Source of the DNA: Heptranchias perlo
Taxonomy: Eukaryota
Assembly: GCF_035084215.1 (NCBI RefSeq)
Contig: NC_090360.1
Coordinates: forward strand, 5,580,001-5,644,000
Direction of reading: 5' to 3'
DNA length: 64,000 nt
The translations under genes were made by a program, and so were the position numbers. The notes beneath the pieces are model-generated. The model was not told the origin of the DNA and ran no database searches. It worked only from the letters and a program-made list of their open reading frames with translations. Shown piece after piece: positions 1 through 64,000 of the stretch (positions are counted from its first letter, which is position 1; every line of letters begins with the position of its first letter).

Positions 1-94
1 CTACATTCGAAGTCGTGGCGCTTCCCACCACCAGCAGGATGTTGGGTCCCTCATTTCCTGTGGTGTATCTCTGTATCCATAAGTTCTTCAGGGT
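1..94 (-). CDS. SCaMC-like coding exon 9, truncated by window edge (TLKNLWIQRYTTGNEGPNILLVVGSATTSNV)
   Basis: ttctttcag acceptor at 95-96; TLKN.W..RY pattern. Confidence 0.88.
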
Positions 95-3000
95 CTGAAA
101 GAACAAAATCGGGACTCTCAAAAGAAACGCCATTCATGGGCCAAGAAGGCAAATTGTACAAATAAGGAAGAGTAAATATGTACTTGATACAAGTTGGTAG
201 TGTGTAAGTAAACGTGGAAGTTGAAAGTAAATAAGGGATTTGGTCTAATTGTAGATAATCTGTTATAAAGTGTTCTGCATAACAACAATTTGCATTTATA
301 TAGCGCCTTTAACATAGTAAAACATCCCAAGGCACTTCACAGGAGTGTAATCAAACAAGAAATTGACAACGAGCCACATAAAGAGACATTAGGATGCTTG
401 GTCAAAGAGGTAGGTTTTAAGGAGCAACTTAAAGGAGGAGAGGTAAGTAGAGAGGCGGAGAGCTTTAGGGATGGAATTCCAGAGCTTAGGGCCTCAGCAG
501 CTGAAAGTTGGGGCTGTGCAGGAGGCCACAATTGGAGGAGGGCAGAGATCTCAGAGGGTTGTAGGGCTGGAGGAGGTCACCAAAATAGGAAGGGACGAGG
601 CCATGGAGGGATTTGAACACAAGGATAAGAATTTTAAAATCGACCTGGACCAGGAGCCAATATTGACCCCCCCCCCCCCCCAACCCCCAGGATATTGATG
701 GTGGGGGATTCGGCGATGGTAATGCCATTGAATGTCAGGGGCAGGTGGTTAGGCGCTCTTACTGAAGGCGGCCATTTCCTGGCACTTGTATAGCACGAAT
801 GATACTTGCCATTTATAACCCCAGCCTGGATGTTGTCCAGGTCTTGCTGCATGCGGGCACGGACTGCTTCATTATCTGAGGAATTGCGAATGCAATCATC
901 AGTAAACAGCCCCACGATACGAAGAAAAGCAAGGGAGTTCTCCTGGTGTCCTGGCCAATAATCCTTCAACCAACATCACTAAAACAGATTATCTGGTCAT
1001 TTATCTCATTCCTGTTAGTGCGACCTTGCTGTGCAGAAACTTGTAAGTTAGGAAACAATGCAACAACAGTGAATACACTTGAAAAAGTACTTAACTGGCT
1101 GCAAAGTGCTTTGGGGCATCGTGAAAGGTGTTACATAAATTTTTTTTTCAAAAGTTCAACAGGACCAATCTGTTTCTTCTGTAATACGCGCATTGTGAGA
1201 TTTTCTATGTTAAAATCGTGTGTATAAATGCAAGTTGTTGATAGTATACACAGCTACTCTTTTGCATCTGCCCAAAAAACACATCAACACTAACCTCATA
1301 CACAGCCAAGTCTATACCAGCATAGGGGATGATCCCCAGGATATTTGGGACATAGCCCCTGTAGAAGGTGGAAATTCCTTCATACAGGAATATATTCCTG
1401 ACATGGGCATAGAGTTCTCTCGGCTCCCCTGTCTTTCGTAGCGTCATTCTTGTTTTCAGCATCTGTTAGAAGTAAAACCAATTGCAGAGTCACTCATTCC
1501 AATGATTCACATCATCCAATTTCATTTCATTATGAGTTTAGCAATGAACTGAAGGGTCCAAACAAGGGCAATGCCACTTGTCAGTGGTCAGCTCTTCCTC
1601 ATACTTTGATTGAAGTTCAAACTCCAGGTACAGTTTTCAAAATGGTTGCCAGTTACTCAAGGCCATGATACTTTATTCAACATCTTACATTGTAAACGAG
1701 GGGCCCTTGCGGGCGGGTCCTCCAATCGATGCCTTTCCCCTTGCGCAGCTCGAGTGTTGAAATCATTAGAGTGGTGCAAGTCTCTCCAGAATGTGCAGCA
1801 AGTACAGAAATCACTAAAAGCTACTGAACAGGTACAAAAAATAATTTAAAAGGCTAATGGAATGTTGGCCTTTATCTCAACTGGGCTGGAATACAAAGGA
1901 TTGGAAGTCATGTTACAGTTATAGAAAGCTCTGGTTTGACCCCATTTAGCGTATTGCATTCAATTCTGGGCACTGCACCTCAGGAAGAATATATTGGCCT
2001 TGGAGGGGGTGCAGTGCAGATTCACCAGAATGATACTGGGGCGAAAAGGGTTAAATTATGAGGACAGGTTGCATAGACTAGGCTTGCATTCCCTCGAGTA
2101 TAGGAGATTAAGGGGTGATCTAATTGAGGTGGTCAAGATGATTAAAGGAGTTGATAGGGTAGATAGAGAGAAACTATTTCCTCTGGTGGCGGGGTCCAGA
2201 ACATGGGGGCATAACCTTAAAATTAGAGCCAGGCATCAGTGGTGATGTCGGGAAGCACTTCTTCACACAGTGGAAAACTGGAACTCTCTTCCCCCAAAAA
2301 GCTGTTGAGGTTGGGGGTCAATTGAAAATTCCAAGACTGAGATTGATGGATTTTTTGTTAGGCGAGGGTATGAAGGGTTACAAAATCAAGGTGGGTAAAT
2401 GGAATTGAGATACAGATCAGCCATGATCTAATTGAATGGTGGAACAGGCTCGAGGGGCTATAAGGCCGACTCCTGTTCCTCTGTATGAACTCTTGTTCAT
2501 TTGAAATTCCTCTTTCAGCAGATGCATAACCCGTTTCAAATGAAACAGGTTAACACCTTCCACTGAAGTGGCAGAGAAAGGAACTTCAGACAATGCCGTT
2601 CATCCATTAGCATCTCACAGCCCACACCTGTGTGTGGATCACAACCAGCTCCATCAATTTATCCAAAATAAGTCCCCAGGTTATCGTTCAAAAGCGTGAA
2701 CTCCGCACCAAAACGTTGCTGTTCACTTTCCTCTGCGATGGGACAGTTTGAGACTTGTGCACTGAACCAACAGTAAACAGCCGGTGGCGGTGAGCTGTGG
2801 TCTATATTCTAGGTCAAGTTCTTGGGTTGAGATTGCTTTTAGTTTTTGCAATCAGAATGGTTCTGAAAATTGATAATTTAAGAAACTGAACCCAAACCCC
2901 AGAGTCTGAGGATTAACGTGATGTTTCTCACTGCAGGGACTCTGGAAAATTCGAGTCATTCATTCGGAATCGGACAATTTGTTGGTTCGCTCCACAGCAT

Positions 3001-6000
3001 TGGAAGAAAGTCTGGGTGGTCAAGTTATGATTCCTTTTATTGTTGATGGGTGGAAGTTTTAAATAAGCAGTGATAATTAAATTTTTAATGTGTACGTGTA
3101 CTTGCTAACGCTTACCTGAAGTATTTCTGCAGTGATTTAGTGGGTCTGCTTGCATGCGTTTATTTGATGACAGCTATCAAAGTGAGATATCTGTTCTGCT
3201 GGAGACTACAAGGTGTCCTCCCCTATTACCTTATGAATTTTTTTTTGAAATAGTACTGTATTATCACACCAGACCTCTCCAAATTAATGCAAACACTTGG
3301 CCTCCACTAAACATCACATTGAAAAACCATTTAACGTAATAAATTATTTTTTCTTACCTCGACTGGAAAAGTGGCTGTTTGAGAGAATGCACCAGCCATC
3401 GACCCTGCGAGAAATCTTTCTTTCATTCCCAACTGTTCTGAATCACCTGCTAATAGATTCTTTAACTGTGAACACATTTCAGAAATAAAGTTATAAACCT
3501 TAAGGAAAGTATATCCAGTTTGCTCTGTAACTTAATACACCATTTGTTACTTCTCAAAGCATAAAGTCCAGAGTGAAAAAAAAAATTATTCCACCCATCA
3601 AGCATACTCCATCCAGACTCTTAATATTCTATCATGGACTTTCCCCTACTTTTAATGCTAAGTTCCTTCCGCTATATCCCCTAGAGAGAGAGAAAAAAAA
3701 ATCAAGCAGCACAGTTAATATCTCTATCGTCTTCAATTTGCCTTCTCAACAGATGCACTACTTGACTTTTCCAAGTCAAGTAGTCATGTGGCCTCTCATA
3801 TAGCTCATAACATAATGGCTGCCATCTCCACGCACAAGAACTCTTTCAAAATGCCCATGTTCATGTGCCGAATGCTCAGGATAGCCTACAAAGTTGCTGT
3901 CTATTCATTTAAAAAGATATATTGTAATAGATAAGTTCATTGGATTGAAAACTGACAAGTCTCTAGGCCCACACAGTTGCACTGAGAAATGGGTGAGGAA
4001 TTTTGAAATGCATCGGTCATAATCTTCCAAGGATCACTGGATTCAGGAATAATGCCACAGGATTGGACGGGAGCAAACATTAGACCGTATTCAAAAAAGG
4101 GAGGAAGGGATAAACCTAGTAACTACAGGCCAGTTCATTAGTGGGAAATTGCTAGCATCCATTATCAGAGTCATAGTAAATTAGCATTTGGAAAAAAATA
4201 TAAACTAATTAGGGTTGAGATCTTGTGTGAAAGATGTTACGTCTAACCAACCTTTGGTAGAATCTTTGAGGTGGTAGATACAGGAGAATAAATGGATCTC
4301 TTATGTAAGGAGTCTTACAACACCAGGTTATAGTCCAATAGCTTTTTTTGAAATCACAAGCTTTCGGAGGCTTCCTCCTTCGTCAGGTGAGTCACCTGAC
4401 GAAGGAGGAAGCCTCCGAAAGCTTGTGATTTCAAATAAAGCTGTTGGACTATAACCTGGTGTTGTAAGACTCCTCACATTTGTCCACCCCAGTCCATCAC
4501 CGGCATCAGGATCTCTTATGCACAGATTTAAGATGTTTAAAAGAGAAAGAATATTAAGGAAAATGGCATAAGGGAGGTGAATTGGGATTAAAAGTATGAA
4601 GGGTTGTGTTTAGTTTGGCCTGTGCCTTTAAGACCATTACTCGATAACTAAGTGGAGAAGTGGTCTAAATAGGCACATTCTGAGGCAGTGGCATAGGCAG
4701 GTTGGGGGAGGGGCAGGGTGTGTGTGCAGGGTCGGCATACACCCCTTGAAATTTCTATGATTTTATTTTTATTGGACCACTTCACCTTTTGAAAGGAAGT
4801 GCCTTCGATCACTTGATAGGACACCAAAACGACAAGTGTTCTTTCAGAGCTGGTCAGTTCCACAATTCAACCAGTGAAAACCCACCAGTTACGCTCGCGC
4901 TTTCAAACGATCACTTGGATATTGCAGTGAATATAGAGGTAAAGTGACACACGACCAGCTCTTGGACTTCGTGCTTCAGAGTTTTCTACTTGAACCTTAA
5001 GTTGAAATTCCTATTTCAAAAATAGACCTTTTGAAGTAGTTTTATTTGTTCTGGCGAACTCATATCCAAACATATTCCACCCCCCCCCCAATTCACCCTC
5101 CAAAAAAATACATCCTGCCTACGTCAGCGAGTGCCGATTGAGGGAAGTTTCTGTGGACTGACAGCCACTTGTAAATTCTTCACTCCTGCCTTTGGGGGAA
5201 GTCAGCTCATCGAGGTCAGAAAAAACTTCAGGGAATGACCAGCTCTCATCTTCTGAATACTTTTTAAGATATTGCTACCTTTATGTATATGAAAATTGAG
5301 CCAGATGCAAATGTGAGACAAAATTTTGCAAATGGCGCTTTTGAAATGGCATTTTGAGGTGAATTACATAGAATGTACGGCACAGAAACAGGCCATTCGG
5401 CCCAACTGGTCGATGCTGGTGTTTATGCTCCACACAAGCATCCTGCCACCTTACTCATCTAACCCTATCAGCATAACCTTCTATTCCTTTCTCCCTCGTA
5501 TCTTTATCGAGCTTCCCCTTGAATACATCGATGCTATTCGCCTCAATTACTCCTTGCGGTAGTGAGTTCCAAATTCTTACCACTCTAGGGTAAGTTTCTC
5601 CTGAATTCCTTAATTGGATTTATTGGTGATCATCCTATATTTATGGCCCCTAGTTTTGGTCTCCCTGCACAAAACATCTTTTCTACAATTACCCATTCAA
5701 CCCCTTCATAATTTTAAAGATCTCTATTAATATGTAATTTTGAGGAGCAATGACTGGACCAGATGCAAAACTTACTACACCAACAAATCTCCTGCAGTAC
5801 TGCTCCTAGTCAAGTCAGATGATACAGTGATCTATAATGACCAGAACATTATACCAAAGACTATGTGTTGTTCAGGTGCTAAATAGCAGCTGTGTTTGAC
5901 CTTCCCTGTCCCTTCAAGGCCACAAAGTCAAACTATCGTTCAATAAACAGAGCCCCAGGTCAGTGTTTCTTTGCTGTAGGGGCCAGAGAACTTTGCAGAT

Positions 6001-9000
6001 TTCAATGTCCTTGTCTGTTTCAGGTTGTAGCTAAGATGTATCCAACATTTTAAGATTGCTTTGCCTCTGCAACAAAGTGTGATGTCTGGATGCACCAATA
6101 TATTAGATGGAAAGACAGATTAAATGGCAACAGTGCAAAGCTACAATTAATTATCTTATCGTATGTACCTCCTCATACGCCATGAATTTGAAGGCTAGCT
6201 CAGGACCAATTTTGATAATATTAGTAAGATTCCCTCTCCACATTGAGCTGATGCCTCCTTCCGCGATCATTGCCCTTAAGCCACTAGAAATCTTCATCTT
6301 ATTCTGTCGCGTAGAATACACCTGGGGAAATGGTACAAAAGCCAACTCTTTATTCTGCTGATTACAGGTCAAATAGCTGGTGCTGAATAAAAGCTCAAGG
6401 ACAACATCCATTACCAACTGCTGCTTAAAAATGTACCAACAAAAAAAATGAATGAATGAATTCAGGCTAATGTATTACCATTGGAGGATACATAAAAACT
6501 AATACTGTACTCAGTGTAATTTCATTTATGCATAAATCTGGCAAGTGGTTTTAAATATCACAAGGCTAGAACATTTGAACAAAGTATGATTTACATCTAT
6601 GCGTCAACACTGGAGCACACCACATCAGCACAGGATATCGAATATCTACATGTTCCCTGATGTTCACTTAAAATACACATAACAAATAGTTGAATGATAC
6701 CAGAACTGAGAGGTTATAACTATCAGGAAAGACTGAATGGGCTGGGGCTCTTTTCTATAGAAAGGAGAAAGCTGAGGGGTGACCTGATAGAGGTCTTCAA
6801 AATCATGAAGGGGTTTGATAGGGAAGGTCTAACATCTGAAGCATAGAATCATAGCACAGGGGGTGGCCATTTGGCCCATCGTGCCTGTGCCGGCCCTTTG
6901 AAAGAGCTATCCAATTAGTCCCGCTCCCGTGCTCTGTCCCCATATGAGCAAATTGGCAGCATGGTTCTGACGTTTAGCATCTCTGCATCAAGAACTCCCT
7001 GTGGGAATTCAGGTTAATGCAGCTGTTTTACAAATTGCCCCAGCCAGAGGTCAGTAAACTGCTGGTTAATTTCAGGCTCCAGGACAGAAGAACCTAAGAT
7101 GAAATGCCTGGCTTACTTTCTCTTTTAATATTAAAGGGTATGGTGAGCAGGCAGTTGAATGGGATTGAAATGGGTGGAGAAAAGAGACTTATTGGGCTGA
7201 ATGATCTGTTCCTGTGCCGTTAAAATTATATGGAGGTAACTACGACTCAACGTCTTAAGACCTGACCAGGTGTGATCAGAAACCTCGAACCAGATGCCTC
7301 ATCTTCTGCAAGCCTTGAGAATAATTATCTGAACTTTAAGACCCGAGTGCTCTTGGATTTGGTGGACTTATCTGCCTGAGAATAGCCACCTAGTCAAGAT
7401 ATATTTTCTCTCATTCATTACTTGCAAGCTAGAGAGGGCACAAAAGTCACAGGGTGACTAGCACATCCCCTTTTGGCTTTCGGTTGAGTGCGGGTCATGC
7501 TGGGCTCCAATTCCCCACATTTGCAGAAACCAGCTCTCTTAACCCAACGAGCTCATAGCTGCATTTTCCTAGGTCTACGATATCGGTCTCCCGTACATGA
7601 GAGAGGAGGACAGCAAATGAAGGGAGACTTGCACAATAGCTGAACTCCTGTAATATAAATGCACCTCATGATAGACAATGAGTCCAACATTTTGGGTACA
7701 CCAAAAGTTTAGTTATAACTTAAAATAACTAAAAATTAGAAGCAAATAAAACTCGGTTTTCAACAGAATTAATGCACTCAGAAAGCATAAATGACTAGAA
7801 GAATGAGAGGTGATCTCATTGAAACATACAAAATTCTTACAGGGCTCGGCAGGGTAGATGCAAGGAGGATGTTTCCCCTGGCTGGGGAATCTAGAACCAG
7901 GGGTCACAGTCTCAGAATAAGGGGTAAGCCATTTAGGACTGAGATAAGGAGAAATTTCTTCACTCAGAGTGGTGAATCATTGGAATTCTCTACCACAGAG
8001 GGCTGTGGAGGCTCAGTCTTTGAGTACATTCAAAACAGAGATTGATAGATTTCTAGATATTAAAGGCATCAGGGGATATGGGGATGGTGCAGGAAAATGG
8101 CGTTGAGGCAGAAGATCAGCCTTGATAGCCTGCTCCTGCACCTATTTCTTACGTACTTATGACAAGTTTTAAATTACAGGCACAGCAGCAATGTAAAGTC
8201 CTACCTGCATCAGCACCCTTAGACGGTCGAACGGAGCAGTCACGGTTCGTGAAACACCTCCGGCTGTGCCTCCCGCAATCAGCTGGTCCAACCACTTCTC
8301 CGGCACCTTGTTCTCCAAGAATTCCTCACAATTGGTTATGTCATCATTGATAGAGAAGATCTGCCGGGGTTGGAGGGGGGGGCGGGGGGAAGAGAGGAAA
8401 ACATTAAGGTGGTAACGTGATTTTTTAAAAATAAACTTTATTGGTGCTTGCACAGCCCTTGCAGGTTTAAAAAAATAGTAAAAATGAAAAGTATTGGCCC
8501 AGAAATTGCTTAAATAAAGAACGGTGAGCTCAACGGTGCGAAATTGAGGAGCAAGTTCCGGAGTTCGCACACGCGCAGTGAAACGCGGAAACCCAAAACT
8601 TGCTCCTCCTGGTTCGCCAGCGATCTGACAGCTTTGCATTAAAGGGATATCGCCGACTGCAATCAACAGAATCATTGGACCAGCACCAACTTGCTCTCCT
8701 GCCCAGCTGAAAAGTAATTAATATCGCCACAAAACAGGTACGCTTAAAAATACCAGGTCTAAACTAAGTTTTAACAGCACGGTAAGTCATCATGACTGCC
8801 AAACAACTAAAAATTAACTTTTAATAATTTGGAAACTCATTAATCCTTATGTTAATAGATTTGTCATTAAATTTTTTTAAAGTAAAAAATATTTATTTTT
8901 TTATTTTTTCCTCCTATCTCTTATTTAATTCTATTACTTCTTACCCTCTCTTTTCTTCACTGTCTATAATTGTTTTTACAAATGATTTTAGAGTTGTACC

Positions 9001-12000
9001 TTTCACTTCCTGGATTTTACACTCCAGCTTGTGGAAACTGTTCACAGCTTATCAAAAATGCTGTAATCTGTTTGGTCGCCCATAGGTCCTAGGTTTGCTG
9101 GAGCTAACACTGGGCTCTTCTCCACTTCCTATTAGAGGACGGCCCGCAGTATAGACCGCGGTAAGTTAATGGGTTAGTATAAATTTATGGAGCGGCGAGC
9201 ACTGTTGGTTTGTCGCTCCATGCAATTTCTGGCCATTATAGATGTAAAATACTCAGTGTAGCACAAAACCTCCAAAATGTCGCCACTTGTGTTGAGTCTG
9301 TGTCACTGAACTTGGATCATATTTTAGGACTGAAGGAAACCAACATCTGTGACGACAGTAAGGATGAAAGAGACGGCAACATTCCTACACACAAACCTCA
9401 TCCAACTTCTACATCCTCTTGCATTCTTCTCTCTAGCTTGCAATACCATGATATTTCAAGGGAGATTCAATGATCCCAGGGTTAACTCTTTTTTCTAACT
9501 GATCTCAAAGCACAATGACTTTCTGACCCGATTCCTACCATTAAGTCCTGATCCCTTCCATTTTCAGCTGTTTCAAGATACTGTTTTATTTCAGATTTTA
9601 TATTTTAATTTTAATAATCCTATATTGGATAACAGACATCACTGGACTTCAAAGTAATTCATTGCATGCAAAGTGCTTTGAAATGTCTCGGAGAGACATA
9701 AACTGCTGTGTAAATGTAAGTCAGTCTTTCCACACTATGGACTCTGGATAAATGCATGCTTGATTTAATCATGACCCAATCACTCACACTGTACATAACT
9801 GAGGATTCATTTCGGATACACTACTTACACTGTTGAACCTCCAGATGTCAATCATACTTATCATGTTGTCCTCTACTTCTGTTATGTAGATCTTATGCCA
9901 TTCATTCCAGCCAGTGGTCATATAGTCATTTTCGTCCAAGCTGATTAATTGCAATAATAGAAAGAGCAGTATTTGGTTTCTTGACATGGTCTGTATTGTT
10001 TTTGTAAATACATAAATTTACATGCTGAAAGTTAAATTTTTGTATTTATTAAACGTTATGGCACAGTACGTTCACAAAATTGTGCTTTTCCAATGTTAAA
10101 GGTCCCATGGCACTATCCGAAGTAAGTAGGGGAGTTCTCCCGACATCCTGGTCAGCATTTGTCCCTCAACCAATACCAAGAACAATAGATTAATTGGTCA
10201 TTTATCTCATTGCTGTTTGTGAGACCTTGCTGTGCACAAATTGGCTGCTACACTTGCTTACATTACAACAGTGACTGCACTGAAGTACTTTATTGGCTGT
10301 GAAGCACTTCGGGACATCCTGAAGATGTGAAAGATCAAGTGCAAGTTCTTTGCCTCTAGAACCTAGATTCAGATCATCTCACCTCTCTGATGGTTGTGAG
10401 AGTCCATAAAGTGAATTTGGGCAGTCTCATCCCCGTTCCGAATGGGCATTGGCTAACAGTGCAAAATAATTTCTACACAGTTCTCCCTCCCTGGTGAAGA
10501 TCATGACATGCTGAATACCACTACCGCCTATTAGTGACAAACATCTACTGAAGTCCAACCATCCATTCATTCATAAATCTCCATAGATTCTATCCTTCAT
10601 GGAGTGTTGCAAGCAACTGATCATCTCAAAATGATGGAGAAGAAACACATTTAGTGCAGCCATTTAGACAGCACACCAAATATTGCTCCAATCTTGCAAT
10701 GAAAATGTAATGGTTACATTTCTTTGATTAGATTTAACTATTACCAAAGTAGTCAAGATTTCTTTGAAATGAGGATAAAATTGGGGTACAAAGTGAAGTT
10801 TGAGATGACCTTTTAAAATAATGGATAATTCCCTTTTTCTTTTGAAAGCAAGCCAGAAATGTGCACCATAAAAACTTCCTGGTAAGCGTCTACTAATCCA
10901 CCCAACAGGAAAGCACTGGATACACAATCTGTGAACCAAATAGAACATTCTTCAAATGTTGCCAGTATCTTTTGCTTCGTTGCAAAGGAATAAGCAACAA
11001 GTTGAATTCCTTATTTCTTGGGTTCTCCTAAAGTATAATTTCAGAAAATTTATGCTAAAAGCTGGATCAATTTGAGTCAGGCAATGGAGTCTAAAACCCG
11101 GGAATCAGTTAGGAAAACCCAAGTGCTGTGACAGGGTCTTAATGGATTTTCTTCATCTATATTTATCTTGTGAATTTACCACTTCATCCCTTTCCGTGCC
11201 ATTAGGATTTAGTTCATCAGTAAAACGATTCTTGCATATATTTGTATTGACTTACTGTTCAAGAATCTTTTTCGCCTGGTAAATATTAAGATGGATATTC
11301 AGTTTCTTCATGAGGCCTATAATCTTCAATGCGCCAATTTTGTCTACAAACATACATTCACAAATTAAATCTGTTACAAAGTAAACTGCCCTTAATTAAT
11401 AAAACTTGTTTGGGAGGCTGTAGAAAGAAATGGTGCTATAGTGTTATAGTTTTTTTTCTTGGATGTGGGTAATGCTGGCAAGGAGGCATTTATTGCCCAT
11501 CCCTCATTGCCCTGGGGGATTAACAGTCAACCACATAATGTGGGACAGGAGCCAGGTGTCGGCCAGAAGGACACTGGTGAATCAGTTGGGTTTTTAAACG
11601 ACAATCTGGCCGCTTTCATGATTATTTGGTGTCGGGTCACAAATTGCCAGATTTATTGAATTCAATTTCACAGTTTATGCAACAGACCTGTGTCTTTCAA
11701 ACTTTCCTCGCAAGAGACCTCAGCAAATAGTGACACAATCCTGTAAATAACGACACAGTACTGGGGGGACCCCTTTCTTAGGTTTCCAACAGAGAGAATC
11801 AGCATCAAGTGGTGCAATACTGAGCCACACAGAACAGGACCCTTTTACTCACTATTTCTGTTCTTTTCAATGCTTCCAAAGCCAAGCATTATCTTCATTT
11901 TGTGCATCGCAAGGTATTTCCGGAACTCTTCAAAGTCTCCAGCTTTCAAACCATCCTTTAATAGAGCACATTTTTTTGAAAAGAAAGAAAAAGTTGTTTT

Positions 12001-14081
12001 ACTGCTAAAATTTACTCATCAGCTCAGTGCAGTTCACCTAGGATTAAGGAGGGGGAAGAGAGAGAGAGAGAGACACACACACACACAAAGAGATGAGAAA
12101 GACACAGAGAGAAGAGATAAAAGAATGGAGAGCGAGGAGAGAGATTCATTCCAGTCAGGGATGGCTTTGCCCCCAGGTCCCAAAAGTGAGGACGGAAAGT
12201 GTGCTAACAAAATACACCACCCTGTTCTCACAGTTTTAACCTTTTGATATAATAATGTACAATAATATCTTTATATTTTTCTAATAAAACATAATTTCTC
12301 CCTGGCAATTAAATATTCTTTCAATTAAAAAAAATCACCTTAACTTTTTTTTTGTAGTTACCTATTACAACTGTTATGGTTTATTCTGGTAGACAACTGC
12401 AGCAGAAATAAAAATTGTAGCCTAGTGATTCCTACTTGTGTTATTAACAGGGGAGTGCGTGTTAACTCTTGTAGCACAGTCCCCTGCCTGCCATTTTAAG
12501 AGGTGTTAATCAATTTAAAATAAAATATTGTTCACTCACCAATGGAAGGTTCACGACTAATGTAGAGAAGCTGGAGCTAAAACTAACAGGGTATTGGGTT
12601 GTATTAATAGAACCATTTAGTATAAATCAAAGGACATTATTTTAACACTTTATAGGTCGCTGGTCAGACTGCATCTAGATACTGTGCCCAGTTTTGATCC
12701 CCCACATTGTGGATGATCTAGTGGCCTTGAAAAAAAATCCAGAGGAGAGCTACAAGAATGATTCCTATCTTAAAGAACCTCAGCTACTCAGATAGGCTCA
12801 AAGATCTTGATCTATTTACTTTAGAGCAGCGTAGACTTAGAGGTGATCGGATAGAGGTCTATAAAATAATTAAAGGGCTGGATACTGTCCCTATTGATAG
12901 ATTATTCCAGTTTAATATATTGGGGAGGACCAGGAGACACCGGTTTAAACTATATATGAGTAAGAATAGACTGGATGTTAGGCAGTTCTTCTTCTCCCCC
13001 CAAGAGCGGTTAACCTTTGGAATACGTTACCAGCTGTGAAGGGTGCTGACTCTCTTGTTGAGTTCAAGAGGGAGTTAGACTGGTTCCTGACTGGGACAGA
13101 GATCGCATCAAATGCAAGGTAAGTGCCTTTAAAGATAAAACTTGGCCCATGTGATCTCCTGGACTGCTTTCGATTGCCTGTGGGGGTCAGAAGACAATTT
13201 TCCAGCGTATTCTCCCTAATTGGCCCTGGTTTTTTCTCTCCCGCAGGTGATTACATGGCTGGGGGGGGAGGGGGGGGGAGGGAGGAGGAGGTGGTGTTTA
13301 GTCAGGATGTTCCAGCCATCGTGTTGTGGGAAAATTTTTCCAACAACGTTCACCTGAGGAAGGAGGAAGCCTCTGAAAGCTTGTGAATTTAAAATAAAAT
13401 TGCTGGACTATAACTTGGTGTTGTAAAATTGTTTACAATTGTCAACCCCAGTCCATCACCGGCATCTCCACATCTGAATCATGTACACAAATCACAGCAG
13501 TCCCAGTCTCATTAGTATATTTATTTCCACTGCATCAATTTCTAAAATGTACAAGTCACACTTTCATACACAATTGTGTCCGACAAATAGAGAGAGCAAT
13601 TTATACACCCGTGCTCCTTGGAAGTTGCCAATATTAGTGCTAAATGCTGAACACATTTGTATGACATTCTCTTGTCTGCTGTTTTAGCACAGGTATTAAC
13701 TTCTTGGTTTTAAATGGGGCAACGCTTTGCTATAATAGTGGACACAGCAATATCATACAAACACGCATATCACCAACAGTAGTTTCACAGCTACAGAGTT
13801 TGTAACCAACAAAATAACTAAAACGTGGGACTGAATTATTTACAGGTATGATCTGTTATTTGTCCTACAGTATACTGACAATTTGTAATAAGCTGGCATC
13901 CTCACATTCAACAACACTATACCTTTGGAATTTCTTCCAGCCCTTTGATTAATTCCGCAGCATCCACACGACCATTCCGGTGCACATCTAACTTCTTGTA
14001 AAGGTTTTTCCAAATATTGTGCTTAACTATTAGTTCATCGGGAGTGCCTCGTTGAAGGAACTCTTTCATAAACGGGAACAT
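1..14081 (-). CDS. Divergent calcium-binding mitochondrial carrier (SCaMC / SLC25A23-24-25 family ATP-Mg/Pi antiporter-like), spliced gene, 3' end outside window
   Basis: Nine phase-compatible GT-AG exons: 14081-13923, 11955-11853, 11343-11256, 9940-9829, 8360-8205, 6321-6169, 3465-3358, 1462-1295, 94-1. N-terminal EF-hand-like region followed by carrier signatures [46 protein letters not shown]. Exact orthology unresolved. Confidence 0.93.
281..660 (-). mobile_element. L2 LINE 3' fragment
   Basis: FKILILVFKSLHGL, same family as 57740-59040. Confidence 0.85.
690..900 (-). mobile_element. CR1-group LINE RT fragment
   Basis: MQQDLDNIQ...PLTFNGITIAESPTINILGV. Confidence 0.7.
1295..1462 (-). 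CDS. SCaMC-like coding exon 8 (MLKTRMTLRKTG...[14 protein letters not shown])
   Basis: 168 nt, highly typical SCaMC motif; ctaacag acceptor, GAG/gttagt donor. Confidence 0.95.
1825..2480 (+). mobile_element. CR1 LINE 3' fragment
   Basis: LEGVQCRFTRMI...YEDRL..LGLHSLEYRRLRGDLIEV. Confidence 0.9.
3358..3465 (-). CDS. SCaMC-like coding exon 7 (LKNLLAGDSEQLGMKERFLAGSMAGAFSQTATFPVE)
   Basis: 108 nt, ttcacag acceptor, GAG/gtaaga donor; ERFLAGSMAG motif; found manually. Confidence 0.93.
4354..4390 (-). ncRNA. Minimal type I hammerhead ribozyme motif (identical inverted copy)
   Basis: Exact reverse complement of 4392-4428. Confidence 0.8.
4392..4428 (+). ncRNA. Minimal type I hammerhead ribozyme motif
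   Basis: TCAC-CTGACGA-A-GGAGG-AAG-CCTCC-GAAA-GCTT-GTGA: stem I, CUGANGA core, stem II, GAAA, palindromic minimal stem III. Confidence 0.8.
5366..5730 (-). mobile_element. CR1 LINE 3' fragment
   Basis: Similar to 21885-22410 and 61267-61657. Confidence 0.8.
6169..6321 (-). CDS. SCaMC-like coding exon 6 (VYSTRQNK...[31 protein letters not shown])
   Basis: 153 nt, carrier repeat 1 C-terminal motif, canonical splice sites. Confidence 0.93.
7790..8150 (+). mobile_element. CR1 LINE 3' fragment
   Basis: RRMRGDLIETYKIL...SRTRGHSL. Confidence 0.88.
8205..8360 (-). CDS. SCaMC-like coding exon 5 (IFSINDD...[26 protein letters not shown])
   Basis: First carrier signature PxDxxR; cag acceptor, CAG/gtagga donor. 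Confidence 0.93.
8496..9234. mobile_element. Non-autonomous DNA transposon (PIF/Harbinger-like)
   Basis: TIRs ggcccagaaattgc / gcaatttctggcc, 3-bp ATT on both flanks, no ORF. Confidence 0.65.
9829..9940 (-). CDS. SCaMC-like coding exon 4 (LDENDYMTTGWNEWHKIYITEVEDNMISMIDIWRFNS)
   Basis: 112 nt, WNEW motif of EF4, cag acceptor, gtaagt donor. Confidence 0.9.
11256..11343 (-). CDS. SCaMC-like coding exon 3 (KIGALKIIGLMKKLNIHLNIYQAKKILE)
   Basis: 88 nt, tttgtag acceptor, gtaagt donor, phase 1 to 2 fits neighbours. Confidence 0.85.
11853..11955 (-). CDS. SCaMC-like coding exon 2 (DGLKAGDFEEFRKYLAMHKMKIMLGFGSIEKNRN)
   Basis: DFEEF..YL..H..K pattern of SCaMC EF2/EF3; donor A/gtgagt; weak acceptor ttaaag. 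Confidence 0.8.
12056..12087. repeat. (GA)n(CA)n microsatellite
   Basis: Direct reading. Confidence 0.9.
12590..13330 (+). mobile_element. CR1 LINE 3' fragment
   Basis: LSYSDRLKDLDLFTLEQRRLRGD. Confidence 0.85.
13349..13473 (+). mobile_element. Penelope-like terminal repeat with hammerhead motif (13349-13387)
   Basis: TTCAC-CTGAGGA-AGGAGGAAGCCTCT-GAAA-GCTT-GTGAA, then same tail as 4430-4507. Confidence 0.8.
13923..14081 (-). CDS. SCaMC-like coding exon 1 (MFPFMKEFLQRGTPDELIVKHNIWKNLYKKLDVHRNGRVDAAELIKGLEEIPK)
   Basis: ATG at 14081, 11 nt after a tgtttcag acceptor (exon starts 14092); EF-hand loop DVHRNGRVDAAE; donor AAG/gtatag. Confidence 0.85.
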
Positions 14082-17000
14082 TGTGATGGCTCCTGAAACA
14101 CAACAGAGGAACTTCCAAACACTCCACCATGCTTCATTTCACTCTTGCTCTTTCAGTTAACCAATAAATGCTGTCACTGGTACTTTAATTTGATAATTAA
14201 ATATATTCCTGTTAAATGAACAGTATTAGTAGTTCAGGTATAAGTGATCACACAACTTTCAACTTGAATGGGTATCAAGTCCGTTTGCCTCTCAGACTCT
14301 CATGGCTAGTTTCATCCATTCACCAGACAACAGCCTGTTGCAGTAATAGCAAATAATTCCGTTTCAAGGAAGGGGCAAGGGAAGTAGATACCATCCACCT
14401 GCTTCTGACCAACTGTAACTACAGGGGCATCAGTTGGGGAGGTCACCTTTGGGCGTCAGCTTGGCACAGTTGGTAACACCCTTTTCTTTGGGTCAGAAGA
14501 ATGCAGATGAACACAGTCTGAACGGACATTCTGGTGCAATTCTGGTTGCATTGTCAGAGGTGTAGTCCTTCAGATGGGCTGTTAAACTGAGGCCTCGTCA
14601 GCCAGCAGAGGTGGACATTAAAAGCTGCACTGGAAAGATGGTCGGGTTGGTACTCTGGGAAGATCAAATGGGATAAAGGGACTTCTTCATCCAAACAACT
14701 TCGGCTTTAATTTTACTGCATTAACATTACATGGTTCTAAAAACGCATTTAATTTCACTAACTATAAATGCTGATTAATGATTGACTGTACTAAGCTACT
14801 GGCCGGTGGCCCAGAAGATCCATTCACATGCCAATGCACATTTATACTCCCCACACCCAGGAAATGTTTTGTGGAAAGTGTTTATGAACTCCCCCGATAC
14901 ACACTTGTGTATAAAAGATGCATTCTGTGTTGTTTACTTTGCTCTTGTTGGCAACCAATGATACCTACGAGTTCTGCCATCTAGTGATGCGGTTTCTTCA
15001 AGCCTTCCTCTGCAAAGTTCCTATTGACTGAATACTTCCGATTATCGGATAACTTTTTGGTAATGAAGTTATTCAGCGTGAGTTTAAAATGCAGGTTCAG
15101 CATTGGTGGGAGCGTTGCGAGATTGATTGGAGGAGGGCAGCCTCACATCACTCGAGTTTGAGCGCCCCTGGATTTTCAACCCAGTTTTAAAAAGCACGCA
15201 GGGATCCGGTGGCCTTCCTGGACACTTTGTAAGTTTACACGGAATTTATTTGCATCGCACCTGCACGCTCAAAGTTTGGGGAGCGGAGGTCTGGAGAATT
15301 GGAGCAAAGCAGGCGCCAGCAGGGTAAATAAGGTCGCGCCAGGCTTGAACTTTTATTGTAGCTGCCTGATTCATGCTGCCCACTGTACAGTACTAACAAG
15401 TTTAACAACAGAAAACTGATAGCCAATAAACTGAATTCCCCCATTCTCCCTTCCCCAAACACACACTAATGATTAGGGTTTGCTTAAATAAAAAACAAGA
15501 AATGATGGAAATACACAGGTGGTCCATCAGCACCGGCCAAAAAAAGTTTTACATGCGGACCCTTTCGTCAAAAATCGGAAGATAGTGGGACTGTTTTTGG
15601 ACTAATCAAAAAACGGGGGGGGGGGGGGGGGATGAAGAGAACGGTCAGGAATAGTGATTCCTTTCAAGGAGTCAGTTAATAGATATTCTGGAATGCAAAC
15701 TGGCTCTTTTAAAAGGTCTGGGAAGTGGTGAACGCAGGTGAATGATATACGATCAATACTAGTTTGCTTTGCAACTAGATTTATATCTATATATATATAT
15801 ATATATACACACACCAGCAAATCTCCCATGGTAGTCCTCAGAGTGTGACAAGAAATTGTGTTGAGGAAAAGTGCGACAGGAAGCAAGTCTGACACTTACA
15901 GGGAGAGTACATTATAGGCAAGCCTTTTACTATATTAATAGATAGATGCGGGTAAGTAATAAAGGCGCAATGATTAAATAGCCGAACAGTGGCACGCTGA
16001 GGTTCTGGAATGCTTTCAGTATATAATCCCACCGTTATCAAAAGTTATCAAATATTCCGTGCTGAATTACCGTACGAGAGAACCTGCGATCCTTCCTTGG
16101 TAAATAGGCAGTCAATGATGTGATATCGTCTTGATGCCATTACATTTATTCGCATCACACTGTAAATGCTAAAATCTCACCGACTGAAGGCGTCTTCCAT
16201 TTTATTAACTGAAAAGAGTTTTTCATTTATCTTAAAGATGTCACAATGCTGCAGTGACATCGCACTGGATTCAACCACAGGGGAGGGGGCGGAACCAGAT
16301 GAACAGCACTTTGCCAGTGATAATCTCGATAATGATTTCAGTGGCGTAGTGCATTACAGGTGTTTACTTCATTTTGATACCAGCGAATAATGGTCAGCTT
16401 GGTTCAGTGGGTAGTACCCTCGCCGCCGAGTCATAAGATTGTGGGTTCAAACCCCACTCCAGGGACTTGGGCAGATCTCAGTTGACACAGTGCAGTAGTT
16501 GGAAGTGTCATCTTGGCTGCATTGTTGGAAGTGTCACTCTTCAGACAAGACGTTAAGTTGAGGTTCTGTTTTATCTGTTCAGGTGCAGGTTAAAGATCCC
16601 ACAGCAGTGCTTAGAGGGCAGGGACTTCTCAGTGTCCTGGCCAACATTCCTCCCTCCAACTACCAACAGAAACAGATTAACTGGTAATCATCACGAGCAA
16701 CTGAAGCTACCTTGATTGTTCTGTACACCAAGGAACAAGGCGCTGTAACCTTTGAGGGACTTTACTGGAAATCTGACCATGTCATTGGGTCTTCCTCAAA
16801 AGAGTCAAGGGTCGTTAGGCAAGATTTTTCCTTTGAAAACCATGTTGGCTGATATTTACTAGATTATTCTCGTACAAGAATCTTTAAGTTTGATTCCATT
16901 ATTGATTCCATTACTTTACCAGATATTGATAAGATAGTTGGGTCTGCAGTTTTCACCCTAAAAGGCTGTTTAATTTCGAGAAACTAAGAAAAGCTGGAAG

Positions 17001-17214
17001 GAGTTTTCCATTAACTTGGATAAAGCTTGAAATTTAAAATGGGTAAATTAACACCTTGTGGACTTCTAAATTTTTGATAAGTGTGTACCATTTGTTTCTG
17101 CAAACGGTTTTAAGTGTAAATATCAGTTTTAGCTTACACCAGTCAACAACTTCCACTTAATGCAGCACTCCTCGTTTGCTGGAAGACTTCTGAAACTCTT
17201 AAATGATTGTGATT

Positions 17215-17660
17215 ACATACCGAGACGCTGAGCATGGCAATAGGGAGAGGCTGGGATCGGGAACTGAAAGCTCAGTGCAAGAGAGGGGTTTTGAAAGCAA
17301 TAACGGAGGTGGCAAAGCAGAGGCAATTTGAGCAGCGTATTCCAGAGGGCAGCAGCGTAGTGGCTGAATGAGTGAATGGCTGTCAATGGTGGAGCAAGGA
17401 GGGAAAGGTTGAGAACATGCAACGATAGAGGAGCTGAGGCTGGAAGAGGTCACTAGATAAGGTGGCCGGAGGCTGGGGAGAGGTTTGAAAGCAAAGACAA
17501 TAATTTTGAAATCAACGCACTGGGCGGCGGAAAGGTCGTGCTTGTTAGGAGAGGATGGAGATGAAGAGTGTGAGACACCGTGCAGGACGAAGACGTGGGC
17601 TGCAGCTTTTTGGGCGAGTTGAGGTGGGGAGGTCAAGTAGAAAGGTCGAGTCAGGTTCCG
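17215..17660 (-). mobile_element. Old L2 fragment
   Basis: DFKIIVFAFK; degenerate similarity to 57850-58200. Confidence 0.6.
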
Positions 17661-18389
17661 AGTATTGTATTTTCCATCTTTCAAGACAGGAAAGTGAGAA
17701 TATTATATGAATTATAGTCTAGTGTTACTGAAAAATTGGGTAATTGTTAATCCTGGGCAATGCAACCCAAGTACATTCTTCAAGAGCATCTAGTGTAATT
17801 AAAAGAGTAACAATGTTGAAAATGCCCAAATGCTAACAGGCACATTTTCCAGACAGAATAGCAGGGAGGTTTGCTCCCTATCTAACCTTGCTGTACCTGA
17901 ACTGGGAGTGATTGATGTTGACACTAAGTGGCTAAAGTGAAAAGTTTTCCATTGTCCAACACTAACATCTCTCACCTTCTGCCCTTCCCACATCCCTGTC
18001 ACTAACCTCACTCTCCCTACCTAAGATTAACTAGCGTAAACTCAGCAAACACGGCCCTAAATGGATCAAGAGAAATGGAAGTGAAACAAGAAAAACCTGT
18101 TTCACAAATCCTCTACAGAAAAGAGAGACTGTGGGAAGCTTATACAAAAATCCAGATGCATTCCAAAGGTTGATCAGAAGGTAAAGCGAGAACTGGAAAT
18201 GAATATAGTGCAGATGCTAAACACCCCAACAAAATTTTTTCCCAATACCATAATATGGAACTGGTGAGAACCTTGTCGGCTGCCAATGAGGATGGGCAGA
18301 GCAGAGGTAATGAACCATTTGGTTTCTCTCTCCTGGTCTGCGTCTCGTCAAATCACAATAAGCGATGCCTGGTAACCCCCTCTAACCTA

Positions 18390-19142
18390 CGTTATTCAAC
18401 ATCGACTCCAATGCGCCAGTGTAGCCTTCGGGCGCCTGAGGAACAGAGTGTTTGAAGACTGAGACCTCTACTCCAGCACCAAGCTCATTGTCTACAGAGC
18501 AGCCGTGGTCCCCGCCCTCCTGTACGCATCAGAAACATGGACAATGTACAGCAGACACCTCAAATCCCCGGAGGGATATCAGCAACGTTGCCTCTGCAAA
18601 ATCCTGCAAATCCACTGGCAGGATAGGCGTACCAACGTGAGCGTTCTCTCCCAGGCTAACATCCCCAGTTTCGAGGCACTGGTCACGCTCAACCAGCTGC
18701 GATGGGCGGGCCACATTGTCCTCATGCCCGACACAAGATTCCCTAAACAAGTGATCTACTCCGAGCTCCGCAATGGCAGGCGATCACTAGGAGGGCAGAG
18801 GAAACGCTACAAGGACGCTTTCAAAGCCTCCCTAAAAAAATGCAACATCCCCACCGACACGTGGGAATCGCTTACCCTAGAACGCCCAAACTGGAGAAGA
18901 AGCATCCGCAAAGGCGCCAATCACCTCGTTCGTCACCGAGTGGAACACGTGGAGGCCAAGCGTAAGCAGCGGAAAGAGCGCGCAGAATCCAGAGCGTCTC
19001 ACCCACCCGCCTTATTAAACACCACCTGCCCCACCTGCGGCAGAGTCTGCGGCTCCAGGATTCAGCCACCGCAGAACCCACCCTCCCGGAGTGGAAGCAA
19101 GTCATCCTCGACCCTGAGGGACTGCCAAAAGAACGAAGAAAG
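18390..19142 (+). mobile_element. RTE-clade LINE 3' fragment
   Basis: ORF 18505-19242: LLYASETW, QLRWAGHIV, RPNWR, CPTCGRVC; GAA-rich tail. Confidence 0.88.
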
Positions 19143-21884
19143 AAATACTATACCCTACTGTCTACATATGTATCCCGTATTAAGAAACTCACTCAGAATG
19201 CACTTACTGTTAGTTAAGGCTTTAAGCAAGGACTCCATCTAGTGGCCCCTGCCAAGAGTAGGCAAAGCCCAGTGTGGAGTCGCTAAATTTAGTCTCTAGG
19301 ATTTCAAGATGGGTTTTCAGCTCAGAATTCACTCTTCTGCAAAAGAGCCAGAGCTTTAAAAAAGTTATAGATCTTTTTTCCCAGGGCTGTTATTCCATTT
19401 AACAAAATACTAAACAAATGAACGTTTTCACTATAAACTGATTTAATTAGTACGAATGCCCTCGTTATACTAGGATTTTCATGCTGAAAGTATGGCAGTA
19501 ATTATGAATTTCAAGGGAAAATCCTCGAGTAAGACCATCTCAAATAGACTGTATTAGTCACAACCACAGCTGATGTAATATCTCAAACTTCTGCATAACT
19601 AAACAATGCGAAACCAGTCTACTTACCAGTGCAAAACTGCCATCGGACGATTAAGGAAAGGCTGAAGAAACTTGGGGCTGCTCAACCTTGAAAGGAAATG
19701 ACTTCATAGACACATACAAGGTAGCAAACTGTGTAGGAAAGGCAAATGTGTTCATTATCTCATACTGTACCTGATTAGTGGGACAAAGGGGCAATGGTTC
19801 AAACAAAAAAGGCAAATTCAGGATTGATGAAGTTCTACACAGTGAACCAGCGTATGGATAGGACTCCGATAGGGTAGTGGAGGCAAACACCCTGAAATTA
19901 TGCAAAAGCTCGCTGCTCGAATGGGGAGTCCGCAGTTTCTTTCTGGATGAGCCAAATGGTCTTCCTCGTCCTGATTTATCGCAAACACCCTCTGGCTGGT
20001 AGTCAGCCACTAAATAGATTGAAGTATGCACGTCCAGGGAGAAAATGGGCATAGGGCCAGGCTGCACACACAAGGTCCCTTAGCTTCCTCCAAAACGTGT
20101 GTGGAATTGTGCTTCCACCAGGAAACACAAACACGTACCTGGGCATTGACGGTGGAGAAAACCACAGCGCAACAAGCTCCCATCAGTAATAACCCTGCCA
20201 ATACAAATAAGGTAGCATTCGATGCGCCTCATTCTCACCAGCAGCCTTAACCAGAACACAAATTCCACTACATTGAATCATCAACTGCACAGCTTTAGAA
20301 ATAAAATGGATTCCACAGATATCAAGGATTTAAAATCTTGGAATCCACAGCAAAGGTTTCACTGCCTTAGTACCATAAGTATTGGTAATTCATCGATGTA
20401 CCAGCATAACTCCCCAACCTAGTGTCAAACGTGAGCACATTTTTGTGCTGTAGACTTATCTCCAATATAGACGGATTAAGCAAATACTTCTGCTGCTGCA
20501 ACTAGTAGTAAAAGCCCATATTTTTAAAAAGACAATGGGCAGTACTGTAAGTTGTATATAGCTTCATCAGTTAGGAGATACATGGGTGCCATTTGACAGC
20601 AAAAATGTACAGTTGGCAGTGTGGGCCAGTACTGTACATTTATAAACATCGGCACCCTGCACAGTATGAGCCAAATCCACATTCAAGTCATGCAATATCA
20701 CTCGCTGTTCCAATACCTTCTCTTCCTTGCCCCCCTCCCACCAAAGACAAATTGGGCCACCATAGGCTGTTGCTAGTTGAGTATATTTTAATTAACTTGC
20801 CCAGCTTGATTTGTAACTGTGTGCGTGCATATTAGGTGGCATGTTAACTGGGTGCAGCTGCACATAATAACAAGAAGAACAACCAATGTCTTAAGTTTGA
20901 TTACTGCGGTTGTTCAGACCAGTGAGATGTGGAGAAATTGTACTGGGGTGTCAAGCACAGTCAAACAAGCTAAGTAGATGTAATTACCTACCCAGCTAAT
21001 CCCATTATAGGGCATTTCCAACATCATGTAATTCTCTGATGACCACGCTATGTGTGAAAGTGATGAACACGACACTGTTGATATGATGCTATGTGTGAAA
21101 GTGAACATTTAAGATTGATAACATTCACAGGAATCTAAACCAAATATTAGATTGGCTAAGGAATAGCAGATACAATTGAAGGCGGATTTATACTTACAAG
21201 TTAGGCACAGTCAAACGTGACACATGCTCTGAAAATTTTAAGGACAGCGGCCACCGATTCAGGAAGGATGGCCAGACTCAAAATGATCTGATATTTTTCT
21301 AAAATGTTGCTGACAGATGAATGAGGGAGATGCAGTTGATTTTACTGTTTTAAGCCAATCCAGTGCTATGCTTTACCCTTACTCCACGATACCTCAGCTT
21401 GCCACTCTGTATGTACACGCACAAAGCACAAGCTGGGCAACTTAAATTTACATCTCAACACATGCATGCTAAGCATGGATGCTTTCCCAAAACCAAACAA
21501 GGCTTCACTCCTGCAGTATGTGGGGAATGTTTAGATAGAAAACCACACAAGCATCTCAGTTTGAAAGCATTGGACCCTGATTCTGGCACCAAAGTATCCA
21601 TTATGCTTATAATCCATTATTGATTACAAATTACATTCAACATTGAACTTAATTATTTTTTTAAAAACAGGGAAGTGAAGCTGCATCCTAACAAGATAAA
21701 AATAACTGCAGCTGAAGGTCGGTTCTTTATTGTTTGTACCCGGTAACATTTTTTTATGCCATCCACTCCATCCCTTAGCAAGGATGGCATTACAACATTG
21801 CAGACATGCACACTTGCCAGTTATTTGACATCAGTGGCAGCAGCTTGTACCATTTATGAACATTTTACACTTCTACTTTATTAC

Positions 21885-22410
21885 ACAGAATTTACAGCAC
21901 AAAAACAGGCCATTCGGCCCAACTGTTCTGTGCCGGTGTTTATGCTCCGCGCGAGCCTCCTCCCACTCTACTTCATCTCACCCCTGAATGTATCAATAAT
22001 GGATTGAAAGCATATCCTTCTATTCCTTTCTCCCTCATGTTCTTATCTAGCTTCCCCTTAAATGCACCTAAGCTATTCGCCTCAACTACCCCATGTGGTA
22101 GCAAGTTCCACATTCTAACCACTCAATGGATGAAGAAGTTTCTCCTGAATTCTTAATTGGATTTATTAGTGACTATCTTATATGTATGGCCCCTAGCTTT
22201 GGTCTCCCCCACAAGTGGAATCATCTCCACATCTACCCTATCAAACCCCTTCATAATTTTAAAGACCTCAATCAGGTCACCCCTCTGCCTTCCCTTTTCC
22301 AGAGAAGAGAGCCCCAGCCTGTTCAATCTTTTCTGATAGTTATAACTTCTCAGTTCTGGTATTATCCTTGTAAAAGTTTTTTGAACCTTCTCCAGTGCCT
22401 CTATATCTTA
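21885..22410 (-). mobile_element. CR1 LINE 3' fragment
   Basis: Reverse complement of CR1 RT C-terminus and 3'UTR. Confidence 0.85.
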
Positions 22411-25400
22411 AACTTAAGTGACGAGTTTGATATAAAAATGTAATTTTAAAGGAAACTTAGTGGAGACAAAGAACACTTCACTACATTACCTTCTTTCTGT
22501 GCAGACCTATCACACCGTCATACCAAGCCTGCTGGTTTGGGGCTCTAGTGGTTGAGTTTTTTTTTGTGATCGTCTCAGTCAATATTGCTCTTGGTGGTTT
22601 GAAAGGGGCAGCATTGCATCCGTAGTTTCCACAGAAGTGCTTGTGTGTTGCTGCTGCACCAATGTTCAGCACCATGGAGTAGAAGGACACAAATTTAGTT
22701 CCTACACCCCCACTCTGCTGTGTTCTTGCACAGAAAGGTGCCAACCACAGAGCAGGCACACCCCTAACAGTGGGTTCTTTATAAGCAACCCTATCTTCTG
22801 CAGCTAGTGCATGGCATAGCAAGATCAAAACAAGGGAACAAAAAGTTTTTTTTTTTTTTTTTAAAAAGAGCCTCACCAAATGAAAAAATTAGTGTGTACT
22901 GATGCACCACAGAAGACAGTATGTGTGTGTGCAGGTTCCTCAGTCAAAGAATAGCTCCCTTGAGTCAAGCAGTGCTCAGGGCAACATGAAGCGGGGTCTC
23001 CAATGTTTCCTGCAGGACCCATGGGTACGTACCTCATCGGCATCACCACCAATCCAGCCCAGCCTGGAGAGCACCCGCACTCAAAAGGTCTTCAGACAGG
23101 TCGAAGAAAATTGATATTTTTGCAAAAACAAAATTCTGGCAAGACTATTTTTATCTACAAATAAAAGAAACCCCCTTTCTTAGATGTTACTTCTGTAACT
23201 TGCATTGATATTTGCAGGTCCCTTGAGTATTGTCTCTGACAGTGCCCTAACTTTTCACTAAGTGCATCAGCCAACTAAACAACTGGCATGAGACAACTAT
23301 TATGTAATTCTTTTATTGCAATCAATAAATCAATCAATCTCTGGGCAGTGCAGATAGTCAAACTTTGCCTTCCCTTAAAAATATAAGAATCCCTCCATTG
23401 TGTACAGTGTTGATTGCTCTGGATCCACTAGCTGTTATAATCAAGCAATAACAAAAGTGTTGTGAATGATGAGGCACTGGACCGACCGTTTACAAACTAG
23501 AAGTGAGGCTGCTCTGCTACCACGGCGGATGTTCGATTCATCCAAGAATAAAGGTGGTGACTCAATTCCAGAAAACAACATTTCAGGAATGGCAGCTTCA
23601 TTCTAAATCGGAGTCGCAAAAAAAATGTAGCAGAATTGCCAACAAAACAATGGTTGTGTGTATACAAACACAGTTTATGTACACGTACACACAAAGCAAA
23701 AACTTTCTACCACGGTTTGGTAGGTTATAAGTACGGAGGTAATCTGAAACGGCAAGTTTAAAGCAGAGTAGGAGACTGCACTGGATGACTGGGCAAGACA
23801 TGGCAAATACACCACTTACTCTCCACATACACAGGCACAGGAGTATTGATCCAAAGTATTAGCACCACACCAGGTGTCCCAATTACAGCTTTTGTCCAGA
23901 ATCATAAGCCTGTTTCATGATAATCTCTTAACAAAACCTAATTTAAATTTACATTACAGAACAAATGTATAAATTTAACAGTTGTCAAGATTATAAATAG
24001 AGGTATTGGGACTATTAATCTCAAATTTCACTTGTGGTTTGAGATTACACGAATCCTCAAATGCACTTGTGCCAGTTTAAAGAGTTAAAGATTGTTAGCA
24101 CACTTACACTTGTTCTCAAATGGACTGCAATTCTATTGTTGCATCAGACTGATCAAAGGTAATGAAGCTCAACTCCATTCTTCTCTTCCACCACCCTCAA
24201 GAGATGGGCAGCAGTAAATAAACTGTACAACACAGTGCCAAAAATAAATGCTATTTTTAGACTTGGGACAATGAAAGTCACATTTCTTATTACAGCACAT
24301 CACTCATCGGCACAACACACCAAAGAAACAGCACTGGAAATTTAACAAGGAAGTGGACAGTGATGCAGGAAATCACACAGCATGATTGGGGACTACAGAA
24401 TCCTTCTATGCTTCAGCATACCCAAACACCAACTCTCGACTTTGGGGACAACACTGTCACCACCTGCCGTCCAATGCAGCCAATAGATTAATGAAGTCTC
24501 CAAAGACATGGAACCCCTCTCCAAAGACATCTGGTTCTCAAGCGTAGAAACTGACCTGCTGGCTCTCTGGAAGGACATCGAGCATCCTATGCTATCTACA
24601 TTTCAGGCGAGGATTGGGAGGAGCTGCAAAGACCATGGAGGAAGTCGTGGCCAAAGATCACCGAGAAGACTGAGCACAACTTTCATGAATTCAAAGGAGC
24701 AGGACTCAAAAAAAGTGTGAATGCCATGCAGCTGAGTGCGAACCCAGAGGACAAGTTACTAAATAATGCTAGTAGCTGCTGCCAGAACAAGGGAGGAGAA
24801 AATTGATACCAATAATTAGAACAGCAAGCAGGAGGAAGAGGAGCAGTTAATTAGTACATTTAGAAGAGCAAACTGACTGAGGTAAAGAGTTTGCTTCATA
24901 TAGTTCCTAAGTCATGAAAAATATCAGATGATCAGCAATTCATTTCCTTCAAACTCCTGATGAACTATTTTCAAAACACCATGGTAGGTCCCCATTAGTG
25001 CAGATAGTAAGTGTTCTGTCTAGGTTAGAATTAACATTGCAGCACAGAACCAGAGTTTACATGTTGAAGATTTAACTAACCAATGACATCGTGCACAGGA
25101 TATACAGATCTACGCTACAGTTTTGAATACTTACAGCAACATAAAGACCACCTTAGTCTTCAAAACCGACCACATTTTGGACTTTTGCATCAGATGGTCT
25201 TTGAATGCTTTCACTCAACATACTGCAGCGTTTCTAGTTTTGTATACACCGAGTTGTTGATTTTTGAGGAACAGAAATTTACATCCGTCACCAGCATCGC
25301 CAATTTGAGAATTTCTGAATTATTGTCACAAGATACCCCGTTAAGATTTAATATACAATTTAATAAGCAGTTTTCATAATTTACTGATGCTATTATTAAA

Positions 25401-25908
25401 CTGCCACTGCAGAAGCTAAGGAGGTTCTGTCAGTAGAAGGAGTGGGCTGATGGCTTGAGGACCCTTTCTCATTCCACGCTTATGCTCCTGTTGGGAACGG
25501 ACCAGGTGGCTTTGCCCCAGCATTCACAGAAAAGATTCAGACTGATAGGAAAAATCCATTTAAATAATAAAAAAATTCAATAGAACAGCAAGAGGCTAAG
25601 CGTTTAAGCGGTTTGCATGGCAAAGGTTTCCCATTGTCCTGAAGTGGTTAGTAATAGTGACGAATCTAATCCAAAAAGTTTACTTTTAGCTCAACCGCTT
25701 GCCGATAAGTAACAGGTAAAAAAAAAGGCTGGCACAACACAGCCATTGTTCGATCTTTGTAGATGTGTCACTGCGGAACCCACCAATAATCTCTTCATCA
25801 CCGTATGAAAGTTTAGTCCTTGTATCAGTTCTCTAGTTTCTTTTCCAATGGCTTATGCTTCATCGTGCCATAGATGCATCACTAGTTACATCTTCAATGC
25901 AGCAAAGG

Positions 25909-25940
25909 TCACCGTTTCTCTAATTTCTTAAATTTGGCTT
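25909..25940 (-). CDS. BLOC1S2: BLOC1S2 exon 5 coding part ([10 protein letters not shown])
   Basis: tttttacag acceptor; TGA at 25911-25909. Confidence 0.93.
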
Positions 25941-28900
25941 CTGTAAAAATAGAACAATGCAGTGAGAACCCTGAACAAGAGGATTACTACCTGGAACAGG
26001 CTTCGAGAACACTTCACAAGAAACAAGGATTTGCATTTTCATCCATATATATGCGTTTGCACAAATATAGTGTTTGCACAAATATATGTGCCAGCTGGAG
26101 CTTGGCAAAATTTAGCCACATAACATGGTCACATTAGTTTCATGGAACAGGTAAAGGCCACACCTGATCGCCAAAAGGAGCATTTGATATCCAAGATAAG
26201 AAAATTCAAATCTTCCAACACAAGCTTGGGATATGCCCCATATTTCGCTACATCTACCCTACGTGGCTTGTATATCCCAGTGTTGAGCCACCTCATAGCA
26301 CATCACACAATTAATTCAGAAGTACAATGACAGACAAGCGAGCAGCCTTTTGAACACACAGACATCCACAAACAGCAATGAAACGAGTAACCAGTTAAAA
26401 ATTTGTCTTGGATGGTGTTGGTAAGGGGAGGAACGGTGATCAGGACATGAGTGGAACTCTCTGCTCTTCAAATATTGCCATGGGGACCTAGAATGTCCAC
26501 CTAAATAGGCAGCCGGGGCCTCCTTTTAACATCTCATCTGCCAATCTGCACCACCTGCCACTTCCTCAGTAACATACTGGAGTGAGCACTCAGATCATAA
26601 ACTCAACATTACGGAGCTCATAAACCATAGCTTCAGATTTAGAGACAGGAGTTCCACCAATTATTGCCCAAGAATTATGGCTTTTGCCCACGTTGTGGTC
26701 GTATTTGTAGCTCAAAATAAACCAATTTATAAACATGATCACAATAAATATACATACAATTTTGCTTTTATACTCTGCTCCCAGAGTGCTTACAAAGCAA
26801 GTAAATATTTTCTACCGGCAGTCTGTTATAAACTAAAAGAGCATAAATTCCCACCTAGCTTTTTGGAGTATGCATCCAGTCTGTATGCTGCTTGTTCCAG
26901 AGCTGCTACTTGTTCCTCAATCTGATTAATTTGATCAAGGTATGGCTGCAGACTGGCATCTAGAAGATAATCATGCAGATTTCAATCAACTGCCGAAGGC
27001 TACACGAGAAAGCTGAACAAATACAATTTTAAAAATGAAATGATCTGCAGTAAGCTGGTTCGACACCAGTAAACAACTGTAGAATGTAATCATACTTTGT
27101 TAGAGATGACTAATTTACCAGCAAAGGTTTAAAGTGAGATTGCTTGCAGAAAGCTGAGAAAATATGCCCCATCACTGCAGTGCTGATACAACCAATAGCT
27201 TCAACTTACAGGACACTAAAATAGATTAAATTTTCTTTCTCCTGCCACCTTTTCCTATCCATTCATTAACTTTCCACACATCCTCCCTTCAACAAAAATG
27301 ATCTGCTTCATGAGCTGTGCTACTCCAATTTGAACACTGACATCCTCTCTGACCCCCTGCTCTTGTATTGGAGCTACCTATTTGTACTTGGCATCCCTTA
27401 TTGAAAACTGGCCATACCAGCATCACCCCTGCAACCCAGTCCTTTGGCACCAATGTAAAACATCCAGACCTCAAAAGCATAATACACTTAAAACATGAGT
27501 TTATAAGTATGGTTGGATACCATTAACAAAATAAAGTATGATTAAACAATCCAATTCTACGTGACTCCAGGATGGTATGTTGCCTCCCTGGTGCTAGGGT
27601 CAAGGATGTCACGGAGCGGCTGGAGGGGGAGGGTGAACAGCCAGTAGTCTTGGTCCATATCGGTACCAACGACATAGGTTTAAAAAAAAGGGATGAGGTC
27701 CTGCAAGGTCAATTTAAGGAGTTAGGAGATAAATTAAAAAGCAGGACCTCAAAAGGTAGTGATCTCAGGATTACTACCAGTGCCACGTGCTAGTGAGTAT
27801 AGGAACAGGAGAATAGACTAGATGAATGCGTGGCTGCATGATGTAGGAGGGAGGGATTTAGATTCCTGGGACATTGGGACCGGTTCTGGGGAAGGTGGGA
27901 CCTGTACATGCAGGACGGGTTACACCTGAGCAGGACCGGGACCGATGTCCTCACGGGGGTGTTTGCTAGTGCTGTTGGGGAAGGTTTAAACTAGAATGGC
28001 AGGGGGATGGGAACCTGAGCAGGGAGAAACAAGGATAGAAACAAAAGACAAAGGGAAGAAGCAATAGTGGAAGGCAGAGAAAACAAGAGCAAAAAACAAA
28101 TAGGGCCATAGGGCAAAATAAAACTAAGATGACTAGCAATCTTAAAAAGACAAGTCTAAAGGCATTGTGTCTAAATGCGTGGAGCATTCTTAATAAGGTA
28201 GATGAATTAACAGCGCATATAGATATTAACGATTATGATATAGTTACGCTTATGGAAACATGGCTGCAGGGTGACCAAGGATGGGAACTGAATATCCAGG
28301 GGTATTTAATATTTAGGAAGGACAGGCAAAAAGGGAAATGAGGTGGGGTAGCATTGTTAGTAAAGGAGGAAATCAATGCAATAGCGAGGAAGGATACTGG
28401 CTCGGAAAATCACGATGTGGAATCTGTATGGGTGGAGCTAAGAAACACCATGGGGCAGAAAACGATGGTGGGGGTTGTCTATAGGCCCCCAAACAGTAGT
28501 GGAGATGTAGGGGAGGGCATTAATCAGGAAATTAGAGACGCATGCAAGAAGGGTACAACTATAACCATGGGTGACTTTAATCTACATATAAGATTGGTCA
28601 AACCAAATTAACAATAATACTTTGGGGAGGAATTCCTGGAGTGTGTACGTGATGGTTAACACTTGCTGTATATAACCTGGAGATAATCAGGTCAAACTGT
28701 CGATAAGAGACATCAAGCAGCTTCTAATCTAGAGGAATTAAGTTCCTCTAATTATTGAGGGGAACTCCCAATAATTAGCCTCCATTTAGCTACAAGACCT
28801 ATTTAGACAATTCCCTATGGGAGGACCGACCAATGGCCCAATGGGACCGACCAATGGCCCAATGGGACCGACCAATGGCCCAATGGGACCGACCAATGGC

Positions 28901-30475
28901 CCAATGGGACCGACCAAGTTAGCAGCTAAACATTATAATCATGTTCGGGCTCACCCATGAGCAACACCACGGAAACTAACTGCTCACTGGTAAAAATTAA
29001 AACGTCAAACACTCACATTTCTGATTGAGATCTTTGAGGTTGCGGTTAATATTAACAGCTATCTCCTTCATCTCCAGGTATTTAAGGCTAGTCAGTTTGT
29101 TCATGTTCTCCAAGAGTTTGTAATCTTCACAGGTAGCTAAAACATATAAAGAGTTTGAGGTGCATCAATAACTCAGTGATGAATTCTTTTTGTAGTGTGT
29201 AGTTCAGCAATAAGTCTGTTAAAGACAGCAACAGGTAAAAGTTTACTCCTGCCTATCCAAGGGAGACACTAGCATTGTTCAGCTTCAAAGTGTACAGCAA
29301 CAATCAGTAAGACATCAGAAGTTGGTTTCAAATGTGATCCCTCAGCCTATTTGATCTCATTCCTTCTACTATCCCATGTGGTGATTGTTGCAAACATTCC
29401 TTTTTCCCTCATATACTTAATAATTTGAAATTGGAACAATTTGCTATTAGTCAGACACTCAAAACAAAAGTACTAAGACGGAATGCAAAGGTTTGTAGGA
29501 AGATAAAACCAGTTTTCCAAGGTTCACAGCAATGCTGGAATCAAGTGCTTCCGAAACTGGATAAATGGTTAGTGGCGTGACACCTGATCGCTTTCATTGC
29601 TCTGAAAAAAAGATGCAAAGAACCATCATACTGGCGCAAAAGACGTGTTGCTCGAGTTGTAGAGCACTGCTCAGCGGTTTCGCCGCTGGACAACCAGTAT
29701 CAAACTAACCTGTGAGTTCCCCTTGCAGGTAGACAGCCATTTTGGTAAACATGTCATTACAGAGTTCGTTGATGTCTGGTTCGGATGGTTCTGTGGCTTC
29801 CTCTGCTGTTTCCACGCCAACATTATCTATTATTGGAGTAAAATTGTAACATAGCAATTACTGGTCGATGGACGCAGTGGTTCTCCAAAAAAAAAAGGGG
29901 AGATGATCCACAGAGAGGGACCCAAAGACCCACTATACCAATTTTTTTGACCAAAGGCCAATCAAAATTTTAAAGAAGCATCCCCACTCCAAACAATTTA
30001 AATTTTATTTTCTAAGACAAGGCAATTTTTAAAACTGAAATATTCCCACTTGTAAAACTAATGTTTTGTGTTTATGATGTTTGGGTTTATTTCTGTGGAG
30101 TCCCATTGGGTGACTGAAGCGACAATTTCTCTTTCTGGGAGTGCCCATGGACCTGGAAACTTTATAAACTTCATATAGCGCTTTCAGTGAGCTGGGGGCT
30201 GAGACCCCGCAGGTGGGAGTCTCCTCACCGCCAACAGGCCGAGTCAGAAGGCCGCCGTGGGGACAGCAGGACCGCGGGCCTCGCCTGGCCTGGTCCGGCC
30301 CTCTCCTCCCCCGGCTCGGCCCTCTCCTCCACCCCCCCTTACCGGTCTTCTTCACTCCTCCGACCGCCGCCTGACTGCTCCCCTTTGGGGGAGCGCCCGG
30401 ACTTTCCTCCACTGCCGGGCCTGTGCTGCCATCACCGAGCGACCGTCCTTGCTCCGGTGCCGTTACCGCCGCCAT
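25909..30475 (-). CDS. BLOC1S2: Biogenesis of lysosome-related organelles complex 1 subunit 2 (5 coding exons)
   Basis: Exons 30475-30343, 29826-29710, 29136-29017, 26959-26855, 25940-25909 splice in frame to ...[120 protein letters not shown]. Confidence 0.97.
26855..26959 (-). CDS. BLOC1S2: BLOC1S2 exon 4
   Basis: 105 nt, [34 protein letters not shown]. Confidence 0.96.
27560..28657 (+). mobile_element. CR1 LINE internal fragment (ORF1 SGNH esterase + ORF2 AP endonuclease), frameshifted
   Basis: [17 protein letters not shown]; LNAWSI, ETWLQ, VYRPP, MGDFN. Confidence 0.88.
28823..28917. repeat. Perfect 21-bp tandem repeat, about 4.5 copies
   Basis: (ggaccgaccaatggcccaatg)n in BLOC1S2 intron 3. 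Confidence 0.95.
29017..29136 (-). CDS. BLOC1S2: BLOC1S2 exon 3
   Basis: 120 nt, [19 protein letters not shown]..., ttttag / gtgagt. Confidence 0.96.
29710..29826 (-). CDS. BLOC1S2: BLOC1S2 exon 2
   Basis: 117 nt, [10 protein letters not shown]...LQGELT, donor gttagt. Confidence 0.95.
30343..30475 (-). CDS. BLOC1S2: BLOC1S2 exon 1 ([44 protein letters not shown])
   Basis: aagATGG Kozak context in CpG island; donor G/gtaagg, phase 1. Confidence 0.8.
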
Positions 30476-30479
30476 CTTC

Positions 30480-30665
30480 GCCTCATCGGTCATGTGACCG
30501 CGGCGCCCCAGACAACCGCTTTTAAAGGAAAGGTGGCAACCAATCGGCGTTGCCGGAATAGTCCACGTGACACAATACGGAGCGACCCCCGCCCCTTCTT
30601 CGTCTGACCAATCAGCAGGCGCTGGTGCGACCCCCACGTGGGAGCTCCCCTGTAACACGTGCGCT
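30480..30665 (-). promoter_or_regulatory. BLOC1S2 CpG promoter with M-box/CLEAR-type E-boxes and CCAAT boxes
   Basis: GGTCATGTGACC 30488-30499; CACGTG at 30564, 30635, 30656; CCAAT at 30540 and 30608; GC box near 30587. Confidence 0.75.
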
Positions 30666-30940
30666 CCAGCAGAGCAATGCTAACTGGACACAACCCTGCA
30701 AACACAATCAACTGATCCACAGTTATACCATTGCAGTGTGTCTTATAAAATTGTGATAAGCTTCCTTGTGGTCGATACAAAAAAAAATCAAATAAAAATA
30801 GTAAAATGCTGGAAGAGAACAACACAGCAATCACCATCCTAAAGAGGAACTGAATTAATATTTCAGGTGGAAATTCTGCAGCATAGAAATTACAGCACTG
30901 GAGACAATTTCTCCAGTTGCACCCATGCAGGTATCTTCCT

Positions 30941-31180
30941 CAAAAGCAAAATACTGCGGATGCTAGAAATCTGAACTCAAAACAGAAAATGCTGGAGAAG
31001 TTCAGCAAGCGTCTGTGGTGAAAAAAAGTTCTGACAAAAGGTCTTTGGCTTGAAACGCTAACTCTTGTTTCTTTCTCCACAGATGCTGCCTCACTTGTCC
31101 AGCATTTTCTACTTTCATTTCTGGTATCTTCCTTAGTTGGAGCTGCCTGAGCTATTGCCAGCACATTCTGCTTTTATTTC
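30941..31180. mobile_element. Penelope-like inverted repeat (family of 56842), degenerate ribozyme core
   Basis: Inverted arms aaaatactgcggatgct...; core mutated to CTGACAA. Confidence 0.7.
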
Positions 31181-31299
31181 ATTCTGCAATGACTCACATA
31201 GAAGTTAGAAGGTTTCTTTTAAGAAAAGGTAAAGGGCTCTTGCAAACTACTTTTTAAAATTTGCTATGTGATTTAGGCAAGCAGTTACCCATCCACCCA

Positions 31300-31347
31300 A
31301 ACTCTTGGCCACCTCACGTGTCATGGCACGTGAGGTGGCCAAGAGTT
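31300..31347. repeat. Inverted repeat, 21-bp perfect arms
   Basis: aactcttggccacctcacgtg - tcatgg - cacgtgaggtggccaagagtt. Confidence 0.95.
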
Positions 31348-32864
31348 CGGGTAGAAGGTAGACCCTTCTAAAGTTGCCATTTATTCAGTGTGGTAAGCCC
31401 TTGATTTTAGCATTGTTATGAACCTTGGAAAACTGGTTTTATGTTCTTCCCTACATACTATGTTGCTGCAAACTTTTGCATTCCATCTTAGTACTCATTT
31501 TGAGTGTTACCAAATTGTTCCAATTTCGAATTTAGTCAAAGTATATGGGGGGGTGGGGGAAGAGAAAGGAATAAGATATGTCCATAGGGCGAGACCCAGT
31601 GAAATGTTTGCAACGGGTAGTAGAGGCCAAAACATTAATGTGTAAAAGAGACTGGATGATATGTGAACATGATCTACACCATCAGTGAAGGGTCAAATGG
31701 TCTTTTACTTCCATAAGAATGTTAAATCTGAAGAATTGGGGACTAGGAGCCACTGTAGGGCATCAACAACTGGAATGATAAGTGTGACTTGGAAAGATAT
31801 AGGTAGCAGTTTTAGATGAGCAGAAGGTTAGAGTGGAGGATGCAAGGCCAGCCAGGAGAGCACTGGAATAGTCGAGTCTGGTGGTGATAAAAAGCATAGA
31901 TGAGTTAAAGTCTCATCCAAAGGACGACAGCACCTCCTGTGCAGCAAGACTGTCAGGCTAGGTTATGTGCTCAAGTCTCTGGAGCAGGGCTTGAATTTAC
32001 AACCTTCTGATTCAAGAGGCTAGAATGCTACCACTGAGCCCAATTGAAGCAACCTATTCTTGATGTTTTTAGTACAGGCATTGATAATTTTAGCTTCTTT
32101 GGATTTGTTTACTTTTCTCAATTATCCTCTTCTTCTGTTGACTATCTTCCTAGCTCTGCTTCTGAAATCACTTCCCCCATGCATCAGTTAAATGTATTTT
32201 GTCTTCTATATAAATATCTAGTTTCTTTGGTCCTGTCCTGTTTAGATGCAGCCCATCTCTTCTGTACCTAGTTTACCCATTATTTGTAGAAGCAGCAGTT
32301 TCACACTAATCATGGCAGCCACATTCTGCTTGTTAAGTTGCTTTGAGACGTCCTGAAGCAGTGATAAGGTACTATGGACATGCGAGTTCTCCATCATGAA
32401 CTTACTACCTCGACTAAAGCGTGGTAAGAATTCAGGATGCAACGGTTCCCAGTCTCTTCCCAGTTCTAGGCAGTATACTAATTGAATCTATAAAGGCAAC
32501 AAACTTGCCTAATTTATTATTTTTCAGGAAAAGCCTCATCTCCATTCTGTTTCTAACAAACCAGAAATCAGACCTCACTGCAGCGAGAACAAGTGCACAG
32601 ACTGACATCCTAATAGTGAAAACCCAAAACATCAGTACTCAAAACTTCAATTAAAGTAAGGCTGCAGATAAAAAAAATTGTGAAAATTGAGTTCCAGATA
32701 AGTTATTGCAGTAAGCTCATCACACCATAAATATGCTACTTAGCTGTGAAAAACCCTATTAAATGAGAGCATACTTTCCAATACAGTGGCAGAGAAGTTT
32801 GAATTTTTCTTTTGATAGGAGAGGGGGAATGAAGGTAGATGGAGTGTTAAAATGGAAGAGAAGC

Positions 32865-33247
32865 AAAGAACATGTACAAACGTTTTTATTTAATCACGCA
32901 GGAGGAGTTACAAATGGAAATATTTCACAGAGCTCATACAACAAAAACACATTTTCCCCTTACATCTGCCACACTGATCCACGATGTGCTCACCAGCAGT
33001 AAAACTAAATGGTGGTACATTATATTAGTTTAAAAACTTCACACAAGAACTTTGTCCCCTTTACAAAAAAATGTCACAGTCATCAAGTATTACTTGCATT
33101 TAAAAAGGAAAAATTACAAAGGAAACGTAAAAAGTCCACCAGATCCAATACTGCCCATAATGCAAAATAAAATCTGTGACAGGTTTCTTCACTTCTTAAA
33201 GGATTTCAAAGATGTCTAGTCCCTCTTGTTATAATAGTCACTGCCAC
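32865..33247 (-). other. Terminal non-coding 3'UTR exon of the hnRNP gene with polyadenylation signal
   Basis: Strong acceptor cccttctgttttccag at 33248-33249; U-rich UTR; AATAAA at 32890-32885; 3' end approximate. Confidence 0.75.
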
Positions 33248-33858
33248 CTGGAAAACAGAAGGGACAACAGCAAGGTTAAGCTTTTACCTCAGTTTTTAGG
33301 GCAGCACACACTAACCGTGTGAAGTACTGGGCTGGCCGAGACATGTTTACTCTTTTGTCAATATTGATTAGCAGAAAAAATTAGTTTGAAGAGCAAAACT
33401 ATGTTTTTGTTTGATTGGTAGCATCTTCAAGTCCTCCATGCTCTTGGGCCCAGCCTTCAGTTCTTAAGCCAACTGAATTTACAATACATAAACTATATTT
33501 CACACACTGCAGATGCTGTAAGAATATACAAGTCCATTAACATTACAGACATGAGTCACGCATCACTACTGAGCTATAGAAAGAAAAAAAGCAAGCATTA
33601 TTTAGCAATTGGTAGTACATTATCAAATTACACACTATTAAAAGAAAGCACAACTTGTAAGAACGGCTTTATCCATTGAAGAAACAGGAGGTCATGGCTA
33701 TATTACCACTTAACTTGAGCCTGTAAAGAAAATATGACTACATAATTTTATTTAAAAAAAGGAAAAACAATGTCTGCGTGAATGAAAGTGTATAATTAGA
33801 GTTTTTTTAAACTGTCTTTAATCTTTATGGTGAGACAGAAGGTTGGAAGAGACCATAC

Positions 33859-33944
33859 CACAGGGCATCTCGAATTCTGTCCACAATGTGCAGGCTTGTG
33901 CGAATCGTGTGGTCATGGTGACATGGCCTGCAATGAAGCTCCCA
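33859..33944 (-). other. 3'UTR cassette ('poison', NMD-inducing) exon of the hnRNP gene
   Basis: cctgccag acceptor, starts TGGGAGCTTCATTGCAGGCC, ends CCTGTG/gtatgg; resembles recalled HNRNPD exon 9 / HNRNPDL exon 8. Confidence 0.85.
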
Positions 33945-35553
33945 CTGGCAGGTACAAACATAACGGTACAAGTCAGAATTAGACTGGTAGAATTCTTATC
34001 AGGCTGTTGCTCTGATGTTCTTAAAACCCATTATGGTACATTACCTGAGATCTTTTACTCATTAAGTGTTCAAACAGGACTAGGTTATCCTTACACAATT
34101 TACTGCTGTAAATATTTATGTAAAATTCAAAAGAAAGAGTTAAATGGGAGTAAGAGTAAAAATGTTATACCCATATTTAATACTTACAATAATGCAGTAT
34201 ATTTGCAGCATAAAGATATAATTGATTTATGAATTTAGATTACTAAGCACAGAGATTAAAGAGCTAGTTCAATCCAGAGGAAAATAGTCAAGTTCACACA
34301 TACCAATTCAGTTCCGCGAAAGCACTGGGTGGCTTTTCATTAATTTTGCAATTTGGTAATCATTACCCATTACAGAAGTCCACAATTTAGCTTTTATTTT
34401 GCACACAAGTATCATTTATACCTACAAAATGGTCTTAATCAAGGGGAATTATGCTCCACGGACAGCGAACAATTCAACACGCATCAGGGTATTAAGTTAT
34501 CTTAGGTTACCAGGAGTGGCCATAAGTCATAAGCTGAATGGAATGAACTACGGTACGAGTCCTCTTCTCTCTCTTTCCCCCCCACCCTCAAATAATGAAA
34601 CTTACTCCTTGGGAAATGCAGTCAAGGGCAGACCTATTTAACCAATGTTTAGTACAATGCAATTATTTTAATACTACAAGTCCAACATTTCACAACTGAA
34701 ATGTGTCCATTTTATCTTGCATAAATTGAAATTAATCTTGAAGGGATAAAAAAAAACAGGCTTTAAACAGTCTGTATAACCATGCAATTCTTCTGCCATC
34801 TAAAATTTTAGACAGTGCAGATTTCACAATATGCAATGGCTTCTCAGATTTATTAGCTGTCTTATTAGATTAGGGATCAACTCTTCTACTTGGCTGGGGT
34901 CCGTTCGAAACATTCCTCCATTGCCCAAGTGAATTTAGAAACTTCACTTTTTCCGTCAGAATGGTCAGTGAAATTAGGAGATTCAGATAGCAGTTTAACA
35001 GGATTCTGTCATATGCAAAAAAAAAGTGCATATCACAATTCAACATTAATACAAAAAGTTAGATTTAGGTTTTAGCAAACCTTACTGCACGACAAAAAGA
35101 AATTGTTGCCATAACGTATGAAAACCTACAATAAAGACCTTCCTAGTCATCCCACCCAACTGATCGAGGAGATCATTTTGCATGGCATCAAGGTAGCACA
35201 TATAAAACATGCTTTTAAAGACTACAGAACTAATTAAATTTAGTAAAAAAAAACACTTTAGAAGCTACCCTCCACCAATAGCTTAAAAATAGTATCCAAA
35301 ACAGATCCAATGATGCACCTACAGGTCAGTGGGACGGTGAAGGATTCAGATAAACTTGGTCAGGGGTTATTTTTAAAAAAATAAAATTTTAGGTATCTGC
35401 AAAAGAGCTAATGCAGGGGCAATTTTATTAACCATTTTGAAACCAAAAAACATTGATCTAGCTTTTTAATTACAAATGTGCACATTTTCCTCAAATACCT
35501 GTGAAACATAGGCTTTACCTTGTTCATGGAGAGCTTCGGAACAGCCAAGTCAT

Positions 35554-35630
35554 CTAATAAGGCCTATACTGAGTTTGGCCACTTCCTCCTCCTCCTCTCC
35601 TAGGAGCTTTACCATAGCTGCCTGGTTGAC
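35554..35630 (-). CDS. hnRNP D/AB-like exon 7 coding part ([25 protein letters not shown])
   Basis: ttactttcag acceptor; TAG 35556-35554; exon continues to donor AAG/gtaaag at 35519. Confidence 0.92.
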
Positions 35631-38600
35631 CTGAAAGTAAAATTAGTTGAAGAAAAGGATTTGTCAACTCTCAAGCTGTTGACTACCTTTTGAACTAAAC
35701 TTCTGTTCATCCAACACATTTGACCCTTTGTCAGAAGTGTCAGTTTGGCTCAGCTGGTAGCACTCTCACCTCTTCAGTCAGGAGGCAGTGGGTTCTAAGC
35801 CCCATCTCGGACTTGAACACAAAGTCTAGGTTGATGCTTACACAGATTTCTGCCGTGTCAGAGGTGCCAACTTTCAACTGAGATGCTAAACGGAGGTGAG
35901 GTCTGGTCTGCCTACTCTGATGGATATAGAAGATCCCATGGCACTATTCAGAGGAGCAGGGAGCTCTGGGCAACGTTCATCCCTCAACCAGCACCAAAAA
36001 TAGAATGGCCATTTATCGCATATGTACGACCTTGCTGTGTGCAAATTGGCTGTCATGTGTGCCTACATTTCAAAAAGTAATTAGAAGGCTGTGAAGTGCT
36101 TTGGGACATCCTGAGGATGTGAAATGTTATAATTGCAAATCCGGTCTTTGTAATCCTTCTGGTTAAGATGCATGAAGTCGCAACTTTATCTGGGGCAGTA
36201 AGATAATTTTTGAAAATACAGACCAACTTCCAGTTCATTATTCCATTAACCTTTAGACTAAATAGAGGAACCTGCTCCTTGAGATCACACAGATTTATGG
36301 ATCAAATCCTGCTTGCCAAACCCCTATTTAGATTAAGCCTGCATACATTCCATCAGCTGTGCTGATCGGCTTATGCGGGGGAGGAAGAATCCTGTGTTTT
36401 AAATGTTAAAAATATGCCTAAAAGTTTAGTTCAAATGCAGATTGTTTGCCCGTTTACAGCAGTGCTCAATGCCACTTTGAACAGTGCTGACAGCAGGCAT
36501 GTCCATTACATTTGAATTTAGCTTTTAGATATTCTTCCAACCAACGTTCTCTATGGTCTGTTATGTTGAACGCAATGCTGGCAGTTTGAGCAGCACTGCA
36601 GCTGTTGACCAGCTGTGTGAATCTCTGCTGCACTGCTCTGCCAGGACACGATACAAAACACCTTCCCATGATCCACTGCATTTAAATAAACACCCCTGAA
36701 AGTTAAACAGATGCCTAAAATTAAACTTTAACAGGGGTGCCTTATTTCAGCCCTGCTCAGCGACCAACTTTGGGTGAGTGATCAGATCACTAACTGGATT
36801 CCACTGTGGTACACATTTGGTGCAGTCCTGTTAAGACCTGCTATCTTGAAAGATCAGGCTCCCTTTTCTTAAAGGTTGGGAGGGGGGTTGAGGAAGAGGA
36901 TTATTAAGTAGAGATCAGTCTGGGAAATTCGGGCAAGCGTTTAAACTATTTTGTTGCGTGAAAGGGCTCTTTCACAAGGTAGGGTGAGTTGATTTTTGGA
37001 ATACTATAAACTTTCTGGGGCAAGTTAGATACTAGGAACAAAAGTTAAGAACGCATGGGAAGATCAAACTCATAGTTGAAGGGAGGACAATTTCTTTCTC
37101 CGGTCTCCCGAAGGCATCAACTCCTTGCTGGTTATGGGTTCCACGGGAACCAGTGTACCTCCGCTACCGCGGCCAAGTGATCATTCTTCACGCGTGAGCT
37201 GAGTCTCATTAGGCTATTTGAATGCACGTGGCATTGCAGCCAAGCCCGATCCTGTTCTCATCCGATGTCTACAGGCACTTGTCCAGAAGGGGCTGCTGGA
37301 TATCAAAGCAGGAGTGGAAACCCTGGCAATATCCCCTCCCTGACACAGCGGCGTTGAGACCAATTCCAGTAGGTGTCAGCTGTGGCTCAGTGGGTAGCAC
37401 TCTCGCCCGAGTCAGAAGGTTGTGGGTTCAAGTCCCACTCCAGGGACTTGAGCACATAATCCAGGCTGACAGTCCAGTGCAGTACCGAGGGAGCGCTGCA
37501 CTGTCGGAGATGCCGTCTTTCAGATGAGATGTTAAACCGAGGCCCATTCTGCTTGCTCAGGTAAAAGATCCCATGGCACTATTCGAAGAAGTGTAGGGGT
37601 GTTCTCCCCGGTGTCCTGGCCAATATTTATCCCTCAATCAACATCTCAAACAGATGATCTGGTCATTTATCTCATTGCTGTTTGTGGGACCTTGCTGTGC
37701 ACAAATTGGCTGCCGTGTTTCTTGCATTACAACGACTACACTTCAAAAAGTACTTCATTGGCTGTAAAGCGCTTTGGGACGTCCTGAGATCGTGAAAGGT
37801 GCTATAGAAATGCAAGTCTTTCTTTTATACCTACCACTGTCCAACCGGAGATGAACTAACACCACAGTCTGGCAATCCAACAGCCTTCCTAGTGTATATG
37901 GTTCAGTTACTGACAACCAGGTGAGCCATCAGGAGGTCCAGGCAACAAAGTTTTGGGTGAAACTACATTCTTTTTAGGAGGCATTTCCACCATCTTCCCT
38001 TTTCAGGTTTCTCTGAGCCATGTACTTACTGTGGGTAGGTATGTGACCCACCATCAGAGGCTGAAGTCTGCCAATGTCACTCAAACCACTTGCCAGAGAG
38101 ACTAAATAAGTCGCTCTCCAATTCGCCTCTCCCTTGTTGACAGATACCTCTCCACTACAGATTAGCTGAGAGCAGCAACTCAGCAGATTGACAGACCAAG
38201 GAACTACTTACTGGATTTTTCAAGTAAACCAATGAGAAGTGACTCCTGGTCTATGAAACTTACTGTTATAATCACCATATCCCTGTCCATAACCATAATA
38301 GCCATAGTTGTATGCTGGGTAGTCATAACCACTATATCCACCATAACTCTGGTTATAGCCATAGTTATAATTTCCATAACTTGGGTTCCAATAGTTACTG
38401 TTGTAGCTTTGGCTCCAGGTCTGGTTTTGTCCTAGAAAGGGCAAATGAAAAAAAAGTTAGCAATTGAATCCAGATAGCAAAATTGGTTAATAGCTATAGC
38501 TTCTGACAAGTTAAATTTTTCCTTTAATATGAAAAACAAAATGGAAGAAACCAGGTCAAAGTAGATCTCCATGGACCTGCAGGGAGACCGGTACAAATTT

Positions 38601-41600
38601 TCATGTAGCGCAGGACACATTCCTTCCACCTCATACTCTCAACTATAGGTGTGGGTTAGATGGATGACTAGGGAAGAACTACCAAGGCAAAGAGCAGAGG
38701 GGGGAGGAAAGAAAGCACCAGCTTGGCTGAGTCAGCAGTATTCTCATCTCAGTCAGAAGACCGAGGATGTGAGCCATACTCCAGAACTTCAGTAAATAGT
38801 CTAAGCTGAAATTCCAGTGCAGTACTGTGGTAGTGCTACATTGTCAGAGGTCTCATCTTTCAGATGAAAACCTTGTCTACCTGTTCAGGGTGAAAGATCC
38901 TATAACATTATTGATGAGCAGGGAGTTTTCCCATGTCCTGGCCAACATTCCTCTCAATCACCCCCAAAAACAGATGAACTGTTCCATTCATCCAATAGTT
39001 GTGTGTGGGATCATCTTGTGAAGAAAACCCTTGCCTGAATGAGTGACCACACTTCCCGTTAATTGCAGGCGAGAGAATTTGGGACTGCCTGAAGACATGA
39101 TAAAGTGCTATTTAAATGCAAGCACTTTCTTTCTCTAAGCACCCCCATCAGCAGCCCTCTTTGCCCAAGTGGCTGTAGTTCATGGGACAGAGTACGAGCA
39201 GGCATTCTGACTTAGGAGCAGGACGGCAGCCATGCCCACTGCCCCAGCCGAGATCAGTAGGTTCAGCAGAGAGCAAGAATCAAAACTGAGGGCAATTTGT
39301 GCTCCATTTCATCTGTCAAGCCAGAGACTAATGGGCAAACTAGGCCGCTATAACGTGGAAAATATTAGATTGACACAGTTGAGACAGAGAGATGGGGCCT
39401 GAAGAATGAGGCTAGAGATAAGAACAAGGCATCTTACGTAACTTTTACTACACCAGCTAGGAGTGCTTAATAGTGATATGAGGTGTCCCAAATGGGCAAG
39501 TGGTCCACTTTGGGCCACTTAACATTGCTCACCTTATTGAGCACAAAAATGTTACACAAACTTCATGTACATACAGCATTATAAAACAAACATGTGGGAG
39601 CAATTTCAAGATTGTAGTCTTGTGTTCAGATGACTTTTATAAAAACTTCTCAAGCTTTGATCTTGTTGCTTTGTTTTACCCCTTCTGGTTATTCACTTCC
39701 AGTCATCTCCAGGGATTCACCGATTTCTTTACATTGCTCAATAGGTATTCTGACAAAGTTGAATGGGTGTAGCTGCGGTTATTTATACAAACCTCATGTT
39801 ATAACTACTTTAATTCAAGGACTGTTGATAGCTGTGGTTATGAATTCTATAAATCGCATCTTATAAATGCTATAATTCAAGGATTGTACCTAAATAATAG
39901 GAGCTCTAAGTGATGGCCACTTAGAGATGTAGCGGGTAGCATGAAATAGGAATTTAAAAAGTTTCCCTTTGTGAAGATCGCAATGCTTCACACATTATAC
40001 CTCCTCTACCTCTTCCTCTTCCAGTGAATCCACCTCGGCCTCCCCACTGCTGCTGCTGGTATACTTCCTTAGGCTGGGCCAATTTGATTTCAACCTTTGG
40101 GAAGAAACACACAATGAAATTAATGAACATTTTCTAGAAACTGCAGAAATATGAAAATACATTATATGATCCCATTCAAAGTTCTAGACAATAGTTGGAT
40201 TTCACTTATTCCTAACTTGAGGAATCTATGAGATGTCTGACAAGGCAGTACAGGGTATAAGCACTACAAGCATCTGTTACACAATTGCCAAAAGTGCCAC
40301 ACCTTGCTTGTTCCAACATCGTGGAACTTCTTCTCCATAATTGTCTTCACTGGATTATCCTCCTTGAATGTGATGAAGCAGAACCCTCTTCTCTTGTTGG
40401 TCTTGGTGTCCATAGGGAGTTCAATAGATTCGATCTGTAAAGTAAAACAAACTAATTACTTTGCTCAAATAAAGGTGGGCACTAATTTTTCTAAATTCTT
40501 TGGGAAAAGACTTTGCTGCCCCTTTTAACATAATCCCATTTTGGAGTTGCAGAACTTCCATTGGCAAAGTAGCTCCAAAAACTCTAACCCCCTTAGAAAG
40601 ACCACGACCCATTCAAACTGTACCCAACTGCACTCCTGAACCAACTATCAGGAAATGTGACTCCAAACAACATGCCCTCTGATTTAATTTCCGGTGGAAA
40701 AGAATCTAACCTGTGCTCATGACAGCACTGAAAACACTTGAGGGCCTCCAACCAAACTCAGCATTCAAAAGTAGCTTCAGCATGGACAAATATGGGCATA
40801 TTAGACATTTTAAAAGTTAAGTTAATCCACGCAGCTCCCAGTAAAAAACTCGGTAGCAACAGAGCCCTGGGAAGAGTGCGGGCAGTGATCAGTTGGGGAA
40901 TGGTGGATGCCGTGAAACTCGGGAAAAGAAACTATATTAAAAAACCAAATACATTGAAAATCTTCAGGTACCCCTATTAATTCAAGTTTCCAGACTAGGA
41001 GACCCATTTTTGAATGTTGAATAAATTTACTACTCAAAATCGATCTACATACATATACACATATATATTATGTATCCCACTAATCTTCGATTAAGCCATG
41101 TTCTCACCTCTCCAAAAGTTCCAAAATATTCTCTCACTTTTTCTTCAGGACAGTCAGGGTCCAAACCACCAACAAAGATCTTCTTGATTTGCTCCTTGCC
41201 CTTCATAGCCTGAGCTTTCTTGGGATCAATAACTCTCCCATCAAGTTTGTGTTCTTTATTCAATACCTGAATGTTAAACAAAAGACTTATTTACACTGTT
41301 TTAGTTGAATGGATCATATACTTCAGATAGCAAGCTAATATTTTATTTGAACTAGTGAAAATTAAAATACTAACCTATGAGTGAAGTACTTTTAATTCTA
41401 ACAGCCTTGGGCAGATTAGTAGGTTTTTTTTTAAAAGTACAAAGTACTATAGAAAAAAAAAAGCTAGGAAGCATCAGCCCTATCTCGCCACCATCTCACC
41501 CACAAACACATCACTGCCCTGACAGCAACCTTGTTGAAGACATCTAACTATTGATAACACTATATTCCTCTTCATATTATTGAAGAACTGCAATGTTAAC

Positions 41601-44600
41601 TCATACTCGGTCACTAATTAAATGTACATCATGTGTACTTGCATCCTCTTACAACAGTTAAAGCCCAGCATGCAACAGTCTAGCATCCTTAATATTGAAC
41701 TGTTTCAAACAAATTAAAAACACGCTTCGAATTACTATCAATTTTTTGTTAAAGGAATTCAATGTTATAAATAGGACTGCTATAAAGTAAATTAAGTTTT
41801 GGTACTACTCAAAGCTTCAGCCCCAATTCAAGTTTAACCAAGCTTGGTTTTTCACAGCCAGGTTTACCCTCTCTGGTTCTGAATATTTAGACAACCCAAA
41901 GCTTCAAAGTACAGGACATGGCTGTGACAAGATAGGGTGGACGTTATTTTTTTTAAGCAACTGGGTAAACAGGGTAACGTACTGTAAAAGTTGGCCTCTG
42001 CCAGTGGTATCTCTAAGGTTAGCATATAGTTTCTGAGGGAGGATGGCCAATACACATGACTGACCATCAGCACATTCAATAAGCACCTAAACTGAAAGAT
42101 TTTTTTTAGATCTGTATAGTTACCCAGAAAACCCAGTCAGTTACGTGGTTAGGGTAGTCTGTCTGATTAGTGTGAGGATCACCTAACAAGAACAAGCAAA
42201 TTCAATTCCTCTGATGAACGAACTAAGGTGTTTGATGGGAAAACAGTGATGTCCCAGCATTATCACCTCATCTTACATGGTAGAGGCCCTGTTGAATTCA
42301 GGCAGCGATCTGATCTTCAAGGTCAGCTGTAGCATGAAAGACTTCACACTGCAATAAATTAGTGCCAGTCATTCTGCTCCAGATTCATTTAAACTACAGC
42401 TTGATCATTTGCATCATCCACACACGTCACATTCTGAAGATCTATAAAATATCAAACTTCCTAAAAATGCGTTTTAATCTTTTGAGGATGGATCCCATCT
42501 TTGTTTTAAGCGTTGCAATTTAAGTAACTTGCTGCTTCCGCGTATTACCGATTTGTCCTTCACCCAATCATCTTCAGCTGCTTCAACAATGACCTTCCTT
42601 CCTTTATAAAAGGCAGGAGTGGGGCTGTTTGCTGAAGATTGTTCAGCTCCAGTTACAACTTCTCCAATAATTGAACAGTCTAAGACCAGCCTGCCTCAGG
42701 ACATCCAGGTTTGGGTAACGAGCAACATTCACACCACAAACATGTTAGGCAATGACCATTTCCAATAAGGCCCAACCCGAGCTTCAATGGTTACCCCAAG
42801 CTGTTGATGGTGCCAATGAACAGAAGATTAACTGGACCAGCCATATCAATTCCAGAGCTACAAGAGCAGGGCAGAGGCTGGCAACTCTGCGATGGGGGAC
42901 TCACCACCTGACTCCCAAAAGCCTCTCCACCATCTACAAGGCCCAGGTCAGGAGTGTGATGGAATATGCACTGGTTGTCTGGAAGGGTGCAAGAGGTTTG
43001 ACACCATCCAGGATAGAGCAGTTTGCTTGATCGCCTTCCCTGCTACTAGACACTGTGACTGCAGTATGTACCATCTGCAGGATGCAGTACATCCAATTCT
43101 CCAACATACTTCAACACCACCTCCCAGCCCCACAAACTCCACCACATCCAAATACAAAGCAACCTGATAGACACATGTTGCCATCCCTTCAGCCATGTGT
43201 CAAAATCCTTTGGAATTCCCTGCCTGAAAACCTTGTGGGAGCACCATCACAAGGGCAGTAGCAGTACAAGGCATTGGCACGCAACCCCACATACCTAGGG
43301 TCATTAGGGATGGGCAATAAATGCTACCTTGCCAGCATCATTCATTTCCTGAGAAGTAATAAAAATATTTTAGTTTGGTCGAATGGTGTGGTGTTTCTAA
43401 CCATTTGAAAGGTGTGTAGGCATCCCATATGTTCACCAATGGCCAATATCACAATAAAAAAAAATCTGGGTTAACACTTTAGTGCAGTACTGAATGCTGT
43501 GCTGTCTTTCAGATGAAACATTAAACCGAGGCCCCGTCTGCCATCTCAGGTGGACATAAAAGACCCCATGACACTATTTGAAGGGTAGGGGAGTTAACCC
43601 CGGTGTCCTAGCCAATATTTATCCCTCAACCAACATCACCAAAAACAGATTTGATTATCTCATTACGGTTTGTGGGACCTTACTGTTTGCAAATTGGCTG
43701 CCGCATCTCCTACGTTACAATAGTGACTGCACTTCAAAAGTGCTCTGGGACCTTCTCAGGTCGTGAAAGGCACTATATAAATGCCAAAAAAAAAGGGTAG
43801 CTGCATGTTATCTCAAACACAGTATGTTTAAATGCACAGGAACCTCTGTCAACTTATGAATACCATCTTTTTGCTTTGATCACAAGAGTGTTGGGAAAAG
43901 ACCCAAACTAACAATTATTACAGCACTAATACGGACTTATATTGTAGAAGCAGTTCTGCAATATAATGTTCTGAATTCACCGTTTATACTGTTTTTTCAG
44001 TGGTGGGGGGGGGGGGGGGGGGGAATAGGGGGAGAAATGAGGATGTGGTGGATGGCTTGTGCTGGTAATCTGGACACTACATGATGTGTGCGACTGTTTG
44101 TTACAATACACAAAGTATTACATTCTCAGGTAGAATACAAGTGATTACTTGGCATTGTATTCTAGTGCTTCAGAATACGATGTCCTTCCATCTTATTCAA
44201 CTAATTTATTCCTCATGTTTTACATCACTTCCCCAAGGAAAGGAGCTTGATCAGCAGTACATGGAGGGGAGGGGAGGGTGATGGAAGAGAACAAAATAGC
44301 TGGAGTTCCAATTAAACACGAGGACAGCCTTCATGGCGAGTTGCCAGGTCTTCTGGCAACTACAAAACCAGCATGAAGTTGCCAATGTCAGAGGAAGAGA
44401 GAATTGCTGGGCTCTGGTTATTAAACTTTAAAACCCCACAGTCACATACAAACAGAAAATAAAGATCACATCTGTTTGGACCATTGCAGATATTCTGCAA
44501 GTCAAAATCTTGACAGTAGGAATGAAGAATCCTATAATGCTGTGGCCCAAATGCTTTGTCTTCCTGACTAAATGGCGGTGTAAAGGAAGGAAACTATAAA

Positions 44601-47600
44601 TGAATTTGCTTATATTACTGGGATTACAAGGCAGTACTGTATCGTGGTAGTTCCTATAGGTTTTTGCCACTAGTCACTTCTGCACTGCTTTGAAACTTAG
44701 GGAAGTAAGTCACGCACAATCCCAAGTCTTTTAAGAACAATTAAAATTTATAGCTCTCGGCTAGCATTTCCAGCTTTCTGCAATTGTTTTAAATTCATAT
44801 TCTTATCTTTCCTTCTTTGGTCTCCCACACTACACTCTGGTTAAGTCATCCTGTCCCCAGGCCTTTGCCACTTTGTGGCCATGTGATTTTGGCACTCATA
44901 CTCACCTTCAGTTTTCTCTCCAAGGAAGCACCAAGCCCATTTAGCCCCTCCTTGTACAGCAAAATTGAGATCAGGGAGCTGTGAGCATAAACCCACACCC
45001 AACCATTCCACTTGAGGCGTAGTGGTAGCACTCAACGCCTCTCAAGTCAAAAGGTCAAGTTCAAGCCCCAATTCAGGACCTGAACACATTCTAGGCCAAC
45101 ACTACAGTTATGAGGCATTGCCTTCTTTGAACTTGCCGTTCAGCTAAACGTAAAATTCCATTTCCCCCTCAACTAACACCAAACACAGATCAACTGGCCA
45201 CTATCTCAATGCACAGGTTGGCTAGTGAGTTTGGCCACATAGCAGTTGCATTTCAAAAACAACCCAGTGAAATATAACAAAGGCAATCCTATGAGGGCTT
45301 GACAGAGTAGATGCTGAGAGAATGTTTCCCCTGGCTGGAGAGTCTAGAACATGGGGACATTGTCTCAGGACGAGGGGTCAGACATTTAGGACTGAGACGA
45401 GGAGGAATTTCTTCACTCAAAAGGGTCGTGAATCTTTGGAACTCTCTACCCCAGGGGCTGTGGATGCTCAGTCATTGAGTATATTCAAGACTGAGATCAA
45501 TAGATTTTTGGACACTAAGGGAATCAGATGGGAAATTGGAGTTGAGGTCGAAGATTAGCCATGATCTTATTGAATAGTGGAGCAGGCTCGAGGAGCCGTA
45601 TGGCCTACTCCTGTTCCTATCTCTTATGGCTGATAAAACGCCTCAAGATATATTGGCCTTTGAGGGGGTACAGCGCAGATTACCCAGAATTTTATTGGAC
45701 TTGAAAGGGGATAAATTGTAAGGGCAGACTGCATAAACCTGGTTTGAACTAGAGTTTAGAAGGATGAGAGGTAATCTAATCGATGTGTTTAAAATAATAA
45801 AGGGATTCAAAATGGTAGATACTGGGAAACTATTTTCTCTGGTGGGGGAATCCAGAACAAGGGGCATAATCTTAAAATTAGTGCTAAGATGGTTAGGAAT
45901 GAAATCAGCAAACATTTTTTCACACAAAGGGTAGTGGACATCTGGAACTCTCTCCAACAAGCCGTGGATGTTAGGTCAATTGAAATTTTCAAGACAGATA
46001 CATGGCAGTAAAATCGAAACTATTAAAAATGTCCACGTGTTGGTCAATGCCAGTTATAGCATCAGTATATTGTACCACAGATTGGTAGTATGCAAAGTCA
46101 TAACCACAATTGCACAAAGCTTCAATCCAAGCCTCGTGATTCATGAAGGGACACCTAGCAGCTATTTCCTCCCCATGCAGAATTTAATCTTTAAAAACTA
46201 AGGAGAGAGAGATCTGGTCCCTAATCCAAATAGTTCAGTCAGTACTACCTCTCCCTAAAGCCGTAGAGTTTATGGTACCACCAAACGGGTAGTACTTCTT
46301 TTTCACCCTCACACGCCCTGGGGCTAATGTCCCTACGCAACTTCTAAAAAATCTCAAGCTTAACCGTACAGATTTCCTTCTATGTCACTACCTTAGGGCA
46401 CACGCGCTCTTTAAAACAATCACGTGTACTGGAAAGACAGGCAGAAAAACAAGGAAATAGGTAACTATTTCCCAACATCTATACTCCCATGGAGAAACTC
46501 AATTATGGAGGACAGTCTTTTAAAAAAAATTTAAGAGCTAACTATGGACTTCAGAACCGTATCATTCAATTGCCAGAACAACTCATGCTGACCATGAGGA
46601 TTGTCAACTGTCACTCTACCTAATGTGGCAGCGAGAGCAGCTCGGTGGTGTAAATCCATTAAATTTCCCAGACAGGATTTCCCTCTCTGGTAAAAATGCA
46701 CGAGTGCAATGTCTACCTACTATTTTTTGCAGGACTCTGGGAAATGAGGGGATCTTCAGTGAACACAAGAGAACCTGTTGCTCCATGAAAAGCAGCAAGA
46801 ATGCTGTACCTGCAGTCACTTTGAACAAATTGAGACAACAGGAGTCCAAAGAGAAGCACCTTGTGGGATCTGAGGAATCCCCTAGGTGGTGGACAAATAC
46901 AGCACATGGAAATAAGTGCCCTTGAGATCCCTCTCAGCTGGTCAGTCTCCTAGGAATTGTGCTTCGCTCAACAGGTAGCACTCTCATCTTGGGAGTCAAA
47001 TGGTTGTGGGTTCACGCTCCACTCAGGGACTTGAGCACATAACCGAGGACGACACTCCAGTGCAGCATCAAGGAAGTGCTGCATTGTTAGAGGTGCCATT
47101 CTTCAGATGAGACATTCTCAAACCGCCTGCATGGATAGACACTGAAGATCTGGCGCTAGCCAAAGAGAAGGGAGTTCTCCTGGTATCGTGGCCAACATTT
47201 CTCCCTCAACCAACAAAATCAGATTACTGGTCATTCATCTCATTGCTGTTTGTTGGACCCTGCCAAGAATGAAATGGCAGCTGCATTTGCTACAAGACAA
47301 TCACTGCACTTCAAAGTAAATATACACAAAGCACTTTGGATGTCCTGAGACATCATAATGCACTATATAAATGCAATTTTATTCTTTATTTCCTGGATGA
47401 TTTGCAGTGAAACACCACCCTACAGGAAGAAGGGAAATCTGATGAACGAGCAGTGTGTGTTACAATCATGCAGCTCAAGTGGCTTTGGTAGAAGCCCAGG
47501 AGCAACTAGTCTGTCCACCATCTTGGGTAAAGAATGGTGTTGGCATCAGTAGACCTGAAAGAGGGGGGAGAAAATAAATTGGAAACCAAAAGCCCTGCTA

Positions 47601-50600
47601 TTCAACCTTATGCAGTGTCACATTTGAGTCATTTCAAGAAGTAGTTAGGATTCCTCATTTAACCTGGATAGAGTCAGGTTAAAAATTGGCAGTGAATACC
47701 AAATCCTACCTTGTCTACACTTTCAGGATCCTTGAAGAGGATAAACCCAAATCCTCGCGAACGCCCAGTCACAGGATCCATTTTGATTACGCAGTCTACA
47801 ATGTCTCCATATTTAGAAAAGTAGTCCCTTAAATCTTTCTTGCTTGTTTCCCAGCTGAGTCCACCAACAAACATCTTCCTGCACAGTGATAATATAAAAA
47901 AGGAAGTGCAAATCAGTTTTAAAAACAGCGGCAGTACAAATATAGTAACTTAGGTCTGGTGGTGGAACAGCACTGCCGATGCTGGTCCCTTCCTCCACTG
48001 CCACTTCAGTGCAATCTCAACCCTTGGCTAGATGAGGTGAACACCCACTTTGTACTCCCTCTGTTCTGGGTCTCGTTAATATTACATTACCTACAATTCA
48101 AGTACGGGCTTTCTCTTTCAAACTCCACATGGCTATTCATTCTGCAGGGAATAAAACCAGGGACACTGATCCTTCAAGACCTTTGCATCAGGTGCTTTCC
48201 CCATAGTCTAAGGTCTTAGGAATTGCATCTTCAGACACCCAGATACTGACCAGGTCATGCATACAAGTGAAAACTGCTCCAAGCAGGTCTGAAAAGATAG
48301 AGAATTGAGGAGCTGGTATGGTGGAAACTTTGTACGTGAAGTTGAACCACATTCACAGAATGCGGACAATACTTACAGTTGGTAACTTAACACTGTTCCT
48401 TATTCATTCAATCTCACAAAAATAGAACATACCAAAGTGGTGCATAGATCTGGAGATGAAATTCTGAGAACCTAGGTGCACATGAAATACTGCAAAGTCA
48501 TTATACTATGCTGCCAATTCAAGATAATGCACGTGAAGGCATGCACATTCTGGGTACGTGCTGTGGATAGAATTTGCAAAATCCTCCCAGCATTATCCAT
48601 GTGGTTGCTACCGCCCAAATAGTCTTTCACGTGGTCTGGTCCTTCTGGACCAGCCAAATTGTAAACGGATATACGTTCTCAATACCCAGTTCATTAATCT
48701 ATACTCAGTGATGGGTTTACCTCAGGTTCCAATCCTGCTACTAACAAATGCCTTGTATTGGCTAGTATACATAGTTTATCTACATGACTAAAGCTCAGTG
48801 CCAACAAGGCACAGAACATTTTCACAGTGGCTGAAAAAACCTCAGTGCAAATTATTGAAACAAATTAAAATCAATTTTTAAATCAGAAAGATATCTTTTA
48901 ACTGCGGGTTTGGCGTGTCAAACAAGAGCTGCTGGGCCTACTACCAAAAGCATGAAGTTTGCTAATTCTATCTTTACAAAATAGTGCCAATAATGTAATA
49001 ATCTTAAACTCAATCTTGAAGTTCAAATGGGTCCAACATTAAACTGGTTCAGAACGAGACTCAAAATCTTGAAAAACTTGCTGTCTATCAGCTAACTTAA
49101 TTGCAAAACCCAAGTTGGCAAGCCTGCACTCAGTGAGCTGCACCAGGGAAACTAATGCTCAAGAAGGGCATTAGTGGACCTGAAAGAAAACCAGGCCATT
49201 AACCAGTGGGTTGGCTGTTATATAAAGGACTGCAGGGGTTCATGAAGTTTTCCAAGGCAACATTTACTTAGCCTGGACAGGTCCCTGAAAAAGCAAGCTC
49301 TAGTATCATATAAATTTTCAGAATCCAGTTACCAGAACTGAGCATACACGTTTCCAACCGTATAGTGCCGGTTGCAAACTTCCACGTATTGGTGCGTTGA
49401 AAGATCCACCTACCCAGTCTAGCATTGCAAACACTGCATTACTGGCTTGCACTAGACATGCTGACAATTCAGCCCACCCACATCCAGAACAAAAACGACA
49501 ACCAAACAAGTGGCTCTGGCAGCACTTTGCCCTTGAGGCCACAATGTCTTGTCGTGAGGTGATATTTTCCTTCACAGAGAAATGTACATTGCTGTTTAGT
49601 TTATGGGAGCTTGAGGTACAGCCCAGTACTGTTACATAAATACTGTAACAGTGTCAGTACATCAAACGAGAACAATCATTTGGCTCAGGGATTAGAAAAG
49701 AGCAGAGTAGGGATCTTCCCTACTGCCCTTCCAAACTCCAGCCTACATTAAATTCCAACTTTTCCAGAGAGCCCTATCCCACACAAAAACCTGCTCACCC
49801 ATCACCCCTGTCCTTGTCAACCTCCACTGGCTCTATGCCCTGCAGCATATCAACTTCAAAACCCACCCTCAACTTCCTCCGTGGTCTTACCACTTCCTAT
49901 CTTTGTAACCTTCTCCAGCCCTGAGGCGCTGTCCACACCATCCACTCTTCCAACACTGGACGACTGTGTGTCCTCTCCTCCCTCCCCCAGTCTATCACCG
50001 GTGGCAGAGTTTCAGCAATCTTTCCCCCACCCTGAGAACGTCCTCCCTAAACCCCTTCAACCTTGTTATACCTCTCCCCACCTTCAGCTGTGAATTGCCA
50101 TGGCACTTTTGTTACGTTGTAAGTTGTTGCTTTCAGTCCCAAGTACCATAAATATAGGGTGGTCAAATTATCAACTTACATTTAAGGTGGTTACTAGACA
50201 AGAACAAATTTATACCTTGTTTATGGTAATGAGAACTATTTTTTAAAAAAGTGATTTGGATCCTTCATACAATTATAAACAATTAGATCATTCACAAATA
50301 CACCACTGCTACAGCATTTATACTGCAGACTCCAATTGAGTTTGCAGTCGTGCTACTGCCAGCTGTGCGCTCCTCCCCACAAGCAGTTTTAACATTACTT
50401 GGCTTCAATTTGGTTCGTCTCACACAATTTCTGTTTCATTATGCTAACCATCCGGTGATATCTCAGGGTGAGATTGCCAATTAGGGGTAGTTGTGTGCTG
50501 TGTGCCCATGCCTACCAAGAACTGAAATGAAACTGACCAAACATATTTCGTATAGGGTCTTTACAGCCAGCAGACAGAAAAGACTTCTATCCATCAGTTT

Positions 50601-53600
50601 GAGCTGGATTTGAACCCAGCGAGCGGAGACGAAAAGCCAATGTCTAACTCGCTGTGCCAGGGGAGAGGGCCAAAGATAAGTAACATTGCTGGGGTGGGAA
50701 GAGGAGCCAATGTTGCAAATGCTCTAGCTACGATTGGAACCAAGCAAGAGCAGTCCCATTGAGCTGGACAACAGAGGAGAGGCGACAATGTGGTTGACTA
50801 GGGTAATGACTGCACAGATATCGGAGAGGGATAGTGCAGCACAGTTACAGTCAGAGAGGATCTCAACTGACTTCCCATCTTCAGGATGCGCAGCAACAGG
50901 CTAGTGTGGACCAGATCCCTCCATTTCTACCTGCAATCATTTCATTTTTTTGGCAGAAAGTCAACTCACAGCTTGGTAAGTAGACTTCAATGTGCTGAAA
51001 GAAGCCTGTCTTTTGCATGCCCAGGAGTTAAGATGAGGGTAGCCAAATCTAATGCAGGACCCTAGAGTTTACAAGATCTGCTCGGAGTCAGCCCGGATTG
51101 TGCACTGGGTGGAAGGCATTAAACTTCGTGCCTGCAGTGTATCCACGCCTTTGACTAATGGGCAAAATCTGAAGATTAGTGGCAAGTATTAAAACTAGGC
51201 AGACAAAGTTATCTTCAGACAAATCTGGCTGTACAGAGCCAGCGCTTATGGAGAGCAAGGGTCTAACCAAAGCGTGCATATATCATTTTAGCTTTTACAA
51301 TAGCTGCAAACTGCTTGTGACCACAGTTCTGTAAATATTATTTGTACTCAGATTGCCTCTGATAAGGCTGCACTTAATGTCCATTCCCAGCTGCCCCGTG
51401 TACAACTGGGTGGCTTGTTAGGCTATTTCAGAACACACGTAACGTGGACTAGTCACACGTCAGTGAGACCATATGGGATGGCAGGTTTCCTCCCCTGGGG
51501 CTTTCCCAACAAATTGAGTTATTTTCCAGCCCACAAATTACTAGATTGACTGAATTCAACATTACAATTTGCCAGGGTGGGATTTGAGCTCGATCTTGAG
51601 GTTGCTAGTCTAGTATCATAACCATGACACCGCTATACACCCAATCAAATTAATACCAGTATCACAGAATACTCCTTCCACTCCCAAACTCCCAGAGTAA
51701 AAGATGACGACTATGGGAATTTTTCCAAAAGGCAAGAAACCTTCCGCATGAACTAAAGTCAATCTATTTTTGTGGTATCATCTGTATCCTCTCAATGTTC
51801 TACTCTCTTTGACAAGCAGGAACCTGAGACAAAGAGCAGAGATTACCAGTGAATTTGTTCAAACACAATTCCTCATCCATAAAGAGAGATCAAATCTTGA
51901 GCACAATTTTGAAGCAGATAGCTGTCTGTAAGGGCAATCCTTACTCTGAAGAAAAAGGCCAATGCAGATAATGTGAATAGAAAAAAAGGTGAAAGCAAGA
52001 CTTAACCTATGCTCATTAGTACAGAGGAACACAAGACCACAGATCAACAAGTTCAACTGCAGTCTCCAACACACCTACCTTTGCCCATGGGTACTGGCAT
52101 AGGTCTAGTGCAAAATAAAATCAGGTAGACAGCATTGAGAGATCAGGAGCAATTAAGCAGATGGATTAATAATTGGCAGGTGAATTTTATTACATTGTGT
52201 GTTAAATAATGCATATTCGAACAGGAAGCATTAAACACATACCCAATAATGGGATACCCATTAGCAAAGGTGGAAGAAGAAAAGCAATTTATCGCGATTC
52301 TTTCAAGTTGTCTGGAAATTCAGTGGTAGATCAAATGACCGGGTATATTTTAGTACATTGGAATACAATGCGAAACAAGTATTGCTGACCTTGTACAGAT
52401 CACCAGAAAAACTGCAGTTTTTCTAGAACACCACCTTTAAAAGAGCCTTCACTGATCCACTGGATAGCTCAGAAAACACCAGGGATTATACCAGAACTTG
52501 GAGCTCTTAAGTCAGGGGTGTCCAACTTTTGACAGTAGGCTGCATAGATGCATACCCTTGGGGCCACCAATAAAATTTCAATCCACGTTTCCATTATTCT
52601 GCACATATCTCAAGTTCCTGTCACTAACAGATCAGGCGTTCTGATTTAGGATTTCTTCACCAATGAGGCAACAGCCAACAGCCCTTTTTTAAAGCACAAA
52701 CAGAACTGAGGCATCTGGGGTCCACAGGCCAGACTGCCAGAGGTTGCATGTGGCCCCAGTTTGAGCACCCTAATTGATGTCATATGGAGAGACTTGCATA
52801 TCTGAACCGATTTCACTGAAGACAAGACTAAGTGGAGACATAAACCAGGTCTTTAAAATGCTGAGAGGATGGGCATTATAGATGGAAACTCTGATTAGCA
52901 CTGAAGGTAGAACCAGGCGACAAAAGTTCAAAATTAAACAAGGGCCAATAAGATGTAAATCTGTCCCTAAATTATGTGGATCGGACTCCCAACTAAAGCA
53001 GCTGATGCAGTGTCATTTATTCTTTCAAAAAAGAGCTGGATGATTGGAATGGGATTGGAGTTTATGTAGACAGGCAGACATAGTCTGAAACAATCAATCA
53101 AATATTCCACAGAATAGAATGTTTTCCTGTGGGCTAGGGGTCAGGAGGAAGTGTTTTCTGTGCAAGGCAGCAGGCCAGGGTTGAATAATGAATTCGTGGA
53201 ATGAATATTCTTCAGGGAATCAAGGAGCATTTGTACAAAAATCTTCCCTTAGATTAAGTAAGCAGAATAGAGTCCATTTTAGGATTGAGTTCGTACACGG
53301 CTGCTGGAAACTGGTTTAATGAGCCAAATGGCTATGTTCTTATAGATTCTTGTGATGTGGCATAACAGGACAACTCCTTACGAGTCAGAAAAGGTTAGAA
53401 GAGGTAGCGAATAAAACTAAAGTTAAAATAAAACTGCAGAAGGAAAAAATAACAGGGCGAGCACAGGCAGAACTAAAATGTATTCATATTTATGCAAAAT
53501 TGTTCTTTAGGTGTTTTAGTTTAGGGTCGCTGCAATGATAAATCTAATTCTGATGTCTGGGTAGCATAATTGCTGTAATGAGTACTTTCAAAGTGCATGA

Positions 53601-56056
53601 GCTGAACAAACAAAAATCAACCCAGGACATAACCTTCCTGGAACCCACCAGTTTATACAAGGGTTAATTAGTTTCAATAACTCAGAAGTTCTAAACATGG
53701 AAATTATTTTCCCATTCTAGCATCCAATTAATCACGCTAGCCCATAGTGATATCAAAATTTGCCTTGATGCAATGTCAGTTCTTTGTCTAAACATCCACT
53801 AGCATAGTATTTTTTTTAAAAACAAAAAAGGGACACACACACACCCACCCACCGCCCCCCCCAATCATAAACCAGTCAGGAGTAAGGATGGAATCTAATC
53901 AATGAGGTCAAGACAATAAACCACACAAGCCATATGTGCAGTTTAGGACATTATCCAAACTCAATTAAAGGCTTTTTCCACACATGCCCAAAGAGTCCAC
54001 AACAATTTTTGCAACATGGCTTCAGAAAGGTACACTATGTCCTACACAACACACCTACACCCAATATCTGAAAAGGATTAGTCAGCATTTTTCTACACCA
54101 GTTCTACAATGCAAGTTAGTATAACAGAACTTCAGCTAACTCAAATGTCTAGAACTGTGAACCTCAGCATTTGCTGCACAGAAGTTAACAGTTTTAAGTT
54201 AGTCAAAACTATGCTGTCCATGGTAAATAAACAAACTCAAACAAATACAATGCACTGCAGTAAGCCTGCAAAAATTTGAAAAATATGGCTCTCGATAAAA
54301 TGGTAATCTTTGCAACAAACTGAAGCCACTCAAAGTTGCAGAGATTACATCTGTTCTTAACATAACCATCACCCAACATGGTTCCACACAGATAAAACCC
54401 ACAAAATCTGATAATTTTCTTAAGAGGCTATGTTTTTTTTTTAAAAGTGCAAACCATTTCAATGTCTCATTATTTAAAGTGAAGGAAACTGCTTTTTCAG
54501 AAGCTTTAGAGCCCAGCTCAGGGCCCAGCTGCAAATTAATCACATCGCTTGCCTCTCAGACCAACGCAGTCTGTACTTCTGCAAGGTAACAGAGCATCAG
54601 GTCAGTCCTACATTTACAGTCTAACCTGCAAAGGAGAATTCACCCAAGATGACACCAACTTCATATAACAGGAGATTTAGTAGAATGGTACCAGGGATGA
54701 GGGACTTCAGTTACATGGAGAGACTAGTGAAGCTGGATTGTTCTCCTCAGCAGAAAAGGTTAAGGGGAGATTTAATAGGTGTCCAAAATTATGAGGGGTT
54801 TTGAAAAAAAAGTGTTTCCATTGGCAGGAGGGTCAGTAACCAAAGGACACAGATTTAAGATAATTGGCAAAAGAACCAGAGGGGAGAGATTTTTTTATTA
54901 ACGCAGCAAGTGGTCATGATCTGGAATACACTGCCTGAAAGGGTGGAGGCAGATTCAATGGTAATTTTCAGGAGAATTGGATATATATTCGAAAAGGAAA
55001 AATTTGCAGGGTTCTGGGGAAAGAGATGGGGGAGTGGGACTAATTGTATAGCTCTTTCAAAAAGTCAGCAAAGGCACCACGGTCTCAATGACCTCCTCTG
55101 TGCTGCAAGATTCTATAACAAACCCACATTGATTATGAACAGAAAAATATACAATCTGTCTGCCAGCTTTTGAAAAGAATTGCGATAAAATAGTTTCAGC
55201 TCTGACGATGCTGGCAGGCCGTTTGGGTTTCTCTATTTTTAACTGCTGATTTCCCGTGTGTATACTAATATCCCACACATTGCTCACAATGAATCAGAGG
55301 ATACACGACATTGTGACACCTTAAGAGTGTAAAAGGAAACAACAAACACTTACAGGAAGGGCAGAACATCTGGAAGACTATTAATGCCCATCTTCGGTCG
55401 CCTATAACATGTGCGCTGCTGCAATAGGAAGTAAAACCCAGCTGAGCGCGCATGTTATATTCAGGGCGAGCTTTTATACCTCGGTCCAGGCTCGATTTGG
55501 AGGGGGACAATTGAAGCGTTTGAACCTGGACGGTAATGCGGATTCCCGGGCAAAGCTAATCCGAGGAGCCACTGCAGGAGCAGGGCCCGCTGCTGGGGAC
55601 CTGAGCTCTACAAAGGGGTCACGCTGGGGTCAACTCGACTCCAGGCCCAGCCCCTGCTGCAGGCCTCAGCGCTCGATTTCTTTCATGAGGCCTCGGGTCC
55701 CAATCTGAGGCGCCGGGGTGGGGTCCCAACCCTCGGCTCGGCTCGCTCGCTCTCCTTCCTGAACCGGACCCCGGCTCCCGCACTCACCCCTCGTCCTCCT
55801 CGTTCTTGCTGGCGTTAATCTTCGAGCCTTCCACGTCCTTCTGCTGCTGCTGCTGCTGCTGCTCCAGGCTCCCGTCTCCCACCCGCCCCGAGGCCTCGCC
55901 GCTCGCGCCCGTCGCCGGCTCGGCTTTCGACTCCTGCGAGTCCCCGAAGGGGGCCTCGTTGTCTCCCTGCGCCCCGAAGCTGTAATAAGCGGCGTCGAAG
56001 CCGTCGGTGGCCGCCCCCGCGCTGCCGTTTTCCGTGAATTGAGCCGCGTCCGCCAT
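35554..56056 (-). CDS. Heterogeneous nuclear ribonucleoprotein D/DL/AB-family protein (2 RRMs + RGG + Gly/Tyr-rich tail), 7 coding exons
   Basis: Exons 56056-55788, 47878-47710, 41266-41108, 40434-40303, 40094-40001, 38431-38264, 35630-35554 splice in frame; motifs [41 protein letters not shown]-terminal YRPY*. Confidence 0.96.
35740..36150 (+). mobile_element. Deu-domain SINE copy
   Basis: Colinear similarity to 37374-37825. Confidence 0.78.
37374..37825 (+). mobile_element. tRNA-derived Deu-domain SINE (SacSINE1/AmnSINE-like), near full length
   Basis: A box tggctcagtggg, B box ggttcaagtcc, central domain and L2-like tail; related copies at about 925, 10097, 14455, 16392, 35740, 38720, 43480, 46960 (+) and 26370, 60215, 62150, 62720 (-). 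Confidence 0.85.
38264..38431 (-). CDS. hnRNP D/AB-like exon 6 (Gly/Tyr/Asn-rich low-complexity domain)
   Basis: 168 nt, phase 1-1, [22 protein letters not shown]...[10 protein letters not shown]; gtaagt donor. Confidence 0.92.
40001..40094 (-). CDS. hnRNP D/AB-like exon 5 (Q-rich/RGG)
   Basis: 94 nt, [31 protein letters not shown]. Confidence 0.93.
40303..40434 (-). CDS. hnRNP D/AB-like exon 4 (RRM2)
   Basis: 132 nt, [44 protein letters not shown]. Confidence 0.95.
41108..41266 (-). CDS. hnRNP D/AB-like exon 3 (RRM1 end/RRM2 start)
   Basis: 159 nt, [18 protein letters not shown]...[25 protein letters not shown]. Confidence 0.96.
42570..43330 (+). mobile_element. Decayed CR1-group LINE RT fragment
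   Basis: WTSHI...AGQRL...[12 protein letters not shown]. Confidence 0.75.
45292..46000 (+). mobile_element. Two adjacent CR1 3' fragments
   Basis: [13 protein letters not shown]; second copy similar to 1990-2340. Confidence 0.85.
46960..47390 (+). mobile_element. Deu-domain SINE copy
   Basis: Colinear similarity to 37374-37825. Confidence 0.8.
47710..47878 (-). CDS. hnRNP D/AB-like exon 2 (RRM1)
   Basis: 169 nt, [24 protein letters not shown]...[18 protein letters not shown]. Confidence 0.96.
54660..55120 (+). mobile_element. CR1 LINE 3' fragment
   Basis: Typical CR1 3' sequence; related copy at about 57220-57520. Confidence 0.8.
55788..56056 (-). CDS. hnRNP D/AB-like exon 1 ([11 protein letters not shown]...[15 protein letters not shown])
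   Basis: aagATGG start in CpG island; donor GG/gtgagt; Q7 tract. Confidence 0.9.
55841..55861 (-). repeat. Coding (CAG)7 repeat
   Basis: ctg x7 on + strand, encodes Q7 in hnRNP exon 1. Confidence 0.95.
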
Positions 56057-56089
56057 CTTGAGAAGCTGAAGAACAAACACGAGCGGCTC

Positions 56090-56435
56090 GAGGGTTCGGC
56101 AGAGGGGGGCGGGGTTAAGGAGCCGCCTGACTGACAGGCGCGTCTGACCAATGGTAAATCGGGTCTCCTCCTGTCGCTATGCGCTGGGGCCAATCGAAAC
56201 CAAGGAGGGGGCGGGATCGGCGGAGGGGGGCCAAAGGAAAGGCGGGTGGACCAATCGCCGCGCTCGGAGCGCCTCCAGTTTGAAACGGGAACGGGATTCT
56301 GATTGACATCGCCGCTCGCCAATCAGAAGAGGCAGCGAACGAGAACAATGGTAGGCTTGAGCCAATTGTATTACGTAACTGAAACAGATGGTCCAATCAG
56401 CGTGTAGCAGGGGCGGGACCGTGACGTCAGGCATT
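56090..56435 (-). promoter_or_regulatory. hnRNP gene CpG promoter: six CCAAT boxes, GC boxes, CRE, D-box-like palindrome
   Basis: CCAAT at 56148, 56190, 56251, 56319, 56362, 56393; GGGGCGGG boxes; TTACGTAA 56371-56378; TGACGTCA 56422-56429. Confidence 0.8.
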
Positions 56436-56674
56436 TACCCTGCTACAAGCGAGACGTTCCATTGATGTTGCCACGTCCCCCATCTGCTTCTCCAAGCTTT
56501 CCAAGGGTCCCTCATTAGGGTTTAAAAACGTGATCCATTTTGCCTTGTATCTTGTGTGTTTAGAAAAAAGTTGTTATTGCCTCGTTAGTGGATAAATCCA
56601 AAATCAGAACAGCAAGATCTTTCTTAGATTTGCCTCCCAATACTTTGGCTACTCACACACTCTTTCTTTAAGGT

Positions 56675-56799
56675 TTGTAAACAATTTTACAACACCAAGT
56701 TATAGTCCAACAATTTTATTTGAAATATTGTTGGACTATAACAAAAAATTGTTGGACTATAACTTGGTGTTGTAAAATTGTTTACAATTGTAAACATCA
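56675..56799. mobile_element. Penelope-like palindrome (same family as 4303), ribozyme centre deleted
   Basis: Inverted arms tgtaaacaattttacaacaccaagttatagtccaaca; tttctttaaggt direct repeat at 56663-56674 and 56800-56811. Confidence 0.75.
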
Positions 56800-56841
56800 T
56801 TTCTTTAAGGTGTATAATGCTTCTTTTCCATTGTCTGTTAT

Positions 56842-56976
56842 GTTCTGATGAAAGGTCTTCGACCTGAAACGTTAACTCTTGTTTCTTTCTCCACAGATGC
56901 TGCCTGACTTGCTGAGCTTCTCCAGCCCTTTCTGTTTTTATTTCAGATTTCCAGCATCCGCAGTATTTTGCTTTTG
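56842..56976 (+). mobile_element. Second Penelope-like family terminal repeat with hammerhead motif (56842-56876)
   Basis: GTT-CTGATGA-A-AGGTC-TTC-GACCT-GAAA-CGTT-AAC; near-identical 9-bp flanks 56833-56841 and 56977-56985. Confidence 0.8.
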
Positions 56977-57739
56977 GTCTATTATAAAGATCGCCTGAGT
57001 CATCTAACAATCTCCTGTTTATCTTTTGTCGGATCATTCCCCACATACTCCCTCTCTGTCTCCACCCTCCCCTTTATTCCAATTCTATTAAAATGCTGGA
57101 TAATCTTTCATTTTTTAAGCGCCAATGAAGGACTGTACTGCTGATTGACGTGCTGTATGTTTCTAGCATTTTCTGTATTTGTTTCAGATTTCCAATATTT
57201 GCAGTTTTTAGCTTCTGTTTCCACTGGCAGGAGTGTCAGTAACAAGAGAACACAGATTTAAGATAATTGGCTAAAGAACCAGAGGGGAGATGAGGAGAAA
57301 TTATTTTTATGCAGCAAAGTTGTTATGATCTGGATTGCACTACCTGAAAGCAGATTCAGTAGTAACTTTCCAAAGGGAATTGCATATGCACTTGAAAAGG
57401 AAAACCTTGCAGGTCTATGGGGAAAAAGCAAGGGAGTGGAAGTAATTGGATAGCTCTTTCAAAGAGCCATTGCAGGCACGATGGGCCAAATGGCCTCGAT
57501 CTGTGCTGTAAGATTCTATTGAATAGCCTTTACTGTCTGGAATTACAGAAGAGATGATCTTTTCATATAGTTTTTTTTTAATATTCCATCGTTTGGGATG
57601 TTTAAACATACATTCTGGGAACACCAGCTATTTACATGTGCAGTACGGTTAATGGGGGTTCAATCACTTAGATTATTGTTGGTGACTTTGACGAGCACTG
57701 TGGGTGGGGGTGGAAGCCTGATTGGATGGTGCAAGTCAC

Positions 57740-59040
57740 AACAACAACAGCTTGCATTTATATTGCACCTTTAACCTAGTAAAAACATCCCAAGGCGTTT
57801 CACAGAAGTGTTATTGCACAAAATTTGACACCGTACCAAAGGAGGAGACATCAGGACAGGTGACCAAAAGCTTGGTCAGAGTAGAGTTTTAAGGAGCATC
57901 TTCAAGAAGGAGGAGAGAGAGGTAGAGAGGCGGAGACGTTTACGGAGGAAATTCCAGAGCTTAGGGCCTAGGCAGCTGAAGGCACGGCCGCCAATGGTGG
58001 GGCGAAGGAAATTGGGGATGCACAAGAGGCCAGAATTGGAGGAATGCAGAGTTCTCAGAGGGTTGTAGGGCTGGAGGAAGTTACGGAGATAGAAAGGGAT
58101 GAGGCCATGGAGGGATTTGAACACAAGGATGAGAATTTTAAATTTGAGGTGTTGCTGGACCGGGAGCCAGTGTAGGTCGGTGAAGATTGAACGGGACTGA
58201 GTGCGAGTTAGGATATGGGCAGCAGAGTTTTGGATGATCGCAAGTTTACAGAGGGTGGAAGATTGGAGACCGGTCAGGAGAGCATTGGAATAGTCGAGTC
58301 TGGAGGTAACAAAGGCACAGATGAGGGTTCCAGCAGTAGATGAGCTGAGGCAGGGGTGGAGACAGAGACGGGCGATGTTACAGAGGTGGAAGTAGGTAGT
58401 CTGGCCGATGGAGAGGATATGAGGTCGGAAGCTCAGCTCAGGGTCAAATAGGACGCTGAGGTCGCAAACAGTCTGGTTCAGCCTCAGACAGTGGCCAGGG
58501 AGGGAGATGGAGTCGGTGGCTAGGGAACAAAGCTTGTGGTGGGGGCCGAAGATAATGGCTTCGGTCTTCCCAATATTTAATTGGAGGAAATTTCTGTTCA
58601 TCCAGTACTGGATGTCGGACAAACAGCTTGATAAGCCAGAGGCAGTGGAGAGATCAAGAGAGGTGGGTAGGACTGGGTGTCGTCGGGGTACATGTAGAAT
58701 CTGACGTGTTTTCGGATGATGTCGCCAACGGCAGCATGTAGATGAGAAATAGGAAGGGGCCAAGATCCTTGGGGGACTCCAGAGGTAATGGTGCGGGAGC
58801 AGGAAGAGAAGCCATTGCAGGTGATTCTCTGGCTACGACCTGATAGATAAGAATTGAACCAGGCGAGCGCAGTCCCACCCAGCTGAACAACAGAGGAGAG
58901 GCGTTGGAGAAGGATGGTGTGGTCAACCATGTCAAAGGCTGCAGACAGGTCGAGAAGGATGAGGAGGGATGGTGCACCACAGTCACAGTCACATAGGATG
59001 TTTGTAACTTTGATAAGAGCCGTTTCAGTGTTGCGGCACA
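57740..59040 (-). mobile_element. L2 LINE 3' part (reverse transcriptase, frameshifted)
   Basis: LLDLSAAFD, SGVPQGS, LQLNIGKTE, SRLDYSNALL, LHWLPV; (ttg)n tail. Confidence 0.92.
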
Positions 59041-60214
59041 TTAAGAACGAAAGTTGGCATTGCCTAATTGCTACTTCTTGATTTGCTTCAACTTCTCTTT
59101 TCAAACTTGGCATTGTCCTGCACTATGGTCCTTTGCCCTTCAGCACAGTGTCACATATTTTTAAAAATCCTGCTCTCCTCTGTAAACCTGCTTCATCCCG
59201 TATGTAATACCTAATTCCAGCCACCCAGTGACACTGTAGAAACAGAGCAGACATTGTAACTGCAAATTGTCATCTAGCAAAACACAAGAATATAAAAAGG
59301 ACAATAAAAAGCCATTTAGCTCATCGAAGCTTATCCCTTCAATACCCTGACTCTCCCATCACACCATCTAGCTCCATTTTGAACATCGCTAATGTTTTTG
59401 CCTCTTCTACCACATCTACCAAACATTTCTCATTCTTTGAAATAAAGTAGTTATTTTTAACAACAGAATGACGATACAAACCAGATTCACCTGCTTTTGT
59501 TATGCAAAATCCATGTCATTGTTAGAGGGGGGTATCTGTGAAATGAGCTGTAAACTATTTAAAAGACAAACAGGAGATTGTGAGATGGCTGAGACGATCT
59601 TTATAATAGACAATGGAAAGAAGCATTAAAGAAGTTAAAGAAACAATTAGATTTGTTAAAGAAATTTGTTAAACACAGAATGTGAGAGTAACTAAGGCAC
59701 TGGGAGGCAACCCTTGGGAGACACTCAATAGATCTTGCTGTTCTGCCATATGTCACTGTTGTTCATTAATTCAAATGTCTATCTTCTGGTCCTTATCTTC
59801 TGGCTTACCTTAAAGTAACATTCTGGGTTTACCTTCTCACAATACCATTCAAAATTTTATATACATCTATTGTTTCTGGACTATAGAGCTTGAGGTTCTC
59901 CAATTGTTCCTCATACTTTTCTACAGGTGGGGTTAGTTTTGTCCTCCGGTGCCTATCTGTTATTTTTGTGCTTTTGTGATCAGAATTGAACTCAAAGTGT
60001 GGTCTGAACAATGTTTTGTAAAGCTGTAGCACTGGGGCGACCAAATTATAGCCCACAGATCATTTTCAGCCCTTTGAGCCCTGGCAACTTGATTCTTGTT
60101 ATGCATTGAGTTCTTTTTTGCCAGATCTTACAAATCAGAACACTGAGACCTGTTAGTGTCAGATACTTGAGGTATCTGCAGATTAATGGAAACATGGATG
60201 AGAACGAAATTAGT

Positions 60215-60550
60215 TGCATTTGTAAATACCTTTCACTACCTCAGGACGTCCCAAAGCGCCTCACAGCCGATGAAGTACTTTTTAAGTCACTGTTGTAATG
60301 TAGGAAAATGCAGCAGCCAATTTGGGCACAGCAAGTTCCCACAAATAGCAATGTGATAATGACCAGATAATCTGCTTTAGAAATGTTGGTTGAGGGCTAA
60401 ATATTGGCCAGTGGGAGAAATCCCCTGCTCTTCTTCGAATAATTTTATCCATCTAAGAAGGCAGACGGTGCTTCGGTTTAACATCTCGGGCGAAGCACTC
60501 CCTCGGTACTGTACTGGAGCGTCAGCCTAGATTATGTGCTTAAGTCTCTG
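60215..60550 (-). mobile_element. Deu-domain SINE copy
   Basis: Reverse-complement similarity to 37450-37825. Confidence 0.78.
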
Positions 60551-61266
60551 GAAACGTGATGTTCAATATGGAACCTCCAAGGCTCCATGTGGCCCACAAA
60601 GACAAAAAGTTTGTGCACTCCTGCCTCAGCATAACTTCAATGGACCTGTGCTCTGCCCTTCTGGTTCCCCATATTCCCTGAATATAGAAAATAATGAATC
60701 AATATAGTATCTATAAAACTAGCAAATTTTTCCGTAATTCACTGTCATCCTCCAGACCCCTCAAATTGGATTCTACACTCTAGCTACTGTAAGTTAAATT
60801 TAGTTTTATTCCTTTTTCCTATTACTCTTTGTTTTATCACATGCTGTCCCTGACAGAGGGCGGAGCAACTACTACTATTGATGCTGACCAGCATGGGTTC
60901 AGCGACGGACTTAGGGAACGTTGAACCATGTTGGTGCCCAGAATGGTGGAGAGCACCCATGCACGACCTCTAGCTCCTGGTGACCCAGCAGTCTGTGCGT
61001 GGTTAGGATGCCGCCAAACGTTTTTGAAGCAAAGCCCATCAATTCTTTCAAATGGGAGTTGGATAGTTGCTTGATAAAAGAGAATATTAAAGTGAGAGAA
61101 CAGGAGAGTCAGACTGTACGACAGACCTCATGCGGAGATAAAACACTGGCACAGACTTGAGGCACTAAATGGCCTGCTTCTGTGCTGGAACATACTATGA
61201 AAATCAAGTGATTGTGTTAGACACGACATTAATGAGGATTCTGTCTGACCCCAAATTACATATTGC

Positions 61267-61657
61267 ATAGAATTCACAGCACAAAAACAGGCTATTCGGC
61301 CCAACAGGTCTATGCCGGTGTTTATGCTCCACACTCTACTTTATCTATCTCTATCAGCATGTCCTTCTATTCCTTTCTCTCTCGTACTTATCTAGATTCC
61401 CCTTAAATCCAGCTATGCTATTCGCCTCAACTTCTCCATGCGGTAGCAAGTTCCACATTCTATTCAATCTCTGGGTAGAGAAGTTTCTCCTGAATTCCCT
61501 ATTGGATTTATTAGTGATTATTTTATATTTATGGCCCCTAGTTTTGGAATGCCCCACAAGTGGAAACATCTTCTCTACGTCTACCTTATCGAACCCCTTT
61601 ATAATTTCAAAGACGTTGATTAGGACACCCCTCAGCCTTCTGCTTTCCAGAGAAAAG
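61267..61657 (-). mobile_element. CR1 LINE 3' fragment
   Basis: MFPLVGHSKTRGHKYKI...FRRNF. Confidence 0.85.
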
Positions 61658-63398
61658 ATTTGTCTTTTCTAAAACAAAAAAAAATTGTCTTGCCCAGTCA
61701 GAGTGCTCTGTAAGTGACTCAGGAATCTATGCACCATCATTGTGCAGGGAATCGCAGAATTAACCCACATTTTGTGACACAGCACCTGTTGTCTACAATT
61801 TTTTTTTAAACCTTGGCAATATCACATATCTGTTTCCTTTTCATGACGCTGAGCAATTTAGGGCTTCAGTGCCCCCTAGTTAATGAGGTAACCATACCTC
61901 TTTTTTTTTACCATCACTAGTTAATCTAAAGGTCTCCTCAGTGTACTATAGTACTGATGTGTGCCCCAGGGCCACACATAGGCTGCAATCAGGTACTACA
62001 GCAATACAAGACTTGCATGGGGATTAGTACAGTAAGAGAGTGATATTACAAACTGGCTTCATTCACCTGGTTTTCTTGAGCTAAAGCTACAACAAGTGCT
62101 CGTCCCTCATGAGTCATCTGGTCAGCATTCCTGGTGGGACGGTCATCAGATGTCACAGCCAGCCAGGTCCCACAAATAGCAATGAGATAAATGACTAGTT
62201 AATCTGTTCGATATTTATTCCTCAACTAACAAAACCAATCAGGATACTGAGAGAACTCCCCCCTCGACTTTGAATGGTGCCATGGAAACTTTTTACATTT
62301 ACCTGAACAGGCAGATAGGACCTCAATTTAATATCTTAACTGAAGGATTGCATCTCCAGTGATGCAGCACTCCCTCATTGCCAGCCTACATTATGTGCTC
62401 AAGTCCTGGAGTGTTCTTTTCTGACTTTACATAGAAGTTACAGCACCGAAGCAGGCCATACGGTCCAACTGGTCTATTCTGGTGTTTATGCTCCACCCAA
62501 GATTTAGAAGCACAAGTGCTACCAACGAGCCAAACTGACATTTATAACCTCCTCGAGATGTCCCAAAACCACTTTGCAACCAATGGATTACTTTTGAAGT
62601 GTAGTCATTCTTCCATATGCAAATACAGCAGTCAACTTTCACAGAGGTTGTCCCACAGTCGGCAAATGAGTTAAATGACCAGTTAATGTATTTTTGTTGG
62701 TGTCGGAAAAAAATAAAAATAAAGCCTTGCACATATACAGTGCTTTATCATGTCTCTCAGACACATCATAAAGAGCTTCACCTACAATGAAGTCCAGGGA
62801 CTGTTTCTGTGCAAACAACTATGACAGCTGTTACGGGAACAGTAAGATCCCACAAGAACAATAAGACAAATGACCAGTGATCGAATGATGAATATTGGCC
62901 AGAATGCCGGGAGAACTCCCTGCTCCTCTTCAAATTATGTCATGGCATCTGTCATGTCCACTCAAGTAAGCAGAGCTTGGTTTAACATTTTTTCTGAAGA
63001 CCTCCAATAATCCAACACTCCCTCAGTGCTGCATTGCCTAGGTTGCACACTAGAAATGAAAATGTGATGTGTTTAATAGACGAGGCCTTCAGGGTACAAT
63101 TAACAAACACTCAGACAGTCACACACAGACAGTCACACAGTGGCCTACGCTGGTCTGTAATCTGCTACTAGGAGATACAGAAGCTTATTCTGGAAAAACC
63201 ACACAGTCCACAATTGTCAAACCCCTGGATTTGAACACTCATGATCCATGATGTAGGTTAATAGAACATTACTGTCTCTTGGTTGGAACAAAATAAATCT
63301 GTACCATTGGATTTTAAATAAGGGTGTGTAGGCCATACAAAACAGAACAGCAACGGCCCTGTGGAAAGAAGCAGGATCTCTGTCATGTCCTCACTGAA

Positions 63399-63526
63399 CC
63401 CAGTTACCCCTGACCTCACTGGCCCCCAATTACCTCTGACCTCACCGGCCCCCCAATTACCCCCGACCTCACCGGCCCCCATTACCTCTGACCTCACCGG
63501 CCCCCAATTACCCCTGACCTCACCGG
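63399..63526. repeat. 26-bp minisatellite, about 5 copies
   Basis: (cccccaattacc[c/t]ctgacctcaccgg)n. Confidence 0.92.
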
Positions 63527-63589
63527 CTCCCTTTGGCTACCCATCCCCCAAAGAACTTAACTCAAAATCCCCATTCTTGTTTACAACTC

Positions 63590-64000
63590 AACAACAACAA
63601 CACGTTTAACATAGTAAAACGTCCCAAGGCGCCTCACAGGAGCGATTATCAAATAAAAGTTGACACTAAGTCACGTAAAGAGATATTAGGATAGGTGACC
63701 AAAAGCTTGGTCAAAGAGATAGGTTTTAAGGAGCATCTTAAAGGAGGAGAAAGAGGTAGAGAGATGGAGAGGTTTAGGGATGGATTTCCAGAGCTTAGGG
63801 TCTAGGCATCTGAAGGCACGGCCGTCAATGGTGGAGCGATCAAGATTAGGGAAGACTGAGAGGCCATAATTGGAGGAGCACAGAGATCTCGGAGGATTGT
63901 AGGGCTGGAGGAGGTTACAGAGATAGGGAGGGGCGAGGCCATGGAGGGATATGAAAACAAGGATGAGAATTTTAAAATCAAGGCATTGCCAGATCGGGGA
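63590..64000 (-). mobile_element. L2 LINE 3' fragment (runs off window)
   Basis: High similarity to 57740-58170. Confidence 0.85.

Follow-up and report, generated by a model that had tools for sequence, protein, structure and literature searches.

A candidate 3'UTR poison exon in a D-family hnRNP gene of the shark Heptranchias perlo

Inclusion of exon 8 of human HNRNPDL and of exon 9 of human HNRNPD is controlled by both proteins, and the resulting messages are degraded by NMD (PMC5824352, which also cites Banihashemi 2006 on exon 9 of HNRNPD, or AUF1). In human cells, inclusion is sensitive to UPF1 and puromycin and is driven by D and DL; the auto- and cross-regulation named in an earlier note on this DNA is shown for human in that paper. 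The question raised here is whether an 86-nt block in the 3'UTR of a D-family gene of the shark Heptranchias perlo is an exon of the same kind, and, if so, which member of the family carries it and how old such a switch may be. All coordinates refer to the window, that is, the whole stretch of 64,000 nt that was analyzed (contig NC_090360.1, positions 5,580,001 to 5,644,000).

The host gene has seven coding exons on the minus strand, all with AG/GT ends. Its product has 355 residues and comprises a CBFNT domain, a pair of RRMs and a Tyr/Gly tail. Both RRMs are retained with D-type RNP motifs, and over 271 compared columns the protein is identical to Heptranchias perlo 'hnRNP D-like' (P0145). 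The coding part of exon 1 (55788..56056, with the ATG at 56056) specifies the CBFNT domain (Pfam PF08143, E 1.2e-05). Exon 2 (47710..47878) encodes RRM1, exon 3 (41108..41266) the end of RRM1, the linker and the start of RRM2, and exon 4 (40303..40434) RRM2. Exon 5 (40001..40094) has two donors 9 nt apart (40010-40001, minus strand), a pairing that would explain why annotated isoforms in relatives differ by three residues. Exon 6 (38264..38431) is Tyr/Gly-rich and, going by position, is taken as the counterpart of HNRNPD exon 7. Annotated isoforms without it occur in relatives (P0002, P0003 and P0008), and the two hnRNP D isoforms described as acting on splicing both contain its counterpart (PMC5824352). 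Exon 7 (35519..35630) is the last coding exon and contains the stop codon TAG (35556-35554). An intron of 2271 nt in the 3'UTR (33248..35518) separates it from the terminal exon, exon 9 (32871..33247), which has an AATAAA at 32890-32885 and an approximate 3' end.

The candidate 3'UTR cassette (poison) exon, exon 8, occupies 33859..33944 on the minus strand. It is 86 nt long and has AG/GT ends, with the acceptor cctgccag/TGGGAG and the donor CCTGTG/gtatgg at its borders. From the stop codon, 35 nt lead to the donor of exon 7 at 35519 (AAG/gtaaag), and the terminal acceptor lies at 33247. A junction farther than 50-55 nt behind the stop codon marks a message as an NMD target. The junction formed by skipping, 35 nt from the stop, falls short of this limit, and the last junction formed by inclusion, at +121 nt (35+86), lies beyond 55 nt. 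The geometry claimed beforehand, with its 35-nt gap between stop and donor, its 86-nt exon and its junction at +121 nt, was thereby confirmed on the minus-strand letters.

The splice signals of the block are weak. The acceptor region (33945..33985) has two branch-point-like words, CTAAT (A at -35) and CTGAC (A at -29), and a moderate pyrimidine tract; with 13 pyrimidines in 20 positions, the acceptor narrowly fails a splice-site filter that two other AG..GT pairs in the same 3'UTR intron pass. The cassette donor matches the U1 consensus at five of nine positions, and six of the seven constitutive donors reach seven. By themselves, these signals are no more than chance; weak sites suit a regulated exon and prove nothing. 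As a separate observation, a 61-nt candidate exon (34105-34045, minus strand) has a good pyrimidine tract, a tandem acceptor (cag/cag) and a strong donor (CAG/gtaatg). Its 3' end is 100 nt upstream from the acceptor of the cassette, so that part of it falls within the conserved block described below; it may be a further cassette or provide a decoy donor. The overlap of records 11 and 12 of run X13 might suggest that splicing branches near 34045, a reading that was rejected because the overlap of about 25 letters is too short for an assembly branch.

Base composition and conservation set the block apart. Its GC content of 53.5%, against an intron mean of 34.5%, is the peak of the 2271-nt intron and is reached by none of the 2014 86-nt windows without overlap to the block (these windows overlap one another). 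In run X13, which comes from another species, a single contig (record 11) covers 33802..34071 with no substitution and one gap in 270 nt. The neighboring contigs of the same run differ by five substitutions in 264 nt (terminal exon) and five in 233 nt (next intron), so that 0/270 stands against 10/497 for neighboring UTR and intron (Fisher p = 0.013, in one species). The conserved block includes the exon, the branch-point region and both flanks, extends 127 nt upstream of the cassette, and is about three times the length of the exon. It is not invariant everywhere, since run X22, from another organism that has several variants in common with X13, lacks 3 nt at 34018 and carries an insertion at 34052, both in the upstream part of the block; the same run has at least 21 substitutions in 242 nt of downstream intron. 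Both the GC content and the conservation of the block are beyond chance.

Likeness to the human exons was sought through published primers. The exon-8 part of the human HNRNPDL 7/8/9 junction primer, CGCTGTCCTGTG, matches the end of the block, AGATGCCCTGTG, at 9 of 12 positions (p = 4e-4), or at 8 of 11 without the consensus last G (p = 1.2e-3); the place of the junction in the primer was inferred from the end common to the 7/9 and 7/8/9 primers. A 21-nt primer that lies inside human exon 8 aligned with the block at chance level, 118 of 2000 shuffles being as good. The 5' start of the block may resemble the starts of human HNRNPD exon 9 and HNRNPDL exon 8, a likeness that serves as a lead. This start motif was not found in the full texts or supplements searched, and a search of metagenome contigs with the exon motif gave no match; the host protein met seven loci in those contigs at 35-48% identity, none of them a close family member. 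The length of about 105 nt that the earlier note gives for the human exons agrees with the PCR products in Table S1 of PMC5824352, which give 105 nt for DL (313-208) and 107 nt for D (464-357). The passages of that paper on the two regions call them similarly conserved, and in these passages there is no alignment and no mention of HNRNPAB.

Splice joints were read from the assembled contigs of four of the 24 listed runs, three of which (X1, X5 and X13) are RNA-like; contig depths, and the stretches of intron without coverage in X5 and X13, were left out as evidence. Direct splicing from 35519 to 33247, which the earlier note had proposed as safe from NMD, was seen in all three RNA-like runs as a joint that skips 2271 nt (with other letters in X13), as was the joint between exons 6 and 7. 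The inclusion junctions it had named, 35519-33944 and 33859-33247, were found in none of the three (0/3, assembled contigs). This is not a refutation, since an NMD target should be scarce and scarce variants are lost from assembled contigs. Contigs of X1 and X13 pass unspliced through both boundaries of the cassette exon, and one X1 contig spans the whole unspliced intron (33227-35546). As contigs also lie in intron 6 in X1 and X5 (records 8 and 17), the unspliced X1 contig may represent pre-mRNA or DNA.

We consider it probable that the 86-nt block is a poison exon of the AS-NMD type and a homologue of HNRNPDL exon 8 and HNRNPD exon 9. The homology, already put forward in the earlier note, is supported at the sequence level by position, the 9/12 match at the 3' end, conservation and the family of the host gene; the chance-level result with the internal primer counts against it. 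It is also conceivable, if rather unlikely, that the block is homologous and functional but acts mainly as a detained 3'UTR intron or through nearby sites such as the donor at 34045, the 86-nt exon being minor or unused. The X1 contig across the whole intron agrees with detention, the conserved upstream 127 nt include the strong donor-like CAG/GTAATG at 34045, and PMC5000506 describes the mouse Hnrpdl and Hnrnpd events as introns detained on either side of NMD exons. Against this, the intron 6 contigs of X1 and X5 indicate that unspliced sequence occurs in another intron as well; detention and exon inclusion coexist in mouse; and the 86-nt boundaries coincide with the GC peak as well as with the match at the 3' end.

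Two further readings have much less in their favor. The block might be some other conserved element, an enhancer or a structured RNA, whose likeness to the human exons is due to chance. The internal exon-8 primer, no better than shuffles, and the tentative nature of the 5' match are in keeping with this; an Rfam search of the block returned no match, its predicted folding is no better than that of shuffles (z = -0.73), and it sits where a close paralogue has a known exon, with which it also agrees at the 3' end, all of which makes such a coincidence very improbable. Finally, the block could be the remnant of an ancestral exon that has dropped out of splicing. The missing inclusion joint in the three RNA-like runs, the weak donor and a length 19-21 nt below that of the human exons point in this direction, but the AG and GT are intact, and no substitution has accumulated over 270 nt in another species while neighboring UTR and intron differ; we regard this as the least credible of the readings weighed here.

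A tree of 34 proteins gave four groups, D, AB, DL and a host clade, with no firm branching order among them. The D group takes in shark and chimaera D (support 100/98), the AB group takes in a separate shark gene, named A/Ba in some species (87/92), the bony-vertebrate DL group has support of 100/100, and so does the host clade, which consists of sharks and a skate. The host gene was therefore rejected as an HNRNPD orthologue, since sharks and chimaera own separate D genes inside the D clade, and as an HNRNPAB orthologue, since sharks have a separate gene in the AB group. AU tests rejected none of the unions of the host clade with DL (p 0.189), AB (0.315) or D (0.235). A Callorhinchus protein (P0010, UniRef100_V9KVZ5) that was in a first tree was omitted from the 34-protein tree; its RRMs are those of the host clade, its tail is almost that of shark AB, and this may reflect either a chimeric assembly of transcripts or a genuine mosaic. 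Another side observation concerns HNRNPD itself: in shark and skate isoforms from three species (P0303, P0337 and P0340), an alternative short C-terminus replaces the last coding exon.

Finer characters lean toward DL. A Gly in the RRM linker is present in 7/7 host-clade and 6/6 DL rows and is absent from 10/10 AB rows, 3/3 cartilaginous D rows and lamprey; bony D has another residue at the site. The spacing of the tail motifs, with a two-residue spacer, is common to the host clade and DL, and lamprey shares the spacing too. On sequence grounds, two common indels favor a link between the host clade and DL. When 366 listed family proteins were sorted by diagnostic residues, 45 were of host type, 51 of DL type and 26 unclassified; among the matches listed, the 44 named proteins of host type all come from cartilaginous fishes, and none of the 49 named proteins of DL type does. 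The matches sorted were the best 120 of 145, of 918 and of 6433, so that a DL gene next to D in sharks could have escaped the sorting.

Location adds a further character. In five cartilaginous fishes (Mustelus, Heptranchias, Leucoraja, Rhincodon and Hemiscyllium), the host gene and D lie on different sequences, of 20-37 Mb and 168-202 Mb, respectively, and in four of the five AB lies on a third. D and DL are on one sequence in coelacanth, gar and paddlefish, and supplement rows of PMC11276968 place human D and DL about 70 kb apart. Within the window, D is not adjacent to the host gene. From about 14081 to 1 (minus strand) there is instead a divergent SLC25A24-like (SCaMC) mitochondrial carrier gene, whose best match is a Mustelus protein (54-87% identity per exon). 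The accession of that protein adjoins that of the Mustelus member of the host clade, on the same sequence, so that the carrier/hnRNP neighborhood is kept among sharks. Between the two genes, in a GC-rich island at about 30200-30650, an ORF at 30493-30224 (minus strand; ATG at 30493, donor-like GTGAG near 30230) looks like the opening coding exon of a small gene and has no Pfam or Atlas match. Broken pieces of LINE-type retroelements lie at 57876-59122 (minus), 18463-19242 (plus) and 1940-2245 (plus); the first is confirmed by Pfam RVT_1, and the other two were judged by eye from their translations.

The host may be a D-family member not yet described. That it is a fourth family paralogue, placed on the DL side, seems to us about an even proposition, and that it is HNRNPDL itself, on another chromosome, falls a little short of even. 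PMC2453138 assigns the family to the human 4/5/8/10 paralogon, where chromosome 4 carries two members and chromosome 5 a single one; the possible losses in human and mouse raised there leave room for a lost family member. We put forward only tentatively the fuller proposal that the genome duplications of early vertebrates gave rise to the host as a fourth paralogue, kept only in cartilaginous fishes and carrying the same poison exon as HNRNPD and HNRNPDL.

By analogy with the human genes, we infer that the shark exon is included, that inclusion targets the message to NMD, and that D-family protein drives it. By default, exon 7 would be spliced to exon 9, and, under the 50-55-nt rule, a message with its junction 35 nt behind the stop would be stable. 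At high levels, D-family protein is predicted to bind the pre-mRNA and to favor the weak sites of the cassette, inclusion being promoted by the gene's own protein and probably by shark hnRNP D. With the additional junction at +121 nt, the normal stop codon would then count as premature and the message would undergo decay, its encoded protein being unchanged. The expected outcome is negative feedback on the total amount of D-family protein.

An exon common to the host gene and human HNRNPD must predate the split between sharks and bony fishes, since cartilaginous fishes carry a separate HNRNPD. It follows that the exon, if homologous, is older than the split of the host gene from D. The suggestion that the switch predates the paralogue duplications thus holds for the host/D split, on condition of homology, and is overstated as a general claim, which would have to extend to AB and lamprey. 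Human HNRNPAB is not known to have such an exon. The earlier note also makes the host gene a further node in the feedback network; this role is hypothetical, and the gene may just be the HNRNPDL of the shark. Doubt falls on the idea that the shorter shark exon helps define a minimal element: the conserved block here is at least 270 nt, and in human the exon placed alone in a 3'UTR was inert, regulation being transferred together with both flanking introns (PMC5824352).

The type of switch is already known in human and mouse, and the possibly new part may be the host gene. Our literature search found no paper that treats the shark host gene or dates the D/DL exon, although element lists that we did not see may hold it; a term search of PMC3595034 and a search of the supplement of PMC9675575 gave no match. 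If the exon is homologous, one non-coding switch has been kept through duplication, against the pattern of the SR genes. A third, diverged copy would show which exon and intron positions all copies keep and so point to the binding sites, none of which are mapped in the available sections of PMC5824352. Heat leads to inclusion of HNRNPDL exon 8 in mouse and human cells (PMC7726792), so the shark copy, from a cold-blooded animal, also offers a test of whether the temperature response predates warm blood. Should the host prove to be a fourth paralogue that carries the same poison exon, the exon, and probably the dosage circuit, would be older than the early vertebrate duplications and would have survived in three paralogues, and the cross-regulating network of sharks would be wider than that of mammals.

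Among known systems, HNRNPDL exon 8 is the closest in arrangement. There, as here, the stop lies in exon 7, the cassette is exon 8 and the terminal exon is exon 9 (PMC7726792). The human exon lies inside uc.144, its skip junction is less than 50 nt from the stop, and the conserved block is larger than the exon, likewise as in the shark; the HNRNPDL protein shares with the shark protein the linker Gly and the two-residue spacer in the Tyr/Gly tail. The two differ in exon length (105 nt versus 86 nt in the shark) and in the distance from stop to skip junction, 22 nt in human DL (PMC5824352) versus 35 nt. They also differ in location, as bony-vertebrate DL is on the chromosome of D, whereas the shark host is on another, beside the SLC25A24-like carrier gene. 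HNRNPD exon 9 is also a 3'UTR cassette after a stop-bearing exon in the same family, with 107 nt versus 86 nt, and the RRM2 and Gln-rich stretch of the shark host protein are D-like. More distantly, PTBP1/PTBP2 and hnRNP L/LL, paralogue pairs that cross-regulate by AS-NMD, and the SR genes with their poison exons are likewise genes for RNA-binding proteins with a conserved unproductive splice (PMC7764535). Among SR paralogues, unproductive splicing turns over, having in most SR genes originated independently or been replaced after duplication (PMC4379411); against that turnover, retention of the exon is mildly notable. Unlike most SR genes, the D family appears to have kept one exon across its paralogues.

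Follow-up and report, generated by a model that had tools for sequence, protein, structure and literature searches.

The gene analyzed here is probably a fourth member of the hnRNP D/DL/AB group, present in sharks, rays, and chimaeras; we consider it likely to be the 1-alpha survivor of the first vertebrate genome doubling, and bony vertebrates probably lost it early. It adds a new member to a known family (AUF1, hnRNP DL, hnRNP A/B), and its recognition would raise the D/DL/AB inventory of the jawed-vertebrate ancestor from three to four.

Within the window (the whole 64-kb stretch of DNA analyzed), we confirmed a real and intact hnRNP D-family gene on the minus strand. The reading frame runs from an ATG at 56056 to a TAG at 35554 and encodes 355 residues with no internal stops, in seven coding exons of 269, 169, 159, 132, 94, 168, and 77 nt, with GT-AG at all introns. 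Use of a second donor 9 nt upstream in exon 5 (exon end 40010) gives the 352-residue RefSeq form, and this alternative-donor form is letter for letter RefSeq protein P0255 (Heptranchias perlo "hnRNP D-like"). Exon 6 is skipped in certain orthologue isoforms. The gene reaches past the 35554..56056 of the preliminary description, to a predicted cassette exon (33944-33859) and a last exon whose acceptor is at 33247; RefSeq isoform P0263 joins exon 6 directly to this acceptor. The features are as follows.

56057..56450, minus strand: putative CpG-island promoter with six CCAAT boxes and three GC boxes
55788..56056, minus strand: coding exon 1, with the ATG, the CBFNT stretch, and an N-terminus rich in Ala, Gly, and Gln; identical to P0255
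47710..47878, minus strand: coding exon 2; bulk of RRM1
41108..41266, minus strand: coding exon 3; RRM1 end, linker, RRM2 start
40303..40434, minus strand: coding exon 4; RRM2
40001..40094, minus strand: coding exon 5; RRM2 end, Gln run, RGG
38264..38431, minus strand: coding exon 6; Gly/Tyr/Asn-rich low-complexity tail
35519..35630, minus strand: exon 7; final 25 codons, stop at 35556-35554, 35 nt of 3'UTR; C-terminal PY
33859..33944, minus strand: predicted poison exon of 86 nt within the 3'UTR, a cassette resembling HNRNPD exon 9 / HNRNPDL exon 8
32885..33247, minus strand: last exon (3'UTR), from the acceptor at 33247 to an AATAAA at 32890-32885; predicted 3' end
25909..30475, minus strand: BLOC1S2; five coding exons, 168 residues, own CpG island; synteny marker
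1292..14093, minus strand: EF-hand mitochondrial carrier gene; five exons checked

The putative promoter is CpG-rich (CpG observed/expected 0.92 and GC 63% at 55500-56450, compared to 0.38 and 42% for the window). Pfam scans of P0255 found RRM_1 twice (E 1e-33) along with CBFNT (PF08143, 26.5 bits against a cut-off of 22). Together with the alignments, they describe tandem RRMs with intact RNP1 and RNP2 motifs and a Gly/Tyr-rich tail. The protein ends in PY and has no basic residue 2-5 positions before it, and thus departs from the R/H/K-X2-5-PY motif. Glycine occupies the import-motif histidine position in 32 of 33 PY-ending proteins of the fourth-gene clade (called X or X-type in our trees, counts, and AU tests), while histidine is kept in 316 of 328 others. 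R/H/K-X2-5-PY is the PY-NLS motif, and published work on this signal gives that epitope the smallest contribution, about 1 kcal/mol (PMC2408616). Nuclear import of the fourth paralogue may go on via the remaining PY-NLS epitopes.

BLOC1S2 is found 5 kb past the fourth-gene stop codon, in the same orientation, and its Pfam domain (PF10046) scored above the cut-off on two of the three exons scanned. Human micro-synteny is not retained, as BLOC1S2 is followed in the window by the EF-hand carrier, which we take to be SCaMC/SLC25A23-25-like. The human neighbors proposed earlier as a synteny check also fail in skate, where Cwf19l1 is on LER22.

In our trees, the fourth gene fell within vertebrate D/DL/AB, and the family clade was separated from invertebrate outgroups with support of 99/98 (100/100 with tails). 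Four separate clades were recovered, X (100/99), D (99/99), DL (100/99), and AB (94/87; 96/96 with tails). Both best trees set X apart from the group (D, DL, AB), as expected from synteny, and would fit an origin between the invertebrate split and the shark-bony split, with weak base support of 69/33 and 51/86. The core tree left out Lampetra, a near-identical row with an odd N-terminus; the tail tree omitted 16 of 45 rows, namely those with chimeric or otherwise odd tails, redundant ones, and two outgroups, and the tree rows include no shark HNRNPD. AU tests did not reject X with D (p = 0.078 and 0.107), with DL (0.178 and 0.319), or with AB (0.182 and 0.376), nor X with shark AB (0.078 and 0.232) or D with DL (0.427); X with bony DL alone was rejected (p = 0.0004). 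The tree check proposed in the preliminary description upheld the separate clades and left a weak base at which sisterhood with D, DL, or AB is not rejected. Because of this, the case for a fourth gene rests on synteny and co-occurrence.

Sole orthology to one known gene, which the preliminary description had set against an extra copy, was not robustly recovered: separate shark AB and DL genes exist, and X stands apart from D, DL, and AB in the best trees. HNRNPDL orthology was rejected given the separate shark DL, the well-supported DL clade, and the AU rejection of X with bony DL. HNRNPAB orthology was likewise rejected, as there is a separate AB in the same species, a linker residue missing from AB is present, and skate Hnrnpab is on LER11; the AU test alone allows X with bony AB (p = 0.076).

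Orthologues were present in 19 chondrichthyan species and in none of the listed bony vertebrates, among matches comprising the best 120 of 1005, 3407, and 2425 and the best 150 of 32,777, which were proteins rather than genomes. Among 604 collected proteins, 47 matched the X clade best at 65% identity or more, all with chondrichthyan names. In catshark, thorny skate, and horn shark, among others, the sequences bearing the fourth gene, AB, and DL all differ in length from one another. The shark DL and AB proteins are distinct from the fourth gene and group with their bony orthologues; in Heptranchias perlo, the AB that we saw is P0127/P0302, separate from the fourth gene. No chondrichthyan HNRNPD protein was among the best matches listed.

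An old ohnologue could also survive in certain bony vertebrates, either evolving fast or lacking annotation, with bichir, gar, coelacanth, lungfish, and amphibians as candidates, and would then not be restricted to cartilaginous fishes. This alternative gains from protein evidence that consists of the best matches listed, and from the ohnologue counts given in the skate study, at 17 for chondrichthyans plus coelacanth and 24 for chondrichthyans plus ray-finned fish, compared to 19 for chondrichthyans alone (PMC10115646). However, all listed coelacanth, lungfish, bichir/reedfish, sturgeon/paddlefish, gar, bowfin, and amphibian proteins matched D, DL, or AB best. In one best-120 listing, single-copy scores were at least 408 for the X clade and then dropped to 363 for shark AB with none between, and the sole other match in that range is P0124, an internally duplicated protein. 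We consider survival in bony vertebrates unlikely, although it deserves more weight than the alternatives below.

The positional evidence for a genome-duplication copy comes from little skate, for which the skate genome study lists four D-family loci. Hnrnpd-1 and Hnrnpdl share LER1 at a distance of 50 kb, Hnrnpab lies on LER11, and LER34 carries Hnrnpd-2 next to Bloc1s2 (6.46 and 6.49 Mb; PMC10115646 SI Table 10). In its paralogon IQ, 1-alpha comprises LER15 and LER34, 2-alpha is LER1, and 2-beta is LER11 (SI Table 3), so that by this published assignment the skate loci occupy three of the four copies. LER34 also bears Scd5-2, Tmem150a-2, and Mttp-1 (PMC10115646). The skate orthologue in our data (P0251) is on a 19.86-Mb sequence, which would suit LER34, the largest of the chromosomes shorter than 20 Mb. 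Scd5-2, Tmem150a-2, and Mttp-1 are paralogues of human 4q neighbors of HNRNPD. The proposal of a genome-duplication copy retained in cartilaginous fish is thus supported, with the skate counterpart chromosome assigned to the missing 1-alpha copy. The expectation of separate D, DL, and AB loci holds in skate, with its Hnrnpd/Bloc1s2 pair, while AB alone was seen in Heptranchias.

Alternatively, HNRNPAB (or D) may have undergone a small-scale duplication in the chondrichthyan stem, with the copy landing by chance on a paralogous chromosome. Core identity among chondrichthyan orthologues of the fourth gene is 95-100%, and the nearest non-orthologue is chondrichthyan AB at 81-82%, which is consistent with an AB duplicate, as is the AU result for X with shark AB. 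Against this, AB of sharks and of bony vertebrates group together to the exclusion of the fourth gene, which also has the ancestral glutamate at residue 100 discussed below, a D/DL-like predicted cassette exon, and the chromosome expected under the genome-duplication model. Linker residue 169 is missing in 13/13 AB rows and present in the fourth gene, D, DL, and 4/4 outgroups, but lamprey likewise has no such residue, so this character is not clean. The exon 3 linker has a one-residue deletion in elasmobranch orthologues and no such deletion in chimaera. The full intron set means that the gene is not a retrocopy. Overall, we view a lineage-specific duplicate as improbable.

A still less probable explanation is that the gene is the shark HNRNPD orthologue, relocated from beside HNRNPDL, with the skate Hnrnpd-1 label marking something else. 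The missing chondrichthyan D among the listed matches and the AU result for X with D would agree with relocation, and, with no shark HNRNPD retrieved, skate Hnrnpd-1 is identified by its automatic label and position. However, Hnrnpd-1 holds the 2-alpha tandem place next to Hnrnpdl in the skate tables (PMC10115646), and a DL-D tandem is implied by fused predictions in birds and lizards (P0003-P0005). D-clade residues at positions 81, 102, 121, 155, 250, 251, and 254 are absent from the fourth gene, and coelacanth and paddlefish D likewise fall outside the best 120 matches listed.

The preliminary description read the protein as a mosaic of paralogue-diagnostic features. All 18 quoted motifs were found, but the mosaic consists mostly of common ancestral states rather than diagnostic ones: of 51 shared residues, 45 also occur in lamprey or invertebrates. 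The E of SWET, described as a unique change, is ancestral, being found in lamprey and 4/4 invertebrate outgroups; residue 100 is E in 45/45 X-type proteins, lamprey, and 4/4 outgroups, and D in 409/415 other family proteins. The protein looks like a mosaic because different residues changed in each of D, DL, and AB while the fourth gene retained the old ones. That recombination or gene conversion truly assembled the gene from segments of D, DL, and AB is hardly credible: a Callorhinchus entry (P0011, UniProt V9KVZ5) combines fourth-gene RRMs with a tail identical to that of Callorhinchus AB, but would more simply be a chimeric transcript assembly, and the shared residues interleave column by column.

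Downstream of the stop codon, the predicted cassette at 33944-33859 resembles the D exon 9 and DL exon 8 poison exons at the peptide level, with modest scores, in line with the poison exon noted earlier. Its acceptor is well placed and its predicted donor is weak. For five D/DL peptides, which we take from their place in isoforms to be exon 9 and exon 8 read-throughs, 5/5 best matches began within 19 nt (33923-33942), right after an AG. Shuffles scored as high in 0/500 and 1/1000 cases for two peptides and in 7, 54, and 129 of 500 for the rest; the cassette peptide score was 43, compared to 41 elsewhere within the 64 kb, and frameshift-tolerant alignment of the read-through peptides did not raise the cassette scores. 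A first candidate acceptor at 33720 was dropped for lack of similarity to these peptides. An Rfam scan of 30000-57000 gave no matches. A search of intron 1 for a homologue of D alternative exon 2 reached a score of 26, equaled in 31/60 shuffles, and the intron 1 matches of P0070-type rows were rejected as pattern artefacts rather than D exon 2.

The gene's anatomy suggests that it may limit its own level. With the predicted cassette skipped, the sole junction after the stop would lie 35 nt downstream, giving a stable mRNA; with it included, given its predicted end, the junction would lie 121 nt downstream, beyond the 50-55 nt rule, and the transcript would be directed to nonsense-mediated decay. 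Poison-exon decay has been demonstrated for human D and DL, and the poison element of HNRNPDL is the ultraconserved uc.144, according to PMC5824352. The diverged cassette would be a third, distant copy of a uc.144-type element, and positions common to the three copies would point to what a feedback exon needs, helping to test reasons for ultraconservation. With AUF1 and hnRNP DL as models, the protein would use its tandem RRMs to bind AU-rich RNA and would act in splicing and mRNA turnover. More speculatively, the D/DL feedback loop could predate the first vertebrate doubling, with chondrichthyans keeping a cross-regulating network of three genes with homologous cassettes (the fourth gene, D, and DL), in which the histidine-less paralogue shifted to cytoplasmic mRNA control and was dropped by all bony vertebrates; we offer this larger scenario as a tentative one.

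We found no description of the gene in the literature searched, mostly listings and abstract openings. It is annotated, but under generic labels ("hnRNP D-like", "Hnrnpd-2"), and we saw no treatment of it as a distinct paralogue. RefSeq XP_067828529.1/XP_067828530.1 (Heptranchias perlo) and skate "Hnrnpd-2" are the same gene under automatic similarity labels. Its isoforms are variously called D-like, D0-like, and A/B-like, and shark annotation is confused because three different shark genes all carry the label "hnRNP D-like". The main text of the skate preprint does not name it (PMC10115646). There was no match in supplement files 1-12 of 24 of the whale shark study, whose main text is without "hnrnp" (PMC8455134), in four supplement files on elusive genes (PMC10208646), or in about 4 million characters of file 4 of Nakatani, which may use IDs (PMC8302630). 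The skate study counts 68 differentially retained ohnologues and 19 kept by chondrichthyans alone (PMC10115646), and the fourth gene may be among those 19. Since extra ohnologue retention in cartilaginous fishes is a known pattern, the surprise is moderate.

Among known genes, HNRNPD (AUF1) and HNRNPDL (JKTBP) share with the fourth gene two RRMs, a Gly/Tyr tail with a PY end, and, after the exon holding the stop, introns in the 3'UTR and a similar cassette, predicted in the fourth gene; the chimaera linker equals theirs in length, and the tail exon is skippable, like D exon 7. Core identity to the fourth gene is 71-80% for HNRNPD and 68-74% for HNRNPDL. In contrast to both, the fourth gene forms its own clade on its own chromosome and has Gly for His in the PY import motif, and D's alternative exon 2 had no homologue found in its intron 1. 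HNRNPAB, including chondrichthyan HNRNPAB (P0127/P0302, P0129), is closest in sequence (75-82% core identity) and has the same exon phases, as judged from the protein alignment, but AB rows are without residue 169 and show Ala at position 89 and Asp at 100, and the skate gene is on LER11. HNRNPAB is not known to have a 3'UTR poison exon. RRM structures have been solved for D/DL (PDB 1hd0, 5im0, 7zir) and AB (PDB 3s7r). The fourth gene belongs to the same evolutionary class as wnt6b and cspg5, chondrichthyan-retained ohnologues named in PMC10115646, but differs from them in being a housekeeping-type RNA-binding protein with a predicted feedback exon.

The hnRNP D/DL/AB-family gene beside BLOC1S2, hereafter X, was compared with HNRNPD (D), HNRNPDL (DL), and HNRNPAB (AB). 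It lies among the following features:
56056 to 35554, minus strand: X, 7 coding exons encoding 355 aa
1292-14093, minus strand: EF-hand mitochondrial carrier gene adjoining BLOC1S2, start probably near 16180
28823-28917: tandem repeat in a BLOC1S2 intron, 21 nt x 4.5, 100% match
63399-63531: tandem repeat, 26 nt x 5.1

All introns of X are GT-AG, there are no internal stops, and Pfam identifies CBFNT and two RRMs in the product, where all 18 motifs quoted in the preliminary description were found. With the second exon-5 donor, the product is identical letter for letter to Heptranchias perlo RefSeq XP_067828529.1; the isoform XP_067828530.1 joins exon 6 to the acceptor at 33247, which locates the last exon. 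The promoter, previously described as intact, consists of a CpG island containing CCAAT and GC boxes, and BLOC1S2 lies downstream on the same strand. The carrier gene has Mito_carr on four exons and EF-hand below the cut-off on one (Pfam). Since human SCaMC genes presumably belong to another paralogon, it may have moved or be an extra copy. At least three Slc25a24 labels occur in the available skate entries (PMC10115646).

A core tree (189 columns, 44 rows, LG+C20+F+G4) resolved four clades, X (100/99), D (99/99), DL (100/99), and AB (94/87), with three chondrichthyans within DL and four within AB. AB support rose to 96/96 when tails were added (29 rows, 271 columns, chimaera entry P0011 omitted). 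X fell outside (D, DL, AB) in both best trees, the placement expected from a 1R origin, but with support of 69/33 and 51/86. In AU tests, pairing X with bony DL was rejected (p 0.0004), but no other pairing was: X with D, DL, AB, shark AB, or bony AB gave p 0.076-0.376. On these alignments, the tree shows a distinct old lineage and nothing further, and the ohnologue call therefore stands on chromosome assignment and co-occurrence.

X was proposed as a copy additional to D, DL, and AB, and separate loci are indeed present. Heptranchias perlo has its own AB (P0127/P0302) on a 74-Mb sequence, compared to 27.6 Mb for X, and a separate DL occurs in sharks and rays, where it lies on the largest chromosomes. 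The matches listed contained no shark D protein. Available entries of little skate SI Table 10 place Hnrnpd-1 (94.61 Mb) and Hnrnpdl (94.66 Mb) on chromosome LER1, Hnrnpab on LER11 (45.48 Mb), and Hnrnpd-2 on LER34 (6.46 Mb), adjoining Bloc1s2 (6.49 Mb) (PMC10115646). For the four copies of paralogon IQ, SI Table 3 of that source assigns 1-alpha to LER15+LER34, 1-beta to LER35, 2-alpha to LER1, and 2-beta to LER11. The available LER34 labels (30 of 330 places) also include Kcnma1-2, Znf503, Zcchc24, Gdf10, Frmpd2, Scd5-2, Tmem150a-2, and Mttp-1, and little skate has 33 chromosomes >20 Mb (PMC10115646). Given that number, the 19.86-Mb sequence carrying the skate orthologue of X would fit LER34. 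The LER34 genes listed correspond to genes of human 10q or are paralogous to 4q neighbours of HNRNPD. Mttp-1 and Tmem150a-2 (Leri_34C, 12.53 and 13.19 Mb, SI Table 10) may be further retained ohnologues of 4q genes. The flanking synteny anticipated earlier did not hold in the skate entries seen, where Cwf19l1 is on LER22 and the sole Pkd2l1 label is on LER11. Predictions that fuse DL with D, from birds, lizards, and one snake (P0003, P0004, P0005, P0123), reflect HNRNPDL and HNRNPD lying in tandem on one strand.

Exon 2 of X matched ten clusters, every one of them chondrichthyan, at 95-98% identity, with next-best matches at no more than 84% (best 120 of 1005 matches). When the RRMs of the catshark orthologue were the query, the X clade scored 462-408 bits, followed by shark AB at 363 (best 120 of 3407), with fused or duplicated predictions scoring above single copies owing to their extra domains. 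Cluster look-ups named X orthologues in at least 19 species of chondrichthyans, ranging from chimaera to rays. Among 604 collected proteins, 47 had their best match in the X clade with an identity of at least 65%, all with chondrichthyan names; 150 matched AB, 159 D, and 115 DL. Within the matches listed and this collection, the pattern suggests that X is absent from bony vertebrates.

The four groups differ in 74 alignment columns. In 51, X agrees with one or two paralogues, and for 45 of these the residue is also found in lamprey or in an outgroup from the invertebrates; the other 23 are unmatched in paralogues, 10 of them recurring in lamprey or outgroups. The E of SWET (E100), previously considered unique, is present in 45/45 X-type proteins, lamprey, and 4/4 outgroups, whereas D stands at this position in 409 of 415 other family proteins (the exceptions being four lamprey and two teleost-type rows). 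The mosaic, which had been read as paralogue-diagnostic, is thus retained ancestry, with the E-to-D change as one derived character that D, DL, and AB have in common.

Lamprey P0026 and P0030 (a single gene retrieved) share E100, F236, and L248 with X and a linker deletion with AB. Chondrichthyan HNRNPAB (P0125-P0133, P0302) keeps many ancestral residues where bony AB changed and is often "D-like" in RefSeq, leaving three different shark genes under one name. Callorhinchus milii P0011 (UniProt V9KVZ5) has an X-type N-terminus and RRMs but a tail identical to Callorhinchus HNRNPAB; it is probably a chimeric transcript assembly, otherwise a product of gene conversion.

The stop codon of X lies 35 nt upstream of a donor, followed by a 2271-nt intron and the last exon, the same layout as in human D and DL. 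In those two genes, cassette exons of the 3'UTR elicit NMD and serve in auto- and cross-regulation (PMC5824352). In several collected D/DL isoforms, the stop exon is skipped and the reading frame runs on into sequence that we infer to be this cassette. Five such peptides all had their best matches in the X 3'UTR intron beginning at 33923-33942. An AG just before the matches sets the start at 33944, and with the GT at 33858 as donor the exon is 86 nt long (33944-33859). Scores were 44 for a bird D peptide (0/500 dinucleotide shuffles as high), 43 for DL P0456 (1/1000; 41 reached elsewhere in the window), 37 for P0377 (7/500; 40 reached in another intron), 32 for Albula D (54/500), and 29 for pigeon DL (129/500); in 13/500 shuffles, the D and DL matches lay no more than 30 nt apart. 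The poison exon proposed earlier has a candidate here, likely homologous to the D/DL cassettes; its donor is weak and inferred. Its inclusion is predicted to place a junction 121 nt past the stop.

From its family, the X product is most likely an AUF1/hnRNP DL-like RNA-binding protein, and gene anatomy suggests that alternative splicing linked to NMD most likely exerts negative feedback on its level. Of 33 PY-ending X-type proteins, 32 (all but P0011) have Gly in place of the His of the R/H/K-X2-5-PY import motif, whereas 316 of 328 others have His. Because this epitope gives the smallest share of binding (PMC2408616), nuclear import of X may be weaker rather than lost.

X is already annotated by pipelines under varying names (D-like, D0-like, A/B-like, Hnrnpd-2), and may also figure among the 19 ohnologues that the skate paper reports as retained in chondrichthyans alone (PMC10115646). 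No description of X as a fourth paralogue was found in the literature and supplements searched. X adds a member to a known gene family and belongs to an evolutionary class already recognised.
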